Part shown: piece after piece, positions 1-64,000 of the stretch
How the letters are laid out: the number at the start of each line of letters is the position of its first letter
Numbering within the stretch: position 1 is the stretch's first letter
IMG/VR virus record: IMGVR_UViG_3300028888_000101
Coordinates: 19,476 to 83,475 of that record
Strand: one strand, 5' to 3'
Source of the DNA: a virus
Taxonomy: Duplodnaviria > Caudoviricetes
Length of the DNA: 64,000 nt
The notes under the pieces: model-generated
Seen by the model: the letters and a program-made list of their open reading frames with translations, nothing else
What the model was told of the DNA's origin: nothing
The model's database searches: none
Made by a program: the position numbers and the translations under genes

Positions 1-148
1 TATAGAACTTCGATATCTTAGTTATAACGTGATTATCCGCATCAATTGAATAATTACACTATTTTTCTGAGAAAACCTCTCCAAATCAATCCTGGTGCGA
101 ATTAGAGTATGTTTTAAGTCTATTATTAGAACTATAAAGGAGATTAAC

Positions 149-424
149 ATGGCACCACAGGAATATCTTGAATTTATGAGAAAACGATATCACACATACG
201 CTTATTTCAAATACTCATTAAAAGACTGTAATACTGAAGCGGATTTTTCTGTAAAATCGAATGAGCTACTTGATGAGATATTTGAAGATGAAAAAATGTA
301 TTTTGATTTCACCAAAGGCCAGATACTTATCGCACCAATTCAGAAAGAATACGAGAACTTATCAGCCTACTCTCAGAAAGTAATGCAATTCTTTGCAATG
401 TTTCAGCAATTAAAAGGATTCTAA
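149..424 (+). CDS. hypothetical protein
   Basis: AAGGAG at 137-142 precedes ATG 149 (MAPQEY...); the ORF track starts upstream at 95. Confidence 0.6.
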   Translation: MAPQEYLEFMRKRYHTYAYFKYSLKDCNTEADFSVKSNELLDEIFEDEKMYFDFTKGQILIAPIQKEYENLSAYSQKVMQFFAMFQQLKGF

Positions 425-453
425 GATTAAATATTCTTAAAGGAGAATTTACT

Positions 454-1125
454 ATGGATTCTAAAGTAAAGAGTGCCGTAAACGAACTTGCGGATTTATT
501 CGGTACAACACCTAAAGGAACAACAGTTTATTTTAACGAATATAATTACACACCGATTCCACAACCGGTTACAGAAGCGGTAAAAGCGATAATGAATGAT
601 TATTCTGAACTGAAATACAGAATTGGACTTTACTCGGTAACTGTACTTGATACAGATAAAAAAAAAATCGCTAACGCATTAAATAAGAAACCCATAGAGT
701 CAAAGACCGCTATGGGTAATCTTCATGATGAATTCGTAACAGGTAAAATTACTGAAGCTGAGCTTAAAGATACTCTCACAAAGAAACACGGTTACGGAAA
801 ACGTAAGGCTGCAGCACTTATCGATAAGTGGAAACCTGGCGTAATCAAATCATCGCTTTCGGATTATTTTCCTGTAAGTGGAAGTCAGGCAGAAGAACTT
901 GAAGATAAGATTTCTCAGTTTGATAATAAATCAGATATCAGAACAACACTCGAAGATTATTTTCACATTTACGATGATTATGCCGAAATGTCTGTTGAAG
1001 ATTTTGATAATGCACTTGATGAATATTTCAACGAGATTGATGAAGATGATTTTCTTACTGACGAAATAGACGATACCGCTATGGATGAATACGGTGGAGA
1101 TGAATATTCTGAATCGTTAGAATAA
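454..1125 (+). CDS. hypothetical head-region protein with acidic C-terminus
   Basis: 223-aa ORF with AAGGAG RBS, directly upstream of the portal; C-terminal third is D/E-rich. Confidence 0.6.
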   Translation: MDSKVKSAVNELADLFGTTPKGTTVYFNEYNYTPIPQPVTEAVKAIMNDYSELKYRIGLYSVTVLDTDKKKIANALNKKPIESKTAMGNLHDEFVTGKITEAELKDTLTKKHGYGKRKAAALIDKWKPGVIKSSLSDYFPVSGSQAEELEDKISQFDNKSDIRTTLEDYFHIYDDYAEMSVEDFDNALDEYFNEIDEDDFLTDEIDDTAMDEYGGDEYSESLE

Positions 1126-1187
1126 TTTTTTGTAGGATTTTCCTCTATTTTTACATATTATTTATATAAGATGGAGGAAATCCTTAA

Positions 1188-3158
1188 ATGAATAATAACA
1201 ATAAGAACAGTAAACAAACCATTCCACAAATAGTAAAACATTTTCTTACACGTGATGAAGATGAAGACCTTTTTAATCAGGTTGAGGAATATAATAACTA
1301 CGCCAATTATTCGATAGAGACATCTACAACTTCAAGGTCTATCTTAAATGCACTTAAAGACATCCCTTCAATGGTTGATGACCCTATCTGTGGTTCTGCT
1401 GTAAAAGCTGTAATGCAGACAACTTTCCAGACAAACGGTAATAACGAATTGTTTACACTTGTTACACCATCCACACTTATTGAAAACGAATTGAATGATT
1501 TCCATGAAGCAATCGGTGTAAATCAGTTCTTACTCACCACAGGATATAATAATCTTTTGTGGGGTCAGTTACCATGGAAACACATTTATAGTTCTGAGGG
1601 TGTTCTGGAAAGGGTTGTTCCTATTCCTGATTTCACAAGCATTACTCCGATTATTATCAGTGGTAAAACAATTGGATTCATAAATGAAAACGGTGACTTT
1701 GTTCCGTCTTATGAATACACATACAGTCAGCTTGAGTATTACAAGAATCTTGGCGGTAACTCTAAGAACGTTTCTATCACAATGGGAAGTAGTTCTTCTA
1801 ATCCTATTGAACAGACTTTGCAGAATGAGTTCACATACGCAAATAGTTATCTGGGACAGGCAAGTAAACCATGGAGAAACGTAAATGTAATCGAAGACGC
1901 ATTACTTCTCAATCGTATGGACCAAAGTAATTACTACAGAATCATCTCTGTAAATGTCGGTGCTCAGGTTTATTCTAAATCAGCTATTCAGGTTCTTAAT
2001 TATTACCGTAATCTTTTCAAGAAAGTAAGACGTGTTAATTATGATTCTGACGGAATGAGTAGCAGAGGTATCGGACAGAACTTCGAAGTTATTGTTCCTC
2101 AGACACAGAATCAAGGCGTAAACGTTCAGGAAGTTGCAGGAAATCCTGACATTAAAGCACTTAAAGACCTTGATACACAATATCAGAAACTCTTTGCCGC
2201 ACTTCAGATTCAACCGTCTATGATTGGATTCTCTGAAGATACACCGTCTTCACTTGGTGACAGTGCGGCTCTTACTTGGGATAAACGATTCGCTAAAGTA
2301 TGTAAAACACTTTCTTACAGTACATACGATGCCCTTAAAAATATTGATTATCTCCATTTGCGTTCACTTGGTTATAATGTTACTAAAGACGATTGGAAAT
2401 ACGCTACTGTATCTAATACAATTCAGGAAGACCAGGATAAAGGCGAAAGTCTTAAAATCGCTGTTGAGAATCTTAAAGAAATCACAGACAGTTTTACGAG
2501 TATGGAAGTTCAGTACGATAAAGAATATCTTATCAAAACTATTCTTGGCGATGCTCTCGGTAACTTTGGTGTTGATTCTGAAAAACTTCTTGCGGCTAAA
2601 GATGATGTCGGTGATGATAATGAACAACTTATGATTGCGACATCTCTCAGACAGGGTAAGATTAAGAACACATTCAAACAGGATATTCTTAATGAAGATG
2701 CTCGTGTTATGACTTTGAATGGTATTTATAAAGAGAGGGAAATCAAGAAGATTATTGCAGCATTTACTAAATCAGACGTAAAGGTTGAAGAACAGACCAC
2801 ACCAATGACACTTAAACAGCTTTGTTCTTCGTTTGTTGTTAAACGTGATAATCCTCTGAATCTCAAGGGATTTGTAGAATATGTTGATGATGAACCTAGA
2901 CTGATAGAAGATTCATTCATAGGCTCTAAACAAACAAACGGAGAAGCTGTACCGTTTAAGTTCCCTGTAATCTGTTCTAAAGAATATGAAGTTACAGCAG
3001 GTGACCTCGACCTTGGTGCAGTATCTTGTGTAAACAATCTGTATATCGACAAGAACGGTAATTATACAATCAACAGTAAGACTGACCTTGCAAGATATCT
3101 TTATAATTATATGAATGACGGTATTGATTGTTACTGTGGAACTGTATGGAAACAATAA
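1188..3158 (+). CDS. portal protein (T4 gp20-like) with C-terminal extension
   Basis: IEDALLLNRMDQSNYYRIISVNVG resembles the gp20 LEDAxxIYRxxRAPxRRxxYxDxG clip/stem motif; size and position upstream of neck genes fit. Confidence 0.8.
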   Translation: MNNNNKNSKQTIPQIVKHFLTRDEDEDLFNQVEEYNNYANYSIETSTTSRSILNALKDIPSMVDDPICGSAVKAVMQTTFQTNGNNELFTLVTPSTLIENELNDFHEAIGVNQFLLTTGYNNLLWGQLPWKHIYSSEGVLERVVPIPDFTSITPIIISGKTIGFINENGDFVPSYEYTYSQLEYYKNLGGNSKNVSITMGSSSSNPIEQTLQNEFTYANSYLGQASKPWRNVNVIEDALLLNRMDQSNYYRIISVNVGAQVYSKSAIQVLNYYRNLFKKVRRVNYDSDGMSSRGIGQNFEVIVPQTQNQGVNVQEVAGNPDIKALKDLDTQYQKLFAALQIQPSMIGFSEDTPSSLGDSAALTWDKRFAKVCKTLSYSTYDALKNIDYLHLRSLGYNVTKDDWKYATVSNTIQEDQDKGESLKIAVENLKEITDSFTSMEVQYDKEYLIKTILGDALGNFGVDSEKLLAAKDDVGDDNEQLMIATSLRQGKIKNTFKQDILNEDARVMTLNGIYKEREIKKIIAAFTKSDVKVEEQTTPMTLKQLCSSFVVKRDNPLNLKGFVEYVDDEPRLIEDSFIGSKQTNGEAVPFKFPVICSKEYEVTAGDLDLGAVSCVNNLYIDKNGNYTINSKTDLARYLYNYMNDGIDCYCGTVWKQ

Positions 3159-3221
3159 TCTTGTTCAATAAATAATTCTATTATTATATTATAATTAGAA
3201 TTATTTATTCAGGAGAAAAAC

Positions 3222-3674
3222 ATGAGTAAGAGAACAATCAGACTTCAGCCTTCATCGGGCAAGTTTTTACAGACATCTTTGGATGGCCGTATCATTAATA
3301 TTTTCCTTGTAGACCCTAAAACAAATGTTCAGGGTACTGAGGTAAATTACGATGATGCGATTCGTATTCTTGCATTTAAGAATCCGGTTGCTATTCCTGT
3401 ACCTGTTAAAGGTAGAGACGGAAAGTACATTAAACAGCTTACAGATGAAGACATTGCTGCTATTGAAGAGATTCGAAATAACGGTTATAAAGAGACAACC
3501 GCTATCGTATCATCTGACAATTCTGCACTTGAGAACGTTGTTGCTTCACAGAATGAAGTAATTAAGTCTCAGATGGACTTCATGACTCAGATGAAAAAGG
3601 AAATGGATGAACTTAAATCTGAAGTAAAAAAGATGAACAGTAAATCCGAATCCAAAGCTAAAAGAGAAAAATAA
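3222..3674 (+). CDS. hypothetical protein with C-terminal coiled coil
   Basis: AGGAG RBS; heptad-like C-terminus. Confidence 0.6.
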   Translation: MSKRTIRLQPSSGKFLQTSLDGRIINIFLVDPKTNVQGTEVNYDDAIRILAFKNPVAIPVPVKGRDGKYIKQLTDEDIAAIEEIRNNGYKETTAIVSSDNSALENVVASQNEVIKSQMDFMTQMKKEMDELKSEVKKMNSKSESKAKREK

Positions 3675-3708
3675 ACTATTTTTGGCCTCCTAAGCATTAA
3701 TAGTTTTT

Positions 3709-3766
3709 GAGAACCTTGAGCGGACCTCACAACTCACATCCATATCCGCTTAAGGTTCTCTTTTTA
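3709..3766 (+). terminator. intrinsic terminator with 16-bp stem and 20-nt loop
   Basis: GAGAACCTTGAGCGGA (3709-3724) pairs with TCCGCTTAAGGTTCTC (3745-3760) with one G-U on the + strand; T-tract follows. Confidence 0.7.
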
Positions 3767-3792
3767 TTTACATATTTAAGTGAGGTTACATT

Positions 3793-4521
3793 ATGGTTTC
3801 ATTAAAGAAATACACAAAAGAACAAATCCTTACAGAAGGTAACAATCGTTTCAAAAAGATTGCGAGTATGCTCGATAAAGAAGATTTGGAAGATATGCTG
3901 CAACAGGCATTAACTTGGCTCGACCAGGTTATCTTTACTCCAAGAGCGGTACTGTTTAAGCCAGATGATATAATGATGTATAAAGGCGGATGGTTTGTTG
4001 ATGTAACTCCATACAAAGTAGATGTAATTAATAACGCTTATTATCAGGATACTTTTGATGAACAATTGAACACTATTCTTCCTGAGGTCGGTCTCATGCC
4101 TTTCATTGTAGGTGGTAATACCTTTAATTCGTTGAGTTCTATCGGTGATTATCTGGGTCTTAGAAGTAACCTTAATATGATGAACAGACAACTTGAACTT
4201 GACGGTGATTATGAACTATGGCCTGTAGATGAAGAAGGAAGACAATTACTGCAAGTAAAGAACAATCATCTGATAAGAATAGAATATCTTCCGAACATTG
4301 ATAGAAATGCGGAAGAATGGTATCTGTATGATTATGAATATGGTGCGTTAAAAGACGTTCTGTTCGACATGTGTAATATATTCAACTACGAACAACTTAT
4401 GTCAGCTCAATCACTTGGTGTAAGTAAAGAAACAGAGAACCTTGCTAAATACTGGAATGACAAACTTGAAAAAGACAAGAAAGAATTCCAGGACAAAGTT
4501 CTCGTTACTGCGTTGATGTAG
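3793..4521 (+). CDS. putative neck / head-tail adaptor protein
   Basis: 242 aa, downstream of the portal; helical N-terminus, beta-rich middle, helical C-terminus as in gp13-type adaptors; call is mostly positional. Confidence 0.45.
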   Translation: MVSLKKYTKEQILTEGNNRFKKIASMLDKEDLEDMLQQALTWLDQVIFTPRAVLFKPDDIMMYKGGWFVDVTPYKVDVINNAYYQDTFDEQLNTILPEVGLMPFIVGGNTFNSLSSIGDYLGLRSNLNMMNRQLELDGDYELWPVDEEGRQLLQVKNNHLIRIEYLPNIDRNAEEWYLYDYEYGALKDVLFDMCNIFNYEQLMSAQSLGVSKETENLAKYWNDKLEKDKKEFQDKVLVTALM

Positions 4522-4523
4522 TA

Positions 4524-4703
4524 CTAATTATATACGCTTCTCTTAAAGAACGGATGATTTACCATTTTTGAAACTGTGGTGGACTGATTCTTCTCCACAG
4601 TAAGGAAAGAATCTTTATCTTTTACATCAGTGAAAGTAATGTAATCTTTGCACATTAAACAAAGATATTTTCTACCGTTGATATTACAGAATATTCTACT
4701 CAT
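4524..4703 (-). CDS. small hypothetical protein (59 aa, MSRIFCNINGRKYLCLMC...)
   Basis: Translated by hand; AGGAG RBS; not in the ORF track. Confidence 0.45.
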   Translation of the reverse strand: MSRIFCNINGRKYLCLMCKDYITFTDVKDKDSFLTVEKNQSTTVSKMVNHPFFKRSVYN

Positions 4704-4722
4704 CTTTATTGCTCCTAAAAAT

Positions 4723-4748
4723 AATCAGGGTGACGAATCACCCTGATT
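4723..4748 (-). terminator. hairpin/terminator after DUF932
   Basis: Perfect 11-bp stem AATCAGGGTGA/TCACCCTGATT; UUCG loop on the - strand. Confidence 0.7.
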
Positions 4749-4759
4749 TAATGTTAGAA

Positions 4760-5689
4760 TTAAGCTGATTTCAGAATATCTTCTGCTGCTGAAAGCATTG
4801 AATATCCGTTCATGAAGTTGGCCATTTTCCAATCGGCACTTGTAGAAGTTTTGCGGAGAGGTTCACCGTTTGAAACGAAATCAGCTACCGAATTGTAAAG
4901 ACCCCAGGCAGTTCCCTTGAAGTTCTGAAGGTCTTCTTTATTGTGATAGATGTCTGCAATTGCAAGACCAACTTTTTCAGTAGACTTTTCAGAAAGATTC
5001 ATCTTCTTGAACAATTCACGGAAGAAAGCCTCTTCACGAACTTTCTGTCCTGCCATTTTGATTGCATCTTCTTTTACACGTTCAGTGTAATTAAGTGCAA
5101 GTCCGAGAGCCTGTTCTGCTTCAGCCTGTTTACCTTTGATTGATTCTGTATGGCGAAGATTCCAAGTTCTCTGAGCACCGTTGATGGCAAGCTGCAAAGT
5201 ATTTGAACATACTACTCTCACGCAGCTCACAGACGCTATTAATCCTGTTGTACCATCATGACTATTCGATACACATAAATAATTTTCAGTAGTATCACCA
5301 ACCAAATCAATATCTGGCAATCTAACCAACATAAAGGTTCGTTTACCGTTGAAAAGTGAACCTGCGGTTTCATATCTGCACTCAACACCTCTTGAATTTT
5401 CTATAATGTTATTTGTAAATTCAAAAGCGTCTTTGTTCTGTACAATTCTGTACTTACCTTTTACCATCCCAAGAACATCTTTTGTATCAGAACGTACATT
5501 TACAAAAAAGTCTGGAATTTCGGTTCCGTCTTTGAGAAATACAGGCTGTTGTACAACATCCCATCCAAGATTAGCTAATCTAATAGCTTCGTCTGAAGTG
5601 GCTGTTCCATCAATAACAGTTCCTAAACCATGCCAAGGTCTAATTCCATTTCCGCTAAACATAGTATCATGTTCCATGATTCCGTGCAT
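4760..5689 (-). CDS. DUF932-family (TIGR03299-type phage/plasmid) protein
   Basis: Characteristic MFS...PWHGLG...EA...A.L.W.V, YETAGSLFNG and NSHDG...RVVCSNTL motifs. Confidence 0.85.
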   Translation of the reverse strand: MHGIMEHDTMFSGNGIRPWHGLGTVIDGTATSDEAIRLANLGWDVVQQPVFLKDGTEIPDFFVNVRSDTKDVLGMVKGKYRIVQNKDAFEFTNNIIENSRGVECRYETAGSLFNGKRTFMLVRLPDIDLVGDTTENYLCVSNSHDGTTGLIASVSCVRVVCSNTLQLAINGAQRTWNLRHTESIKGKQAEAEQALGLALNYTERVKEDAIKMAGQKVREEAFFRELFKKMNLSEKSTEKVGLAIADIYHNKEDLQNFKGTAWGLYNSVADFVSNGEPLRKTSTSADWKMANFMNGYSMLSAAEDILKSA

Positions 5690-5699
5690 AAAAGCCTCC

Positions 5700-5752
5700 T
5701 AAGATTTATTATTTGTAATAATAATATATAATAAAATAACATCTTTGTAAAG
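5700..5752 (-). promoter_or_regulatory. sigma70-like early promoter for DUF932
   Basis: TTTACA-N17-TATATT, then AGGAGG, on the - strand. Confidence 0.6.
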
Positions 5753-5760
5753 TATTACGG

Positions 5761-7011
5761 TTAAAAATTTTTAATGAAAGTATAATTTTTATTAAAATAT
5801 TCTTTCATGTAAAAATAATCACCGCCTTTATTAAAAGATTTAGATAATATTAATTTAATGTCATTGTTAGATTCTATAACGTTTAATTTTAATTCCCATA
5901 ATCTTAATCGTTTACGATTATCGTTAACATCATTTTTATTGTATATGAATTTTGGATTGCCTTCAGAATCAAAAAATTGATTTCCTTTTATCTCAATATA
6001 TTCATTATCTACCTTAAAATCCACGATGAATATGTGTTCCTCTCCATCGTCATCTTTATACGGTAAAGGATATTCTACTTGATATTCAAAAGTATAATCG
6101 TGGTCTTTTAGATAAATGTAAAAATAAGCTTCTTCTTTGGATGCAAAACTTATATTTGACAATCCGTGTACTTCCCATTTTTTATGAGATTTCCTTAAAA
6201 TGTCGTTGGATTGTAACGCATGTTCTACACCATAATGTTCAAACAATGTTCTTTTTACCTTTTCTTGTATTTCCTTCGATTGCGTTGGTTTTTTCACTCC
6301 GTATTTTTTCATACACGTTTGCTCAGATTTATTTTTCATATCTTGCGTTTGAGTGTAATATTCCACTCCATATTTTTCTAGACATGTGCGTATTCCTTTT
6401 TCTTTAATTTCATCTACCTGTTTGACATTGGATTTACCATATTTTTTCAAACATGTTTGTTTACATTTCTCTCTGTTATTATAACCAGAAACGCCATATC
6501 GTTCTGTTTTAGTCCGTTTAGCGTTCTCTATCATTTGTTTGGATTGTGCTGAATATTCGACACCATATTTTTCTAAACATGTCTTTTTTGTTTTTTCTTT
6601 AACTCCGGGAATATTAGCAATTACAGATGTTCCGTATTTATCGACCAAAACGTTATTTATTTTTTCTCTGATTTTTTTATCTTTTAGAACACTTTCGACA
6701 CCGTATTTTTTCATACAAGTATGTCTAATCTTATTTACAACCTCAGGCGAAGACATAGGCGAATTACCACCATAACGTTCTATACAAGTTTCTAAACGAT
6801 GTTCTTCTTTTATTTGACGTTTAATATTTTTTATATCAGGTTGATTATAAAATTCTTTAAGTTTAAGATAATCTAATTTAGTACAATAATTAGTTCTCCG
6901 TACTTTAATGATTTTAATTCCTAGATATTTAGTCCATGTAGAAAAACTCCATCTACCCATTTGCAGCTCATCTTTAATTAAAGATGTAGGTATCAATTCA
7001 TCATCATTCAT
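5761..7011 (-). CDS. putative homing endonuclease: tandem TCxxKYGVE repeats plus C-terminal PD-(D/E)xK nuclease
   Basis: About 9 repeats of (T/S)CxxKYGV; FIVDFKVDNEYIEIKG is a PD-(D/E)xK motif; antisense insertion among head genes; GAGGAG RBS supports ATG 7011. Confidence 0.65.
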   Translation of the reverse strand: MNDDELIPTSLIKDELQMGRWSFSTWTKYLGIKIIKVRRTNYCTKLDYLKLKEFYNQPDIKNIKRQIKEEHRLETCIERYGGNSPMSSPEVVNKIRHTCMKKYGVESVLKDKKIREKINNVLVDKYGTSVIANIPGVKEKTKKTCLEKYGVEYSAQSKQMIENAKRTKTERYGVSGYNNREKCKQTCLKKYGKSNVKQVDEIKEKGIRTCLEKYGVEYYTQTQDMKNKSEQTCMKKYGVKKPTQSKEIQEKVKRTLFEHYGVEHALQSNDILRKSHKKWEVHGLSNISFASKEEAYFYIYLKDHDYTFEYQVEYPLPYKDDDGEEHIFIVDFKVDNEYIEIKGNQFFDSEGNPKFIYNKNDVNDNRKRLRLWELKLNVIESNNDIKLILSKSFNKGGDYFYMKEYFNKNYTFIKNF

Positions 7012-7113
7012 ATAACAACTCCTCAATTCAATCTAAGTTATATCATACTATATTAACAGTAGTGTTTCAATCAATTACTGATATTTTTTATAAGAAAAGA
7101 AAATCTATTATTA

Positions 7114-7932
7114 ATGTTAGAGAGAATTAAATATTTAGATATGAATAACATTAAAGAATTGAATCCGATATATTCATTTACTCTTAAAGAGCTTCGTGAT
7201 GCTGAGGACATGGACTTTATTCACAGAAGAGAACATCTCGCAGAACTTGAAGAACCTGAGCTGGAATATTGCTATGCGAATACTCTTGTGTTTACAATCA
7301 AATCTTCTCAGTACGGTAAGAAAGATAAAAAGACTGGCGGCACTAATGTAACTAAGTATAAAGTGTTTGTTTTGTTTGAAGATTTTTATACTATCGGAAA
7401 AGATAAAGACATTGATTTTGAAGATGCTGTAGATTATGCGATTAATTACGCAGATGTTCATACTCGCTGTACATGCCCCAGCCAGCTGTATTGGGGATTT
7501 AGCTATGAGGGCACACAGCTTGGATATCTTTATGGTGTTCCGAGAGAAAACAGATTTCCAAAAATACGCAATCCTAATTTAAGAAGTACCAGCTGTAAAC
7601 ATACAGATAAAGTCATTGAATGGATTCTGAGACATAAAGATATAGTTACTAAATTGTTTGCCACATATTACAATCGTCTTGATGATGGACAATCTATATA
7701 TGCTGTAAATACTAAAGGTACTACAATTACAATCGGAAAGAAAAATGAAGATGGTGACGTATTCTTTGAACAACAAGTGGAGGAAGAAAATATGAGTGAG
7801 GACCAGACACCTGAAGAACAGACTGAAGAAACTGTTACAGAAGAAACATCTGAAGATGTTGATAATCTCGACCCAGATACATGGTGGGAAGATGAAGATA
7901 ATGTCACAGACATTGAACAGGAGAATGAATAA
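7114..7932 (+). CDS. SWIM-type zinc-finger protein with acidic tail
   Basis: CTCPSQLYWG...RNP...SCKH gives CxC-x(n)-CxH. Confidence 0.65.
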   Translation: MLERIKYLDMNNIKELNPIYSFTLKELRDAEDMDFIHRREHLAELEEPELEYCYANTLVFTIKSSQYGKKDKKTGGTNVTKYKVFVLFEDFYTIGKDKDIDFEDAVDYAINYADVHTRCTCPSQLYWGFSYEGTQLGYLYGVPRENRFPKIRNPNLRSTSCKHTDKVIEWILRHKDIVTKLFATYYNRLDDGQSIYAVNTKGTTITIGKKNEDGDVFFEQQVEEENMSEDQTPEEQTEETVTEETSEDVDNLDPDTWWEDEDNVTDIEQENE

Positions 7933-8732
7933 TGACTATCGATAATATTTCAACTGTTGTAGAAGAATTCACAAAAAGACTTCAGCTGCCTGAAAGTCTT
8001 TACAAGTTCACAATGACTACAACGAATGAGAATGTGGAACTCATAATCTCGATTGAAAATACTGTAAAATGTGCAATGAATATTACTAACGGTAACATTA
8101 AAGTTCTTTATGCAGATAATTATCTGTCTGAGAATTATCTTGCGTTGGAATTCATGACACCGATAACTTTACTGTATCAACTTTGTATTATGTTCTATGC
8201 GTGTGTCAAAGATGTTGCTCAGATAGATTTTAATAAAATGCTCAGTATTATCTTCCTTGAAGATGTTTATGACTGGAAGACATTGATATATGCGATAGCT
8301 GAGAATGTTGGTCTTGAGACGGAATTAAAAGACGATTATGTTGTAATAGATGATGTAGAAATACATTACAGCGGATATCTGAATAAAATCCAGATTGATA
8401 ATACTGAAATCACATTACGAGGAAATGATTACACAGATATCGTTGAAGCTATGTTCAAATGTGTAGAATATATCGCAAATGTCATGGATGTTGCAGATAA
8501 TCTGTTTATGCCTGAGGAAACCGGTGAGGGTGAATTTGCGGAAGAAGATAATGTTGCAGAAGCTGGTGGAATGCCTATGAACGGTGAAGATATGGATATT
8601 GATGTTGATATGGACATGGGTGATGAAGAGGCTGCAGAAGAAGGTGGTGCTCCTGAACCTGTGGAGCCTATGGAAAATGAGGACTTCACAGAACCTCAGG
8701 GTCCGGTAGTAACAATGGATGATTTACTATAA
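7932..8732 (+). CDS. hypothetical protein with long acidic C-terminal tail
   Basis: TAATG coupling to the upstream gene; D/E/M-rich tail. Confidence 0.6.
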   Translation: MTIDNISTVVEEFTKRLQLPESLYKFTMTTTNENVELIISIENTVKCAMNITNGNIKVLYADNYLSENYLALEFMTPITLLYQLCIMFYACVKDVAQIDFNKMLSIIFLEDVYDWKTLIYAIAENVGLETELKDDYVVIDDVEIHYSGYLNKIQIDNTEITLRGNDYTDIVEAMFKCVEYIANVMDVADNLFMPEETGEGEFAEEDNVAEAGGMPMNGEDMDIDVDMDMGDEEAAEEGGAPEPVEPMENEDFTEPQGPVVTMDDLL

Positions 8733-8800
8733 ATTATTCTTTACAAGGTAATATTTATTTGATATTATAGTTACATAAACTAAATACATAGGAGATATTT

Positions 8801-9484
8801 ATGGAAGACGAAAAGATTAACGCACTCGTACAGTGGCTCAACGAAAACGGTAATGAAGTTTCTGTCGATGATGTAATTGATGAAGGTTGGAATCGTTACA
8901 GTGTAAATGGTGACGATTACTTGGTTTGTACTGATGAAGAAGCTGATGAAGAATTTAAAAGTTCTGAAGAATCTCTTATCGATGATTTGGGAATAGATTC
9001 TTTCTCAGACTGGTTTCAGACATGGATTCTTGATAACGCAATCAATACTTCATGGTTCGAAAGTGCTCTTGAAGAAGAGGCTGATTATCTTGCAAGTGAA
9101 TATTCAAACGAAAGTAGCAGCACTTATGAAAATCGTCTTGTCGAAGAATGCTATGACCATGACCTTATCACAGATGATGATTTTGAAACAGGCGAAGACG
9201 GAAATCCAGATTATGAAAGATGTACTGTAGAAGAATGGGATTTGCAGGATAGATTCAAGACATGGTATGTTGACCACCAGGAAGATGCTGTTGAATGGTA
9301 TAAGATGAACTTCGGAAATGAATCTTTTAGAGATGTCGTAAAAGAACACAATCTTCTTGATGTTGATGCAATCATTGAAGAAGTTAAACGTAATGACGGT
9401 CGTGGTGGTGCTCTTGCAGCTTATGACGGTGTTGAAAACGAAGTAGACTATAATGGTGAATGGTATTACATTTATCGATGCTAG
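8801..9484 (+). CDS. highly acidic hypothetical protein
   Basis: D/E-rich throughout with interspersed W/Y; AGGAG RBS; hairpin follows at ~9507-9535. Confidence 0.65.
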   Translation: MEDEKINALVQWLNENGNEVSVDDVIDEGWNRYSVNGDDYLVCTDEEADEEFKSSEESLIDDLGIDSFSDWFQTWILDNAINTSWFESALEEEADYLASEYSNESSSTYENRLVEECYDHDLITDDDFETGEDGNPDYERCTVEEWDLQDRFKTWYVDHQEDAVEWYKMNFGNESFRDVVKEHNLLDVDAIIEEVKRNDGRGGALAAYDGVENEVDYNGEWYYIYRC

Positions 9485-9550
9485 TTCGTAATAACATATT
9501 TCTATAGAGGCACACTCTTAAACGGGTGTGTCTTTTTTATATATTTTTAT

Positions 9551-10030
9551 ATGAGCGTAGAAAATTTTCTTGCATACGAACAGTATATCTCATACATGGA
9601 CAAGCAGTTGTCAATTTGGGGTCAGCCCATGACAGTCTACAATCCTGAAAGACAGAATGCACTTGGCTATGAAGATACAGGATATAACGAGATTGAAAGA
9701 ATGAATAGTGATAAGGTTCTCGGTAACCAGTACCATAAATATCAAAGCCGTATTTGGATAAACTTCACTATTCCAAAATCGGTTTTCTATAAGCACAATT
9801 GGTTTCCTGAAGAAGGTGAAGAACTCTGTATGGCTGTAATAAAGTCAGATGTTCCTGTAAAAGAAAATGATTATATCAGAACAGCAATCCCTGAGGCTAC
9901 AAGTATTTGGGGTGATATGATTTTCCAGGTAAGGAAGATTATAGACACAGGGTTAGCCAATGTACTGCAGCGTCAGTATTTCTTAAAACCAACTAGCAAT
10001 AAAGATTTACATTTTGAACTTGATTTCTAA
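9551..10030 (+). CDS. putative head-closure / neck protein (gp14/SPP1 gp16-like)
   Basis: Size, beta-rich pattern (WGQPMTVY...WINF...DYIRT...FQVRKI) and position; positional inference. Confidence 0.45.
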   Translation: MSVENFLAYEQYISYMDKQLSIWGQPMTVYNPERQNALGYEDTGYNEIERMNSDKVLGNQYHKYQSRIWINFTIPKSVFYKHNWFPEEGEELCMAVIKSDVPVKENDYIRTAIPEATSIWGDMIFQVRKIIDTGLANVLQRQYFLKPTSNKDLHFELDF

Positions 10031-10042
10031 GTGAGGTATTTT

Positions 10043-10282
10043 ATGAAGAAGTTTATCGCTATTATTGTTATTATATTCTCTTGTTTCTTTCTTACAGGAT
10101 ATTCTTACTCGATGAAGTGTCCTAAATGCATTGAAGAGTCAAAGACCAACAAACAGGTTATGAACAGTATTGGAGTTGCTTGGCGTGACTTTGGAACTCC
10201 GATTATCCATAAAGACGGTAAGGCTTACGCTACTTACCGTTGTTGCTATGGACATTCTTTTCTTGTAGATTTATCAGAATAA
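10043..10282 (+). CDS. small protein with hydrophobic N-terminus and CxxC...CxxH zinc ribbon
   Basis: MKKFIAIIVII... signal/TM segment; CPKC and CCYGH. Confidence 0.5.
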   Translation: MKKFIAIIVIIFSCFFLTGYSYSMKCPKCIEESKTNKQVMNSIGVAWRDFGTPIIHKDGKAYATYRCCYGHSFLVDLSE

Positions 10283-10543
10283 TGACGGATGCTCTTTCTT
10301 GTATTTATCAACAATGTCAAGACAATCTTCAAGAACAGACAGGCCTATTGGATTAACTGTCATATTAAATAGTTCAAGAACTCTGCTAACTACATCTTTA
10401 TACTTCAAGGAATATTCATAATTCGGATTCTTATCATGTACACCTTGTAAATAACCTTCTTGATAAAACTTTTGTAAAAGGGCTACCTTTTCCTTATCAT
10501 TAAAATCAATATTTTCTGCAGCCAATAGTTTCATCAAACTCAT
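10274..10543 (-). CDS. accessory hypothetical protein
   Basis: Part of a tightly packed - strand operon. Confidence 0.55.
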   Translation of the reverse strand: MSLMKLLAAENIDFNDKEKVALLQKFYQEGYLQGVHDKNPNYEYSLKYKDVVSRVLELFNMTVNPIGLSVLEDCLDIVDKYKKEHPSLF

Positions 10544-10732
10544 TTATTTAATCTCCTTCTTTACAATCTTTGGAATAAAATTATTACACCCAGCACAATA
10601 ACATTCTTCTTGTACGTTACATCTATGCAGATAAACATTATGCTCAGGAATCGCATAAATATATCCGTGCATACAATCAAAGAATCTGTCATTGTTGTTA
10701 CAGTCTATTGTCAGATATTCTTCAGGTTTCAT
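10544..10732 (-). CDS. Cys-rich accessory protein
   Basis: 62 aa with 6 Cys; abuts neighbours. Confidence 0.5.
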   Translation of the reverse strand: MKPEEYLTIDCNNNDRFFDCMHGYIYAIPEHNVYLHRCNVQEECYCAGCNNFIPKIVKKEIK

Positions 10733-10741
10733 ACGCTCTCC

Positions 10742-10933
10742 TTAAAGATGTTGTGCAAGTAAATAAATACGATTACCTCTGATTGCAAGTCCAACATCAC
10801 AACCAAACTTTTCATATTTAACTTCTTCATTGTTCACATCTGATAAATCAGCAATAGGAACAAACACTGTATTTTTTGGATTTTCTCTTTGTAACATTCT
10901 GATTAAATCTTCAACTGTAATTGGTTCGTGCAT
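10742..10933 (-). CDS. accessory hypothetical protein
   Basis: AGGAG RBS; operon packing. Confidence 0.55.
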   Translation of the reverse strand: MHEPITVEDLIRMLQRENPKNTVFVPIADLSDVNNEEVKYEKFGCDVGLAIRGNRIYLLAQHL

Positions 10934-11311
10934 TTATTTATCCTCCTTTGGAAGTTCTGGAAGCTTTTCTAAATATCTCCAAGCATAAATCTTTCCAAAA
11001 ATATCTACCCTTTTCCAACCAACAGGTTCTTTAGAATCCCAAAATATGAAATCAGTTCCGTTAAAACAACAATCCATTTTACAAGGATTGTCATAAGCAT
11101 TAAGATAGGCAACGGTAACATTTATATTACCAAACTTTACATCTGGTAAATCCCCATCTTTTACATAGTGCCATTCGTTAGCCTTGTTATAACCAAACTT
11201 TGCACCTTTAATGAAAATATCTGTAACTTCCTTTTTCCTTTCTTCTTCTCCAATATTCAATGTAACAGGATAAGTTTTGTAATAATATTCTTCTGCTTCT
11301 TTCTCAAACAT
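10934..11311 (-). CDS. DUF551-like accessory protein
   Basis: EWHYVKDGDLP...AWRYLEKLP pattern. Confidence 0.6.
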   Translation of the reverse strand: MFEKEAEEYYYKTYPVTLNIGEEERKKEVTDIFIKGAKFGYNKANEWHYVKDGDLPDVKFGNINVTVAYLNAYDNPCKMDCCFNGTDFIFWDSKEPVGWKRVDIFGKIYAWRYLEKLPELPKEDK

Positions 11312-11650
11312 AGTTACTCCTTAAATTAGATTCTCCAACAACCTTTTACAGTCATCGCAAAGAATAACTGATATTATAGGTCTGTTATCAATATCAGTAA
11401 CCTTTATGTAGGTAAACTTTTCTTTATTTTTTGGTTCTTTGAAACACGATTGACAATGCCTTAATGCTATACGTTCGGTTTCTATCAACATATCCTTACT
11501 CCTTCGGTTGTGAACTAAGTTTTCTAAGCTTATTTTTGTAGTACATAATTCTGAATGGACGTAAAAATATATCCCAAGACCAATGGGGTTTTCTTAGGTA
11601 CTTCAAATATTTTTCACAAAGTGATATTTCTACCTGTTTTTCGTATTCTG

Positions 11651-12367
11651 TCATTTCTCCACCTCGCAATCTTTAAGGAATTGCTCTGCTTCCACTCTTA
11701 CTCTCAAAACTTCACTGCAATTTGGTAAAAGGTTTAGAACATCTGAATTACAAGACGTTATCAACAATCTTTCAAGAAGTTCCTTTGCTTTGGTGAGTTG
11801 TTTATCTGCAATTTCTTTATTAGCCTTGTTCGTATACATCTGCATTGTAACTGCGTCTTGTGTATCTAGATTTTTCTTTTTCAATTTTGCATTTTCTTCT
11901 CGCAACTGTTTTTCAACCTTTTCACTCATAGCCATAGCAAACTTTCTAGCGTCATTGTCTGCTTTCAGTTCTGCGTTTTCTTTCAAGACTTCTTCTGCCT
12001 TATCCATAGCACTTTTCAAATCTGGAAAACGTTTATAAACTCCTTCATACTTGATAAGTAAGCCCATTATCTGCTTTTCAAAACCTTCGTTTCTGCCTTT
12101 AAGTAAAGTATTTTCCTTTTCAAGTTCCCAATAAGGTTTCTTGTTTCTGAAAGCATCATTTATTTGTTGTCTTACGTGTTCACCAGCCTTGTCTATTGCG
12201 TCTAACTCTGCTTTCTGTCTTGCATTTTCCTGCTCAAGTTCTGCAACATCTTTTTGAATTGCAGAAAACCACATTTTTTCAAATCGACTTAATGTGTGAT
12301 ACATTGGAAAACAAGCCCCACAACCTTTATATCGCAAAGCAAAATCTTCATATTCGTCTTTAGTCAT
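11651..12367 (-). CDS. coiled-coil accessory protein
   Basis: Repeated ENAELK-type heptads; QLTKAKELL motif. Confidence 0.6.
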   Translation of the reverse strand: MTKDEYEDFALRYKGCGACFPMYHTLSRFEKMWFSAIQKDVAELEQENARQKAELDAIDKAGEHVRQQINDAFRNKKPYWELEKENTLLKGRNEGFEKQIMGLLIKYEGVYKRFPDLKSAMDKAEEVLKENAELKADNDARKFAMAMSEKVEKQLREENAKLKKKNLDTQDAVTMQMYTNKANKEIADKQLTKAKELLERLLITSCNSDVLNLLPNCSEVLRVRVEAEQFLKDCEVEK

Positions 12368-12382
12368 TTTTCTTTTATCTCC

Positions 12383-12907
12383 TTATTCCTTATCTAAAAG
12401 ACCCTTTATATGCTCACTAGAAGTATGACACCAAATTCTTTCACCGTCTTCATATTCAGCCACAACTCCAATATCTAAAGTCGTACCAAACATCGTTGTC
12501 TTTGGAGCTGTTAAAGTTGCGTAACCTATAATTCTCAATTTATGCTCTTTTAGATTTGAAGCCATTTCAGCTAAGTTTCCAGCACAAAGCCAAGAGTTCC
12601 ACATTTCGTGGTAGCCGTCTACTTGACCTAAATTGTGACTTAGTGCTTCCTTTATTTCTTGGATAGTATCTTTATATTTTTCTTGTAATTCTTCATTTGT
12701 TAAAGCAACGCTGAACATATAATCAGACGCATTTTTTAATGAAGTTCCCCAGCTAAGTTTTACGGTGTTATTCTTTATTGCAACAACATCTTGAGTACAA
12801 TAAGAGGTTGTGTTTCCTTTTTTATACCCTTGTATTTCCATTCCGATTCTCAATTCCGATAATGTGATATATTTTGTTTCTCTACTCATTTTTCTTTTAT
12901 CTCCCAT
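12383..12907 (-). CDS. accessory hypothetical protein
   Basis: 174-aa ORF overlapping the upstream gene. Confidence 0.55.
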   Translation of the reverse strand: MGDKRKMSRETKYITLSELRIGMEIQGYKKGNTTSYCTQDVVAIKNNTVKLSWGTSLKNASDYMFSVALTNEELQEKYKDTIQEIKEALSHNLGQVDGYHEMWNSWLCAGNLAEMASNLKEHKLRIIGYATLTAPKTTMFGTTLDIGVVAEYEDGERIWCHTSSEHIKGLLDKE

Positions 12908-13416
12908 TTCTCTAAGTTACAGTTATATCCATAACCCGAACCTAAAACACAGAAACATTCATTGTCATTATAATTTTTGCAATTTGCACAATTTCTCATT
13001 TTCTCAATCTGTGCTTCAAGGTCGGCAATTCTTCTTGAATCTCTACATTGTCCGTAGGCTTCAAAGTGTTCAACTATTTTACCTTCTTTAGCCTGTTTGA
13101 GTTCTGCGTTTTCCTTACTCAGCTTAGCCATTTGTTCTACAACTTTTCTTCTTCCGTTCCTTAGTCCGTTTTCATAACAGCCAGCACCATAGTCTTTCAT
13201 AGATTCTCGTAAGGCTTTCAGTTCGTCTGTAAGTTCTCCGTTCTGTTTCTGCAAGGCTCGTATCTGTTCTGCGTCTATCTGTATCTGCTTTTCTCTTGGC
13301 TCTGCACCTGCAAGATAACCATTCATATAAATCAACTCATCTTCGTGAGTATGTGCAATACAAAATGCTTTCTTTGAACTTTCTTCTGCTTCTTTTTCAA
13401 GTTCTTCTTTTGTCAT
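12886..13416 (-). CDS. coiled-coil accessory protein with C-terminal Cys cluster
   Basis: MTKEELEKEAEE start; NCANCK...CFC...C. Confidence 0.6.
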   Translation of the reverse strand: MTKEELEKEAEESSKKAFCIAHTHEDELIYMNGYLAGAEPREKQIQIDAEQIRALQKQNGELTDELKALRESMKDYGAGCYENGLRNGRRKVVEQMAKLSKENAELKQAKEGKIVEHFEAYGQCRDSRRIADLEAQIEKMRNCANCKNYNDNECFCVLGSGYGYNCNLEKWEIKEK

Positions 13417-13683
13417 TCCTTATTTTCCTTATTCCAATAATGAATTACTAAACAAATTATTAATGCCAATACTCCACCTACTATGTAGGCTATTGCTTCT
13501 GCTTTACTCATTACCTATCTCCCCATATTTTAGTCAAAAGTTTGAAATAAACGATAATTTCTATAATGCAAATAGGAATGTATATTTTCCAAGGCATATA
13601 TTCAGGATTGATGTATCCTGTCAGATTGCAAATTATCCATACGATACTACTAATCATAATCATCCTCTACCTTAATATTAGAA

Positions 13684-14046
13684 TTAATAGCCGTAGTGGA
13701 AAACCACAATATCTTCCCAATCATCTGTAGTAAACGATTTCAAGAGATTAATTGCCATTTCAGTTCTGCGATAATGTTCTTCAGTTTCACATTTGTAAAG
13801 AACCTTGAGAAGTTTTCTTACTGATGTGTAGCGAAGTACCTCACCGTATTTATCGTCTGAAACAGTTTCACCATCCAAGTAAATGTATTTGTTTTCTCCA
13901 AGTTCATTTTCAAATGTTTCAGCTATTGGAAAGAAACTGTCTGGCATTCCACAAAGATTTAATGTTGCAATAGTTTCTCCAAAAGAATCTATTGATGTGT
14001 CATAACTCCACTTCTTAACAACTACCAATTTTGATTCGTAACCCAT
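13684..14046 (-). CDS. hypothetical early protein
   Basis: AGGAGG RBS within the conserved early leader. Confidence 0.65.
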   Translation of the reverse strand: MGYESKLVVVKKWSYDTSIDSFGETIATLNLCGMPDSFFPIAETFENELGENKYIYLDGETVSDDKYGEVLRYTSVRKLLKVLYKCETEEHYRRTEMAINLLKSFTTDDWEDIVVFHYGY

Positions 14047-14049
14047 AAT

Positions 14050-14114
14050 CTGCCTCCTAAAGCATTTATTTAGTATAACTATAATATACAGTAAAACATC
14101 TATGATGTAAAGGA
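14050..14114 (-). promoter_or_regulatory. early promoter/leader cassette, copy 1
   Basis: TTTACA-N17-TATATT...AGGAGG; 57/65 nt identical to 57978-58042. Confidence 0.75.
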
Positions 14115-14308
14115 TAAATCAAAGAAAATCTCCATTAAAATTAAATATTTTACATAAAGGAGTTATTCAATGGATATAGTTGAAAACGACTTCAATGTTG
14201 TACAAGATGATACTTCGTATTTGGCGGTTTCAGAAGTGAAAGAAGATGTATATGATTCTTCACTTTCTGTTATCGCAGAAGAATTTAAATACATGGAGAT
14301 TTTTGAAG

Positions 14309-15331
14309 ATGATTAGATTAAACAATACCCCTAACGAAGGTTCTACTGTAAAGGTAAATCTCGGATTCCGTGATAGTGCCGGACAGTATTATATTCCTGC
14401 AAAGATTACCTATACATTCCTTGCATTAAATAACGATAAGGAAAGCTGGTCTGTAGTGGATAATCTTTATGAGGTTGCACTTACACCGGCAAGTTCAGTT
14501 ACTCTTACTATTCCTGATGTAAAGACAATTACAGGAACAACACTTTCAAGAAAGGTTATGATATATTGGGATGCTTTTGTAGATAATCAGTACAGCAGCT
14601 TTACTGATGAAATTACCTTTGATATCGCTCCAAAGCCATACATTCCAAATCCACCTTCACCACAACCTCAGCCGCAGATATATGTTGAAATCACAGACAT
14701 TCAACTTCAAATTGGAACTTTATCGACAGCTCCTGTAAATCCTGTATTTTTGCTTAAAACAAATCTTCCTGTGAATATTACGCAGGCTGTCTGTAGAGTT
14801 ATCGACAATGAACAGAATGAAATACCATGCACTATTTCTGTTTCTACTTCAGGTGCTAATCTTACCGTTGAACCTGATGCTTTGTTGAGTTATAACAAAC
14901 CGTATAAACTTGCAATAGTAGGTCTTAAATCAACAATTAATGAATATGAAATGAGAGAAAGATATGAATGTAATTTCGTAACGCAAAGCGAAAATTCACT
15001 TCATATTCCTCTTATTCAGGAGATTAAAGAAATATCAATTGTTGAAAACGGAACGTCTATCATCGAACCTGATGAAGGATATGACGGTATAAAACAGACT
15101 ATTGTAAGAACAGAAGTTCCTGAAAATCCAATACTTCTTTTTGCTTATCAGGGAACATCAATGTTTTATTTTACAAAAGAAATTACTATTACAGGAGTAT
15201 ATAAGATGTTTGTTCATTCACTTGAATCTTCACTTATAGATGTTACTGTAGAAAATGATAACATTAGTTTTGAATATAACGGTAATACCGAACACGTAAT
15301 CAGAAATAGTGGTATGGATATTATGAAATAG
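14309..15331 (+). CDS. virion-associated protein with Ig-like domain
   Basis: Beta-rich domains separated by a PNPPSPQPQP linker; Ig-like (SbsA/Big_5-type) middle; EPDEGYDG motif; probable start 14309. Confidence 0.5.
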   Translation: MIRLNNTPNEGSTVKVNLGFRDSAGQYYIPAKITYTFLALNNDKESWSVVDNLYEVALTPASSVTLTIPDVKTITGTTLSRKVMIYWDAFVDNQYSSFTDEITFDIAPKPYIPNPPSPQPQPQIYVEITDIQLQIGTLSTAPVNPVFLLKTNLPVNITQAVCRVIDNEQNEIPCTISVSTSGANLTVEPDALLSYNKPYKLAIVGLKSTINEYEMRERYECNFVTQSENSLHIPLIQEIKEISIVENGTSIIEPDEGYDGIKQTIVRTEVPENPILLFAYQGTSMFYFTKEITITGVYKMFVHSLESSLIDVTVENDNISFEYNGNTEHVIRNSGMDIMK

Positions 15332-15373
15332 AATTTATATATTTAGTATTAACTATTTCCAACAGAGATGTTG

Positions 15374-15423
15374 AAGACTTCCCCTGAGTGTTGCCGCACG
15401 TTGAAAGGGAAGTCTTTTTTTTT
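15374..15423 (+). terminator. terminator between convergent genes
   Basis: AAGACTTCCC/GGGAAGTCTT stem, 23-nt loop, long T-tract. Confidence 0.7.
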
Positions 15424-16183
15424 ATTTCTTTAATCTGCCTGGAACAAAACCTTCAGGGCGGGTTCTTGCTCGAATATTTATTTTACCGTTATTGAAGAAT
15501 TTTAATCCTTTAATGGATTCACCTTGTTTCTTTAATTTGGATTTAAGCTGACCTGGTACAAATCCAATAGGACAAGTTTTAGCCATGACTTGTTCTTCAC
15601 CGTTTGTAAACCAATGAAGACCGTAACTACCTATTTTAGAAAAATCTCCAATTCTTCCGGGTTTGAAACCTGGTGGACATTCCTCACAGAATTTTTCAAT
15701 AGTTCCGTTATTATACCAATGACTTCGTTTACATCTTTTGGACATATTGTTTTTAGTTGCTTTAGTAAAATTAAGTCTACCTGGAATATATCCTTCAGGA
15801 CATTCTTTTGCTTTTATAGATTCGATACCATTATTAAACCATTTGTACTCAGCCATTTTCTGTTTTTGGCTATCTGATTTAGCTTTATTTTTGAAAGTTT
15901 TAGAGGTTGTATCTCGTCTATCAGGTAACATCATGTGCAGTTTTAGATGTTCAGTATGAGTTAAGAAAATAAATTCATTAGCCGGTCTATTATAATATAA
16001 ACCCAATTCATTTAATTGCGTTGGAGATAATGTATTTTCTCTAAGAGAGCCATCCCTATTATGTGTTTCTAATCTATGATGACAATGCCATATCTGAGTA
16101 TTATCTTTAATCGCTTTGTCATAATTTTCTATCAAAGAAACATTTTCACAGCAATATTCTTTTAATGTATTTTCACTAATCAT
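15422..16183 (-). CDS. HNH-type homing endonuclease-like protein with W(F/Y)xNG...CP.G repeats
   Basis: WHCHHRLETH...RPA.E.IFLT..EH..LH N-terminal domain; 4 C-terminal WxNNG-type repeats; paralog of 35272-36333. Confidence 0.7.
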   Translation of the reverse strand: MISENTLKEYCCENVSLIENYDKAIKDNTQIWHCHHRLETHNRDGSLRENTLSPTQLNELGLYYNRPANEFIFLTHTEHLKLHMMLPDRRDTTSKTFKNKAKSDSQKQKMAEYKWFNNGIESIKAKECPEGYIPGRLNFTKATKNNMSKRCKRSHWYNNGTIEKFCEECPPGFKPGRIGDFSKIGSYGLHWFTNGEEQVMAKTCPIGFVPGQLKSKLKKQGESIKGLKFFNNGKINIRARTRPEGFVPGRLKK

Positions 16184-16260
16184 ATAATATAATTATAGAA
16201 TTTTATCTACACCTATACTTTTATATATTTTAGTAAATCTATATTAATGGAGGATGCCGT

Positions 16261-17964
16261 ATGTTTAAGTACGAACTCAATTACACCAATCTCATCCATT
16301 TGTCAAAAGTAAAGGTTAATGAGAAAAAGCTCAAGTTAACACTATATTTCGATGGAAAGATTGAAAATCAGGTTTTCGCTAATCAGAGCGATTTTGATGA
16401 TGCTGTTGCAGAACTCGAAGACAAAGGACTTCTGCTCATTGGAGAAACATGGTACAATGTTGACCGTCTTTCTATCGTAGAACCAAATGCTAAAACAATC
16501 CGCTTTAACTTTATCGGTAACGTTACTATTACTCATGAGTATGCAGACGTATCAGAAGTTGAAGATGTTATTGCATTTATCGAAGGCGGATTTGTTGAAA
16601 TTAATGGTAAGTGGTATCAGGGTAAACAGATTCACGTTGCTATGACTAACCCTAACACACTCACAATCAACTATGACTTCCTTGGTATGGATATGTTCCC
16701 TGTAACATACGAAGACCAGGCAGCATTTGAAGACGCCCTTGATAAGATTGCTGAAATTGCAGAAGGTGGCGGTTCAGGTCCTTCTACAAAGAAAGTTGCT
16801 ACTCCAAAATTCACACCTTCCGCTGGCGGTGTACCAAGTGGAACAACTGTAACAATCACATGTTCGACAAGTGGTGCAACAATCCACTATACTACAGATG
16901 GAACAACTCCTGACGCAAGTTCTCCAACTTACTCATCTCCTATCGCAATCACAGCTGAAATAACAATCAAGGCTATCGGTGTTAAAGAAGGAATGGATAA
17001 TTCAAATGTTGGTAGTGCTCACTATACTGTTGTTCTTCCAAAGGTTGCAAATCCTGTATTTACTCCAAGTGCAGGTGAAGTAACAAGCGGAACTGAAGTA
17101 ACAATTTCTTGTGCAACTTCAGGTGCGACTATTTACTACACAACAGATGGTTCTACACCAACTGAAGATTCAACAGAATATACAGCACCTATCGCTGTTA
17201 CAGCTGCCGTAACTATCAAGGCAATTGCTGTTGCAACTGATTATCAGGATTCTTCTGTTGTTACTGCTGCTTATACAATTGGTGTTCCAACAGCTGAGGC
17301 TCCAACATTCGTTCCTAACGGTGGTGAAGTTTCTAAGGGTTCTACAGTTACTCTTTCAACAACAACTCCTGGTGGTGTAATCCATTACACAACTAACGGT
17401 TCAACACCAACAGCAAGTTCACCTGTTTACGAAGACCCTATTGTTATCAACGCTGATACAACAATCAAGGCTCTTACAATCGCAGACGGTTACAAGAACA
17501 GTTCAGTTGTAACAAAGAACTTCACAGTTCCTGCCGTAACATTGTATCGTTATATTGGCGATTACAATATGGTTGATGATGGTGAGGGTGATGTTGACCC
17601 AAGATACAAACTCACATCTGCTAATGCGTCAACTATCATTACAGGTCTTTCTTGGCTCGAAGAAAACATCTATAACGCTAATCCAAGCGAAGATGCTAAA
17701 CTTCCTGCTACTACAAGAGCGTGGGGTTCAGGTTCATCTGAGAAGACAATCCGTTCAAACTCACAGGCTGAAGTAGGTTATCAGATTATGTATGCTTATC
17801 CTGCAAGTCTTGGTGAACTTACTAAGTGTACAAACAACGGATTCGATAATACAGGTAGTTACACTCATGTAACTCTCACACTTGACGGTGAAGAATATCT
17901 CGTTTATTTCCTTACTACTCCAACAGGTAAAGAGGACCAGAACATGAGTTTGAGTTTCAACTAA
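16261..17964 (+). CDS. virion surface protein with three chitobiase/beta-hexosaminidase C-terminal (Fn3-associated, Ig-like) domains
   Basis: Three repeats of P.F.P..G.V..G..VT.S..T.GA.I.YTT.G.TP...S..Y..PI. Confidence 0.85.
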   Translation: MFKYELNYTNLIHLSKVKVNEKKLKLTLYFDGKIENQVFANQSDFDDAVAELEDKGLLLIGETWYNVDRLSIVEPNAKTIRFNFIGNVTITHEYADVSEVEDVIAFIEGGFVEINGKWYQGKQIHVAMTNPNTLTINYDFLGMDMFPVTYEDQAAFEDALDKIAEIAEGGGSGPSTKKVATPKFTPSAGGVPSGTTVTITCSTSGATIHYTTDGTTPDASSPTYSSPIAITAEITIKAIGVKEGMDNSNVGSAHYTVVLPKVANPVFTPSAGEVTSGTEVTISCATSGATIYYTTDGSTPTEDSTEYTAPIAVTAAVTIKAIAVATDYQDSSVVTAAYTIGVPTAEAPTFVPNGGEVSKGSTVTLSTTTPGGVIHYTTNGSTPTASSPVYEDPIVINADTTIKALTIADGYKNSSVVTKNFTVPAVTLYRYIGDYNMVDDGEGDVDPRYKLTSANASTIITGLSWLEENIYNANPSEDAKLPATTRAWGSGSSEKTIRSNSQAEVGYQIMYAYPASLGELTKCTNNGFDNTGSYTHVTLTLDGEEYLVYFLTTPTGKEDQNMSLSFN

Positions 17965-18024
17965 CAAATTTTTTGCCTATCTTGAAACACAGGTAGGCAA
18001 ATTTTATTTTAATGGAGGATATAA

Positions 18025-18723
18025 ATGGCTATTCCATTCAGTGATAACCTAGAATATCTCGGTCCAGACCCGGATTTTACCCGTCAGCAATATGCAACTA
18101 TTGCAGACATGAAAGCCGTAAAGAAAGGTCGTATGCCTGAGAAATATATTGGTTATTGCCTTGAAGACCGTAATTGGTATCAATACGATAAAAACAATGA
18201 AACTGATGAAGTTCTTGGCAAATGGCGACCTTTTGGTAGTGGTGAAAGTATTCAGAAAGCAGCCCTTCCTGAAGCAAGTGAAACTGAACTTGGAAAGATT
18301 TATCAGTATGTAGGAATTACCGGAACTTATACTCGTGGATTCTTCTATGAGTGTGTAGCCGAGGAACATACTACAACGGTAGATGTAACAACTGTAACTC
18401 AGTTCATCGAATTGATTTCTAACAGTGAACTTACTGTTCAGATTAAACTTGCAGATGAAAGTATTGTTGATACACCAGCTTATGAATTTGGTGGTGTATT
18501 CTATTTTATTTATGAAGATACAATCTATGGTGGTACAAAGGTTGAAGATGTAATCGTTGTTGCTGACAGTACAGCTTATACAACTGATGAACAGATTACT
18601 GCTCTTGGTATTACCTATGAATCAACTTCATATACTTATTCTTGGGATAACATTGACGTATCTTCAGGTGGTGGAACAATTGAAACTATTACTGTAGAAG
18701 AAGTTGATGAACTTTTCGAGTAG
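18025..18723 (+). CDS. fibre segment protein (MAI...-start, IT..EVD.LF-end)
   Basis: Motifs shared with neighbouring genes; see findings. Confidence 0.55.
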   Translation: MAIPFSDNLEYLGPDPDFTRQQYATIADMKAVKKGRMPEKYIGYCLEDRNWYQYDKNNETDEVLGKWRPFGSGESIQKAALPEASETELGKIYQYVGITGTYTRGFFYECVAEEHTTTVDVTTVTQFIELISNSELTVQIKLADESIVDTPAYEFGGVFYFIYEDTIYGGTKVEDVIVVADSTAYTTDEQITALGITYESTSYTYSWDNIDVSSGGGTIETITVEEVDELFE

Positions 18724-18739
18724 TCATAGGAGGAATAAA

Positions 18740-19732
18740 ATGGCTGAGAAAAAATATCTTGATTATGAAGGATTGACAGAACTTGTCGCAAAAATTAAAG
18801 AGTTTGTTGGAGATGCAGGAAAACTTGAATTCAAGGGAACTGTAATTGATGTTGCACATCTTCCAAGTGTCGCAGCTCAGAAAATCGGTTATATGTATAC
18901 CGTACAGACAGCCGGTAAAACAACTGCTGACTTTACAGATGGTGCAGGAAAAACAATTGCCGCTAACTCAGAAGTTGCAGCTGTACAGGTTGAAGGAACA
19001 ACTGAAGTGCCTGTTTATTCTGTAGATGCAGGTGCTTCTTATGTAACCGCTGACCTTCAGGCTTATACGCCAACAGGAACAATGAGTGCTGCAACAAAAC
19101 TTGCAAGTGCTTATGTAGCTGATGGAACTGAAACTCATCTTATAGACGGTACTCTTTATGTAACTGAAGATGGTGCTTCATTCTTCTCAGTAACAGCTCT
19201 TGCTGATACATTTGCAGATTTTACTAAGGTTGCAATTGATGATGAAGACGCTATCGCAGAACTTGGAACTCTCTATACAGGTGATTCTTTCAAAGACCTT
19301 AACGCTTATACAGAAACCATTACTGGAAATGTAATGATGTGGTGTCTGCTTGGACCTGTATTCGATGTAAGCAACAAACTCACATTTGGCGATGCTTTTC
19401 CAAGTAATCCTGAAAATGGTGACACATTCCTCTATATGGGACCAACTACAACAGAGGATGTTTATAATGAACTTACTCTCGAAGATGGTACAGATATTGA
19501 AGGTCTTGGATATTATCACAGAGCAACTGGTACAACAGACCCTTGGACACTTGCTTCTGAGACAACTGCCGATACAACTACATACGATTATGCAGAAAAA
19601 GAAACTGTAGAAAAGTATGTGAAAGGTGTAATCTATATTTATGATGAAACCGAAGGTGATTGGATTGCTCAGACAGCCGGAGACCAGTTTGTAGCAATTA
19701 CAACTTCTGAAGTTGATGCACTGTTTGACTAA
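18740..19732 (+). CDS. fibre segment protein (KYLD..GL-start, IT..EVD.LF-end)
   Basis: GGAGG RBS supports ATG 18740; Thr/Ala/Asp-rich. Confidence 0.55.
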   Translation: MAEKKYLDYEGLTELVAKIKEFVGDAGKLEFKGTVIDVAHLPSVAAQKIGYMYTVQTAGKTTADFTDGAGKTIAANSEVAAVQVEGTTEVPVYSVDAGASYVTADLQAYTPTGTMSAATKLASAYVADGTETHLIDGTLYVTEDGASFFSVTALADTFADFTKVAIDDEDAIAELGTLYTGDSFKDLNAYTETITGNVMMWCLLGPVFDVSNKLTFGDAFPSNPENGDTFLYMGPTTTEDVYNELTLEDGTDIEGLGYYHRATGTTDPWTLASETTADTTTYDYAEKETVEKYVKGVIYIYDETEGDWIAQTAGDQFVAITTSEVDALFD

Positions 19733-19849
19733 TCACTAAGCAAAATCTTCTAAAAACAAAATAACCGTATTCATAGCTAGTCTGTGGGTACGGTTATTTT
19801 TATATATTTTTATTATACATTCTTCAGTATTCTAAAGGAGGAAAAAGGA

Positions 19850-21298
19850 ATGGCAACGAAAAAATACCTTGACCAAACTGGACTTGCTGAAGTCGCAGGT
19901 TACGTCAACTCAAGATTGAAAACAGTTACTGCTATGCCAGTAAGTGCTAATAACAAAGCTGTTCGTCTTTACGTTGGTGAAGATACAGCAAGTTATCGTA
20001 AAGGACACATTTATCAGTATACTGTGAATACTTATTACGCTTGGAGACACGAAAGTCATCCTGGTGTATATCGTGATGTCTATACTTTGAGTGCAACACC
20101 GTCCGTTGATGATGATGTTTACGAATTAAATGAAGGACATTATGAGCAAAATGGTCTTGTAGAAGCTGTCTATAGTAACAGTATTGAGTATTCTGGTTAT
20201 AGTTGGGAAAGAACAGCTCAAGGAGATGTTGAGGAAAATCTTGGTTGGGTAGACATCTCTCTTACGGATTTTGTTAAACCTGTGGACGATTTACCATATA
20301 AAGCAGATATTGGTGACGTGGTAATTAAAGTAGGTCCAGGTACATCATATCCAAGAGGTCATATTTTCTTATGCACTGATGAAATTCACCTCTACGCTTG
20401 GGATTATGAATTCTATCCGGGAGAATTTAATTATGTTTTCACAACAACTGATTCGCCTCAGGTTGGAGACCATGTTTATAATCCTTCAAGTCAGGGTGCT
20501 GAGATTACTAACATCACGGTTGAAGATGATGTGGTTGTTGCAATCGAACTTAACAACAACGTAACATTCAATCGCAATTCTTCTCAAGATTACGATAATG
20601 CTGAATGGGAAGATATTACTGCTAGTGGTGGAAGTGCTGAAGATGTAAGTTATGAAAACGAACAGATTCCTTCAGCTACTAATGTTGAAGACGCACTCGA
20701 TACAATTATCGGAAAGATTTATTATGTAGACCCTGCAATTACATCATTTACAATGACACCAAGTACAGATACTTATGAGATTGGCTCTACTGTAAATGAA
20801 CTTACTTTTGCTTGGGCTTATAATAAAGATATTGTAAGTCAGACATTAACAGACTGTACACTTGCTGATGAGACTGTTCGTTCTGCAACTTATAGTACAC
20901 CTATCGATTCTAATAAAACATTCACACTTACTGCAAGTGATGGTGAGAAATCTGTTTCGGCAACTAAGTCAATTTCATTCAAGCATAAAGTTTATTGGGG
21001 TGCAGCTAGTGAATCTGCTAGTTTTGACTCAGCATTTATTCTTGCACTTACCGGAAAGAAGTTTGCAACAAACTATAAAGGTTCTTATAACATGAATCTT
21101 GGCGAAGGTCAGTACGGATACCTTGCTTACCCTGCTAGTTGGGGTACTGTAAGTGCTTGGTGGATTGGAGGATTCGAAGTTGAGACTTACGATTGTGGAA
21201 CAATTGAGTTCACAAACGCAAGCGGCAACACAACTACATTCCGAATTACAAGAACTACTCAGCCTAGTCTTGGTAGTATCACAGCTGAAGTAAAATAA
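19850..21298 (+). CDS. fibre segment protein (KYLD..GL-start, AYPAS.G-end)
   Basis: AAGGAGG RBS supports ATG 19850; internal repeated knob motif; Ig-like C-terminal part. Confidence 0.55.
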   Translation: MATKKYLDQTGLAEVAGYVNSRLKTVTAMPVSANNKAVRLYVGEDTASYRKGHIYQYTVNTYYAWRHESHPGVYRDVYTLSATPSVDDDVYELNEGHYEQNGLVEAVYSNSIEYSGYSWERTAQGDVEENLGWVDISLTDFVKPVDDLPYKADIGDVVIKVGPGTSYPRGHIFLCTDEIHLYAWDYEFYPGEFNYVFTTTDSPQVGDHVYNPSSQGAEITNITVEDDVVVAIELNNNVTFNRNSSQDYDNAEWEDITASGGSAEDVSYENEQIPSATNVEDALDTIIGKIYYVDPAITSFTMTPSTDTYEIGSTVNELTFAWAYNKDIVSQTLTDCTLADETVRSATYSTPIDSNKTFTLTASDGEKSVSATKSISFKHKVYWGAASESASFDSAFILALTGKKFATNYKGSYNMNLGEGQYGYLAYPASWGTVSAWWIGGFEVETYDCGTIEFTNASGNTTTFRITRTTQPSLGSITAEVK

Positions 21299-21310
21299 GG
21301 AGAATGAATT

Positions 21311-23617
21311 ATGGCAATTAAATTAGCAGATACATTAAAGCCAATGGGAGATTTCCCTGCGGCAGATGCAAGTGATGTTGAAATCACGTTACATGATGAA
21401 ACAAAGAAGTCTATTCAACAGGCTTATGAAGATGGCGACCTCGGTGGTGGAAGTAGTGATGTAGACCAAACTTACGATGCAGATTCACCAAGAGCACAGG
21501 CAGGTAAAGCTGTTGCCGAGGCTATTCAGGAAATATTTTTGGAAAATCCTGATTCGACAATTACCGCTCCGGTAGCTTCCACAGTTACTGTTTCTGAAAG
21601 TAAGGATATTTCTGGCATGTTCAAGGATGACCGAATTATTCTTCCAAGTGGTTCAACAATTAAAGGTCATGTGATTACAAACATGTCACACACTTTCGAT
21701 AACTCAATTTCAGTTTCAGCCGGACGTGTGGCAATTGACACATTTGACAGTCCTTGCGACCAAGACTACTGTTATGCCAATTCAGGCGTCACTAGCTATG
21801 CTCCTTTGAGTTCTAATGTAACAAACGTTGTGGGAACCTATCTCAATGCCGGACAGTTTAATGGTGCAGTGACAATTTCTGATACAATTAATAACATGTA
21901 TCAGACATTTGAAAATGCAGCAAGTTTCGATAGACCAATTACAATTCCTTCAGGAGTTACCAATCTCACTTCCACATTTAAGGGAGCTTCTTCTTTTAAT
22001 CAACCAATTACAATCCCTTCTGGAGTTACAGACCTCAATTCTACTTTTAATGGTGCTGCAGCTTTCAACCAACCTATCACTATTCCTGCTGGAGTTACAG
22101 ACCTCAATTCTACCTTCAAGGGAGCTTCCTCTTTCAACCAGCCTATTACAATCCCTGACGGATGTACTGATATGTTTGATATGTTCAATGGTGCAGCAGC
22201 TTTCAACCAGCCTATTAGTATTCCAGATACTGTTAATACTATTGGTTCTCTTTTCGAAGGTTGTGCTGCACTTGATTGTGATGTAAGTATTTCTTCTCAA
22301 ATCACTAATGTTCATGGTTTAATGAAGGGTTGTGAGAGCTTTAATGCAAATGTTACTCTCAATGGTGAAGTAACCGACATGTCTAGCATGTATGAGAACT
22401 GTTCTTCTTTCAATCAGCCAATCACTATTCCAAACACAGTTACTAATGCTACATATGCTTTCTCTGGTTGTCCGAATTTCAACCAGCCTGTAGGAAATCT
22501 TGACTATGTTGAAAACGCCTCTTATATGTTTAATAATTGTTCTAATTTCAATCAGCCCGTAGGAAACCTTGACAATCTCATTTATGGCACTAATATGTTT
22601 AGAAGTACAAAATTCAATCATCCTGTAGGTAACCTCAGCAATCTTGTTGACGGCAATTACATGTTAGGTGTTAGCTTCAACCAACCATTAAACCTTATCA
22701 GTCTTGTTAATGCCGAAGCTATGTTTATGGGCTCTGGTATTACTCAGCCTGTAGGTAATCTCAACAATCTTGTTCATGGTGCTCACATGTTTGAGTCATG
22801 TCTGAGTTTCAACCAGCCCGTAGGTAACCTCAGCAATCTTGTTAATGGTACTTATATGTTTAGCTACTGTTATTCTTTCAATCAGCCTGTAGGCAGCCTT
22901 ACCAGTCTTGTTCAAGGTTCATATATGTTTGGAAATTGTGAGAACTTCAATCAACCTGTTGGTAATCTTGACAATCTTGTTGATGGCTCCACCATGTTCA
23001 TGAGCTGTAAAAACTTCAATCAACCTGTAGGAAATCTTGACAATCTTGCTAATGGTTCTAATATGTTCTCGCGTTGTTCTAATTTCAACCAACCATTAAA
23101 CCTTGACAATCTTGCTAATGGTTCTAATATGTTCTCGCGTTGTTCTAATTTCAACCAACCTGTCAATCTCTCTAACTTAACTAATGGTTTTCAGATGTTC
23201 TCGCGTTGTTATAATTTCAACCAACCTGTTGGTAATCTTGACAATCTTACTGATGGTTCGCTCCTGTTTACTCAATGTCCCAATTTCAACCAACCTGTAG
23301 GCAATCTTTCCAATCTTACCAACGGTACTTCTATGTTCTCGTTTGCTCGCAGCTTCAACCAACCTGTTGGTAATCTTGACAATCTTACTGATGGTTCGCT
23401 CATGTTCTCTATGAGCAGCTTCAACCAACCTTTGTATCTTGGTGATAAAATTACTAACATGCAGGAGATGTTGTCCTCTTCTCCTTGGAAGTCCGTAGTT
23501 CATCTTCCAACTACAGTGCCTCTGTCTACTTCTAACTATATCTACAATTGTCTTGTAAATGGTAACTGTGGTGTGACAGTTCCTGCAGCAAACATCTTCA
23601 ATGACCGTGTTCTGTAG
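21311..23617 (+). CDS. BspA/DUF285-like leucine-rich-repeat surface protein, putative receptor-binding adhesin
   Basis: Roughly 25 tandem 21-23-aa FNQP repeats (FNQPITIP..VT.L..TF, then FNQPVGNL.NL..G..MF..C). Confidence 0.8.
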   Translation: MAIKLADTLKPMGDFPAADASDVEITLHDETKKSIQQAYEDGDLGGGSSDVDQTYDADSPRAQAGKAVAEAIQEIFLENPDSTITAPVASTVTVSESKDISGMFKDDRIILPSGSTIKGHVITNMSHTFDNSISVSAGRVAIDTFDSPCDQDYCYANSGVTSYAPLSSNVTNVVGTYLNAGQFNGAVTISDTINNMYQTFENAASFDRPITIPSGVTNLTSTFKGASSFNQPITIPSGVTDLNSTFNGAAAFNQPITIPAGVTDLNSTFKGASSFNQPITIPDGCTDMFDMFNGAAAFNQPISIPDTVNTIGSLFEGCAALDCDVSISSQITNVHGLMKGCESFNANVTLNGEVTDMSSMYENCSSFNQPITIPNTVTNATYAFSGCPNFNQPVGNLDYVENASYMFNNCSNFNQPVGNLDNLIYGTNMFRSTKFNHPVGNLSNLVDGNYMLGVSFNQPLNLISLVNAEAMFMGSGITQPVGNLNNLVHGAHMFESCLSFNQPVGNLSNLVNGTYMFSYCYSFNQPVGSLTSLVQGSYMFGNCENFNQPVGNLDNLVDGSTMFMSCKNFNQPVGNLDNLANGSNMFSRCSNFNQPLNLDNLANGSNMFSRCSNFNQPVNLSNLTNGFQMFSRCYNFNQPVGNLDNLTDGSLLFTQCPNFNQPVGNLSNLTNGTSMFSFARSFNQPVGNLDNLTDGSLMFSMSSFNQPLYLGDKITNMQEMLSSSPWKSVVHLPTTVPLSTSNYIYNCLVNGNCGVTVPAANIFNDRVL

Positions 23618-23713
23618 TAACTAAAGTTATTCCTAAAGTTTAACCCTATTATCTTCGTAAAAGAAGGTAATGGGGTTTTATTTTTCTAATATTAAAGTAT
23701 AAGGAGGAATAAT

Positions 23714-23944
23714 ATGGTTGTTAGCGGAGGAGTGTGTGGTCTTGTTGCATTACAAGTAGCATTAGCAAGTTCAAGAACCTCTTTCAAAAATGAAGAATAT
23801 TCTAGTAGTTCAAAGGGTTATTCCACTCCAACGTTTAATGCCAGAGTTGAACCTACAAATTCTATAAATCAAATGATTTATAAAAATTATTGTATCCCTC
23901 AATATCATAATCTTTGTTCAGATTTTTCTAATATTAATGTATAA
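23714..23944 (+). CDS. small hypothetical protein
   Basis: Strong AAGGAGG RBS; TTCTAATATTA motif upstream. Confidence 0.5.
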   Translation: MVVSGGVCGLVALQVALASSRTSFKNEEYSSSSKGYSTPTFNARVEPTNSINQMIYKNYCIPQYHNLCSDFSNINV

Positions 23945-23959
23945 GGAGAATTCTCAAAA

Positions 23960-25069
23960 ATGGCTAAAGAAGAAAAGAAATTACAGATTACTGTCGGTAT
24001 TCCTGCTTTCAAGGCACAGGACCATATCGAAGATTGTCTATCTTCAATCAACATTCAGACAGTAAGAGATATTATTGAAGTAGTTATTGCTTCAGACAAT
24101 CCTGAAGACAACTACGATTATCTTATTGAAAAGTTCCCTAAACTGACAATTAAGACTATATCTTGTGAAAAGAATACAGGTCCGGGTCTTGCAAGACAGA
24201 GAGCACTTGATAATGCTACAACAAATTGGATTACCTTCATTGATGCAGACGATGTATTTATGACACCGTTCAGCCTTGAGCAGCTTGCAAAAGGTATTGG
24301 TGAAAATGTTATCGAAGTTCAGGGTCCGTTCTATCAGGAAGTTCGTGGAAATCCACAGGTACGAACAGTACAGCGTAATGATATTGGTCATCCTTGGGTA
24401 TTCGGTCGTCTTTACAATACTCAGTTCCTTAAACAGTATGGAATTCAGTTCAGTGAATTAAGAGCAATGGAAGACGGTGAATTCAACTGGAAAATCAGAA
24501 TGTCGATTGAAGGTACTCCTTTGAAGATTAATATTATCAACGACCCTATCTATCTTTGGAGAATCGGCAGCGAACATTCAATCACAAGAATAGGAGCGGA
24601 TGATAAAGGTATTCCTCAGTACAATTTTGACCTTTGCCAAATTGGTGCTACACAGGCAAGTATCAGAGCAATCAAGTTCTGCCGGGAAAAGAATCCTTTC
24701 AATGGTGGAATTACAAGATTTGCAACTGAAATGATGATTGGTCATTACTTTACATACATTGAATGTCTTGAAAGAAAACCGGTATTTGCCGAGCAGAATC
24801 TGTTCAACGCAAAACGTTTTTATCATGAAGCATACAAAGAAATTGAACATCTGATTAACGATAAGACTTTGAAAGATATGTATACAATGCAGTATGCTGG
24901 TCATTCTCAGCAGCTTATCGGTATTATTCCTCAGATTAGTTTCAATGAATTCTTTGATAAGGTGAAGAACGATAAGTACGATGGCGAAAACGAACTGAAG
25001 GAAATCCGTTCTAAATTCAGTAAAGAAATTCTTGATAACGATAAGAAGTGCGGTGTTGCAATCTGGTGA
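23960..25069 (+). CDS. glycosyltransferase family 2 (GT-A fold)
   Basis: TVGIPAFKA...CLSS...EVVI..D, GPG.ARQ, WITFIDADD (DxD) and EDGEF motifs. Confidence 0.9.
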   Translation: MAKEEKKLQITVGIPAFKAQDHIEDCLSSINIQTVRDIIEVVIASDNPEDNYDYLIEKFPKLTIKTISCEKNTGPGLARQRALDNATTNWITFIDADDVFMTPFSLEQLAKGIGENVIEVQGPFYQEVRGNPQVRTVQRNDIGHPWVFGRLYNTQFLKQYGIQFSELRAMEDGEFNWKIRMSIEGTPLKINIINDPIYLWRIGSEHSITRIGADDKGIPQYNFDLCQIGATQASIRAIKFCREKNPFNGGITRFATEMMIGHYFTYIECLERKPVFAEQNLFNAKRFYHEAYKEIEHLINDKTLKDMYTMQYAGHSQQLIGIIPQISFNEFFDKVKNDKYDGENELKEIRSKFSKEILDNDKKCGVAIW

Positions 25070-25087
25070 CATCTGCTGATATCTGTT

Positions 25088-25153
25088 AAAATAAGGGGTA
25101 TTTTAGGTTGGTAGTGTTATTATACTATTTTCGCTAAATACCCCTTATTTTTT
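25088..25153 (+). terminator. long hairpin A (loop GTTATTAT) with T-tract
   Basis: AAAATAAGGGGTATTT...AAATACCCCTTATTTT outer stem and TAGT/ACTA apical stem. Confidence 0.7.
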
Positions 25154-25223
25154 CAATCTATGAGCGTTTAAGGGCACATTATTATATATTTTTTATCTAT
25201 TATTTCATTATAAAGGTAATCAA

Positions 25224-25829
25224 ATGGCAATAACGCAATTTAATATTTTTGAAGAATCTCAGTTTTGTGTAGGTTTCAATATTACCTTAGTCTGTGATAA
25301 TCTTAGACCAACATCTGCAAAAACTGTAACATATCCTGACGGATTCTCACTTCTTCCTTACATAACATTTAACGTACTGTTCGTAAACGGATTTGCTGCG
25401 GCAAATACAGCTATGACAATAAACGGCATTCCTGTGAAAGTAAATGATAATGGAACTCTCAAAGATTTACCTAAAGTTGGTGCAAACAATGATGTTCTTC
25501 CATACGGTTACGTATTACCTTTATATTATGATGCTACAAATAACAGATTCATTATTATAGGTAATCCAATCCTTACTTGTAATAGTGATTATATAATATT
25601 TGCTAACGGTACTATTATTTGGAATGTTGTAAAGAACAAGATAGGTTCTGAACTTGGACTTACTGCAACTAATTATACAGGTAAAGCAACTACAGCGGCT
25701 ACAGCAGATAACGCATTGGCTTGTTCAGGAAATGCAGTTACAGCTACCACAGCAGATACAGCCAAACGATTAAGAGTTCTTAGTGGAGTTCCATCTGGTG
25801 TACAAGCCGGTGATATTTGGATTCAGTAG
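25224..25829 (+). CDS. tail fibre-related protein
   Basis: A..A.TA..A repeats and terminal P.G...GDIWIQ motif typical of fibre proteins. Confidence 0.6.
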   Translation: MAITQFNIFEESQFCVGFNITLVCDNLRPTSAKTVTYPDGFSLLPYITFNVLFVNGFAAANTAMTINGIPVKVNDNGTLKDLPKVGANNDVLPYGYVLPLYYDATNNRFIIIGNPILTCNSDYIIFANGTIIWNVVKNKIGSELGLTATNYTGKATTAATADNALACSGNAVTATTADTAKRLRVLSGVPSGVQAGDIWIQ

Positions 25830-25836
25830 GTGATGT

Positions 25837-26502
25837 ATGGCTTTTTATCTGACAGAAAACAATAAAGGCGAAAGAATCAACTTTAGAGATAGTGGCAATT
25901 ATGCTCGTAGTTTTACTGGAGTATGTGAAACTCGTGGTGATTATGTAGGTGCCTCAAGATATATTTGCTATAGAACATCAACGAATAAAACATTATACAT
26001 ACCGTTCAGTAATGACCGCCAAAGTGAGATACATAATTCTGCAAATAATTATACGCTGTCATATGTTTCACCAGATATCACAATCAGTTATAGACTTGTA
26101 TGGAGATATGGTGATTACTACAGTTATGCTACTTCTGTTGATGCGTATATAACAGATATCAGACTTAATGTGAAAGTAAAAAAACCGTTAAACATATATG
26201 TGTTTGGTTGGTACAAAAATGAATATGACTATACTTGGCGTGAATTTAATAGAGGTCCTCACTCTACACTACCGGCAGGTGATACTAGACTTAGCGGTGT
26301 GTCTGTTTCTAATGGTATGTCACTTAGTAACTGGACATATTATGGTGTTGTAATTGAAGTTACTGATAGAACTACATGGAGTCAAGGCGGTGATTATCAT
26401 AAATATTATTTGATAGACTATCCTCCAAAACCAGGTAGTTCGAGTACCTATGTTCAGGAAGATACAATAACATTCTATGACATAAGAAGTATAGTAGCCT
26501 GA
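25837..26502 (+). CDS. Tyr/Ser/Thr-rich putative fibre or receptor-binding protein
   Basis: Beta-rich, aromatic composition; context. Confidence 0.45.
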   Translation: MAFYLTENNKGERINFRDSGNYARSFTGVCETRGDYVGASRYICYRTSTNKTLYIPFSNDRQSEIHNSANNYTLSYVSPDITISYRLVWRYGDYYSYATSVDAYITDIRLNVKVKKPLNIYVFGWYKNEYDYTWREFNRGPHSTLPAGDTRLSGVSVSNGMSLSNWTYYGVVIEVTDRTTWSQGGDYHKYYLIDYPPKPGSSSTYVQEDTITFYDIRSIVA

Positions 26503-28394
26503 TGATATCCATAATTATTCTATTCTGTGATAAAGACAAACATTACATTCCAAATATTCTCAAACAGATTAAAGACTACGTAAAGGTAAATCATGAAGTT
26601 ATTTTGATTGACAATAGAGATGACATATCTGAAGAACTTCATTTTGAGAATTGTCGATGTTATCAGTTTGGATATAATTCTACTCAGATACCTGCCAGAA
26701 AGAAAGGTATTGAAATGGCTAAGGGTGATTATATTTGGTTTATAGATGCTGACGATACTATTAATTATATTTATCCTGAACTTGAGGATTTAACTAAACA
26801 TGATTATGACATCATATCTTTTATAGAGTTTTCTAAGAACGAAGTTATTGAAAATAATGATGATGTAATGGCATACAACTATCGAACAATTAGCGTAGCG
26901 TTATGGAATAAATGGATAAAAACAGATATTCTTAGAAAAGTTGAAGAACATATTCCTATGGCGTTAAAAGGTCGTGCAAGTGAAGACAGTATGTTGGTTA
27001 TAGGAGCTTTGTCTATCTGTAAGACAATTTATATGTACGGCTATAAGATTTATAATTACAATATCCGTAACTCAGTATGCTGCAATCTGTTTATGAAAAC
27101 TATCGAGGACTACGAAAAAGTATTCAGGGGTTATGAAGAAGTACATCAATGTATTTACAACATGCTTACGGATAATCAAAAAGAATTATTTTTCAAACCG
27201 TTCAAATCAAATGAAGTTAATTTCTTTATACGAGTAATCTATGGTTGTTCTCCTGATATTATACCAGATTGTATTAGAATTATGGCGGAACATATTCCTC
27301 AAGAATATGGATATAAAGCATGGGATTATGTAAAGAATCTACCTTGGACAAAAGAAGGATACTTAGCCGTAACTAAATCGCTTGAAGAGATTTATCATAT
27401 AAGCACTAAAGAACCACCACAATACATTGAAAGATATACTACAGATAGTAATGGAAATGAACGTCTGTATAAACGTGAACTTGTTCCACCACAACCCATA
27501 AAACCGTTACTTGAATGGAATTATACTGTATCTATCATTTGTCTGGTTTATGACGGTAATGTAAAGTATTTGAAACCGTTCCTTGAATCTACTAAAAGAG
27601 TTGAGGTGAATCACGAGATTATTATTGTCGATAACAGAGACGATAAAACTGTTCCTCTCAGATACGATACTGAAAATACAATTATCGTTGAAACGGAAAA
27701 GAATCTCGGAATACTTGACGGAAGACGATTCGGATTTGAACATAGTACAGGAGATTATATTTGGTTTGTTGATATCGATGATGAGATAACAGAGGTAAAG
27801 AAACGTTACTATAGTGAAAGTGATATTATAAAATTTCCAGCCTTTGTAAATGATGAGGTTGTATTTGAATCTCCCTCTTTTGAATTTACAGGTATAGATA
27901 ATTGTGCCATAGAGGGTATATTGATAGGTATAAATTGTCTGTTATGGAATAAATGGATTAAGCGAGATGTATTAGAATCGGCATATAAATTAATTCCACA
28001 TTATTTCTGTGTTTTTGCAGAAGACCTTATCCTTATTACAGCCTGTCTTAAACATGCCAAAACTTGCAATCTTCTCGATATAATTCCTATGTATGCTCAT
28101 ACTAAAAATGAAAGTTCTGTAACAGCAAGAAAACTTAAGACTAAAGAAGATGTAGACAGATTATTTATCGGTAATGAACGTAGTAATGAAATACTTGAAG
28201 AATTTGGTGTTACAGAAATGCCTGAGATATGGAAGTATCATATCGGATTTTATATTCTTGAATGCACATTAAGCGATAATAAAATAAAACCATACTTTAT
28301 TGAAAAATTATACAGTATCTTTGGAAAGGAAGAAGTTATAAAGACTATAAACAGTAAATTGGATTTCTATGACCAACTGAAAAAATATATTTAA
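26502..28394 (+). CDS. tandem two-domain GT2 glycosyltransferase
   Basis: Two homologous halves, each with EVI/EII.IDNRD, DYIWF.D.DD, LWNKWIK and ED motifs. Confidence 0.85.
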   Translation: MISIIILFCDKDKHYIPNILKQIKDYVKVNHEVILIDNRDDISEELHFENCRCYQFGYNSTQIPARKKGIEMAKGDYIWFIDADDTINYIYPELEDLTKHDYDIISFIEFSKNEVIENNDDVMAYNYRTISVALWNKWIKTDILRKVEEHIPMALKGRASEDSMLVIGALSICKTIYMYGYKIYNYNIRNSVCCNLFMKTIEDYEKVFRGYEEVHQCIYNMLTDNQKELFFKPFKSNEVNFFIRVIYGCSPDIIPDCIRIMAEHIPQEYGYKAWDYVKNLPWTKEGYLAVTKSLEEIYHISTKEPPQYIERYTTDSNGNERLYKRELVPPQPIKPLLEWNYTVSIICLVYDGNVKYLKPFLESTKRVEVNHEIIIVDNRDDKTVPLRYDTENTIIVETEKNLGILDGRRFGFEHSTGDYIWFVDIDDEITEVKKRYYSESDIIKFPAFVNDEVVFESPSFEFTGIDNCAIEGILIGINCLLWNKWIKRDVLESAYKLIPHYFCVFAEDLILITACLKHAKTCNLLDIIPMYAHTKNESSVTARKLKTKEDVDRLFIGNERSNEILEEFGVTEMPEIWKYHIGFYILECTLSDNKIKPYFIEKLYSIFGKEEVIKTINSKLDFYDQLKKYI

Positions 28395-28420
28395 GTTAAG
28401 TATTTAATAAGGACTTATTT

Positions 28421-29068
28421 ATGGCAAATGTTAATATAACAGATGTAAATTGTTTCGGTGAAAATCTCAATCTTCCTGATAGTTTTGTCAAAGATATGAA
28501 ACAGACTATTTTTGACGCTGCTCATCCTATCGGTAGTATTTATATTCAGTATCCGAAAGAGAAGACACCTGCCGCTGTTTATAACAAGAATGGAATAACA
28601 TCCACTTGGTCTGACACTGCTGTAAGTTTTAGTGGTGCATTTTTCAGAGCTGAGGGTGGTAATGCGAAGTCTTTCAATGGCGGTAAACAGAACGGTCAAA
28701 ATAAGTATCATAATCATAGTGCTAATCATCAACATAATATGCAACACACTCACACTAGAGGTACTATGGAGATTACAGGTGATTATATACCAGGTGGCCG
28801 TGATTTAGACCTTGTGAATTGGGATATTCTTAAACCAGCATTTGGAATAAAACAAAACGGTATAGGAAATTTTGGTTGGGGTGCTAAAAATCCGGGCGAT
28901 TTTTTGCAAGGGAATTTCAAGGCAAGTCGTTGGTGGAAAGGCTTAAAATGTTCAGCCCCTTCAAAAACAACTACAGGTGACTCCTCAGATGAAGATACTA
29001 CTGAATATGGCGGCGATGAATTTAGACCTGAGAATTTAACTATTAAGATATGGAAAAGGACATCATAA
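28421..29068 (+). CDS. tail-fibre needle-tip module, paralog 1
   Basis: Collar IFDAAHP...QYP...GAFFRAEGG; HxH repeats; RPENLTIKIWKRTS end. Confidence 0.7.
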   Translation: MANVNITDVNCFGENLNLPDSFVKDMKQTIFDAAHPIGSIYIQYPKEKTPAAVYNKNGITSTWSDTAVSFSGAFFRAEGGNAKSFNGGKQNGQNKYHNHSANHQHNMQHTHTRGTMEITGDYIPGGRDLDLVNWDILKPAFGIKQNGIGNFGWGAKNPGDFLQGNFKASRWWKGLKCSAPSKTTTGDSSDEDTTEYGGDEFRPENLTIKIWKRTS

Positions 29069-29069
29069 T

Positions 29070-29768
29070 ATGGCTAAGACTTTAACTGAAATTATTTGTT
29101 TTGATAAAGAATCTAACATTCCTCAAAGTATATATAATGTGAAGAAACAAGCAATCTTTGACGCTGCTCATCCTAAAAATGAGATATATGTTCAATATCC
29201 TGGAACTAGTACACCAGCTGACCTATATAATAAGAACGGTATAACTTCAACTTGGCAGGTACAGACGGTATTTAATGGTGCCTTCTTTAGAGCAAGTGGT
29301 GGTAATGCGGACCCATTTATATCTTCAGGTGTCATTACAAAACAAAGTTCTCAAAACAATTATCATAGACACACTATAAATTTTCATAACCATAATATGC
29401 AGCATACTCACACAAGAGGAAATTGGGAGATATACGGTACATTAATTTTTGGTGCACGTGATATTGATGATGGATGGCGTATGAATGGGGCTTTCAAATA
29501 TACAGAATCTACATATCCCTCGTATACGTATGATTATAGGTCAGCTGAAGGTTATAGATTCGCTTTAGCTGATTTTGTAGCGAGTAGAACATGGACTGGT
29601 TCCACTTCTGATTCTATGGCAAATCAAACTAAAGAGGTTGATAATCCTACACTTAAAAAGAATACAGGAGATTCTAATCCTACAACTACAGAATATAATG
29701 GTGATTCTTCCGTACAAGAAGGAAGACCTGATAATTATACAATAAGAATTTGGAAAAGGACTGCATAA
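29070..29768 (+). CDS. tail-fibre needle-tip module, paralog 2
   Basis: Same architecture as paralog 1 with a divergent central tip. Confidence 0.7.
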   Translation: MAKTLTEIICFDKESNIPQSIYNVKKQAIFDAAHPKNEIYVQYPGTSTPADLYNKNGITSTWQVQTVFNGAFFRASGGNADPFISSGVITKQSSQNNYHRHTINFHNHNMQHTHTRGNWEIYGTLIFGARDIDDGWRMNGAFKYTESTYPSYTYDYRSAEGYRFALADFVASRTWTGSTSDSMANQTKEVDNPTLKKNTGDSNPTTTEYNGDSSVQEGRPDNYTIRIWKRTA

Positions 29769-29769
29769 T

Positions 29770-30420
29770 ATGGCGACAGATGTTGTAATTGGAAATATTC
29801 AGTGTTTTACAGATACCTCAGATATAACTGAACTTGTTTATAGACTTACTAAACAAGAAATATTTGATATCATACATCCTGTAAATGAGATATATACTCA
29901 GTACCCTTTAATGCCGGACCCTCAAACTCTTTATAACACTAACGGTATAACTTCTACGTGGGTGGAGGTAAATTTTTCGGGTGCTTTCTTTAGAAGTGAG
30001 GGTGGTAAAGCGAACTCTTTTATATCTTCAGGAACACTTAATAAACAGTCTTCACAAACCATAAAACACAAACACACGTTTCCACACACTCATGACATAA
30101 CACACTACCATACACCAGGTGACATGGAAATAACTGGTCATACAGGATATGGTGGTTCTAATCAAAGTGCACAATCTTTGATAACAGGTGCTTTTGCATA
30201 TACTGGTTCATTCGGTACACAGTTGGATGTAAATGATGACCCAGCAGGATTTCCTAAAGGCGATTTTTATGCAAGTCGTAGTTGGACTGGTTCCACATCT
30301 GATTCATCTAAAACAAATACAGACAGTAAATCTGTTGACACAAGTTATGACGGAAATGCTTCTATTCAAGAAGCCAGACCTGAAAACTTAACAATAAAGA
30401 TATGGAGAAGAACATCATAA
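29770..30420 (+). CDS. tail-fibre needle-tip module, paralog 3
   Basis: Same architecture as paralog 1 with a divergent central tip. Confidence 0.7.
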   Translation: MATDVVIGNIQCFTDTSDITELVYRLTKQEIFDIIHPVNEIYTQYPLMPDPQTLYNTNGITSTWVEVNFSGAFFRSEGGKANSFISSGTLNKQSSQTIKHKHTFPHTHDITHYHTPGDMEITGHTGYGGSNQSAQSLITGAFAYTGSFGTQLDVNDDPAGFPKGDFYASRSWTGSTSDSSKTNTDSKSVDTSYDGNASIQEARPENLTIKIWRRTS

Positions 30421-30430
30421 GGAGTAAAAT

Positions 30431-30721
30431 ATGGAAAATAGAAAAATCATAAGAGCTATTGGTGCCGGTGTTTTCTTTGGTGAAATTATTGAGGAAAATG
30501 GAAGTACAATAGTTGCTAAAGATGTAAGACGTATTTGGGAATGGGTTGGTGCTAATACTCTATCTGAACTTGCTCAATACGGTACAATCAATCCAAAAGG
30601 ATGTAAGATTACTTGTAAGGTTGATAAGATTAAAATATTTAACGTTGTAGAAATCTTAGATGTAACTGAACGAGCTGCCAAAACTATTGATGAGGCTGAT
30701 GAATGGAAATTAGCGAAGTAG
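30431..30721 (+). CDS. DUF6948-like small phage protein
   Basis: IIRA..AGVFFG...RRIW.W.GA.TLSELA..G motif. Confidence 0.7.
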   Translation: MENRKIIRAIGAGVFFGEIIEENGSTIVAKDVRRIWEWVGANTLSELAQYGTINPKGCKITCKVDKIKIFNVVEILDVTERAAKTIDEADEWKLAK

Positions 30722-31353
30722 AATTTCTCGAAGGTATCACCAACTTAGAAATGATAGATTTTTCTCATAGTTTTAATGGTATAAATGCAATAGGTGATAC
30801 CATAGAATATATTGGATACGGTACGGATTGTGGAACTGGCGATTGTCATACCGATTGCTATTGTAATGGCATCAATATCTTAGATTGCGATAATAAAACT
30901 ATGTACTGTACTCAGCAACGGTATTTCTATTTTAATAAAATATATCCAACTTTTGCAGAAATAACAGTAGTGGATTATCTTGATTTTAGCCGTACAATCA
31001 TGTTTGCCGCAAAGCGTAAAGATAAAATTATTATTTCTTCTACAATAAGAAATGCTATATGTGTAGCAATTAATTATTCAACATCTATAGATGAAATCAA
31101 GCAACAATTCTTAAATAGAGTTAAAGAAGAATCAAAATTGACAGTACGTGAGTATATTGATTGGCACGCCAAATTAACAGGTTGCTGTGCAACTGGCGGT
31201 CACGAATATGTTGCAGATTTGGGTTTAGATTTACATAAAGAAGTAACTTTATATGAATTCTTAAAAATAACAATAGCAGACCCAGTGAACGGTCATGTTA
31301 TCAGACATATATTCTACGATGAAATTAAAGCAAATCCACAATATTTCAAATAA
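30703..31353 (+). CDS. hypothetical protein, partner of the DUF6948-like gene
   Basis: Overlaps the upstream gene; GYG.DCG.GD segment and WH..LTG.C..G motif. Confidence 0.55.
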   Translation: MEISEVEFLEGITNLEMIDFSHSFNGINAIGDTIEYIGYGTDCGTGDCHTDCYCNGINILDCDNKTMYCTQQRYFYFNKIYPTFAEITVVDYLDFSRTIMFAAKRKDKIIISSTIRNAICVAINYSTSIDEIKQQFLNRVKEESKLTVREYIDWHAKLTGCCATGGHEYVADLGLDLHKEVTLYEFLKITIADPVNGHVIRHIFYDEIKANPQYFK

Positions 31354-31360
31354 CACACTC

Positions 31361-31400
31361 TTTTGAGTGAGGTAGTATAATAACACTATCTTGCTCAAAA
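31361..31400 (+). terminator. hairpin B (loop ATAATAAC) at a convergent junction
   Basis: TTTTGAGTGAGGTAGT / ACTATCTTGCTCAAAA 16-bp stem with three G-U pairs on the + strand; no clear U-tract. Confidence 0.55.
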
Positions 31401-31441
31401 AGGCTTGTTATACGCAAGATATGAGCGGATTACAGGGTATT

Positions 31442-31630
31442 TCACCAAGGGTCTTCATTCTTCCAATCACCCATAACTAAACTGATTCTTCCGTCATTGA
31501 GAACTTCAACACCATTGATATCCGCAAGATTCATTCGTAGTCCATTTATATCAATCACTACATCATGTAGTCCTAATCCGCTGTCGTGGATAATTGATTG
31601 TAATCTTGTAACTAATTCCTGACCTGTCAT
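31442..31630 (-). CDS. small hypothetical protein
   Basis: ATGA-type overlap with the primase stop. Confidence 0.55.
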   Translation of the reverse strand: MTGQELVTRLQSIIHDSGLGLHDVVIDINGLRMNLADINGVEVLNDGRISLVMGDWKNEDPW

Positions 31631-32580
31631 AATATATCCAACTCCTTTTTAATAATATTTACTTCTTCATAAGTTAATTCACCTGGGTCGTTTTTCGGGA
31701 CAACTTTACCTTTCTCAATCTTTGTAAATGGTTCGCAAATATTTACTACCTCAACTTCCATTCCAAGTGAGGCTAAGTTTCTTCCAAGGTGTCTTGCTTT
31801 CTCTTGAGCTTCATATTCATTATCAAAACAGATAAAAACCTTCTTGTAATGTTCCTTTAAGAATAATTCCTGTTCTCTAGTAACACTGGTACCTAAACTG
31901 CATACGCAATTTTGTCCCATTTTCATTACGTCAAAAGCACCTTCACAAATCATTACATAATCTTCAGTACTGTTATCAAGATTAAAGAAAATGTCTTTTG
32001 CAGCAATAACGCTGTTTTCAATATCAAGATTCTTATAACGAGGAATCTTGATACCCATAGCTTCATACTGTTTCAATTCTTCTTTACTGAGAATAGTTCT
32101 ACCAACCCAAGACACCAACACTCGTTTATAATAGATTGGTAAGATGATTCTATAAGACCATTCTCCTGTAATTCCACCACCACGAATATGAAACTTACTG
32201 ATTAAATAATTTATATCATATCCACGATTAATAAGATACTGTTTTTCCTGTTCGTTTAATTTGAATCCAGGTAAATTAAGATGTTCAGCTTGTGCTACTC
32301 GTTTTGTTTCTTTCTCAGGTGTGATGTAAGTATAATCTTTTACAAACTGAGAAATCTGGTTTGTAGGAATATTAAGTAACTTTGATAAAGCGTCATAATA
32401 ATTATGGCTACCACATCTCCAACAGTTATATCTTGGAGACAGATAATTAAAACCACCATTAAGGTGAGTATCAATTGGATTTACACAGAATGGGCAATCA
32501 ACATTAACCCACCCACGATTTATTGTAGTATCTGAACGTATATGTGCATTATCAAATATTCGTTTGAAATTAATTGCCAT
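31627..32580 (-). CDS. DNA primase (zinc-binding domain plus TOPRIM, DnaG-like)
   Basis: VDCPFC...H...YNCWRCG zinc finger; ICEGAFD, CSLGT and CFDNE TOPRIM motifs. Confidence 0.9.
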   Translation of the reverse strand: MAINFKRIFDNAHIRSDTTINRGWVNVDCPFCVNPIDTHLNGGFNYLSPRYNCWRCGSHNYYDALSKLLNIPTNQISQFVKDYTYITPEKETKRVAQAEHLNLPGFKLNEQEKQYLINRGYDINYLISKFHIRGGGITGEWSYRIILPIYYKRVLVSWVGRTILSKEELKQYEAMGIKIPRYKNLDIENSVIAAKDIFFNLDNSTEDYVMICEGAFDVMKMGQNCVCSLGTSVTREQELFLKEHYKKVFICFDNEYEAQEKARHLGRNLASLGMEVEVVNICEPFTKIEKGKVVPKNDPGELTYEEVNIIKKELDIL

Positions 32581-32583
32581 AAT

Positions 32584-32979
32584 CTAATCTTCGTCACTGT
32601 AATATCGCAATCTCAAATCACTAAATGTCATATATCTTGAGTTATCTTTCTTTTGATAAGTTCTCTGAATATAATAACAAGTTAAGGTATCACCGTTAGA
32701 ACAGTTATTATACAATGTCTTATTGTTAATTTGTCCTTCAATTCTAACATTCATAGGTGTAGCATAAAAGTATACATTATATTGAGCAGGGTGCGTAACA
32801 TAGGTCACACTAGTTACTTTTCCAGTGCTATGAACAATCGGCTGCACCCAACTTGATTTATAATGCTTGTCAAATACTATTCCTGAACAATCAACTTCTT
32901 TGACTTCTATGCACTTATCACAACTGATAAACAATATAGAAACAATTATAAATAAAAATAAAAACATTAATCTTTTCAT
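32584..32979 (-). CDS. putative lipoprotein
   Basis: MKRLMFLFLFIIVSILFISC: basic N-terminus, hydrophobic core, lipobox Cys20. Confidence 0.65.
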   Translation of the reverse strand: MKRLMFLFLFIIVSILFISCDKCIEVKEVDCSGIVFDKHYKSSWVQPIVHSTGKVTSVTYVTHPAQYNVYFYATPMNVRIEGQINNKTLYNNCSNGDTLTCYYIQRTYQKKDNSRYMTFSDLRLRYYSDED

Positions 32980-32982
32980 AAA

Positions 32983-33303
32983 TTATTCCTTAGGCATTTC
33001 GTAAATGATAATTGGGGCTTTCTCTTCATCAAGATATGGAATGGTTCCTATTGTATTTTTATCAATAAATTCCATTGCATCAAAATAAAAATCAGGAACT
33101 TCTTCATCTTCTTTATGTTTTTTCTTATTCCATTCCTTTTCATTATCCTCAGCAAGTGCAGAAGCTAAAGTATAGTAACCGTAAATGACGTGATGTTTAT
33201 CTTCACTTACACCAAGTATTCCTTTATCAAAAACTTCTTCAGGGTCGAAAAATATAATAGGTTCTTCGAGATTATAATGTTCACATATTTCTTTTCTTGT
33301 CAT
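32983..33303 (-). CDS. hypothetical protein
   Basis: AGGAG RBS; operon with the primase. Confidence 0.6.
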   Translation of the reverse strand: MTRKEICEHYNLEEPIIFFDPEEVFDKGILGVSEDKHHVIYGYYTLASALAEDNEKEWNKKKHKEDEEVPDFYFDAMEFIDKNTIGTIPYLDEEKAPIIIYEMPKE

Positions 33304-33316
33304 AATTTATCTCCTA

Positions 33317-33598
33317 TTAAAATAAAGGTGCCATTCCAACTGAGGTATACATTTCATCTACAGACACACTGAGTCCTTCTTCCGCTTTAATTTTTGGTGC
33401 CTGTTCATTTATCAATAATAGAATCTTTTTAATTTCTGAATCAGTTTCATTTAAGATGTTACTGTTAAACTTATTGTGAAGATATCCCCAACAAACATTC
33501 CACAATGACTGTGTTTCATTCTTCTCATACTTTTGATTAATCTTGTTTAGTTTATCAAGCATATCTCGCTCTGATAAACTCAGCTCACACATTCTCAT
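33317..33598 (-). CDS. hypothetical protein
   Basis: GGGAG RBS; first ORF after the structured RNA. Confidence 0.55.
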   Translation of the reverse strand: MRMCELSLSERDMLDKLNKINQKYEKNETQSLWNVCWGYLHNKFNSNILNETDSEIKKILLLINEQAPKIKAEEGLSVSVDEMYTSVGMAPLF

Positions 33599-33614
33599 AC
33601 TATTGCTCCCAATA

Positions 33615-33831
33615 AAAAGTTTCGCCAGTAAGGGTGAAATTTCAAGAAAAAGACCTTACTGACTCGGTTGCCCTGTTCCGCTAGTGGTAATAGAAAGTTT
33701 CCAAAATATTACCACTAACTCGGTTTCCCTGTTTGCGAAGTTATCATTGTGGTCCCATCATAACTCGACTTCCTGTTCCGAGAACAGGCACTCAACCATC
33801 CCCATCAGGATAGAATCCGTGTCTAAACGGA
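33615..33831 (-). ncRNA. unidentified structured RNA: three conserved 18-20-nt repeats, each followed by a hairpin
   Basis: - strand repeats CGGAACAGGAAGTCGAGT (33763-33780), CGCAAACAGGGAAACCGAGT (33718-33737) and CGGAACAGGGCAACCGAGT (33662-33680); hairpins differ in sequence but keep pairing; final T-tract. Strand inferred from the tRNA and G-U pairs. Confidence 0.6.
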
Positions 33832-33905
33832 CTGGGTTGGTAGGATTCGAACCTTACGGAATGACGGTACCAAAAACCGTTGCCTTACCACTTGGCTACA
33901 ACCCA
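33832..33905 (-). tRNA. tRNA-Gln(UUG), no encoded CCA
   Basis: Cloverleaf: TGGGTTG/CAACCCA acceptor, GCC-AAGTGGTAA-GGC D-arm, ACGGT-TTTTGGT-ACCGT anticodon arm, GGTTCGAATCC T-arm. Confidence 0.92.
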
Positions 33906-33919
33906 ATTTATTATATTAA

Positions 33920-33930
33920 TAATATTAGAA
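33920..33930 (-). promoter_or_regulatory. TTCTAATATTA motif upstream of the tRNA (candidate phage promoter)
   Basis: Exact copies also at 13673 (-), 23684, 23926, 55428, 58064 and 60313 (+), each shortly upstream of a gene start. Confidence 0.55.
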
Positions 33931-33995
33931 TCTCGTTCATTTCTGTCTAAGATTAAATATTAAATAAACCCAAAAACTAATAGGAGGATTCTGAA

Positions 33996-34328
33996 ATGAA
34001 ATCTAAGATTTTTGGTATCATCGGAGCACTGCTTTTCGTAGCAGCTGTTGTTGTTGGTTATTTCTGCAAGTTTGATAGTGCAGATATTATTGCTGTAGCA
34101 CTTGCCGCTTTTGCATTGGCTTCAACTATTGTTGCCGTTGTAAAGAAGTACAAGAAAGAAGGTGAGAAGTTCAATTGGAAGTTTATTCTGATTCTTGCTC
34201 TTACTGTTGTTGGTGCTGTTCTTTGTGCAATTGGTGGAATTTCTGATTCTATTTTTGCTACATTGGCTGGTGCTGTAATTGGTATTCTTACAGTTATCTT
34301 TGGTGTACTTACCGCTAAAAAGGAATAA
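33996..34328 (+). CDS. multi-pass membrane protein, holin candidate
   Basis: 110 aa, four hydrophobic segments, basic loop and C-terminus; AGGAGG RBS. Confidence 0.5.
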   Translation: MKSKIFGIIGALLFVAAVVVGYFCKFDSADIIAVALAAFALASTIVAVVKKYKKEGEKFNWKFILILALTVVGAVLCAIGGISDSIFATLAGAVIGILTVIFGVLTAKKE

Positions 34329-34336
34329 CCTAGAAA

Positions 34337-35041
34337 ATGAACGGAACAGTAAATAACAAGATTGAAAGTACACTCGCTAAGTATCTCGAATTCAGGGTTT
34401 TTGAAATGTTCAAGAACAGAATGGTATCCGTAATCAAACCACATTGCCGACAGGATTCTGTAGAGGATGTTTATCAACACCTGTTCCTCTGTCCTGCAAA
34501 TCTTAGCAAGAAAAGAAACTTTCAACTTCATGGTGTACTGTCTCCGTTCGTTTGCCTTTGGCGAACATCTCCACTTAATTGGAATAAAAAACAATACGGT
34601 CGTTCTGTCTTAAATCGTGAGTTCTATTATACAGATAAGAATGGACAGACAAGATGTGAACGAGGATTTATGTACGATGTGGAGATAGATTTTGAACTGT
34701 TTTCAAGCAGCTACTATAAATCATTCCGAGACCGTGTAAATCAGAATATCCTTGATATGGATAGACTGAGATATTTTGACATTAATGTTCCTGAACTTCT
34801 TACAGACTGTGAATGCATGAAAACAAGAGCTGAGTTTATGCTTGAAGGCATGACGGCTACAGACACACCACAAGATGGAAATAATAACAGAAGTTTTGAC
34901 CTGAACGCTAAATACAAAATAAAAATGACCGTACCATATTGTCGGTCATTTGATTATGTGGATAGAGTTGAGGTTTATTTGAACGAAAATAAAATCTACG
35001 AAAAAGAAACAGAACCTATCGAGACTTCTTCACAACCTTAG
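34337..35041 (+). CDS. putative tail terminator / completion protein (gp15/gpU-like)
   Basis: P.V.L.R...YDVEIDFEL...FDL...Y.I.M.VP pattern; upstream of the sheath. Confidence 0.5.
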   Translation: MNGTVNNKIESTLAKYLEFRVFEMFKNRMVSVIKPHCRQDSVEDVYQHLFLCPANLSKKRNFQLHGVLSPFVCLWRTSPLNWNKKQYGRSVLNREFYYTDKNGQTRCERGFMYDVEIDFELFSSSYYKSFRDRVNQNILDMDRLRYFDINVPELLTDCECMKTRAEFMLEGMTATDTPQDGNNNRSFDLNAKYKIKMTVPYCRSFDYVDRVEVYLNENKIYEKETEPIETSSQP

Positions 35042-35240
35042 TTGTTCTTGGTTTAAGGTTCAAAATAGTTTCTCCAACATCTCTTTTGTACATAGATACG
35101 GATACATTTGATGTAACATTGGCAGGTTGCTTTTCCAACTTTACTGTATCACCAGGAAAAATACTGATATACTCTCCGTCAAGATAATAAGTTCCTTCAG
35201 AACGGCTTTTATTTATAAGAACATAGTACGTTTTCTTCAT
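35016..35240 (-). CDS. small hypothetical protein
   Basis: AGGAG RBS. Confidence 0.5.
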   Translation of the reverse strand: MKKTYYVLINKSRSEGTYYLDGEYISIFPGDTVKLEKQPANVTSNVSVSMYKRDVGETILNLKPRTTKVVKKSR

Positions 35241-35271
35241 AATAATAACTCCTTATTAAAATATTTAATTA

Positions 35272-36333
35272 TTATATCGTTCTACCTTTATAATATCCTA
35301 CAGGACATTCTTTAGCCTGAATGTTGTGAACACCGTCTGTATACCAATGCTTTCCGAGAGCACTTAGATTCTTTCTAGCATTTATTTTCCCTGGTCTATA
35401 ACCTTCAGGACATTCAGCACCACGATAATTTACTACACCATTTGTAAACCATTTCATATTTGTTTTATCATGTTCTTTTCCACGATGTGCATCAGCAGCT
35501 TTTTTAATCCATTCTTCTGTATGAATTACTTTTTTACAGCTTTCAGACATTCTGCGTTTGTACTCTTCATCATGAACCGTTCCTCTATTAGCATCTCCAA
35601 TTTTCTTTTTGGTTTCTTCAGAAAGATGAGTACCACGTCTAGTCTCATATTGTGCCTGATGTGCTGCATATTCTTCTTCAGAATATTTTCTACCCTTCAA
35701 CCTGTCTGACATAGCCTGTCTAGCCTCAGGATGTTCCACATAATGTCTTTTAATACCCTCAGAGACTTTCTGAATATATTCTGGATTCTTACAAAGTTCT
35801 GTCATTCTCTGTGACATACCCTCACGCACTTCAGGATGGTCGTTATAATACTGTTTCATATATTCTGAATGTTCCTGCTTACGTTCAGGATGTTCAGCAT
35901 AATGTTTATTCATGCGTTCAGAAACCTTTTGACGTTCTTCAGGGTCTTCGTAACGTTTCTTCATACGGTTGGATATTTCCTGTTTTGCCTCAGGATGGTT
36001 CTTATAGTATTCTTTAAGAGCCTCTGAATTATTACGATATTTCTTGACAAATTTCTTGATATACTCACGTCTTGATTTAACAGAAACATGAACTTTTGTA
36101 TGTTCAGAATCAGTTAAAAATATTAATTCTGAAGCAGGTCTATGATAATATAAGTTATGTTCGATTAAATATTTCCTTGATAATTCTTTAGTTCTTAAAT
36201 CTCCATTTTCATCATGCGTTTCTAGTCTATGATGACAATGCCATGTTCTATTTTCATCTTTTACGCAATCATCATAATTTTCAATTAAATTTAAATCATC
36301 TTTACAAAATGCATAAGCGTTTACAGAATACAT
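35272..36333 (-). CDS. HNH-type homing endonuclease-like protein with NUMOD3-like segments
   Basis: WHCHHRLETH domain; HPE.R..MS helical repeats; HLSEETKKKIG NUMOD3-like motif; WFTNG/WYTDG repeats; TTTACA-N17-TATAAA promoter at ~36361-36398. Confidence 0.75.
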   Translation of the reverse strand: MYSVNAYAFCKDDLNLIENYDDCVKDENRTWHCHHRLETHDENGDLRTKELSRKYLIEHNLYYHRPASELIFLTDSEHTKVHVSVKSRREYIKKFVKKYRNNSEALKEYYKNHPEAKQEISNRMKKRYEDPEERQKVSERMNKHYAEHPERKQEHSEYMKQYYNDHPEVREGMSQRMTELCKNPEYIQKVSEGIKRHYVEHPEARQAMSDRLKGRKYSEEEYAAHQAQYETRRGTHLSEETKKKIGDANRGTVHDEEYKRRMSESCKKVIHTEEWIKKAADAHRGKEHDKTNMKWFTNGVVNYRGAECPEGYRPGKINARKNLSALGKHWYTDGVHNIQAKECPVGYYKGRTI

Positions 36334-36473
36334 AAATATGTCCTCAAATTATATATTTTATGATACTATTTATATCATTATTGCCTTTTTGTGTAAAGTA
36401 TTATTAACCTAATTGCAATAAATGATACTTAGCATAAATTACAATCTTTTTTTTTTGAAAAGGAGGCTGTTAA

Positions 36474-37490
36474 GTGGGACAAGTAAATGTCGGAACGCAA
36501 AGCATTGGATGGAAATATAGTACACCACTTCAAGCAGATTATCTTAATACATTTATTTCAGGAATCTCAACACCGGGTCTTTTGAGTAGACCTAAGATTG
36601 AAGTTATATCTACAAACAATGGTGCTACCGTTACAATAAAACCATTCTCATTACTTATAAATCCTACCGATTCTGAAAAGTATGTTACAGAGGATGGAAA
36701 GACTTTCTATCCTAGACTTGTAAAAATTACCACAGCTGATAACGCTATTCTTACAGTATTTCCTGAAACTGTAGCAATTGGATTTACATATAGTTTCAAA
36801 GATGAAGGTGTAGCAAAACCTTCTTGGTATGGTGATTTTATGACACTTGACCAATATACGGTTGGTGAATTTGAAGGTGTTATTGTTGCAACATGTCAGA
36901 GTAAGACATTGACTGGCGGTACTACATTGTACTCTGTATCAACAAGTGGTGCAGATATCAGTAACGCTTTACTTATTGCTGAGGGTTGGAATCCTAGAAA
37001 ATGGTTGAGTCTTGTTCATCCTAAACGAAGTGCTTTTGGTAGTCAGGGTGTAAAGGGCATTTATAATCGTCTTGAAATCCGTTCTGACAATGATTTGTAC
37101 AGGGGATATATCAATGGAAATCTTGGTACTATATCTTTACAAACTGCAGCAGATGTGACTATTCAGATTGACCCTAACGAGGCTGTACCAGGAACAGACC
37201 CTTACAATGAACGTGGTAAGATGACCTATAACTATAACACTTACAGATTACAGACTAGAGGATTTGAGAAAGCACAATGCGGTAATTCACTTCCTATCGT
37301 AAGAACATCTGGCGGTATTTTTGCTTTTGTAGATGCAACTGATGTTAACTATGCAATTGCACATGAAGGTAGTGGTTCTCTTACTCCTGAACAGCAGCAG
37401 AATGGTTTTGCCAATAAATTAAAGATATCTCCTGTTGAGCAGGAAGACATCAATATTTATTACTATAACAATACTTTAACCATAAATTAA
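36474..37490 (+). CDS. putative tail structural protein
   Basis: GTG start with AGGAGG RBS; immediately upstream of the sheath. Confidence 0.5.
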   Translation: MGQVNVGTQSIGWKYSTPLQADYLNTFISGISTPGLLSRPKIEVISTNNGATVTIKPFSLLINPTDSEKYVTEDGKTFYPRLVKITTADNAILTVFPETVAIGFTYSFKDEGVAKPSWYGDFMTLDQYTVGEFEGVIVATCQSKTLTGGTTLYSVSTSGADISNALLIAEGWNPRKWLSLVHPKRSAFGSQGVKGIYNRLEIRSDNDLYRGYINGNLGTISLQTAADVTIQIDPNEAVPGTDPYNERGKMTYNYNTYRLQTRGFEKAQCGNSLPIVRTSGGIFAFVDATDVNYAIAHEGSGSLTPEQQQNGFANKLKISPVEQEDINIYYYNNTLTIN

Positions 37491-37526
37491 GTTATATATT
37501 TTTAATAATACTAAAGGAGAATTACA

Positions 37527-39938
37527 ATGGATAAGGAAAGTGGAGTATATCTCACCATAACAGACAACTCGTTCCAAACACCTGGTGCTTCAAATATGAA
37601 AACCTTGGTCACAATGCTGACCACTAAGGGTAAATTGGGATTGAACCTTGTAACTGCAAATGACTTCAAAGACATTCTCGGATATGACTTGAAATACAAT
37701 TCTAATTACTACGGATTGGGTAGTTTGTTGGAAGATGTTAGTTATGCTTATGTATGGCGTCTTAATCAGAATGCTAAACTTGCAAATGCATACTTTACGT
37801 CAACTGAAACAATTAAGGCTAGTAAGGCAGATGCCGAATCGTTTGCAGACATTACTGAATTGGACCCTAAACCAATCTTGGCCGCAGCACTTAAAGATGT
37901 AGGAAATCCTCAGACTACAGCCATTAAGTTTACACCTGTTGCAGACGAAAGCACAGTTATGAACGAATTCCCTCAGCCTTCAAGTCCACAGGAAATGGTG
38001 TTCCCTGATGTTTCTGAAACTGAGACTGCTACTTATGACGGTAAACAAATCAAAGGTGCTTGTATCTTCTATAACTCTTCAGACAACGCTCCTGTAGCTG
38101 TTATCAAAGAAAATAAAGAAGGTCAGCTCACTCTTTATAAAATCGCTGACGGTGCTATTGAAGATGATGTTTATAAGACAATCAGTACAAACACTTGGAC
38201 TGACGGAACAAACTTCTATGGTGCAGACACACTTCCTATGGAAGAACCTGAGGGTGAACATACAACACCAAAGAATATTGGTGAAGTATCTATCGGTACT
38301 TACTCAGTAACAAACGATGTTTGGAATGTAGGTTCTACAGACCTCAATCAGGATGTGGAAATTATCATTCCTTCAGGTACAGCAGGTACAGCTGTTACAT
38401 TGTGTGAAGGCTATGTTGCTACAAGTAGCGATAGTCCACTTATTCCTGGAAATCTTTATATCACAAATGACGGTGGTTCTACATTTGCTGTTGTAACAAG
38501 TTTGAGTAAAGTTTATTCAGGCATTGTTTCAACTGTAGTAGGTGGTGAAATTGCCGCAAAACTTACAGACATTTATACCAACTCACGTTTCAGTAATCTT
38601 CAGTATGTTCCTTACACAGAAGATGTTAGTACAGGATTCTATAAGAAGATTGTAAATACAGGTGTTACAAGTTGGTATAAGGTTGAGGCATTCACAAGTT
38701 CTACACTCGTTACAGTAAGTTACGAAGAAACAAACACAGATATCATAGCCGCACTCAATGGTGCTACACCTAAAGAAATATCGTTCACAACATACTCTTA
38801 TGAAGTTGAAGTTGAAAATAATTCTTGTGGTATTGCATCATGGAATGGAACAGAACTTACCGTTATAATGACAAAAACTGTTTCTAAAGATTCATTCTGG
38901 AATGTACATACTATTCCTTCTGTTGTTACAGATTGGACTGTTACTGTTGCCTCTTATACAAACAATCAGTATAAGACTATGGAAACAGCAACAATCAGTA
39001 CAGATACAGAATCAGAATACTATTGGAAGAATGTTACTCTGTCAAACATTGATTTGTATATTCAGAGTTCTATTCCTTCAAATTGGGCATCTCCAAGATA
39101 TTACTTTACACTTGATAATGGTTCTAACGGTGACCCATCAATTATCGCTTCTGATATTGATGTATCTGTTCTTGAACAGTGCGGTTGTAACGTATTAGCA
39201 ACAAACGGTATTACCAATTATAAAGTTATTAATAAGATTGCTCAGAAAGGTGAAGGATTATTCATTCATTCTTTTGGTGATGCTCCAGCTTATGCAAAAT
39301 ATGCTGACCTTGAAAATTGGATGAGAAACGTTTATCGAAGTCAGTATCTTGCAATTGGTGCTAGACCAGACCAGGTAGAGATTGATGAAGATGAATATAT
39401 CTATGTTTATCCTTCTGTAAACTATGTTAAGATTTTGGCTCGTATGTATAATCAGTATCAAAATCTCAACTATCCACCTGCAGGTTTCACTTACGGTACA
39501 ATTTCTGTTGAAAACCTTATCACTTGTGATTATGAGAATTACGGTGATGAACTTAAGACAAATCGTATTAACTGGCAGAGAACTAAGAACCGTGGTTCAG
39601 TAATGTGGGAACAGAGAACTACATATTCACTTGATACTGACCTTAGTTACATTGCACCTAACTTTATCGTAGACGGATTGCGTGAACAGTTAATTGAATT
39701 TGAGGAACAGTTCAATTTCCGTTATATGAGTCCAACAGACTTACTTAATCAGGAGTCAGGTATTAAATCAATACTTGATGACTATGTAACAAAGGGATTC
39801 ATATACAAGTATGAACTCGAAGTTCCGACTTATGCAGAGGCACAGAAAGCCGGAAGAACCCTTACAATCAAGATTGGTGTAGCACTTGCTAAGGATGCAG
39901 AAGTTATCTACATCAACATCAACTTGAACAACGGTTAG
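37527..39938 (+). CDS. tail sheath protein
   Basis: N-terminal SGVY.TITD; C-terminal L..NRINW...GSVMW.QRT.Y...T.LSYI...FEEQFNF; large central insertion. Confidence 0.88.
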   Translation: MDKESGVYLTITDNSFQTPGASNMKTLVTMLTTKGKLGLNLVTANDFKDILGYDLKYNSNYYGLGSLLEDVSYAYVWRLNQNAKLANAYFTSTETIKASKADAESFADITELDPKPILAAALKDVGNPQTTAIKFTPVADESTVMNEFPQPSSPQEMVFPDVSETETATYDGKQIKGACIFYNSSDNAPVAVIKENKEGQLTLYKIADGAIEDDVYKTISTNTWTDGTNFYGADTLPMEEPEGEHTTPKNIGEVSIGTYSVTNDVWNVGSTDLNQDVEIIIPSGTAGTAVTLCEGYVATSSDSPLIPGNLYITNDGGSTFAVVTSLSKVYSGIVSTVVGGEIAAKLTDIYTNSRFSNLQYVPYTEDVSTGFYKKIVNTGVTSWYKVEAFTSSTLVTVSYEETNTDIIAALNGATPKEISFTTYSYEVEVENNSCGIASWNGTELTVIMTKTVSKDSFWNVHTIPSVVTDWTVTVASYTNNQYKTMETATISTDTESEYYWKNVTLSNIDLYIQSSIPSNWASPRYYFTLDNGSNGDPSIIASDIDVSVLEQCGCNVLATNGITNYKVINKIAQKGEGLFIHSFGDAPAYAKYADLENWMRNVYRSQYLAIGARPDQVEIDEDEYIYVYPSVNYVKILARMYNQYQNLNYPPAGFTYGTISVENLITCDYENYGDELKTNRINWQRTKNRGSVMWEQRTTYSLDTDLSYIAPNFIVDGLREQLIEFEEQFNFRYMSPTDLLNQESGIKSILDDYVTKGFIYKYELEVPTYAEAQKAGRTLTIKIGVALAKDAEVIYININLNNG

Positions 39939-39948
39939 AAGTAACTAT

Positions 39949-39972
39949 AAGGGTGATGAAATACTCACCCTT
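39949..39972 (+). terminator. hairpin between sheath and tube genes
   Basis: AAGGGTGA/TCACCCTT stem followed by TATTT. Confidence 0.5.
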
Positions 39973-39997
39973 TATTTCAATATAAAGGAGATATAAA

Positions 39998-40561
39998 ATG
40001 CCATTATCTTGTGAGAATGTACATGCAACTATTGGAGATTATCAGCGTAACTATCTATATAAACTCTTTATTGAAAACGTTCCTGCTGTAGTTAGTGCTG
40101 CACTTCCTACCGCTCTTACTTTTCAGAAAGAATGTGATATCTACAACCTGAAAGCTGTATTCCCTGATAGAAAGACAAATAAAAAGGAAATGAAGTGGTC
40201 AGGTGAATTTTTCTATATCCCTACTACTGAGGCAAACACTAAGGAATCAGATTTTGATTTCGTAGATGATGAATACATGACTTGTTATGACTTTTGGAGT
40301 GAACTTAAGAATCTTACAGGTAACGAAGAAAATCAGGCAGGTGTGTTTGGTGTTCAGTCTAAGTTTAATATTGGTGTTGCTAAAGTTTCTGTAGACAAGG
40401 AAACCATTACAGCTTACAGACGACTTGTTGGCTGTCGTGTTTATGAAATTGACTCAGGTGAAGGTCTTTCTAAAGAAGGTGATGATATCACTAAAGTTAG
40501 AGTAAACATCAAATGGGACAAAAACGTAGAAGACAAATCAATGCGTGGTAAGCAGATTTAA
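39998..40561 (+). CDS. tail tube protein (T4 gp19-like)
   Basis: 187 aa directly after the sheath; QR.YLY.L.I...FP......MKW.G...F.F.DDE...Y.FW pattern. Confidence 0.8.
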   Translation: MPLSCENVHATIGDYQRNYLYKLFIENVPAVVSAALPTALTFQKECDIYNLKAVFPDRKTNKKEMKWSGEFFYIPTTEANTKESDFDFVDDEYMTCYDFWSELKNLTGNEENQAGVFGVQSKFNIGVAKVSVDKETITAYRRLVGCRVYEIDSGEGLSKEGDDITKVRVNIKWDKNVEDKSMRGKQI

Positions 40562-40573
40562 GGAGCATAATTA

Positions 40574-41374
40574 ATGCGACCTGAAACCCTACCTTTAATT
40601 TCAGACTACAAGAAAGAATATAAATTCCTCTGGTTGGTTACTGCCAATCAGGGCGAATCTGTCTCACGAACAGCAATGGCTTATAACGGTTCTTCTTTAC
40701 AAGAAATCACGAAGAACATTTCTATCCGTCAATTCATGAACAACAAAAACGTTGACGGAATGGAACTTTTTGAAGCCGTTGTTATGAATCCTATATTCAA
40801 CGGATATGTTTCTCAATTAGCACAGACTGTAAATATTCCTGATGATGAGTTTGACTCGGAAAATATTCCACAAGGTCCTGTAGATTACAAAATGCCTACT
40901 CGTGTAAAGATGGAAGATATCATTGTAACTTATCTTGAGGATAGTCTTGAGACTGTTTACAACTTTCATAAGGCTTGGTTTCAGGCAATACGTTGTGGTA
41001 AAGGTGTTGGTATAAACAGTCCGTCTTTATTCTCGGCAACAGCTCGTTATATTCCATTTGAAGATACAATGCTTGCTACAGAATATCTTATGTTCAAGAA
41101 TCAGTTTATGCAGAACATTAATAGTTTTATCTCAAGTTATGCTACGCCAAGTTTACCTATGGGTGCTAAGGCTACATCTGTTCAGACATATCCTAAAATT
41201 TATCCTTATAAGATTCATAGAAGTCCTGCAAAACATGACGGTGATGATATTGCCACCGTTGAAGTAACTTATGCACGAATACCTACTTTCGAAAAGAAAC
41301 ATACCGCATTACAGATGTGGGATGGTACTTCTTGGAGAAACACTAATAATGATTTAAGTTATTTTACAGTTTAG
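40574..41374 (+). CDS. tail tube initiator / baseplate protein (gp54-like)
   Basis: Tube-like pattern (I.VT..ED....YNFH..W; YP..I......VTY); position. Confidence 0.55.
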   Translation: MRPETLPLISDYKKEYKFLWLVTANQGESVSRTAMAYNGSSLQEITKNISIRQFMNNKNVDGMELFEAVVMNPIFNGYVSQLAQTVNIPDDEFDSENIPQGPVDYKMPTRVKMEDIIVTYLEDSLETVYNFHKAWFQAIRCGKGVGINSPSLFSATARYIPFEDTMLATEYLMFKNQFMQNINSFISSYATPSLPMGAKATSVQTYPKIYPYKIHRSPAKHDGDDIATVEVTYARIPTFEKKHTALQMWDGTSWRNTNNDLSYFTV

Positions 41375-41404
41375 ATGTTCTAAAATTATATTAGAGGTAT
41401 ATCT

Positions 41405-42211
41405 ATGAAACGTACATTCAAAATGCCAGCCCCACAGCTGTCTTATCTTAAAGAAGTAAATATTGATTTGGACATGAGTGGCAGACACTACGCTTTACTC
41501 GCAAAAGCCAAAGGAAAATTACCTGAAGATGTAGCACTCTCTATTCTTAAAGACCTCATGGAAGAAGATGCCAATATGCTTACATTAGCTGAACTTAGGT
41601 ATCTTTTTATGATGGTTAAAATAAATAATCTTGAAAATGATTACGTTGTAGATATTGAATGCCAGAATATTAATACTAAAAAGAAAAAGATTTGTGGTTG
41701 TATAAATCATGTTAAAGTTCAATTACAGGATTCAGACTTGAATCCTACACCTTCCGATTATACACCACCAAAGATTAAATTCAGACGTGATGGCACAGAA
41801 AAAGAATATAGTGTTATTCCACCAACTGTTAAACAGATTAGTCAATTATATGATTTCTTTATAACTCAGAAATCAGCTGACCAGATAAAAATCATAAATG
41901 ATGATGTATTATCTGATGAGTTTAATTTTCTTTACGGAATATTACATCTTAGAGATAATGAGGGAAATTGTTTTGTAAAAGATACAGACAATTTTGAAGA
42001 CTTATTAGACATAGGATTATGTGAAGACGGTAAAACACCTAAACCAACAGTAAGGAATCTTAATAAATTCTCTGTTATTAGAGAACTATTAAAAGATGTT
42101 ATAGAGGTAGGTGCTTACGGTGTTCAGGAAACAGTAGTAGATGCTAACTGTAAGGAGTGTGGTGGACGTATGATTGTCCCTATTCCCTTACTCGATGGAC
42201 TCCTTGATTAA
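41405..42211 (+). CDS. baseplate hub assembly / tail chaperone (gp26-like)
   Basis: LT.AEL.YLF..KI...C...C, PT motif and C-terminal C.EC. Confidence 0.65.
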   Translation: MKRTFKMPAPQLSYLKEVNIDLDMSGRHYALLAKAKGKLPEDVALSILKDLMEEDANMLTLAELRYLFMMVKINNLENDYVVDIECQNINTKKKKICGCINHVKVQLQDSDLNPTPSDYTPPKIKFRRDGTEKEYSVIPPTVKQISQLYDFFITQKSADQIKIINDDVLSDEFNFLYGILHLRDNEGNCFVKDTDNFEDLLDIGLCEDGKTPKPTVRNLNKFSVIRELLKDVIEVGAYGVQETVVDANCKECGGRMIVPIPLLDGLLD

Positions 42212-42398
42212 TGAGCCAGTCCGACAGTATCACGCTTTCTTCGAAGACAGTATAATATATCTTTCACTTCTCGGGCTTGGTTCTGTTGATGATATTCTCA
42301 ATATGAAAATGAATGAGATTACCGAAATCAAACAAATCATGAGAAGTGACGAGATGAAGAAACTCAGATATAATTTGCTTGGAATACCTACAGAGTAA
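42195..42398 (+). CDS. small tail assembly chaperone (gp51/GT-like)
   Basis: Short helical ORF (...SVDDILNM...) between the chaperone and tape measure; start uncertain (42174 TTG, 42195 ATG, or frameshift). Confidence 0.5.
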   Translation: MDSLINEPVRQYHAFFEDSIIYLSLLGLGSVDDILNMKMNEITEIKQIMRSDEMKKLRYNLLGIPTE

Positions 42399-42427
42399 AG
42401 TTAAATATTACATATAGAGGTATACTC

Positions 42428-44065
42428 ATGGCAACATATTCACGTTCACAAACAACTACTCAAACATCACAGTCCGCAGCAATGCCAAGTATGGACATAA
42501 GTTCATTACTTGTCAAAACTATGGAAAATGTCATGAATGACAAAGAAGATGATGATAAAGGTTTTGAAGAAAGTGTTACCAATGGTATAAATAACTCGGA
42601 CCTTCTCAAAGATAAGACAAAGCAAGATACAGACAAAGAACTTGCCGACTTACTCAAAGACAAGAAGAATTCGGATAAGGAATTATCAAATCTTCTTAAA
42701 GATACTAATAAGAATACCAAGGAAAGTAAGAAAGAAAGTTCAGGTAAACTTGTGGGTGCAAGTGCTCTTGGTGCAAGTATAGGTGCTTTATTCAAATCTA
42801 AATCTATAGGACAGGCTACAGGTGCTGTCGTAGGTGGTGCAGGAAAAGCAGCTGGTGGATTGATATCGGGTGTTGGAAATGTAGGCGGTAGTCTTATTGC
42901 AGGTGTAGGTAAACTCTTTGGCCCTATCGGTGGAATTATTGGTAAGGCTGTAGGAACTGCTGTAGCCGTACCGTTCAAAGCTGTTGGTGGTCTTATTACA
43001 GGTGCTATAGGTGGACTTGGAAAATTACTTAGTTCACCGTTAAAAGAACTCGTTACTAAAGGTGCATTAATTGTTGGTGTACTTTCTCAACTGTTTGTAT
43101 TCCTCGAAGGACTATTAGCGAAGTTTATTGCTCAGAAAGATATTAAGTGGATTGATTTCATGAGTAAATTGAAATCCTCTATATCAATGATACCAAGTAA
43201 ACTCAAATTAAATTTGGAACAAATTCTCTCAAAAGTAAGAATTATGGGTAAACCTATTTTTGGTTCACTGACTGATGATGAAGAAAAAGAATTGGGTGAA
43301 CTTGGTACACGTGCAAAGTTTGGTGATAAAAATGACCCATTATATCAGTACGACCAATTGTTGAATAATAAGAAAACAGGTATTGCAGCAAAAGAACAAG
43401 AGTTACAAAAACTTGAAGCTACAATGCAAGAAGAATATACACGTGCTACTGGCGGTACATTGGATTTGTCTAAATATAATTTGAATACTACAGCTGGTAA
43501 AGAGGCACTGAAAGCTGATTGGTTATCACAACTTCCTGAAGATGAAAGAGCTGCTATGGCAGAAACTATAAATAGCAGATTATCAGATTATTCATATATG
43601 TCAGGTTCGTTAGATGATGCTAAGAAACGTGCAGCATACCTTGAAAAAACTAATCCTGAAATCGCAAGATACAAAGAACTTAGTGATATGGCAAACACAC
43701 CACGAACTAAAGAATGGTATGATGAGCAGATGACTAAGTTAGATGATGAACAGTCACAGAAACAGGCGGATTATTTTGCTCAGGGATTATATGACTATTC
43801 TCAGAAGAAAGGTGGTCTTACAGAGTATCAACAAACTTATGCCAATAAACTTCATGCAGGTTCTGTAGATACTGTTAAAGGAATGTATGCTGCAAATAAT
43901 GAAGTTCTTACAACTAAAGATGCCACAGGTGCAGAACGTTTCTTAAATAATCAGTACAAGGCTTGGACAGATTCTTGGTCTAAGATGTTCAAAGACCTTA
44001 AGCAAGATATTGGAATTGATATCAAACAGAAAGTAGATAGACCTAATCCAAATGTAAGTAGGTAA
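42428..44065 (+). CDS. tape measure protein
   Basis: Gly/Ala-rich amphipathic repeats plus helical regions; follows the chaperones. Confidence 0.7.
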   Translation: MATYSRSQTTTQTSQSAAMPSMDISSLLVKTMENVMNDKEDDDKGFEESVTNGINNSDLLKDKTKQDTDKELADLLKDKKNSDKELSNLLKDTNKNTKESKKESSGKLVGASALGASIGALFKSKSIGQATGAVVGGAGKAAGGLISGVGNVGGSLIAGVGKLFGPIGGIIGKAVGTAVAVPFKAVGGLITGAIGGLGKLLSSPLKELVTKGALIVGVLSQLFVFLEGLLAKFIAQKDIKWIDFMSKLKSSISMIPSKLKLNLEQILSKVRIMGKPIFGSLTDDEEKELGELGTRAKFGDKNDPLYQYDQLLNNKKTGIAAKEQELQKLEATMQEEYTRATGGTLDLSKYNLNTTAGKEALKADWLSQLPEDERAAMAETINSRLSDYSYMSGSLDDAKKRAAYLEKTNPEIARYKELSDMANTPRTKEWYDEQMTKLDDEQSQKQADYFAQGLYDYSQKKGGLTEYQQTYANKLHAGSVDTVKGMYAANNEVLTTKDATGAERFLNNQYKAWTDSWSKMFKDLKQDIGIDIKQKVDRPNPNVSR

Positions 44066-44070
44066 TTGAT

Positions 44071-45105
44071 ATGGCAATATTAAATATACTTAAATCCTTA
44101 GACCTTCCTGTATTAGGAAAGAGTACGTATAGAACAGAGGACCAATTCTTATCCAATAACGAATTCCAATTATCAAACGGTGCGTTAGGTCAGTTAATGG
44201 GAAATAACGCTGCCGCTAATCCTCAAGAAATAATGATTGCTTGTAAAGGTAAACGAAGACGTGTAATTGGATATTTGTCTCAAGGTGTAAAGTTAGTAGG
44301 TACTTCTGAATGGGAAGATTTAGTTTCTACAAATGGTATCTCAGAAATGAGCCAAGGCGTATCAACAATCAACAAACTTGGACAACTTGGATTTGCAGGT
44401 AAAAATACGCAAGGTGGTTCTACGGCAGGTTCTGTTATTCAACAACCTTGGCTTGACCGTAAGTTTTGGAAACACAGTAAATCATTTGACCTCAATTTTG
44501 ATTTTAATCTTGTTGCCGAATCTTCTGCAAAAGATGATGTATTTTTACCAGCTGTAGCATTACTTTCTTTCTGTTACCCTAGAGAGATAAATAATGTAGC
44601 ACTCGTAGAAACATTTAAGACAGAATCATCTTCATATGTTTCAAGTGGCACTAATACAGAAGGTGGTAAAAATCTTGCCGCCTCTGTAAGAGATAGTCTC
44701 AGAGTTTTTGCAATTCCTGGACCTTCCCTTATGTATGGTGCTAAACGTGAAGGTGGTGGTACTGCTCAAGATAATGGCGATGCCGTAACAATTGTCATTG
44801 GAAATATGTTTGCCTTTGGTGCTTGTTATCTTAAACAGGTTGTGTTGGAAATGTCTCCAAATATGGATTATAGTGGTTATCCTGTTTGGTGCAAATGTTC
44901 TATACAAGCTGAAGCTATGGATTCTAACTATTGTTCTGCTAATGGTGATTTCAATGTTTCTCAATGGGCTAATACACAGAACGATATCTCAGAAGTTTTG
45001 GATGCCGCCAGAGTTACTGTAAAAGACGCAGCTCAGAACGCAATGAATATAGCAAAGACAACGGCAAATGCTATTGGTGCATTTGGACAGATTTTTGATG
45101 ACTAG
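44071..45105 (+). CDS. baseplate / tail-tube cap protein (gp48-like)
   Basis: F.L.F.L......F..L...P...I.IGN.F....YL..V.....P....GYP pattern. Confidence 0.55.
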   Translation: MAILNILKSLDLPVLGKSTYRTEDQFLSNNEFQLSNGALGQLMGNNAAANPQEIMIACKGKRRRVIGYLSQGVKLVGTSEWEDLVSTNGISEMSQGVSTINKLGQLGFAGKNTQGGSTAGSVIQQPWLDRKFWKHSKSFDLNFDFNLVAESSAKDDVFLPAVALLSFCYPREINNVALVETFKTESSSYVSSGTNTEGGKNLAASVRDSLRVFAIPGPSLMYGAKREGGGTAQDNGDAVTIVIGNMFAFGACYLKQVVLEMSPNMDYSGYPVWCKCSIQAEAMDSNYCSANGDFNVSQWANTQNDISEVLDAARVTVKDAAQNAMNIAKTTANAIGAFGQIFDD

Positions 45106-45107
45106 GA

Positions 45108-45362
45108 GTGAATATGTTAAAACCTGTAAAAATTCCAAGATGTGTAGCAAACTTATTCAGTATTGGTAACAGTTCTACAATGAAAATAATTGAGGACTTT
45201 GAACACAGGCCCGATAAGATTCCTGCCAGGTTCAATATGCCTTCGATTCGTGAAGAACTTGTCGATAATTATATTTCTAATAAATCTCCCATAACATTAT
45301 CTAAGGGAGACGAGTATACAGTAACAGACGCTTTGTTTAAGGGGTACTTTGCAAATGTCTAA
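45108..45362 (+). CDS. small baseplate protein
   Basis: Position only. Confidence 0.4.
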   Translation: MNMLKPVKIPRCVANLFSIGNSSTMKIIEDFEHRPDKIPARFNMPSIREELVDNYISNKSPITLSKGDEYTVTDALFKGYFANV

Positions 45363-46200
45363 TGCAAGTGGAAAAGGATGCCAAATAAATCTCGATAACG
45401 GTGAAGGTCGTATCATTGACGGATATGTAGAAGATGATATTCATGCTTGTTCATCTTATCTTGATATAACTTTTGAATCTCCTAACAAACTGTTATTTGG
45501 TGCAGATAATGAATATTATTTTACTTTTCTCAAAATAGATTGGGTTCCTCTTTCTACAGATGAACGTACAGGTACAAACGGAACATGGCAATACAATCTA
45601 AGATGTCTTCCAAAATGTGTATTTACAATGATAACCAAACCAATAACAAATACGCAGGAATTGGGAAGGGCATTAGGATTAAATCTCTCAACAATAAGTT
45701 CTAGTTTGGACATTCCTTGCCCTATTATAAATCAGTATGCAGGTAATGTTATACAGTCTAACCGATTCTATTCATTGGAAATGGCTTATAATGACAGAGA
45801 TTTTAAGAAGGCGGCCTATATCTATGTAAGCAGTAAATCAATTTATTCTGCAACATGGAAAGATATGACATCACAGACAGCTGTCACCCTTACATTCCCT
45901 GAAGGTACTGAGGGAAGTAATCTTATCACATATCAAGATTATCAGTTCGATAGTGTGTTTGCAAATGCCTATGGTCCTCAAGTATGGAAACAATACGATT
46001 ATCTTGGAAGAATGATGGGTACTCAATTTAAGGTTGAGACTACAGTTCCAGCCGTATTCTTAAATGTATATACAATTAAATCTGAAGAGATACCTGAATT
46101 TGATACAGGTCTCCCATTCCTTTGTACATACAGCAGACGAAACCTTATGGAAGTCAATGCTTTTGTTCATTGCTTTACTAATATTAAATATATGGAGTAG
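45355..46200 (+). CDS. putative baseplate hub protein
   Basis: Directly upstream of the spike gene; beta-rich. Confidence 0.45.
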   Translation: MSNASGKGCQINLDNGEGRIIDGYVEDDIHACSSYLDITFESPNKLLFGADNEYYFTFLKIDWVPLSTDERTGTNGTWQYNLRCLPKCVFTMITKPITNTQELGRALGLNLSTISSSLDIPCPIINQYAGNVIQSNRFYSLEMAYNDRDFKKAAYIYVSSKSIYSATWKDMTSQTAVTLTFPEGTEGSNLITYQDYQFDSVFANAYGPQVWKQYDYLGRMMGTQFKVETTVPAVFLNVYTIKSEEIPEFDTGLPFLCTYSRRNLMEVNAFVHCFTNIKYME

Positions 46201-46203
46201 TAT

Positions 46204-46887
46204 ATGTCAGAACCATTTATCGGAACAGAGGCAACAGGTGTTTATATTGGCAAACTCGTAGAAGATATGATTGAAACTGTAAAAGATTGCGGCAAACTTT
46301 ACTGTAATGTTTATATACCTGAGTTCTTTGCAGAAGACAGTGACTATCCTCTCACTTATGTTCCATTATGGGCCATGAGTTTACCACTCAAGAAAGACGA
46401 TAAAGTACTCGTTGAATTTCATCAGGGAAACCTTATGTATCCTGTTCTTTATAAGAACGCAACTGAATTAGATGACTTTGACCAATTCTACGAAAAGTTT
46501 GATACCAAGAAATCTGTAGACGGTGGCAATATTCAAGGATATGAAGCCAAAGATACTGTAGGTGCAGAACGTATCGGATTGGATAGTTATCTCATAAAGA
46601 CAGACGATTATACTGTAATACATCAAAATAACGGATTTATTCTTATTGATAAAGACGATAAAGTATATGTATATGGTTCTGAGATAAATATTATAAGTGA
46701 CGGAAAATTCAATATAGACGCTAGTGGCGATGTACAGATTTACAGTAAAGGAAAATGTAATGTAAAAACATCAGGAGATTGTAATATCAAAACTGATGGT
46801 AACTGTAAGATAGAGGCAACATCAAGTTGCGAAATAACCGCCAATTCAGGATTCAAAGTAAACAATCATTTGCAAGTAACGTCATAA
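46204..46887 (+). CDS. baseplate central spike (gpV/gp5-like)
   Basis: OB-fold motif LP...D.VLVEF..G...YP; C-terminal 8-residue beta-helix repeats (GKCNVKTS GDCNIKTD GNCKIEAT); terminal His. Confidence 0.8.
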   Translation: MSEPFIGTEATGVYIGKLVEDMIETVKDCGKLYCNVYIPEFFAEDSDYPLTYVPLWAMSLPLKKDDKVLVEFHQGNLMYPVLYKNATELDDFDQFYEKFDTKKSVDGGNIQGYEAKDTVGAERIGLDSYLIKTDDYTVIHQNNGFILIDKDDKVYVYGSEINIISDGKFNIDASGDVQIYSKGKCNVKTSGDCNIKTDGNCKIEATSSCEITANSGFKVNNHLQVTS

Positions 46888-46903
46888 AAATTAAATATTT
46901 TAT

Positions 46904-47170
46904 ATGATTGAATTTGATGAAACATTATCACAACGATATAACGGTAAAGAAGCTGTAATGAGGCGTATCGAGACACGTATTAAACATACTACTCACGATA
47001 TACCATATTATCAACGTGGTCTTGATGTATCTGAATTTGTTTACGGAAGTCAGGTTGCTGCAATAAAACTCGCATTCAAAGACTTTGGACCTAATATAAA
47101 ATTTGATGGTGTAAACTCAAGAATTCAATTCTATGATGTAAATATTGATGTAAATGTAGGAGAAGAATAA
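46904..47170 (+). CDS. baseplate wedge subunit (gp25-like)
   Basis: RI...I.....DIPYY..G motif; size and position. Confidence 0.55.
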   Translation: MIEFDETLSQRYNGKEAVMRRIETRIKHTTHDIPYYQRGLDVSEFVYGSQVAAIKLAFKDFGPNIKFDGVNSRIQFYDVNIDVNVGEE

Positions 47171-49062
47171 TGTCGTTCTTAAACCAATTCTCAACATATT
47201 TTGATTCTCAAGAAAGACAGACTGAGTTATATGCACTTTGGTCTTCTATTGGTGTAAATATGGAAAAAGCATTTCTTGAAGAACAGAACAGGATTAATGC
47301 TGAACTTACAGACATCAATAACTTTTCAGATGATACAATGCGTTCTTGGCTGGCATTCTTTTTACAGAAGATTCCTTACCGAACAAGTGCAACAACTCAA
47401 GTTACTGTTTCTCTTAATGGTAATTACAGACTTACTAAAATTCCTAAATACGCACAGTTATCTACAGATTCAGGCGTTCCTTATGTACTGTATGAAGAAT
47501 TATCTTTGATACCTGGAGATGTCAGAACCGCAACTGCTGTACAGGGTAAACGAATTACAGAAAGTGGTACATATAGTTCCATTATTAAATTTCAGGCAAA
47601 TAATCCTGACTTAGGATATATTGAGGTAAGACTTGACGGTGAAGAAATTCCACCAGTAAGTTATGAGACATCTTATGACCAACTCTCTTATATTGGACAT
47701 TGGAAACCTCAGAGTGGTGACGAACACGAATGGGGCGGTACTCCGTTCTTGCAGGACGGATACGGTAAGAAAGGTCAGTTCTATGATGTAATTGCAAATG
47801 GATATACAAGATTCTCAGAAGAAGGTATTCCTACAGAATATCGTAAGGGTGATGTTGTAGTCTATGACGGTACCAGTTGGCAACCTTTACTTTATACAAA
47901 TAAACTTAATCCTATTCAGTTTACAAATTCTTATGCCATTCCTCGTAATGGTTACTTTGCATATTACTATAACAATTATCTGTATATTAAGATTTTTGCA
48001 GGTTCTGATATATCAAATCCTGAAGGCAGTTTCTATGAAGTAAACTACATTCAGTCTGACGGTATTCAGGGTCAGATTGATGCTGATACACTTTCATTTG
48101 TATCTACTTACGAAGACTTGGATGAAAACAAAGTTGAACTTAATGTAAATAACAGTGAATCAAGTGCAGCTGTAAACGAACCTTCTATCGGTAAACTTGG
48201 TCTGTATCTTAAGCAGAGATTGTACTCAAGTATCAACGTATCTTCTATTCCTGAATATACAAACTGGTTTAATGCTCAGCCTGAGGTTGGTGACTGTATG
48301 GTTCTTTCCGATTGGGAACGTTATGTTCGTAACGGAAAACAGAGCCTTGACCAGACAGGTATTGTAAATATCTACCTTGTAGGTACTGACGGTGAACCTC
48401 TTACAGCTGAAGTAAAGAACGAACTCTTGGAAAGAATCGAGCCGTTTAAGGATATCGCTGTATTACAGATTGAAGACTTTGTTACTGTAGAACAGTTCTT
48501 ACAATTTGAGTATACAACATCTACAAACGAAAGTGCTTTTGAACAGTATGTGCAGTCTGTCGCAACTCAGTATTATAACCTTAGTTTCTTACAATCTAAG
48601 AATGCTTCTCTGTTCGACAGTTTGGACTTAGCCGCTATCCTTGAAGAGATTCTTAAGAACAGTCCTTACAATTCAACAGGTCTTATTCTTAAGGGATATC
48701 ACTATATGGAAGTTGTATTCCAACCTGGTATAAAAAGCAGAACATTTGAATCATATTTGGGTGAAAGACCTGGTAACGGTTGGTATGAACTTGTATTGGA
48801 TAATAATCCTGATGACGTACATAGACTTGAAGAAATTGAAGTTGTAGGTAATGAAGATTCTTGTATGATTTATGACCCTGAGAATCCTACAGTACGATTA
48901 GGTGACCATGTAGGAACTAAGGTTACAATTGACCTGTCACGCTATAATTTCACAACAGCAGTTCTAAAATGTTATTGGGCGATGAAGAATGAAGGTATTC
49001 TTACAATCGGTGCTGAAAACGGATTGAGAAAACTTCACGCAGTAAATATTAAGAGAGTATAG
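47170..49062 (+). CDS. baseplate wedge protein (gp6/gpJ-like)
   Basis: A...V.V.......IPK...L.T, Y..S.G..G.I and G.VNIYL motifs; 630 aa. Confidence 0.75.
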   Translation: MSFLNQFSTYFDSQERQTELYALWSSIGVNMEKAFLEEQNRINAELTDINNFSDDTMRSWLAFFLQKIPYRTSATTQVTVSLNGNYRLTKIPKYAQLSTDSGVPYVLYEELSLIPGDVRTATAVQGKRITESGTYSSIIKFQANNPDLGYIEVRLDGEEIPPVSYETSYDQLSYIGHWKPQSGDEHEWGGTPFLQDGYGKKGQFYDVIANGYTRFSEEGIPTEYRKGDVVVYDGTSWQPLLYTNKLNPIQFTNSYAIPRNGYFAYYYNNYLYIKIFAGSDISNPEGSFYEVNYIQSDGIQGQIDADTLSFVSTYEDLDENKVELNVNNSESSAAVNEPSIGKLGLYLKQRLYSSINVSSIPEYTNWFNAQPEVGDCMVLSDWERYVRNGKQSLDQTGIVNIYLVGTDGEPLTAEVKNELLERIEPFKDIAVLQIEDFVTVEQFLQFEYTTSTNESAFEQYVQSVATQYYNLSFLQSKNASLFDSLDLAAILEEILKNSPYNSTGLILKGYHYMEVVFQPGIKSRTFESYLGERPGNGWYELVLDNNPDDVHRLEEIEVVGNEDSCMIYDPENPTVRLGDHVGTKVTIDLSRYNFTTAVLKCYWAMKNEGILTIGAENGLRKLHAVNIKRV

Positions 49063-49063
49063 T

Positions 49064-50179
49064 ATGGAAGTTGTAGATAAGAGTAAAATTCAAGAGTATG
49101 CAAAAAGAAATACCTCACCTAAAATGCCGATTGAGGCTAAGTATGTTGAGGCATTTCTTGACTCACTTATGAACTCTTCAAAGATTCAAGATGCTTACAC
49201 CATTCTCAGAGACGAAATGCAAAATGGTGATGCGTTTGTTATTTACAACTCGTTCTTCCCTACAGCTGTAAACTTGAACCGTGAACCTTACCGTTCTATT
49301 ATTGCATATTCAATGCTCAAGAAAGATAAACGATTGTTTGAATTGATATCTTCATCACTATTTACAGGAAGTGTTATTGAGTATCATGGTACAGACCTTT
49401 ATACTGATATTTCACATTACACTGATGAAACACCTTTAAGAGAAACTGACCACGGTATCTATACCGATATGCAGTCAGGTATCATTCAGATGGCATTTAA
49501 GAACTATTACTGTAATGACCCTTTGCCTGACGGAACAGGAAGTGAGTATCAGACAACTGAAGAGATAGAAAAGGCAGATAGTGACTTTACATATATCATT
49601 ACTCTTACCAAACCGGCACGTATACAGGTTCTTGAGTTCTATGTTCCTTGGTGTTTTATGACAGGTACTGTAGATACTTTACAGACTTGTGGTATTGATA
49701 TTACCGACCCTTATTTCAGTACACCATTCAAAGATGAGATGTCTATGAATATCTTGTCTAATATGAATACTTCAGAACTTATAACCTGTTACAGGGTTGT
49801 CTCAATGATAATTTATCATTATGAGGAAGGTGAATACGTTTCAACTGATAGACCTATTGATGTTGAACGAGAAGTAACAATAACCGATTCTTATGTTTTG
49901 TTTGATTACAACCTAAGAACATTGGCGTCTTCAAGTTCTTCAAGTTCTACAGAAAAAGATTTGATTTGGGGTGAAATTACTTTCAAATCTAACGCTGGCG
50001 GTGAAATATACGCTACAGCTGATACATACAAACCAGAGGAAAAGTATTTCGAGAAATATACACCTATAATGCTGCGACTGTTTGATAATGACCCTGACGG
50101 TCCGTGCATTGCATTTGAGATACAGAATGATGTCTGTACTAAAGGTGCAATGTTCTATCTTATGGAAGCAGCTGACTAA
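49064..50179 (+). CDS. putative baseplate wedge protein
   Basis: Directly after the gp6-like gene; positional. Confidence 0.45.
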   Translation: MEVVDKSKIQEYAKRNTSPKMPIEAKYVEAFLDSLMNSSKIQDAYTILRDEMQNGDAFVIYNSFFPTAVNLNREPYRSIIAYSMLKKDKRLFELISSSLFTGSVIEYHGTDLYTDISHYTDETPLRETDHGIYTDMQSGIIQMAFKNYYCNDPLPDGTGSEYQTTEEIEKADSDFTYIITLTKPARIQVLEFYVPWCFMTGTVDTLQTCGIDITDPYFSTPFKDEMSMNILSNMNTSELITCYRVVSMIIYHYEEGEYVSTDRPIDVEREVTITDSYVLFDYNLRTLASSSSSSSTEKDLIWGEITFKSNAGGEIYATADTYKPEEKYFEKYTPIMLRLFDNDPDGPCIAFEIQNDVCTKGAMFYLMEAAD

Positions 50180-50190
50180 GGAGAATAATA

Positions 50191-51663
50191 ATGGCAACAA
50201 CTATTCAGGAACCACAGGAACTTCCAACAGGAAGTATTACACCTGACAATGAACAAAACTTCGCAATGATTGTATATCAGAAGAATGCTGTAGGAGCTGG
50301 TGTAAAACAACTTCGACTTGCAGACTTCCACAGTTATCTCAATTGGAACTCTCACAAGGTAAACAATGTTGCACTTTATACAGGTTTGAAAGATTCTACT
50401 CCGTCTGAATTTCCTGATTGGGATTCAGATACTGATGTTTCAAATCTTCCTACAGGTGTTTACAGTTTAAGAACTCGTATTGAATCTCTTGCGGCAAAAG
50501 TTGGTCTTAACACCAGACCGGAAACTGTAACAAGAACAATTAATTCAAGAGTATCTAGTTTGGAAACAAGTGTAGACGGTCCTTCAGGATTACCTGAGAA
50601 TGGTTTGAATTATAAGGTAAGCACTCTTGAAAGTAAGATGTCTGTCGTTGAAGACGAAATTAGTGGTACTGGCGCTGGTCAGGGTAGTTCTATCTTGGAT
50701 AGAGTTCAAAACATTGAAGATATTGTAGGAACTCCAAGTAGTTCTGGATTGCCAACATTGTGTGCAAATATGGCATCTAATAATGCTGATATAACTACTC
50801 TTAAAAATACAGTAGATGACCCTAACAGTGGTGTTGTAGCAAACCGTACAGATATCACAGCACTTCAGAATGCCGTAGATGACCCTAACACAGGTAATCA
50901 GGCTCTTTCTACTAAGATTGAAACTATTAATGATATTGTTGGTGCTCCTACACCAGGTAGTCAATTGATGCCATTGTGTAATGAAGTAGAACAACTTAAA
51001 TCATCAATTGTAAATGTTTATAGTGTTCAGGGTAATTGTGTTGGTGCGGTTACTCAATCAGGACAAGACACACAAAGTATCTATGTTAATAGTGTTTCTA
51101 GTACACCTAAACCTTTAACTGATTTGGAAAACGGTTGGGTTTATAATATTAAATCTAGTAATGGTTATGTTGATATTACATCAACTAGAGGTGGTGCTCA
51201 GACAACAACAAGATATTTTAACGGTACAAATATTGTATGGATTAAACAGGCAGAAGGAACAAGTCCAGGATATTTTGATGAACTTGGTGCAAATATTGAT
51301 GTCAGCCGTGTAGACGCTCTCGAACAACAGGTTAACAAATTAAAAGCTAGATATGGTGCAGTACAGTTTAATAATGCTTCAGACCAATGGGATTCTACTG
51401 AACTCACAGTACCCGGTATCTATCAGTTTTCATTTTACTTTGATAATACAAGTAGAATGGGTTCTTTTGTATTACCTATTGGCACAGCTGGTATTGTTAA
51501 AACATCAACCATGTTAAATCTATTTGAAACGCATGTCGGGTTTATTGCCGATAATTTTGAAATTAACACAAGTACTTCAACACTTGTTAGAAAGAATGAT
51601 AGTGGCGTAAATAATGGTAGATTATCTTGGACAATTATTGGTGAGACAACTCAATCATTATAA
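50191..51663 (+). CDS. segmented coiled-coil fibre (fibritin/whisker-like)
   Basis: Repeated short heptad blocks broken by G/P linkers (VDDP.SG...DIT.L...V). Confidence 0.6.
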   Translation: MATTIQEPQELPTGSITPDNEQNFAMIVYQKNAVGAGVKQLRLADFHSYLNWNSHKVNNVALYTGLKDSTPSEFPDWDSDTDVSNLPTGVYSLRTRIESLAAKVGLNTRPETVTRTINSRVSSLETSVDGPSGLPENGLNYKVSTLESKMSVVEDEISGTGAGQGSSILDRVQNIEDIVGTPSSSGLPTLCANMASNNADITTLKNTVDDPNSGVVANRTDITALQNAVDDPNTGNQALSTKIETINDIVGAPTPGSQLMPLCNEVEQLKSSIVNVYSVQGNCVGAVTQSGQDTQSIYVNSVSSTPKPLTDLENGWVYNIKSSNGYVDITSTRGGAQTTTRYFNGTNIVWIKQAEGTSPGYFDELGANIDVSRVDALEQQVNKLKARYGAVQFNNASDQWDSTELTVPGIYQFSFYFDNTSRMGSFVLPIGTAGIVKTSTMLNLFETHVGFIADNFEINTSTSTLVRKNDSGVNNGRLSWTIIGETTQSL

Positions 51664-51675
51664 TAGGAGGTTAAT

Positions 51676-51942
51676 ATGGCAGCAAATTGGAATGAATTCT
51701 TTCCTATTGGTGATGGTTCTCCTACAACGGAAGAAGACGCACCACCAGTTTACAGAAGCTATGAAGAATGTGGAATTGGAATGACTCAACAGTTATTTAA
51801 TGAACTTTCTCAGATTTATAAAATTTATGTTGCTACAACAGCATTAAAGGATATTACCTTTACTCCTAGAGATGTTATGCAGCAACATACTTCAGATTAT
51901 TACTTCACACACTTCCAAGTAAAGTTTCCTAGATATAATTAA
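51676..51942 (+). CDS. small hypothetical protein ending the tail operon
   Basis: AGGAGG RBS. Confidence 0.6.
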   Translation: MAANWNEFFPIGDGSPTTEEDAPPVYRSYEECGIGMTQQLFNELSQIYKIYVATTALKDITFTPRDVMQQHTSDYYFTHFQVKFPRYN

Positions 51943-51945
51943 TAA

Positions 51946-51977
51946 AAAACACCCTACTTTTTATGGTAGGGTGTTTT
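51946..51977. terminator. bidirectional intrinsic terminator
   Basis: AAAACACCCTAC/GTAGGGTGTTTT between convergent genes. Confidence 0.75.
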
Positions 51978-51997
51978 AATTTAGAACTGAGTTTTAA

Positions 51998-52597
51998 TTA
52001 CTCATACCATTCTAAATTATATCGATTAATATCTAAATCAAACTGTGTTATTTTATATTTGTTTAGATTGATATTATACTTAATACTGATAATACTTCCA
52101 TCCACTCTATATTTACCAGTGATTGATTCGGACCCTGTATTAATAACTGTATTATTACTAGGATTAAACCACAAAGTCTTATCCTCTGTATCTGTAGCAA
52201 TACTCTTAAGAATGTAGAGTTTGTAAGTAGTAGCCTTAAGACAATCTACATTATCAGTTCCGTTGAATTCTTTGATAAGTTTACTAGAATCTTCAGGATA
52301 CTTAGCATTTACTCTTGCAATCTTCTCAAGAACAATTACAGGCTTTGTAATACCGTAATAAGGGTCATCTGATTCAACAAGTGAAGGATTTGTATAAATC
52401 CACTTATCGAAGTCCATCAAATCTCCGAAGATAACATCCCCGACATAAGTGTAATCTTCCTCGATGTTTACATCATTTGGAAGTACATACTCGAACGGAC
52501 TCTTGTCCTCTACCAAACTATTTGTAGCCGCTGGATTATAACAAGCAACTACAACCAAACTTGCCAAAACTGACAAAACAAACAAAATCTTTTTCAT
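51998..52597 (-). CDS. putative lipoprotein
   Basis: MKKILFVLSVLASLVVVAC lipobox; AGGAGG RBS; TTTACT-N17-TATTAT promoter at ~52621-52667. Confidence 0.7.
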   Translation of the reverse strand: MKKILFVLSVLASLVVVACYNPAATNSLVEDKSPFEYVLPNDVNIEEDYTYVGDVIFGDLMDFDKWIYTNPSLVESDDPYYGITKPVIVLEKIARVNAKYPEDSSKLIKEFNGTDNVDCLKATTYKLYILKSIATDTEDKTLWFNPSNNTVINTGSESITGKYRVDGSIISIKYNINLNKYKITQFDLDINRYNLEWYE

Positions 52598-52676
52598 AAG
52601 CTATTTCCTCCTAAGTCTTATGTTTTATTTAATGTAATAATAACATAAATTAACTTAGAAGTAAAGGATTTTGAAA

Positions 52677-53648
52677 TTATTTTTCTTTCTTTTTAAGAGC
52701 AAACATTAAACAAACACCGCTGCACAAATCTATAAATACGGCAGGGAATAGAACGATTATGAAGTGCAATTTGTTCGAAGATATGTTCAATATTTTACAC
52801 AGCCAAGAATAAACCGTTTCCTCAGATACAACATCTACTTCAACAATGTTCATAAGCCGATTCTGTAAATCCTCAATCTTAGATTCACACTCTTCAAGTT
52901 TGGTTATTCCTTCCTGAACTTTCTTCCAAGTACCTGGGTTTTCGGTTTTGAGGTCAGGATTAATGTTATACTCTGTTTCCTGTTCACGCCAATGCAAAAG
53001 TTCTTTCTGTTTCTTAATCTGTATATCCAACTGATTCTCTATAATAGTTTTTTGATTATCAATTACTTCACTTTTATCTGTTGAAAGATATTTACGGAAA
53101 TCATTATACTGACCACTCACGGCTGTAAAAACAGAATAAGTAAATCCGAGCAGCCATAATAACAATATAAACCCTTTCATATATTTTTCGTTTGTATAAT
53201 GAGCTAGGGTGAAAGCAATGGACATGAATGTTACGATTGATACTGATAACGTAAAAGCCCAAAATAATTTCATCGATAAATGGTTGAACTCAAACGTAAA
53301 ATGAACTGAGTTAAGAACAAGTAAGATTCCAATAAATCCAACAATGGACCTGATTACGATATTCTTATAATCTTTCTTTTCTGACTGTTCTTTTTTAGGT
53401 CTGTGAATAATCATATTGTCAGGTACTTGTTTCTTTTCTTCTGCAAAAAGTTTATTAGGGTCTTCTCGATAGAAATCAAAAGAATCACCTTTGCGTACAA
53501 TCTTGCCCTGAGTAAGCCATCTTTGATAAACCTTTACGATTGTTGCGATTGGGTATTCAGCATAATCGGCAAATTCTTCTACGGTTGGAAATTTCTTATG
53601 TGTCTTATGATACTCTTTTAATACTTCAAATAATTCATCTGCTGTCAT
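52677..53648 (-). CDS. membrane protein: N-terminal HTH-like domain, about 4 TM helices, long coiled coil
   Basis: PTVEEFA......TI.KVY..W...G.I winged-helix-like segment; hydrophobic segments; heptads. Confidence 0.6.
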   Translation of the reverse strand: MTADELFEVLKEYHKTHKKFPTVEEFADYAEYPIATIVKVYQRWLTQGKIVRKGDSFDFYREDPNKLFAEEKKQVPDNMIIHRPKKEQSEKKDYKNIVIRSIVGFIGILLVLNSVHFTFEFNHLSMKLFWAFTLSVSIVTFMSIAFTLAHYTNEKYMKGFILLLWLLGFTYSVFTAVSGQYNDFRKYLSTDKSEVIDNQKTIIENQLDIQIKKQKELLHWREQETEYNINPDLKTENPGTWKKVQEGITKLEECESKIEDLQNRLMNIVEVDVVSEETVYSWLCKILNISSNKLHFIIVLFPAVFIDLCSGVCLMFALKKKEK

Positions 53649-53753
53649 ATATAATATTTATTCCTTAGTAAATATAATGTTAGAATTTAGCGTTAAACAG
53701 AGCTAGGATTGATTCTGAGAGGCTTTATGACGAAAATAGTGTTATATCATCAA

Positions 53754-55289
53754 CTAAGTGATTTGAAGCTGCTGTAACGAAGATATTGGTGGTTTCAATA
53801 TACTTGTACCTACAAAAAGCCATTGTACTATATTTACATCGGTATTACTTACCAATTTGTTATTATGTATGTATGAATATGAATTTAAGGTTTTATTATA
53901 TTGTTTTTGTATATACTTTTTGAAATAAAGTATATTATTTTTGAATTTCATCATGAGATATTTTTTAACAGTGTTTAATGAGATAGTCTCATCTGAAGAA
54001 TTATTGTATTCTGAGGCCAAAAGTTCAGCTATTTTATTAAAAGATAACTGAGAGTAATTTTTTGAGTTTTTATTGAGAATCTTGTAAATTTTATTACGCT
54101 TGATATTCATTTTTATATGGCGAGATTTCAGGGATTTTTCTCGCTGCAGTAAAGTGTAACCAACTTTATTCCAAAGCATTGAGTTATGAAGGTCTTTCTG
54201 TTTAATATAATAAACATCATTCTTTATTCGTGTAATAAGTTCGTAATTTGTATAACCGTCAGCACTATCTTCATAACACCAATTAGAAATACAGGTGCGT
54301 ATAATTTCATCGTCATAATCAGGATTATGTAACAGACCACGAGACCAAAAAGATTTACAGATTTTAGAACATAATACAAATATACGCTTATTGATTGAGT
54401 TATCTGAGGTTTTGATGATTTCGTTAATTATATTTTGAACTTCATCCTGATTATTAAGAGATTTATTCTGCATTAATACGGCTAGTTTTTGACGAAGTTC
54501 TTCACGACTTTCTGCAGCTAAACGTTCAGCCTCTTCTTCATCTAGGAAGTGAATCTGTTTCAGGATTTCCTTTTTCGTGTTTTTAGATTGTTTTCGCTCA
54601 GAGTAGAATCTATGAATTGTTTCGTTTATGTTGTTTATAATTTCTGGTTGAGACAATAAATGATTTATACGTCTACAGAGAAAGTCTACGGTATAAAGGT
54701 TGTTTAATGAACGGAATTCATATACTTCAGCATCCTTGAAGAAAGGATTCTGACAGTTATATCCTGTGTAACCCACATCACCATTGAATAGAACATTCAT
54801 CATTCGGTTTAGCCATTTCCACTGATGATGTTCGTTATAGAAGTCATTCTCATAATATTTATTGTCTTTATATCCAGCTTCACCGATATAAAATTTCTTG
54901 ATAAAAAAATAAAATTGAGAATGACCGTTTGATTTTACTTTCATAAGGTGTGGTTCGAGATGTGCTTTTATTAAAAGTTCAAGAGTTTTTTTACCTCTAT
55001 CTTCATCATCACAGTCTATTACTACAACTTCACGTTCGAAACTGTTTAATCCAGCACAGATATATTCCATGTGTTCATAGTGAATCATTTCTTCTATGAG
55101 ATTTTGAAATTTACGTGTGTCTACTTTTTTATATTTAGATTCTTTATTTTTACGAACCTGATTGAAACACATGCGGAAAAATCCACGTTGTTTCTCATAA
55201 GAATTTCGGGATTTGTAGTATACATCACGAATGATTTTGTTTTCGTTATGCGGTAAGTTTTTAGGATTTATTTGTTTTACTTTACTCAT
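53754..55289 (-). CDS. ColE2-type Rep (replicase family, AEP primase-like) with basic C-terminal region
   Basis: VVIDCD, NGHSQ and GDVGYTG..CQNP match the DxD, NGHxH and GD..Y.G...KNP motifs of this family. Confidence 0.7.
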   Translation of the reverse strand: MSKVKQINPKNLPHNENKIIRDVYYKSRNSYEKQRGFFRMCFNQVRKNKESKYKKVDTRKFQNLIEEMIHYEHMEYICAGLNSFEREVVVIDCDDEDRGKKTLELLIKAHLEPHLMKVKSNGHSQFYFFIKKFYIGEAGYKDNKYYENDFYNEHHQWKWLNRMMNVLFNGDVGYTGYNCQNPFFKDAEVYEFRSLNNLYTVDFLCRRINHLLSQPEIINNINETIHRFYSERKQSKNTKKEILKQIHFLDEEEAERLAAESREELRQKLAVLMQNKSLNNQDEVQNIINEIIKTSDNSINKRIFVLCSKICKSFWSRGLLHNPDYDDEIIRTCISNWCYEDSADGYTNYELITRIKNDVYYIKQKDLHNSMLWNKVGYTLLQREKSLKSRHIKMNIKRNKIYKILNKNSKNYSQLSFNKIAELLASEYNNSSDETISLNTVKKYLMMKFKNNILYFKKYIQKQYNKTLNSYSYIHNNKLVSNTDVNIVQWLFVGTSILKPPISSLQQLQIT

Positions 55290-55296
55290 TAAAAGA

Positions 55297-55347
55297 AGCT
55301 CCTGTGTTTAGTACCTGATAGGTCGACCGATACCAAACACAGGTGCT
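55297..55347 (-). promoter_or_regulatory. RBS-sequestering leader hairpin of Rep
   Basis: - strand AGCACCTGTGTTTGGTA pairs with TACTAAACACAGGAGCT, which contains the AGGAG RBS; GGTCGACC palindrome in the loop. Confidence 0.6.
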
Positions 55348-55444
55348 AATGTACGCTAATGCTTACATCTATTAATATATATTAGAATGAAAATATTGTA
55401 AATATAAATTTTTAGATTATTAATTAATTCTAATATTAAATTTT

Positions 55445-56395
55445 ATGACACCCTTATTTGATATAGGACCACAGATAGATAAACATGCTGAGAGTATAAT
55501 TAATACTATGCTTTCAAGACTATCTAATAAGAATCCTAAAAAAGACAGTAAATGTTATCTCAGAGTATTAAGTTATGTTATGGAACTCTATAATGGTGAT
55601 TTCCTTAAAACTAAACGATTTGATAATTCTAAGGACGGTCAATTTAATATGACTGATTCTTTTCAGAAGATTCAGGAATGTAAGAACGATTGGAGCAAAG
55701 TACGCCAGCTTGTGTTATCGGCTTTAGATAATCTTGATGAGGCAAAGAAACCTGAGAAGTTACCTTGGAATAAAAAGTATCTAAATGATATTACATTTGC
55801 TAAGTTTTTCAACAACGGATACAATGAGAACGGAGAGATAGATTGTCCGTTTTTACATTTAGTGAATCCACCAATGACTTCTTATGCATATAAATCAGAC
55901 ATAACAATAACTACACTTAAAGAGAATTGTAACAGTCTTATCAAAAGTGCAGCTGAAAAATTCTGTAAGAAATATTTCAAAATGAAGAATTATCAGCTTT
56001 CATTCTGGTATGATATGGAAGACTGGACAAGATGGTTGAAACTGTTTAAGTTTACATTTCCGTCAATTTATGGTGAATTTGTAAACTCATGTGAAGACGG
56101 AAATCCTTTTATTGATTTTAAGAATTATCTTTTGTTTGTACTTAAACAGAAAGAAGGTGAACATCCTGTAATGAACCATTGGTATTTCAAACTCACCTAT
56201 AATGACGGAACTGAACTTGACGGATATTTCAAACAATGGCTCAGAGCAGGAATTGACAGAGGTAAGTTTAATGTCCTTAAACAGTTACCAAAAAGTATTG
56301 ATAAGTATTACACAGACGAATCGTTTAATAATTCTAAAATTAAAAATGAAAAGAAAAAAGAAGTTGTTGAACTTGATGATGTTGTAATATGGTAG
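55445..56395 (+). CDS. hypothetical protein in replication region
   Basis: 316-aa ORF divergent from Rep; TTCTAATATTA upstream. Confidence 0.6.
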   Translation: MTPLFDIGPQIDKHAESIINTMLSRLSNKNPKKDSKCYLRVLSYVMELYNGDFLKTKRFDNSKDGQFNMTDSFQKIQECKNDWSKVRQLVLSALDNLDEAKKPEKLPWNKKYLNDITFAKFFNNGYNENGEIDCPFLHLVNPPMTSYAYKSDITITTLKENCNSLIKSAAEKFCKKYFKMKNYQLSFWYDMEDWTRWLKLFKFTFPSIYGEFVNSCEDGNPFIDFKNYLLFVLKQKEGEHPVMNHWYFKLTYNDGTELDGYFKQWLRAGIDRGKFNVLKQLPKSIDKYYTDESFNNSKIKNEKKKEVVELDDVVIW

Positions 56396-56404
56396 GAGTT
56401 AGTC

Positions 56405-56719
56405 ATGGGAATGAAATCAATTTATACTGAAGAAGAACGTAAACAGAGAAAACGAGAAAGTAATAAAAGATGGCGTGAAACTCATAAAGAACATATAGCT
56501 GATTACAATAAAGAATATAATAAACAATATTGGCTAGAACATAAAGAAAAGATTATAAAGCAACATGCTGAGTATTATCACAGAAATAAAGAAAGAATTA
56601 ATAAGAACCATTATGAAAAATATGCAAAAGCATATTATGAAAAAAATAAAGATTTAATACGTGAACGAACCAAGGAATACAGAAGAGAATATTATAAGAA
56701 GTATTATCAAAAAACATAA
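56405..56719 (+). CDS. K/E/Y/R-rich helical protein
   Basis: Low-complexity Y..K.KE.I repeats. Confidence 0.55.
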   Translation: MGMKSIYTEEERKQRKRESNKRWRETHKEHIADYNKEYNKQYWLEHKEKIIKQHAEYYHRNKERINKNHYEKYAKAYYEKNKDLIRERTKEYRREYYKKYYQKT

Positions 56720-56832
56720 GAAAGAGATATTGGAACAACAGAAAAAGAAAAGGCTAGAACAAAAGTCCTAGCCTTAGTGAAGGATTCGGTTTGAGTGGCA
56801 TAGCCTTCACAAAATTAATCTCGTTCACCACT

Positions 56833-57030
56833 TTACATTATGCATTCAAGAACATCGATTTTGTTAAATTCTGTTTCTGAACAACATGTATCTTTTAAGA
56901 ACTGTTCCTTTGCAGCTTCTTTTGTTTTAATATTTGATGTGAGATAATATCTACTCATTGGATGTTTATTACCTTTGAAGTATCCTTCAACACACCAGCC
57001 TTCTTTACTTGGTAATGGAATATATGACAT
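56833..57030 (-). CDS. small hypothetical protein
   Basis: GAGGAG RBS. Confidence 0.55.
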   Translation of the reverse strand: MSYIPLPSKEGWCVEGYFKGNKHPMSRYYLTSNIKTKEAAKEQFLKDTCCSETEFNKIDVLECIM

Positions 57031-57193
57031 AATTTATCTCCTCTAATAATTCCAAACTGAATAGTCGATTTGACCATACCATTCAATCATAATTTCCATT
57101 TCATGTTCTTTTTCAACATAACTCCAATAACCACCAAATGCTCCCATAATTTAATCTCCTTTTAAGGTAGGTCCGAAGACCTACTGTTTAATT

Positions 57194-57682
57194 TTAGATA
57201 AGTGATTTGTACATTACAGAATTTGCTTTCTGTCCTGTAATAACCTTGTACTTTTCGATAAGGTTTGATGACCAACCTTTGAACAATTTTTCATTATCAA
57301 AATCTTTAAGGGCTTTTTCTGAAACAGTAGCAACAGCCTTAATCTGCTCCAACGAAAGTTCATCAAAAATATCAGGACTGATTTTGGAATTGTTACCGCC
57401 ATTCTTTACAGTAACAGTCTGTCCTAAGTCAGGGAAATCAAAACCAACACCTGGTTCTACTTCCTTTACAAGTTCTGCTCCCCACAATTTTGTATAATAC
57501 TCGATTGCAGAAGTAAGGTTCTTTGCTACAGCAAGGAAGTGAGCCTTGTCTTTGATTGTAAGACCCTCTGTAAGACCTTTTTCTTTTACAGAAACAAGTT
57601 CTCTGTTCATTGCAAGTACGAACTGACTTACATCACCGTTTGGAAGTTTTTCTCCCGATTTAACATCAACATAATTTACCAT
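57194..57682 (-). CDS. hypothetical early protein
   Basis: AAGGAGG RBS supports ATG 57682 (MVNYVDVK...). Confidence 0.65.
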   Translation of the reverse strand: MVNYVDVKSGEKLPNGDVSQFVLAMNRELVSVKEKGLTEGLTIKDKAHFLAVAKNLTSAIEYYTKLWGAELVKEVEPGVGFDFPDLGQTVTVKNGGNNSKISPDIFDELSLEQIKAVATVSEKALKDFDNEKLFKGWSSNLIEKYKVITGQKANSVMYKSLI

Positions 57683-57693
57683 ATTTTGCCTCC

Positions 57694-57975
57694 TTAAGCA
57701 ATATTCAAAAATTCTTTGCATTTATCAGAAAGTTCAAATCTTTCTGTGTTGTTATTACTATAAAGGTAAACCGTACCTTTAATAGTTTTAAGATAACCTT
57801 CTGTATAAGGCCAGATATAACCAGTAAAAAACCATTTACCTTTACTGTCTTTACTGTAACTTGCACATCTATACAACATGCCTTCTTCATAGAACTTTGG
57901 AGTTCCAACAGTTTCATCATGCTTTGCTTTAATAGCATCTAACTGTTCTCTTGTAATTCTAATCTTCTCTTTCAT
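57694..57975 (-). CDS. hypothetical early protein
   Basis: Directly behind early leader copy 2. Confidence 0.65.
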   Translation of the reverse strand: MKEKIRITREQLDAIKAKHDETVGTPKFYEEGMLYRCASYSKDSKGKWFFTGYIWPYTEGYLKTIKGTVYLYSNNNTERFELSDKCKEFLNIA

Positions 57976-57977
57976 AA

Positions 57978-58042
57978 CTGCCTCCTAAAGCATTTATTCT
58001 GTATAACTATAATATACAATAAAACAAGCGTTATGTAAAGGA
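57978..58042 (-). promoter_or_regulatory. early promoter/leader cassette, copy 2
   Basis: TTTACA-N17-TATATT...AGGAGG; near-identical to 14050-14114. Confidence 0.75.
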
Positions 58043-58082
58043 AAAATTCAGAAAAAGTGAAAATTCTAATATTATAAATACT

Positions 58083-59501
58083 ATGTTAAACAGAGAAGTT
58101 ATTAAAACACTTGATGAAAAAGATTTTGTAACAAGTTTGATTATGAGCGATAAATGCTGCCAGACTTTGTTACCTTACACTAAACTAACCTATTTTGATA
58201 TTGATTATTCAAGAACTATTGTTTCGTGGGTAATGGAATATTATAAGAAATTCAAGAACGCTCCAAAACAGGATATCACATCAGTATACAGAACTCACTG
58301 TGATGAGATTCAGGATGAAGCATTAAAAGAACTTATTCTGAATTATATTCAGGAACTTGGTAAAACAGAAATTCAAATTAATAACGAAGATTATCTTGTT
58401 GATAAAGGAAAAGATTTTATTGATTATAAAGCATTGAAAATCTATACAGAAGAATTAAACGCTTGTCTTGAAACTCGTTCAATGGATAAGGCAAGAAAGA
58501 TTCAGGAAGAGTACAAAAAGATTTCAACAGCTGAAATAAATGAATGTGATTTAATGGATTTAGGCGATAAAGAAATTATCGAAAATGCTTTAGCACAGGA
58601 AGAGGAAGTTTTGTTTACTTTGCCTGGAGCAATGAATGATGTTTTGGGTAATATTCATAGGAATGATTTTATTGCTATTCTTGCACCACCTAAGAGAGGA
58701 AAAAGTTTCGCACTACAATATCTCGCTATTCAAGCTCTTAAACAACGATTGAATGTTGTTTTTGTAAGTATGGAAATGACAAGAGAAGAAGTTGTTCAAC
58801 GTTTGTGGAAAGCGTTGTGGGGAGCTGAGTCTACTTTAGTCAAAGACGGTGTTTATGAAACAAGTAGGTTTGTAGAAGATACAAGTGAAGAAGGAAAATA
58901 TTTTTCTGAACTTGTTGATATAAATGTTAAAAATAGAGGAAAATCAGTTAACACACTCCAAAAGCGTTTAAGAGCAAATAATGGATATCAAGGTCATTTG
59001 AGAGTTATTGCTTATCCTAGATTTAGTGCTTCAGTAAAACAAATAACCGGTCGAATTGATGAGTTGATTGAAAATGGATTTGTTCCTGATGTAGTAATAA
59101 TTGATTATGCTGATATTACAACACCAATCGGAGGTGGAAGTGAATTAAGAAACCAGCTTGATGAAACATGGAAATATCTTGGTGGATATGCTACTCAACT
59201 TCATTGCTGCGTAATAACTGCATCTCAGACAAACCGTTCAGGAATGTCATCAAGTTCTGTAGAAGCTGAAAGTATTGGAGAAAATTTTAAGAAAATTGCA
59301 CATATTACTTCAATGGTTTCTCTTGAGCAAACACGAAAAATGAAAGAAGAGCATATAATGAGAATACGAAATCTTGCTATTCGTAATGGAGAAGTCGAAG
59401 AAACATGTGTTTTCGCTCAGTGTTTACCGTTAGGTCAGTTTGTATTTGGAGAATCTATCTTAGGTAAGAATTACATTGTTCATGATGAAAATGATGAGTA
59501 A
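58083..59501 (+). CDS. dnaB: replicative DNA helicase (DnaB/SF4 family)
   Basis: Walker A APPKRGKS, FVSMEM, VVIIDYAD, TASQTNR, and RNG arginine-finger region. Confidence 0.92.
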   Translation: MLNREVIKTLDEKDFVTSLIMSDKCCQTLLPYTKLTYFDIDYSRTIVSWVMEYYKKFKNAPKQDITSVYRTHCDEIQDEALKELILNYIQELGKTEIQINNEDYLVDKGKDFIDYKALKIYTEELNACLETRSMDKARKIQEEYKKISTAEINECDLMDLGDKEIIENALAQEEEVLFTLPGAMNDVLGNIHRNDFIAILAPPKRGKSFALQYLAIQALKQRLNVVFVSMEMTREEVVQRLWKALWGAESTLVKDGVYETSRFVEDTSEEGKYFSELVDINVKNRGKSVNTLQKRLRANNGYQGHLRVIAYPRFSASVKQITGRIDELIENGFVPDVVIIDYADITTPIGGGSELRNQLDETWKYLGGYATQLHCCVITASQTNRSGMSSSSVEAESIGENFKKIAHITSMVSLEQTRKMKEEHIMRIRNLAIRNGEVEETCVFAQCLPLGQFVFGESILGKNYIVHDENDE

Positions 59502-59901
59502 TATTTTTAGTTATACTTTTAGAACAAGTATGGGTATTCATAATTATTTCTTTCTGAAAGAAGATAAGACGTTGAAAATATATGAATATCTTCCTTTTGA
59601 AAAAATCTCAGATAATGAGTTTATTGTAAAACCTGATTTGAATAAAGAACCTGTTCTTATGACATTAAAGATAAACCTTAAAGAGTTGAAACCTTATAAT
59701 GAGAGTAAGAAATATGTTAATGTTTTTCAAAACACTTCTAAGGAGAATAACGTTATGAATTATGATAAATATGGATTTCCAATTTTCGATGATGATTATG
59801 AAGACGAAATTAAACAGACACAACAAGAACCTGATAAAACTGTAAATATTAAGAAAGAGGATAAAGAAGAAGTACCTAAGGATAAATTTTCTTTATTCTA
59901 A
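59491..59901 (+). CDS. hypothetical protein
   Basis: Overlaps the helicase stop. Confidence 0.55.
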   Translation: MMSNIFSYTFRTSMGIHNYFFLKEDKTLKIYEYLPFEKISDNEFIVKPDLNKEPVLMTLKINLKELKPYNESKKYVNVFQNTSKENNVMNYDKYGFPIFDDDYEDEIKQTQQEPDKTVNIKKEDKEEVPKDKFSLF

Positions 59902-59912
59902 GGAGATTAAAA

Positions 59913-60134
59913 ATGGAAGAAGAATATTATGAAGAAGTACCAACAGAGTATGATTATGAAGAAGAGGAAATTACAGTCGGTGATATTACTCTTATCGTGG
60001 GTGGTGTTGTACTTATCTGCCTTGTTTTTGCTTTAGTTATGGGAATCATTAAAAAGACCTTTAAGAATGTACATCTTAAAATTGGAAATAAAATTGAATT
60101 GGGAGTAGAAACAAAAGATGATAAGAATGTTTGA
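59913..60134 (+). CDS. small single-pass membrane protein
   Basis: Acidic N-terminus, one TM helix, basic C-terminus. Confidence 0.6.
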   Translation: MEEEYYEEVPTEYDYEEEEITVGDITLIVGGVVLICLVFALVMGIIKKTFKNVHLKIGNKIELGVETKDDKNV

Positions 60135-60318
60135 AAAAGGAATAGATGATATCGCACAGATAGACATTAATCCGAAATATTCGTTTGTATCAATCGGAAA
60201 AGAAAATATCGAAAACGGTAAAGGTTTTACTGTAAGAACATTCCTTGTAAACAATGCCTATATGTGTCAGAAGTTATTAGAATCTAAGACGTCTAAAGGT
60301 TGGAGAATCAGATTCTAA
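60118..60318 (+). CDS. small hypothetical protein
   Basis: GGGAG upstream; overlaps neighbour. Confidence 0.5.
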   Translation: MIRMFEKGIDDIAQIDINPKYSFVSIGKENIENGKGFTVRTFLVNNAYMCQKLLESKTSKGWRIRF

Positions 60319-60328
60319 TATTATAGGT

Positions 60329-62074
60329 ATGGCACGTGTTTTTTGGGATGGCGAGAAAATAGTCGCTACAGCTAATACCGCAAACATTGAAAAATTATCT
60401 CAGTTAGCAGAAAAATATAAAGCTGAATGTTTACCTGCTGTAAATGGTTATGCTTTTACCAGAACTATTCAGACAGTTAAAGATTTGTCTACACTAACAC
60501 AAACATGTTTTGATGAATCGTTTGAAAAATTACTTAAAGCTGCAACTAAACAAGATAGAGTAAAACAAGAGTTCATAGATTCACTTAATCTTCCCGAGAA
60601 AATGTATCCGTTCCAAAAAGAGACAGTTGCTCAGATTGTGAAGTGGATGCACAACACATTAATCGCTGGTGAAATGGGTGTAGGAAAGACTTGTATGGGT
60701 TCTGTTGCATTAAAAGCTGTAGGTGAGGCTTACCCTGCACTGATTGTTTGTCCTGCATCATTAAAATTAAATTGGGAAAAAGAAGTACACGAATGGACAC
60801 CTGGATTAAAAACTTATGTTATTAGCGGTCGTGAAACTTATAACGACCTTTATATTTTGAATAGTGCTAAACAGGCTGATGTTGTAATTATAAATTATGA
60901 CATACTTGGTTTTGATGATAAAGAGAGAGTAGAGCGAGAAAAGAAAAGAATTAAACTTGCTAAAGAAGAAGGCAGAAAATATCGTAAGGCGTTTATTCCT
61001 GTAGAGGGTTGGATAAACGCAATCATTAAAGAGATAAAACCTCACGCTATTGTATGTGATGAATGTCAGGCTTTAGGTAATCCTGAATCTATACGAAGTA
61101 GAGCAATTATACAAGCATCGAAAGATAATAGTATTTTGAAATTGTTTTTGTCAGGAACGCCATTTGAAACAAGAGTGCTGCAATTTTATACAATTTGTCA
61201 TATTATGGATTCTGATTTATTTCCTAATGAATGGGATTACAAACAGAGATACTGTGACCCTTATAAAGACAGATTCGGTCATTGGCATTTTGACGGATGT
61301 TCTAATGTTGAAGAATTAAGACGTAAGTTAGCAACATTCATGATTCGTCTTGAAAAGAAAGATGTACTTCCGTTCCTTCCACCTAAACAGAAAATTCCTG
61401 TTTATCTGGATATGGATAAAAAGTCACGTGAGTTGTATGATAAAATGGAAGAGGAGCTTTTATCTCTGGATGATGTACATCAGTTTACATATCTTGCGAA
61501 AATGAAACAGGCGTTAACTGAGATAAAAATAAATGCTGTTATTCAGTTTATCAAAGATATCCTTGATGTTGAAAATAAATTGGTTACTTTTGTATTTCAT
61601 ACTCAGATGTATGAAACATTGATGTCTACATTTGGTAATCAGTGTGTAGGTATCAATGGTGGTCTTTCTGATTTTAAGAGACAAGATGCTGTGAATAAGT
61701 TTCAGAAGAATGATGACATTAAACAATTCATTGGTCAGTTACAAGCTGCTTCTACAGGAATAACTTTAACCGCTTCTCATATTATGACATTTACTGAATG
61801 GGGACAAACTGCCGTACAGATGGAACAGGCATGTGACCGTATTCACCGTATTGGTCAGGAAAGTGATAGATGTCTTTATTATTATCTGATTGTAAAAGAT
61901 ACGATTGATGAAGGACCTATGGAAACACTGACTAAGCATTATAACGATATTCAAGCTGTATTAAATGGTAATACTGATATTAAATTTGTTGATATTGATG
62001 AAAGTATGATTGTAAATGTAAAGTCACGCCGTCTCATGAAAGGACGACAGGGAGTACAAATAGAGTACTCTTAG
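60329..62074 (+). CDS. SNF2-family (HARP/SMARCAL1-like) SF2 helicase
   Basis: YPFQ, EMGVGKT, CPASLK.NW..E, VCDECQ, LSGTP, GITLT and QACDRIHRIGQ motifs. Confidence 0.92.
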   Translation: MARVFWDGEKIVATANTANIEKLSQLAEKYKAECLPAVNGYAFTRTIQTVKDLSTLTQTCFDESFEKLLKAATKQDRVKQEFIDSLNLPEKMYPFQKETVAQIVKWMHNTLIAGEMGVGKTCMGSVALKAVGEAYPALIVCPASLKLNWEKEVHEWTPGLKTYVISGRETYNDLYILNSAKQADVVIINYDILGFDDKERVEREKKRIKLAKEEGRKYRKAFIPVEGWINAIIKEIKPHAIVCDECQALGNPESIRSRAIIQASKDNSILKLFLSGTPFETRVLQFYTICHIMDSDLFPNEWDYKQRYCDPYKDRFGHWHFDGCSNVEELRRKLATFMIRLEKKDVLPFLPPKQKIPVYLDMDKKSRELYDKMEEELLSLDDVHQFTYLAKMKQALTEIKINAVIQFIKDILDVENKLVTFVFHTQMYETLMSTFGNQCVGINGGLSDFKRQDAVNKFQKNDDIKQFIGQLQAASTGITLTASHIMTFTEWGQTAVQMEQACDRIHRIGQESDRCLYYYLIVKDTIDEGPMETLTKHYNDIQAVLNGNTDIKFVDIDESMIVNVKSRRLMKGRQGVQIEYS

Positions 62075-62109
62075 AATTTCTGTTTTATTCCGTATTCTAT
62101 AATTAAGAT

Positions 62110-62709
62110 ATGGAATTCACAGAAATAGAAAATAAATTAAATACCCTAAAGGTAAAGAAACAGTCAAACGAAGAACTGTTGAAAACAAGAAAACAAAGAC
62201 TTGAAGAGATTAAAATTGAAACTGAGGAAGTTCTTAAATCAATTTCTGTTTGTCAGAATGTAGCAACAGAAGTTCAAAAACAACTTTCAGTAAAGATTGA
62301 TACTATCGTAAATCTTGCACTTGCAACTTGTTTTGGAGACGAGTATACCTTTAATCTCAATTATGTACCTGCTCGTGGTAAGACTGAGGTTGAATTCTTA
62401 CTTCTCCAGAACGGTAAGGAAATAGACCCTATGAATCAGAATGGTGGAGGGCTTATTGATATTCTTTGTTTTGCATTAAGAGTTGCGGTATTCAATATCA
62501 GTCATACAGATGACGTTATGGTGTTCGATGAGCCGTTCAGATTTGTCAGTAAAGGTTTAAGAGAAAAGGTTGCAGAAGTTGTTCATACATTCTCTGAAAG
62601 ATTGAACATACAGATAGTTGAAGTTACCCATGTTGAAGAACTTATGGATAACAGTGATAAACAATTTGTAATCAAAAAAATAAAAGGAGTAAGTAATGCA
62701 GAAAACTAA
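62110..62709 (+). CDS. SbcC/Rad50/gp46-like ATPase, C-terminal half only
   Basis: Coiled coil followed by signature-like NGGG..D...FALR, Walker B VFDEPF and switch VTH; no Walker A. Confidence 0.8.
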   Translation: MEFTEIENKLNTLKVKKQSNEELLKTRKQRLEEIKIETEEVLKSISVCQNVATEVQKQLSVKIDTIVNLALATCFGDEYTFNLNYVPARGKTEVEFLLLQNGKEIDPMNQNGGGLIDILCFALRVAVFNISHTDDVMVFDEPFRFVSKGLREKVAEVVHTFSERLNIQIVEVTHVEELMDNSDKQFVIKKIKGVSNAEN

Positions 62710-62950
62710 AGAGAAATGTTGTGCCGATTGTAAGCACTGTATCAGACATGATATGCATGAGTATGAGTGTAAAAAGACAGGCGTAAGAGATAGAATAACA
62801 GGAAAGTATGAATACAAAGAATGTAGAGATGTAATTGATACAACAGACTGTGAATTTAAGGATGAAACGACACAAACAATCGTAATACGTGTTATTACTC
62901 TGGTTGTGGCAATTGGTGTTGCTTTCTTTGTTGGTTGGACTATGTTGTAA
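62696..62950 (+). CDS. Cys-rich protein with C-terminal TM helix
   Basis: CCADCKHC...C...C...C followed by a hydrophobic helix. Confidence 0.55.
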   Translation: MQKTKEKCCADCKHCIRHDMHEYECKKTGVRDRITGKYEYKECRDVIDTTDCEFKDETTQTIVIRVITLVVAIGVAFFVGWTML

Positions 62951-62959
62951 GGAACAGAT

Positions 62960-63172
62960 ATGAGAATTTATATTTACGAGTTAATTATTGCGATATTCAA
63001 TATCATGTGTGGTATTTATCAATTCAGACTTAATCATAAGGTTGCTGGAATAATTAATCTTGTATTAGCCGGTATAATAATTGTACTTTGCATTATAATG
63101 GCTATTCAGGATATAAAGGCATATTTTTACAATAAAGAGATTAGAAAGAGATATGAGGGAGCAGAAAAATGA
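62960..63172 (+). CDS. small 2-TM membrane protein
   Basis: Two hydrophobic segments. Confidence 0.55.
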   Translation: MRIYIYELIIAIFNIMCGIYQFRLNHKVAGIINLVLAGIIIVLCIIMAIQDIKAYFYNKEIRKRYEGAEK

Positions 63173-63519
63173 CAGAACATGAAATTGTTGCTAAAGCTGA
63201 GAAACAGGTAAAAGAATGGATTGCTTACGCAAAACAGGAATATGGCTGGGAAGATAAAGTATTTGAACTTTTCGAAGAACCAATGATAGAAGTTGCTACA
63301 GCAGTTGCCGTTCAGACTACTAAAGATTTACAAGAAGAAAATCGAAGCCTTTTAGAAAGTTGTGAAGGTGCAACAATGATGTATAAGGACTTGTGTGAAG
63401 CTACAAAATTAATTATGTGGCTCAGAGATGAATTAAAAGATAATGATAACTGGAAGGGTGCGTCTGCACTTGCCAGTCGAGTGAATAAGTTTATAGATAC
63501 ACAAGAAGGGAGAAAATAA
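63169..63519 (+). CDS. accessory hypothetical protein
   Basis: ATGA coupling to the upstream gene. Confidence 0.55.
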   Translation: MTEHEIVAKAEKQVKEWIAYAKQEYGWEDKVFELFEEPMIEVATAVAVQTTKDLQEENRSLLESCEGATMMYKDLCEATKLIMWLRDELKDNDNWKGASALASRVNKFIDTQEGRK

Positions 63520-63854
63520 TGAGTGATGACGAATTAATTAAAGAAGCGACAGAAACATCTGCATGGGAAGTAATTCCATTAATTGATAGACCTTTGTTTG
63601 TTCGAGGTTACATAACAGGAGCAAAAGCTAAATTATTTGAATTTGAACAGACAAAATTGCAAAATGCTATTTGTGAAGAATCGTTAAAGAAAGAAAACGA
63701 GCAGAAAGTAAAAGATGATGCTGAGAAATATTCTTATTCTAAAGCAGTTTCAAACCATATTAAATATATTTCCAGAGATTCAGATGTTGTTAGAAAAATA
63801 CGTAATCTTGTAAAGTTGGCTTATATTCACGGGGCTGAGAATAAGGGAGAATAA
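63519..63854 (+). CDS. accessory hypothetical protein
   Basis: TAATG coupling; GYITGA / YIHGAE motifs as in the 10-13 kb accessory ORFs. Confidence 0.55.
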   Translation: MSDDELIKEATETSAWEVIPLIDRPLFVRGYITGAKAKLFEFEQTKLQNAICEESLKKENEQKVKDDAEKYSYSKAVSNHIKYISRDSDVVRKIRNLVKLAYIHGAENKGE

Positions 63855-63857
63855 ATA

Positions 63858-64000
63858 ATGGAACTTTATAGCACGCTAGATTTTTTAAGAGATTTATACA
63901 ACCGTACTCCAAATGAGCATAAATCCGAAATGTTAGAAATGTATAAACAGGCTATGAAAGATACTTTTAAGAATAACAAGGAGCAAAAAGAATGTTCCAA
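63858..64000 (+). CDS. partial ORF running off the window
   Basis: GGGAG RBS and ATG 63858; no stop before the window end. Confidence 0.45.
   Translation, partial: MELYSTLDFLRDLYNRTPNEHKSEMLEMYKQAMKDTFKNNKEQKECS

Follow-up and report, generated by a model that had tools for sequence, protein, structure and literature searches.

The docking of several proteins into one phage fibre is a principle with known precedents in the T4 long tail fibre and the anchor-branch receptor-binding proteins (RBPs). The T4 long tail fibre consists of four proteins encoded together, gp34-gp35-gp36-gp37, that are joined end to end (PMC3004832). In the anchor-branch systems, reported for the Klebsiella KP32, KP34, Menlow and PhiK64-1 groups as well as for K1-5/SP6, G7C and CBA120, an N-terminal docking peptide attaches to a domain of the protein encoded upstream, which makes whole proteins exchangeable (PMC6872550, PMC13352976). 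A preliminary description of the DNA analysed here, which read five fibre genes as a linear chain with matching protein termini, knew of no such system; since both of the above share the principle, that statement was too strong.

The window (the whole stretch of DNA analysed, 64,000 nucleotides) derives from a large uncultured myovirus of gut or rumen type, with a gene set that includes sheath, baseplate hub and portal. Five neighbouring fibre/adhesin genes and three terminator-like hairpins lie on its plus strand:

16261 to 17964, plus strand: G1, open reading frame (ORF) of 567 aa
17972 to 18001, plus strand: terminator-like hairpin in the G1/G2 gap, 11-pair stem and T run
18025 to 18723, plus strand: G2, ORF of 232 aa
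18740 to 19732, plus strand: G3, ORF of 330 aa
19758 to 19800, plus strand: terminator-like hairpin in the G3/G4 gap, 19-pair stem and T run, the strongest of the region
19850 to 21298, plus strand: G4, ORF of 482 aa
21311 to 23617, plus strand: G5, ORF of 768 aa
23642 to 23677, plus strand: terminator-like hairpin past G5

Like the T4 long tail fibre genes, the cluster would fall into three transcription units, here delimited by the hairpins as G1, G2-G3 and G4-G5. The T4 proteins are much larger, however, and every junction of the T4 fibre is unique, with no cognate motif pair that recurs; no homology of G1-G5 to gp34, gp35, gp36 or gp37 was detected in PHROGs, Pfam and PDB sequence searches. 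Megablast of the cluster region against GenBank phages gave no match, Pfam and PHROGs profile searches gave none for G2, G3 and G4, and PDB sequence searches returned chance-level matches only, whether run with G2, with G4, with a profile of the G3 family or with profiles of the two motifs K and E. The connector modules are without a named function in Pfam or PHROGs and without a solved relative.

Terminal modules of the five proteins

Re-reading of the ORFs and translations recovers the five genes, their protein termini and the four motif pairings as originally described, and the four motifs occur in two copies each across the entire 83.5-kb record, confined to G1-G5. A regular-expression match to the K motif in the ORF at 47170-49062 is a false positive. 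The modules and motifs are as follows:

17536 to 17961, plus strand: G1C, C-terminal domain of G1 (aa ~426-567), from an alignment of 10 G1-like C-termini
17791 to 17814, plus strand: YAYPASLG within G1C, G1 aa 511-518 of 567
17833 to 17844, plus strand: NNGF within G1C
18025 to 18354, plus strand: G2N, ~110-aa N-terminal domain of G2 (MAIxFxDNLxYxGxKPDFxRQQYAT ... GFFYEC), from conservation in alignment A2 (30 sequences)
18688 to 18720, plus strand: E motif of G2, ITVEEVDELFE
18740 to 18775, plus strand: K motif of G3, MAEKKYLDYEGL, predicted short strand and helix
19019 to 19324, plus strand: insert of G3 (aa 94-195), missing from the 217-aa family core in alignments
19697 to 19729, plus strand: E motif of G3, ITTSEVDALFD
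19850 to 20029, plus strand: K-type N-module of G4, ~60 aa (MAxKKYLDxxGLxxVAxxVNxRLKTVTxMP...)
20618 to 21295, plus strand: G4C, C-terminal ~222 aa of G4, an FN3/Ig-like domain and a beta-sandwich
21122 to 21145, plus strand: LAYPASWG within the G4C beta-sandwich, G4 aa 425-432 of 482
21311 to 21391, plus strand: G5N peptide of G5, MAIKLADTLKPMGDFPAADASDVEITL, from a family of 18 distinct N-termini

The outer two proteins are the ones with Pfam matches, and both agree with the earlier assignment of an Ig-like first protein and a leucine-rich repeat (LRR) adhesin as the last. G1 begins with a region that has no matches, continues with three Ig-like CHB_HEX_C_1/Fn3_assoc repeats (PF13290, E = 5.5e-63; PF13287, E = 1e-55; three stretches each, above the curated cut-off) and closes with the C-terminal G1C domain; it is conserved in the related loci L005, L007, L008, L015, L017, L058 and L060. 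In G5, the G5N peptide is followed by DUF285/BspA-type LRR repeats (PF03382, E = 3.2e-79, 262.9 bits with a cut-off of 25, at least nine repeat stretches; phrog_22899), while the match to Pfam LRR_5 (26.6 bits) stays slightly below its cut-off of 27.7. These repeats are shared with BspA-type LRR/DUF285 surface proteins, from which G5 differs in having them joined to a putative docking peptide, within a cluster of fibre genes. G5N belongs to a family of peptides of ~25-45 aa shared by proteins of 63-998 aa with a variable remainder.

G4 opens with a K-type N-module and closes with the two-domain G4C C-terminus, with a variable stretch between them. The K module recurs in proteins of 106-973 aa, again as a conserved N-terminus with a variable remainder. 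G4C has 2605 representative matches in metagenomes, and nearly all of the best 150 of these end ~20 residues or less from the C-terminus of their protein. Two of the best 150 matches cover only the N-terminal half of G4. The AF2 model of G4C (pLDDT 96.4, pTM 0.84) is FN3-like in fold comparison (Z = 7.6). The BFVD matches of G4C reach E = 3e-18; several carry the name tail fibre or tail protein, as does a protein with the G4C fold in phage Tunturi_5.

We observe that the YPASxG motif, previously taken as terminal, lies ~50 residues from the end, inside the C-terminal beta-sandwich domain. G1C and G4C are distantly homologous over no more than the last ~125 aa of G1 and G4 (hhalign, 89-92%), a link that comes from profile-profile comparison alone, the G4C HMM search giving no match to G1-like proteins. 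The N-termini that follow them, MAIPFSDNL in G2 and MAIKLADTL in G5, were treated before as the N-terminal side of one kind of junction, "type 1"; homology between them was rejected (hhalign, 1.9%), with a ~110-aa domain on one side and a ~25-45-aa peptide family on the other. Since these two "MAI" N-termini belong to unrelated families, "type 1" comprises two different pairs, and there are three cognate pairs, not two.

In G2, the G2N domain is followed by a variable insert of repeats and, at the C-terminus, by an E module (alignment A2, 30 sequences); G3 is a member of a large family (core ~217 aa) carrying an additional inserted domain. A relative of this domain occurs as an insert of the tail sheath protein (window 38319-38630, E = 4.3e-12). 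The KKYLD and EIDxLF motifs are the two ends of this one large family, for which we found 171 homologues of G3 that carry KKYLD at the start and EIDxLF at the end (K and E both present in 120/120 of the family members listed). The AF2 model of the G3 core has a pLDDT of 88.6 and a pTM of 0.50; Foldseek against the PDB gave nothing significant for it, and two small domains of the G3 model weakly resemble trimeric tailspike domains (Z = 5-6), several of them N-terminal parts.

Module pairing across related phage loci

In the 93 related loci (about ninety phage contigs) of our module-pairing table, an E end is followed by a K start at 69 junctions, by G2N at two (L008 and L017) and by G5N at none. 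G1C is followed by G2N at 17/20 unique junctions and G4C by G5N at 13/17, in both cases with no cross-pairs, and the other four G4C junctions have one gene inserted in between. The cognate gene is found one inserted gene further on in 14 more cases, and two of the genes inserted at cognate junctions encode HNH endonucleases (Pfam). Cognate adjacency is enriched (odds ratio of 50, Fisher P = 2e-44) in a set of loci that are not phylogenetically independent. The adjacency anticipated for HMMs of the motifs, a C-motif gene followed by its cognate N-motif gene, is strongly seen in a near-diagonal table. Fused forms, the other outcome envisaged and one that would have favoured docking, were not found: there is no E-K fusion in the ORFs of the loci, and a search for longer homologues gave one weak 1316-aa match. 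P0141, a candidate E-K fusion, was ruled out as a hybrid of G2N and the C-terminal half of G3.

The modules keep a strict terminal position. In the first 75 related loci, the K HMM (KKYLDxxGL) matches 122 ORFs, always at the N-terminus, and the E HMM (ITxxEIDxLF) matches 135, always at the C-terminus; no ORF of the related loci has an internal K or E motif. The bodies between them are exchanged: E-to-K junctions span 10 upstream and 7 downstream body families, G2N also heads many proteins that end in G4C, and G4C is joined to K, G2N, G5N or other N-termini with G5N still coming next. Downstream proteins retain their N-module and vary elsewhere, as receptor-binding proteins do. This indicates that the coupling tracks the terminal module rather than the whole protein. 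The cognate pairs are kept across contigs that range from AT-rich, rumen-type ones to high-GC ones (L089/L091), and a variant pair, ITNAEIDxIxA with GLxYFWxKIK, was found in an independent retrieval; conservation therefore acts at the protein level.

This last point bears on the notion that the conserved ends of the genes, with the short spacers, serve as recombination linkers, patches of DNA homology for body swapping, with no role in protein contact. Such a notion draws on the mosaicism of the loci, exemplified by G4 and a 353-aa protein of L005 (first 30 aa identical, ends related, bodies different), and on the insertion of HNH genes at junctions, but we regard it as very improbable. The motifs are conserved as protein and not as DNA between L089/L091 and the window, the two K motifs of the window already differ in their codons, the spacers are not conserved, and the strict terminal position together with the predicted secondary structure indicates a structural role.

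Gene order follows the modules, with a first protein bearing E only, a middle protein bearing K and E and a last protein bearing K only with a variable C-terminus, as the linear chain of the preliminary description would predict. E and K counts are equal in the window's record (two each) and in most loci that hold the whole cluster. Loci with unequal counts, such as L008 (five E and four K), and loci with tandem K-only genes behind one E (L073 and L011) do not conform to a strictly linear chain and are better accommodated by branching or alternative tips. The G2N genes that come after an E gene in L008 and L017 are likewise at odds with a simple linear chain.

K and E lie on the same chain throughout a large family, so that pairing could also take place within one chain or a homotrimer, as a strand-helix plus strand-helix unit closing the protein. 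Only E-only and K-only proteins would then complement each other in trans, and G3 would be no chain link. We consider this unlikely, even though K and E share one ORF in 64 cases among the related loci, the termini of the AF2 monomer are strand and helix (pLDDT of about 80-87) with the N-terminal strand scored as paired, and mutual information between E and K segments is as strong within the chain (mean Z of 1.18) as between adjacent genes (mean Z of 1.06), the values coming from only ~60 sequences. The pTM of 0.50 despite a good pLDDT speaks against a rigidly closed molecule, the order of E-only, K+E and K-only genes is universal with no direct E-only/K-only neighbours seen among the related loci, and chains of several K+E genes exist (L060, with K106E, K188E and K608).

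Adjacent modules are also tightly linked in the DNA (median gap of 21 nt), and descent and linkage could therefore yield much of the diagonal. The five proteins may accordingly be parallel, independent fibres or spikes, each attached to the virion by itself, with N-termini anchored to common virion sites, C-termini serving as folding, trimerisation or ligand-binding domains, and a cognate order merely co-inherited because one gene ends ~20 bases before the next begins. Besides the linkage, this possibility, to which we give a minor but real weight, would suit the tandem K-only genes of L073 and L011 with their common N-module, the sometimes unequal E and K counts, and G4C as a widespread, distal-looking Ig/beta-sandwich module. 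It would also suit the reshuffling of the cluster among close relatives: in L005, the nearest, four annotated genes lie between G3 and the G4-like gene and the G3-G4 adjacency is lost, and in L007 the G3-like gene leads on to the downstream genes with neither G4 nor G5 in between. Independent attachment leaves unexplained, however, why the E-only, K+E, K-only order is kept over 10 x 7 body families, why cross-pairs are absent among the three module pairs, and why the pairs hold up in loci of widely differing base composition; five proteins would moreover need five virion sites, yet there are only three N-module types.

A candidate receptor-binding appendage

On balance, and without great confidence, we think it probable that G1-G5 form a single receptor-binding appendage, assembled in series or with branches and held together by docking modules at the N-termini. 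The appendage would most likely be a tail fibre or branched fibre complex of this large uncultured myovirus, although the sheath and baseplate genes lie ~13 kb away from the cluster, and it may sit at another place on the particle, for example the neck or head, instead of the tail. Each protein would follow a plan of N-terminal attachment module, variable body and C-terminal module, with the N-terminal module docking non-covalently onto the C-terminal module of the product encoded just upstream; here, the docking, the stoichiometry and the virion site are what we infer. G1 would connect to G2 by the G1C and G2N domains, G2 to G3 and G3 to G4 by the E module (strand and short helix) and the K module (strand and helix), and G4 to G5 by the G4C double beta-sandwich and the G5N peptide. 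G3, bearing both K and E, would be an extender, and G5, with its BspA-type LRRs, the distal adhesin. A fibre setting is suggested by the tail fibre and tail protein names among G4C-fold proteins, the weakly tailspike-like domains of the G3 model, the Ig-like G1, the LRR-bearing G5 and the sheath, baseplate hub and portal genes of the phage.

An appendage of this kind would resemble the anchor-branch RBPs in its row of RBP-type genes and in downstream proteins with a short conserved N-terminus and a variable distal part. It differs from them in that a single connector pair serves two successive junctions, via a protein with both halves, and in that there is no sequence relation in Pfam, PHROGs and PDB sequence searches. 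The anchor-branch platform is a T4gp10-like branching domain, whereas the candidate platforms here are the E strand-helix, the G1C beta-sandwich and the G4C FN3/Ig-like double sandwich; when the models of G4C and G3 were used in fold searches, the matches listed were FN3/Ig-like domains and small domains of tailspikes, with no gp10-like chain. Furthermore, binding has been demonstrated in Klebsiella phages, whereas docking among G1-G5 is predicted.

The E and K motifs look alike at both of their junctions and would not by themselves fix the order, a point against the model. A more speculative extension, which we put forward tentatively and regard as doubtful, is that E/K is a generic, self-compatible connector pair that makes up, together with G1C/G2N and G4C/G5N, a whole-gene "grammar" of fibres. 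Chains would begin with E-only proteins and be closed by K-only proteins, exchangeable caps with a receptor-binding tip, and K+E extenders such as G3 could be duplicated, inserted and even added onto each other, so that gut and rumen phages would build fibres of variable length and branching.

If docking holds, the three module pairs, so far unannotated, would tell which fibre proteins assemble together. They would then also aid the annotation of the many "hypothetical" genes that lie in receptor-binding clusters of phages from gut and rumen, crAss-like phages among them. One module, G4C, already reaches about 2,600 representative metagenome relatives. Modular host-recognition systems would then be readable by rule from sequence alone, and K+E extenders would represent a new way to lengthen and diversify a fibre by the addition of whole genes.

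Terminal modules of the five fibre genes

The IMG/VR record (83.5 kb; CheckV estimate of completeness, 59%) has no close match among GenBank phages in a DNA-level search, and its closest relatives are contigs of 73 to 144 kb from gut and rumen-type metagenomes. The window, which spans bases 19476-83475 of this record and has a G+C content of ~34%, encodes portal, tail sheath, baseplate-hub-like and fibritin-like proteins, which together indicate a large myovirus, as well as five consecutive fibre or adhesin genes (G1 to G5).

1188-3158: portal
16261-17964, + strand: G1
18025-18723, + strand: G2
18740-19732, + strand: G3
19850-21298, + strand: G4
21311-23617, + strand: G5
37527-39938: tail sheath (803 aa)

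The preliminary description read the ends of these genes as matching from each gene to the next, with an Ig-like protein first and an LRR adhesin last. The termini agree with that reading, and Pfam finds three CHB_HEX_C_1/Fn3_assoc repeats in G1 and DUF285/BspA-type LRRs packed into G5; G2, G3 and G4 have no family match in Pfam or PHROGs. Across the whole record, all four motifs have exactly two copies each, confined to G1-G5. Of the terminator-like hairpins in this region, the three strongest lie 3' of G1, G3 and G5, and the transcription units are likely G1, G2-G3 and G4-G5.

We observe that the N-terminal motif KKYLDxxGL (K) and the C-terminal motif ITxxEIDxLF (E) mark the two opposite ends of a single large protein family. 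The 171 homologues detected for G3 are 212 to 390 aa long, and essentially every complete one listed has a K start and an E end. The AlphaFold2 model of its ~217-aa family core (pLDDT 88.6, pTM only 0.50) consists of an N-terminal strand and helix, two small beta domains, and a C-terminal strand and helix; Foldseek returned no match for this model, and the beta domains show a weak likeness (Z of 5 to 6) to trimeric phage tailspike domains, several of which are N-terminal tailspike parts. An extra domain in G3 (aa 94-195; 19019-19324) is also inserted in the tail sheath protein (38319-38630; 34% identity, E = 4e-12), and, judging by this similarity, one surface module seems to decorate both sheath and fibre protein. 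Members of the G2 family have a conserved N-terminal module (G2N, ~110 aa) and an E module, with a variable insert of repeats between them. The repeat unit of ~60 to 80 aa (18355-18687; ...TVxVTTVxxxxELI...YFVxExxxYGGT...ADSTxYTTDE... in the family alignment) is missing from relatives of 142 to 149 aa and present in ~1 to 4 copies in longer ones, thus behaving as a length-variable spacer.

The first ~60 aa of G4 form a conserved K-type module common to proteins of 106 to 973 aa, and G4 ends with a module of ~222 aa (G4C) that has 2605 matches among 1.84 billion representatives. Among the best 150, the match stops at most ~20 residues before the protein C-terminus in nearly all, and in two only the N-terminal half of G4 was matched. 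The confident G4C model (pLDDT 96.4, pTM 0.84) has an FN3/Ig-like domain and, C-terminal to it, a beta-sandwich holding LAYPASWG. This fold is frequent among viral proteins, including those of crAss-like phages; several are named tail fibre or tail protein, and phage Tunturi_5 has a homologue with a tail fibre annotation. Between the C-terminal module of G1 (G1C) and the final ~125 aa of G4C there is only a distant relationship (hhalign, 89-92%), and G4C and G1-like proteins show no direct HMM match. G5 starts with a peptide family of ~25 to 45 aa, MAxKLADTLxPMxDFP... (G5N). We rejected the treatment of the two MAI starts as one family, the profiles of G5N and G2N showing no similarity (1.9%). 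Of the two junction types proposed earlier, the motif pairing stands, but "type 1" unites these unrelated starts, so there are three candidate pairs: G1C/G2N, E/K and G4C/G5N. PDB sequence searches found no solved relatives of the module families.

Upstream of G1 lies a conserved 340-aa gene (14309-15331) with weak Big_5/transthyretin-like matches and a conserved end, ...KDIM[KR]; G1-like proteins share the start MF[KN]YxLxxxNLIHLSKV (16261-16320). Together with the related metagenome loci L005 (6395-7405) and L008 (5763-7220; coordinates belong to each locus), these may represent an extra junction, with the chain starting one gene earlier. A 253-aa ORF on the - strand (15422-16183), with repeated GF[VI]PGR motifs, an HCHH-like motif and no Pfam match, lies between the two genes, which adjoin without it in relatives such as L005. 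Downstream, two glycosyltransferase genes (23960-25069 and 26502-28394) precede three tandem paralogous ORFs (28421-30420; 215, 232 and 216 aa), each matching the C-terminal part of phrog_34297.

Gene order across related loci

We collected 93 loci by three routes (G3 homologues, G4C and a K-start DNA pattern), called genes with our own script and labelled termini with HMMs. In the first 75 of these loci, all 122 K matches are N-terminal and all 135 E matches C-terminal, with none internal.

Start of the next gene after each type of gene end (unique same-strand junctions)
E end: K 69; G2N 2; G5N 0; unlabelled 25
G1C end: G2N 17; other labelled module 0; unlabelled 3
G4C end: G5N 13; other labelled module 0; unlabelled 4
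No labelled end: K 20; G2N 4; G5N 3; unlabelled 492

The proposed coupling of cognate neighbours across phage genomes is thus borne out for all three pairs (69, 17 and 13 junctions). E/K adjacency alone gives an odds ratio of 50 (Fisher, P = 2e-44), from junctions that are not phylogenetically independent. The median gap between a gene end and the next start is 21 nt, and this tight linkage in DNA means that descent contributes to the table.

The pairing rule tracks the terminal module, not the whole protein. G4C occurs behind K, G2N, G5N or other N-termini with G5N still next, G2N stands ahead of E or of G4C with G1C still before it, and E-to-K junctions join 10 upstream and 7 downstream body families. 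The G4C-to-G5N pair is present even in the high-GC contigs L089/L091, and the independent K-start pattern retrieved a variant pair, ITNAEIDxIxA with MAxKKYLDxxGLxYFWxKIK opening the next protein. Usually a short E-only protein comes first, then a K+E protein and at least one K-only protein with a variable C-terminus. E-K fusions, which the preliminary description proposed to look for, did not turn up in related loci or longer homologues. K and E may pair within a single chain, and their covariation did not tell this from pairing between adjacent genes.

L091 (6575-8333) encodes a 63-aa protein with a G5N start and an E-like end (...DDINNLF), then a K-like 268-aa protein ending ...TDAEIDALF and another K-like protein, a row that brings all three connector types together far from rumen phages. 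A further recurring junction joins the end ...SDTSKVWIDTG[GA]N to a transglutaminase-core protein of 416 to 422 aa starting MQVKVWDSxQRQW (L005, 11082-12775; L007, 4475-6324).

Insertions and departures from a linear chain

In 14 non-cognate junctions, the cognate gene is next but one, behind a single inserted gene; two of the inserted genes are HNH endonucleases (Pfam), and the conserved ends of the genes may serve as homing sites. Genes inserted exactly between cognate fibre genes are found in L005 (14640-15452), L081 (6898-8022), L076 (3630-4997), L078 (6699-7892) and L082 (4097-5176). In L005, the nearest relative, G3 is followed by four annotated genes before the G4-like gene, and between that gene and the G5-like one lies an HNH gene; in L007 G4 and G5 are missing between the G3-like gene and downstream genes; from these arrangements, G4-G5 behaves as a mobile two-gene cassette.

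Some loci depart from a strict linear chain, with K-only genes in tandem (L073, L011) or five E versus four K (L008). A further such departure is a gene family of 131 to 170 aa that often lies between an E gene and the following K gene. A family of this length without a Pfam match (MxIEVxK...YxVxPN) is regularly found just upstream of K-start genes that have no preceding E gene (L005, 13027-13539; L007, 1610-2053; L015, 4838-; L025, 10657-; L060, 11074-11511), and its products could have an accessory role or assist assembly.

Proposed docking and known systems

The cognate gene order is what is expected if N-terminal modules dock on upstream C-terminal modules. The same logic is known from the T4 long tail fibre, whose genes for gp34-35-36-37 lie together and form three transcription units (PMC3004832), and from anchor-branch receptor-binding proteins, in which the second protein attaches to a branching domain of the first through a conserved N-terminal peptide (PMC6872550), as shown by experiment for KP32, K11 and KP34 (PMC13352976); for G1-G5, binding is predicted from gene order. 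Unlike known systems, the module families here carry no functional name in Pfam or PHROGs, and the E/K pair is used twice in series via a protein with both halves; unlike anchor-branch systems, no T4gp10-like platform was seen in fold searches with the G4C and G3 models. The docking principle is established, whereas neither these modules nor the extender arrangement is known to have been described.

These results confirm that gene-end pairing holds far beyond this phage. We regard docking as a plausible explanation, slightly favoured on balance, in which each N-terminal module would bind the C-terminal module of the preceding gene's product. The proteins would then form a receptor-binding complex, either serial or branched, whose distal adhesin would be G5.

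What the first reader, a model, noticed from the sequence alone, without database searches (positions are those of the whole stretch)
33615..33831. Unrecognised tRNA-linked RNA: three conserved repeats separated by hairpins, plus one anti-repeat
Seen: directly 3' of tRNA-Gln on the - strand lies ~220 nt of highly ordered DNA with no credible - strand ORF. Three repeats with consensus CG(G/C)AACAGG(G/A)nAnnCGAGT (33763-33780, 33718-33737, 33662-33680) are each followed by a hairpin. The stems differ in sequence but keep pairing (AGTTAT/ATAACT; TAGTGGTAATA/TATTACCACTA; CAGTAAGG/CCTTACTG), which resembles covariation. Hairpins 2 and 3 share a closing geometry (CG-AG bulge-U.G) and a loop of poly-U plus GAAA(C)UUUC. 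A single CCUGUUC (33782-33788) just upstream is complementary to the repeat core (G/A)AACAGG, so it can pair with only one repeat at a time. The last hairpin runs into a U-tract just before the operon that ends in the primase. Inference: either a multivalent protein-decoy RNA (ACAGGA/ACAGGGA resemble CsrA/RsmA GGA sites, as in CsrB) cut out of the tRNA transcript, or a switchable leader controlling read-through into the primase operon. I cannot match it to a CRISPR array, riboswitch or ribozyme I know.
Basis: partly seen in the sequence, partly recalled or inferred. Interest (0 to 1): 0.85.

Follow-up and report, generated by a model that had tools for sequence, protein, structure and literature searches.

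The report
Phage RNA copying a ribosomal-RNA junction
Directly behind its tRNA-Gln gene this uncultured phage encodes a conserved folded RNA whose repeated core matches, letter for letter, two small neighbouring hairpins of bacterial 23S ribosomal RNA (helices 29 and 31), so it is probably a decoy or docking site for a ribosomal protein, not a CsrA sponge or an RNA switch.

Summary
At 33614-33831 (- strand), between tRNA-Gln and the first gene of the primase operon, there are three repeats, each followed by a different hairpin, and no ORF or Rfam match.

Thirteen sequence variants from independent assemblies keep the element. Hairpin sequences change but pairing holds: 97.9% of cells paired, and 8 of 12 pairs changed on both sides.

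The invariant core is A-[GG-GNRA-CC]-G-[AGU...GCG]. This is identical to 23S rRNA helix 29, G636 and the lowest three pairs of helix 31. In the ribosome that module packs along the groove and is touched by protein bL35, near uL15 and bL33, with uL4 on the adjoining helices. The phage variants also use both natural forms of helix 29 (GG/CC and GC/GC).

Best reading: a tRNA-linked rRNA mimic, in one or two copies, that binds a free large-subunit protein. No binding, transcription or effect has been shown.

The CsrA-site and anti-repeat-switch ideas fail in relatives. One distant phage carries the element in front of tRNA-Asn and not before an ORF, which favours a processed stable RNA.

Earlier notes of this scan, unchecked here, report phage copies of other 23S pieces (uL11 site, L1 stalk, H13) on other DNA. 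None reports this one.

The parts
33920..33930 (-). Phage promoter-like motif TTCTAATATTA, about 13 nt upstream of the tRNA
   Evidence: Nine exact copies in the window, and 27 matches with up to one mismatch against 11.1 expected. The same motif precedes the element in relatives and in L276. Its function as a promoter is inferred.
33829..33906 (-). tRNA-Gln (UUG), no encoded CCA
   Evidence: ARAGORN. Rfam RF00005, 56.3 bits.
33816..33831 (-). Trailer hairpin UCCGU-UUAGAC-ACGGA directly 3' of the tRNA
   Evidence: Relatives have a different hairpin at the same place: CUUAUGU/ACAUAAG, CACUUA/UAAGUG, AUCAUCA/UGGUGAU.
33794..33803 (-). Conserved G-rich segment GGGGAUGGUU (GGGAAGGUU in most relatives). 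Candidate 5' strand of a closing helix (tentative).
   Evidence: Conserved in all variants. RNAalifold and single-sequence MFE pair it with the U-run in 1- and 2-unit variants. There is no covariation, and the helix is not predicted in L276.
33772..33788 (-). It stands where H28 stands in 23S rRNA.
   Evidence: It covaries in relatives (CUGUAC/GUACAG, CUGUAU/AUACAG). The loop motif YCGGA is conserved.
33735..33769 (-). Accessory hairpin hp1: GUCGAGUUAU...AUAACUUCGC. The GAGU of repeat 1 pairs with ACUU. Absent from 1-unit relatives.
   Evidence: The innermost predicted pair varies G-C, U-A and A-U. The hairpin is missing in L119, L131, L262, L122 and L276.
33679..33730 (-). H29/H31-like unit A: A-[GG-GAAA-CC]-G-[AGU-UAGUGGUAAUA-loop-UAUUACCACUA-GCG]
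   Evidence: Matches the rRNA-derived descriptor. Identical to 23S H29 + G636 + the H31 base.
33623..33674 (-). H29/H31-like unit B: A-[GG-GCAA-CC]-G-[AGU-CAGUAAGG-loop-CCUUACUG-GCG]. GCAA is still a GNRA loop.
   Evidence: (69.4 bits).
33606..33622 (-). AAAC-UUUUU-AUU-GGGAG: U-run (33614-33618) and the Shine-Dalgarno sequence (33606-33610) of the first ORF
   Evidence: Not called as a terminator. The U-run is absent in L123 and L276.
33317..33598 (-). 93-aa ORF of unknown family, first gene of the operon that ends with the Toprim primase (31627-32580)
   Evidence: It has 78 homologue clusters. The ORF is also present in relatives that lack both tRNA and element.

Best explanation
The stretch encodes a structured non-coding RNA made on one transcript with a phage tRNA. 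It imitates a small, universally conserved piece of the large-subunit rRNA.

Each functional unit is A-[GG-GNRA-CC]-G-[AGU-variable stem-loop-GCG]. That corresponds to 23S helix 29 (E. coli 628-635), G636, and the three lowest pairs of helix 31 (A637.G651, G638-C650, U639.G649). A hairpin three nucleotides upstream stands where helix 28 stands.

In the ribosome, H29 and H31 pack side by side in an along-groove packing motif. Its central pairs are the Watson-Crick pair 629-634 and the G.U pair 639-649. Nucleotides 650-651 are held by protein bL35. uL15 and bL33 lie next to it, and uL4 sits on the adjoining H27/H28.

I propose that the phage RNA folds into the same module and captures a free host large-subunit protein, most likely bL35 or uL15, less likely uL4. 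The window phage has two such units, most relatives one. tRNA-processing enzymes probably release the RNA.

The RNA would then act as a decoy, changing the pool of free ribosomal protein. Where it abuts the ribosome-binding site of the replication operon, it could also tie that operon's translation or stability to the same pool.

Shown: the sequence, its conservation, the covariation, and the identity with rRNA.
Inferred: transcription, processing, the 3D fold, protein binding, and any effect.
For: 1. Conservation with compensatory change. Across 16 units from 13 variants, 97.9% of cells pair, against 80.3% in shuffles and 29-47% with slid partners. Eight of 12 pairs change on both sides (also 69).

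2. Strand specificity. The U.G pair is invariant, and other G.U pairs occur in the stems. This points to RNA, not duplex DNA.

3. Identity with rRNA. Most show the 23S context, and five sampled loci were confirmed inside 23S genes by Rfam. The Rfam LSU alignment shows the segment is a 2-bp GNRA hairpin, then G, then a hairpin whose base is (A/C).G, G-C, U.G.

4. The phage uses both natural H29 forms: GG/CC in 14 units and GC/GC in 2 (L122, L276). The same sites read AGCGAAAGCGAGUC... in Lysinibacillus and Brevibacterium genomes and AGGGAAACCGAGU... in Shewanella. The tetraloop varies only within GNRA (GAAA, GCAA).

5. A descriptor written from the rRNA consensus hits exactly the two units in the 83-kb genome. 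The mean over 300 dinucleotide shuffles was 0.007, and no shuffle gave two hits.

6. In blastn-short against four rRNA operons, H29/H31 is the best match in 7 of 8 phage queries. The exception, L122, carries the GC/GC form.

7. Literature. H29-H31 form packing motif L639 with central pairs 629-634 and 639-649, and nts 650-651 contact L35 (PMC2879513). H29/H31 shift when uL15, bL33 and bL35 are absent (bioRxiv 10.1101/2022.03.10.483802). uL4 density appears together with H27-31 (PMC9935924).

8. The element always travels with a tRNA. It is 3' of tRNA-Gln in 12 variants and 5' of tRNA-Asn in L276, behind the same promoter motif.

9. Relatives without the tRNA also lack the element.
Against: - The similarity to rRNA covers only about 19 nucleotides and was recognised after the fact.
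- The Rfam LSU model does not score the phage RNA.
- The model built from phage units gave no recognisable 23S hit in five unselected bacterial genomes. The hits were chance pattern matches and unrelated short hairpins, at E of 0.02 to 8.
- The upper part and loop of H31, the sequence of H28 and that of H27 are not copied.
- The 2-bp H29-like hairpin has almost no thermodynamic weight and is supported by a single covarying pair.
- The proposed closing helix has no covariation and is not predicted in L276.
- bL35 contacts only the backbone in the ribosome and is a late, weak binder, so binding to an isolated module is uncertain.
- No expression data could be obtained.
- The host is unknown, so the mimic cannot be compared with its own 23S rRNA.
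Confidence: 0.5

Rival explanations
1. A self-contained folding module with no ribosomal ligand. The phage uses a compact two-helix packing motif purely as a structure. It could shield the 5' end of the operon mRNA from 5'-dependent RNases after the tRNA is cut off, or act as an insulator or processing spacer between stable RNAs. The likeness to H29/H31 would then be convergence on a good fold.
For: - The element sits exactly at tRNA-mRNA or tRNA-tRNA junctions.
- A variable hairpin also follows the tRNA in every variant.
- Along-groove packing motifs recur in unrelated RNA contexts (PMC2879513).
- The stems are long and stable, while the loops are free to vary.
Against: - A generic packing motif tolerates many sequences; the selection experiments in PMC2879513 recovered many functional variants.
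- The phage nevertheless keeps all 13 invariant core positions of the rRNA form across two lineages and two paralogous copies. These include the unpaired A, the linker G and the A.G pair.
- The phage uses exactly the two natural rRNA variants of H29.
Confidence: 0.2
2. A cis-acting attenuator or translational operator of the replication operon, working like bacterial r-protein leaders. Folding of the domain, with or without a bound protein, would occlude the U-run and Shine-Dalgarno region or promote termination at the last hairpin. This would set the expression of the 93-aa gene through to the primase.
For: - In 12 variants the element ends 4-15 nt before the Shine-Dalgarno sequence.
- RNAalifold and MFE folds pair the conserved GGGAAGG segment with the U-run, and in some variants an upstream UCCU with the AGGA of the Shine-Dalgarno sequence.
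- L122 and L046 carry terminator-like hairpins followed by U-runs just before the Shine-Dalgarno sequence.
- uL4 is known to act in this way on the S10 leader (PMC10931766).
Against: - In L276 the same element precedes tRNA-Asn, and no ORF follows directly.
- L123 has no U-run.
- No terminator is called in the window.
- The closing helix shows no compensatory change.
- No r-protein gene is regulated, since the downstream genes are replication genes.
Confidence: 0.15
3. One reading: a CsrA/RsmA sponge with GGA sites, or a switch in which one CCUGUUC pairs alternately with the three repeats.
For: ACAGGA and ACAGGGA occur in the window copy. CCUGUUC is complementary to the GAACAGG of repeats 1 and 3, and partly complementary to repeat 2.
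Against: - GGA is absent from unit B (GGGCAA) and from both GC/GC lineages.
- The Gs form a stem that covaries.
- The AACAGG part is not conserved in relatives (AAUAGG, UUAGGG, GUAAGG, GUGAGC).
- Hairpin 0 covaries as a fixed local hairpin.
- One-unit variants offer no alternative partner.
Confidence: 0.03
4. A DNA-level element: iterons, a replication origin, or single-strand priming signals next to the primase operon. A repeat array of the CRISPR or type III antitoxin kind falls under the same heading.
For: Three direct repeats lie upstream of a primase operon, and the hairpins could form in single-stranded DNA.
Against: - The unit number varies from 1 to 3 and the spacing is irregular (45 and 56 nt).
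- The structure depends on invariant G.U pairs, which become A-C mismatches on the other strand.
- The element moves together with tRNAs, not with the primase (L276).
- The repeats are about 19 nt, and the 'spacers' are self-complementary.
- No cas gene, no toxin gene and no identical repeats were seen.
Confidence: 0.03

Closest known systems
23S rRNA helices H29 and H31 (domain II, E. coli nt 627-651; Rfam RF02541 model positions about 669-694), the along-groove packing motif 'L639'
   Same: A627, G628-C635, the 629-634 pair in both natural forms (G-C or C-G), the GNRA loop, linker G636, A637.G651, G638-C650 and U639.G649 are identical. The 3-nt linker from a preceding hairpin also ends in A.
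   Different: - The upper two pairs and the pentaloop of H31 are replaced by 7-11 further variable pairs and a 12-34-nt loop.
- The hairpin in the place of H28 has an unrelated sequence and its own conserved loop, YCGGA.
- A closing helix like H27 is only predicted, not proven.
- The module is free-standing, repeated, and phage-encoded.
Bacterial ribosomal-protein autoregulatory leaders that mimic rRNA binding sites (the L1, L10, L20, S8 and S15 leaders, and the uL4-S10 leader)
   Same: A short mRNA-borne or leader RNA that reproduces the conserved nucleotides of an rRNA protein site. In most variants it lies next to a ribosome-binding site.
   Different: - No ribosomal-protein gene lies downstream.
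- The element is encoded by a phage, fused to a tRNA, and present in tandem.
- In L276 it is not in front of any ORF.
- I found no leader that mimics H29/H31. No Rfam family matches.
Phage tRNA-linked mimics of other 23S pieces noted earlier in this scan (GTPase centre/uL11 site, L1-stalk head, H13). These are AI notes and are unchecked.
   Same: Small phage RNAs placed among or beside tRNA genes that copy a conserved, protein-binding part of 23S rRNA.
   Different: They copy a different rRNA region and occur in different phages. I did not verify those reports. None concerns H29-H31.
CsrB/RsmZ-type protein sponges
   Same: Repeated protein-site modules on one small RNA. The working principle could be alike.
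   Different: The defining GGA-in-loop sites are absent. See the membership test.
ROOL and GOLLD large RNAs of phages and prophages
   Same: Structured non-coding RNAs of unknown function, often beside tRNA genes in phage genomes.
   Different: No Rfam match to either family. This element is 110-230 nt, not 500-800 nt.

Membership tests
rRNA-mimic binding site for a large-subunit protein (H29/H31 module) | Reproduces the conserved nucleotides and pairing of the rRNA site | tested here: met
   13 invariant core positions plus one covarying pair match the 23S consensus and structure line. The rRNA-derived descriptor hits only the two units; 300 shuffles gave a mean of 0.007.
rRNA-mimic binding site for a large-subunit protein (H29/H31 module) | Adopts the same 3D packing (G.U pair against Watson-Crick pair, 1-nt linker) | not testable with these tools
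   The sequence requirements are met: invariant U.G, a G-C or C-G partner pair, and a single G linker (PMC2879513). No RNA 3D prediction or probing was available.
rRNA-mimic binding site for a large-subunit protein (H29/H31 module) | Binds the ribosomal protein (bL35, uL15, bL33 or uL4) | not testable with these tools
   No binding data. The 83-kb phage record encodes no L35, L4 or L15 homologue of its own, so any ligand would come from the host.
Autoregulatory r-protein leader | Lies in the leader of the operon that encodes the bound protein | tested here: not met
   The downstream genes are a 93-aa protein, two small ORFs and a Toprim primase. No r-protein domains were found. In L276 a tRNA follows.
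CsrA/RsmA sponge (CsrB, RsmZ type) | Several A(N)GGA motifs exposed in hairpin loops or single strands, conserved in homologues | tested here: not met
   The Gs are in a covarying stem. GGA is lacking in unit B and in L122 and L276.
CRISPR array or RNA anti-CRISPR repeat | Near-identical repeats of 23 nt or more, separated by unique non-palindromic spacers | tested here: not met
   The conserved part is about 19 nt. The intervening sequences are hairpins. The unit number is 1-3.
Type III antitoxin (ToxI-like) | Tandem identical repeats immediately upstream of an endoribonuclease toxin gene | tested here: not met
   The repeats are not identical. The downstream 93-aa ORF has no family match and also occurs without the element.
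Intrinsic terminator or attenuator | G+C-rich stem directly followed by a U-tract | tested here: inconclusive
   No site was called on the - strand. The U-run starts 4 nt after the stem in the window. Clearer terminator-like hairpins occur in L122 and L046.
Any Rfam 15 family | Score at or above the family's gathering threshold | tested here: not met
   Only the tRNA is found. The best other match is RsaA, on the opposite strand, at 15 bits and E = 5.6.

The most novel reading that the evidence does not exclude
Phages of this group make a multivalent decoy of the H29/H31 protein site, released from tRNA precursors. The decoy would titrate a free large-subunit protein (bL35, uL15 or uL4) and so reprogram host ribosome assembly or the feedback control of r-protein operons during infection. 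Together with the uL11-site, L1-stalk and H13 copies noted elsewhere in this scan, it would belong to an undescribed class of phage 'ribosome-part' RNAs.
Probability: 0.25. Interest if true: 0.85.

Novelty: new variant of a known kind. Interest (0 to 1): 0.68.

Why it matters
Mimicry of rRNA by mRNA leaders is the classic way in which bacteria balance ribosomal-protein synthesis. A phage-encoded, tRNA-linked, tandem copy of an rRNA protein site would show that viruses use the same trick against, or with, the host's ribosome-building machinery.

No mimic of this site is known to me, and the protein involved (bL35) has no described extra-ribosomal role that I know of.

The case is directly testable, because the RNA is short. 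It has invariant nucleotides with clear predictions: the U.G pair, the GNRA loop and the G-C/C-G swap. It also comes in natural 1-, 2- and 3-hairpin versions.

If the other rRNA-piece copies noted by this scan hold up, this adds a fourth region. It would suggest a general strategy of phages that carry tRNA genes.

Tried and rejected
- **Rfam.** Gathering and E <= 10 searches on the window, on six relatives and on short loci found nothing but tRNAs.
- **Exact-pattern scans of IMG/VR.** AACAGGGNAACCGAGT gave 40 single, unclustered chance hits. CGCAAAYAGGGAAACCGAGTT gave none. The GG/CC unit pattern gave five matches with no evident hairpin between the motifs. The GC/GC pattern gave 18 hits, of which only L276 is real.
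- **Metagenome scan with an 18-mer.** 65 hits, of which only L074, a near-identical copy, is real.
- **Primase-based search for relatives.** Only 27-29% identical proteins, with no tRNA or element nearby.
- **Search with the 93-aa protein in IMG/VR.** Nothing.
- **Phage-unit covariance model on five whole bacterial genomes.** The top hits were the chance pattern matches that had brought those genomes in. No recognisable 23S hit was listed, so this test of mimicry was uninformative.
- **Host assignment.** Primase relatives in isolated phages are too distant to help.
- **13-nt identity between repeat 1 and a coding sequence at 49531-49543 (+).** Judged to be chance.
- **Hammerhead, c-di-GMP riboswitch and pistol resemblances.** These came from memory only and have no Rfam support.
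- **The closing helix** is kept as tentative only.
Full report
**1. What is there**

The window belongs to an IMG/VR virus record of 83,475 bp with 34.5% G+C, estimated to be 59% complete. Full-length relatives are 140-145 kb.

On the - strand, a promoter-like motif TTCTAATATTA lies at 33920-33930. It has nine exact copies in the window. It is followed by these features:
- tRNA-Gln(UUG) at 33829-33906
- a small trailer hairpin at 33816-33831
- a conserved G-rich segment at 33794-33803
- hairpin 0, CCUGUUC-UCG-GAACAGG, at 33772-33788
- an accessory hairpin at 33735-33769
- two units of identical design at 33679-33730 and 33623-33674
- a U-run at 33614-33618 and the Shine-Dalgarno sequence GGGAG
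- the ATG of a 93-aa ORF (33317-33598), which opens an operon ending in a Toprim primase (31627-32580)

The repeat motif occurs nowhere else in the 83-kb record. No - strand ORF covers the stretch. Rfam finds only the tRNA.

**2. Relatives**

The downstream 93-aa protein has 78 homologue clusters, from 98% down to about 50% identity. I fetched their contigs.

In the clade at 80% identity or more, tRNA-Gln and the element are always present together. In the clades at 70% and 53% identity, the same gene is preceded by only 72-140 nt that hold the promoter motif and the Shine-Dalgarno sequence. Those clades have no tRNA and no element. The tRNA and element are therefore a cassette inserted between promoter and ribosome-binding site.

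A pattern scan of IMG/VR found one more carrier, L276, a 48-kb record that is only distantly related. There the element stands behind the same promoter motif but in front of tRNA-Asn, and no ORF follows directly.

In all there are 13 distinct sequence variants from more than 20 independent assemblies. The number of hairpins after hairpin 0 varies:
- one in L119, L131, L262, L122 and L276
- two in L120, L124, L127 and L132
- three in the window and L045

L046, L123 and L260 carry further unrelated RNA modules.

**3. Structure and covariation**

I aligned 16 units. The columns A, G, G(N)AA, C, G, A, G, U and G, C, G are invariant. Between AGU and GCG lies a stem whose sequence differs in almost every variant.

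On the structure ....((....))..((((((((((...)))))))))).....:
- 97.9% of cells pair, against 80.3% in shuffles and 29-47% when the partners are slid.
- Eight of 12 pairs show changes on both sides.
- The covariation score is 0.587, against 0.220 in shuffles (0 of 500 shuffles reach it) (first run).
- The U.G pair at the hairpin base never changes.
- The inner pair of the mini-hairpin is G-C in 14 units and C-G in 2.

Hairpin 0 also covaries: CCUGUU(C)/(G)AACAGG, CUGUAC/GUACAG, CUGUAC/GUAUAG, CUGUAU/AUACAG and ACUGUAU/AUACAGU. It keeps a loop motif YCGGA.

The many G.U pairs make the structure specific to this strand. That points to RNA and not to a duplex DNA site.

**4. Identity with 23S rRNA**

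To look for the unit elsewhere, I scanned one genome per prokaryotic species with AGGGAAACCGAGU-N(15-45)-GCGAAA. Most lie in the same sequence context in Planctomycetota, Holophagae, Fusobacteriota, Ureaplasma, SAR86, Fibrobacter and others. Rfam placed five sampled loci inside the large-subunit rRNA gene.

The Rfam LSU alignment of that segment has the consensus ...GuA [Gc GAAA gC] G [cGucc gAAuA gggCg].... This is a 2-bp hairpin capped by GAAA, one G, and then a 5-bp hairpin.

In E. coli numbering, fixed by the positions given in PMC2879513, these are H29 (628-635), G636 and H31 (637-651). The phage unit A-[GG-GNRA-CC]-G-[AGU...GCG] therefore equals A627, H29, G636 and the three lowest pairs of H31: A637.G651, G638-C650 and U639.G649.

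The 3' GCGAAA of my search pattern matched a different, more distant rRNA segment by accident. The true counterpart of the phage GCG is 649-651.

Four points argue against coincidence:

1. The phage's rare variant AGCGAAAGCGAGU (L122, L276) is the other natural form of H29. It is the Rfam consensus, and it is found at that site in Lysinibacillus and Brevibacterium genomes, whereas Shewanella has the GG/CC form.
2. The only change inside the loop, GAAA to GCAA in unit B, stays within GNRA.
3. A descriptor written from the rRNA consensus (AG-x-GNRA-x'-CG-N-GU, then a hairpin of at least 4 bp closed by G-C) hits exactly the two units in the phage genome. The mean over 300 dinucleotide shuffles was 0.007, and no shuffle gave two hits.
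4. In a blastn-short comparison of eight phage intergenic regions with four rRNA operons, H29/H31 is the top match in seven. The exception is L122, which carries the GC/GC form.

The context is also alike. In rRNA the order is H28, a 3-nt linker ending in A, H29, G, H31. In the phage it is hairpin 0, UAA or UGA, the mini-hairpin, G, the long hairpin.

In one-unit variants, RNAalifold and plain MFE folding add a G.U-rich helix between GGGAAGG(UU) and (AA)UCUUUUU that closes all three hairpins, as H27 does in rRNA. This helix has no compensatory changes, and it is missing from the fold of L276. I keep it as tentative.

**5. What the rRNA module does**

According to PMC2879513:
- H29 and H31 form an along-groove packing motif ('L639') whose central pairs are 629-634 (Watson-Crick) and 639-649 (G.U).
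- The backbone of 650-651 is held by T16 and G17 of protein L35.
- The neighbouring H27-H28 motif holds L4.

A cryo-EM study of salt-washed 50S particles reports that H29 and H31 leave their native position when uL15, bL33 and bL35 are absent. Another cryo-EM study reports that uL4 density appears together with H27-31.

The phage keeps precisely the nucleotides that build this packing motif and the L35 contact. It discards the rest of H31. The phage record itself has no L35, L4 or L15 gene.

**6. Most likely mechanism**

I read the element as a tRNA-linked RNA that imitates the H29/H31 module and captures a free host large-subunit protein. bL35 or uL15 is the most likely ligand, and uL4 is less likely.

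The RNA would be freed by the enzymes that trim the adjoining tRNA: RNase P in L276, and 3' trimming in the window. It would act as a decoy, with one or two sites per molecule.

In the 12 variants where it abuts the Shine-Dalgarno sequence of the replication operon, it may also couple that operon's translation or mRNA stability to the protein pool. uL4 does this for the S10 operon (PMC10931766).

Only the sequence, conservation, covariation and rRNA identity are shown. Transcription, processing, fold, binding and effect are inferred. I put 0.5 on 'rRNA mimic that binds a ribosomal protein'. My odds are higher, about 0.65, that the likeness to H29/H31 is not accidental, and about 0.9 that this is a functional structured RNA.

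**7. Rivals**

- **A ligand-free structural module (0.2).** It could act as a 5' stabiliser or a spacer between stable RNAs. This fits the position at tRNA junctions but does not explain why every rRNA-type nucleotide is kept.
- **A purely cis-acting attenuator or operator (0.15).** It fits the adjacency to the Shine-Dalgarno sequence and some terminator-like hairpins in relatives. It is weakened by L276 and L123 and by the absence of a called terminator.
- **The CsrA-sponge and anti-repeat-switch models.** These fail on comparison with relatives (section 3).
- **DNA-level readings and CRISPR- or ToxI-like arrays.** These fail on strand-specific G.U pairs, the variable unit number, and the lack of associated genes.

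**8. Novelty**

I found no Rfam family and no paper describing a phage-encoded mimic of this or any 23S protein site. The library holds mostly openly licensed papers and preprints, so the search is limited.

Earlier notes of this scan report, on other phage genomes, tRNA-linked copies of the GTPase centre (uL11 site), the L1-stalk head and H13. I did not verify them. None concerns H29-H31.

I class the element as a new variant of a known kind: rRNA mimicry for a ribosomal protein, here phage-borne, tRNA-fused and tandem.

Noticed in passing
L046:2377-2497, L120:1128-1252, L262:680-800 (relatives; absent from the window): A conserved structured RNA of about 105-120 nt lies between the promoter and tRNA-Gln in some relatives. 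It has a closing helix GGUGGAG/CUCCAC, and 5 of 23 predicted pairs show compensatory changes among three sequences. No Rfam match.
   Followed up: partly
L123:912-987: ARAGORN calls a second tRNA-like gene directly 3' of the element, with a four-letter anticodon (gagt) in an enlarged loop. It takes the place of the U-run.
   Followed up: no
L046:2738-2870 and L260:91-235: A conserved 3' extension of about 140 nt lies between the H31-like hairpin and the Shine-Dalgarno sequence. It ends in the hairpin GGAG-UGCAA-CUCUCC followed by a U-run. The only Rfam hint is a weak one (Tymo_tRNA-like, 19.8 bits, E = 0.09).
   Followed up: no
L276:2273-2400: After tRNA-Asn comes another non-coding stretch that ends in a T-arm-like GGUUCAACUCC and an acceptor-like tail. 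ARAGORN does not call it. It may be a degenerate or interrupted tRNA-like RNA.
   Followed up: no
window, e.g. 3176, 13673, 23684, 23926, 33920, 55428, 58064, 60313: The 11-mer TTCTAATATTA (or TTCTATTATTA) occurs nine times exactly, and 27 times with up to one mismatch against 11 expected. It precedes the tRNA cassette here and in relatives, so it is probably a phage-specific promoter element.
   Followed up: partly
window 49531-49547 (+): The coding sequence of a 371-aa ORF contains CGGAACAGGAAGTGAGT. The first 13 letters are identical to repeat 1 and 17 of 18 positions match. I judged this to be chance (about 0.5 expected).
   Followed up: partly
window 35272-36333 (-): A 353-aa ORF carries a NUMOD3 motif and matches homing-endonuclease PHROGs. 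Relatives carry GIY-YIG/NUMOD3 and resolvase genes at varying places around this locus, so the region is a hot spot for mobile insertions.
   Followed up: no
P4 loops of L046, L119, L122, L276: Four otherwise different hairpin loops share a motif (U)CCUCC(C)UAAAGC or CCUAAGCG. In L046 and L122 it is complementary to the UUAGGAG ribosome-binding region downstream. The other variants have U/A-rich loops instead.
   Followed up: no
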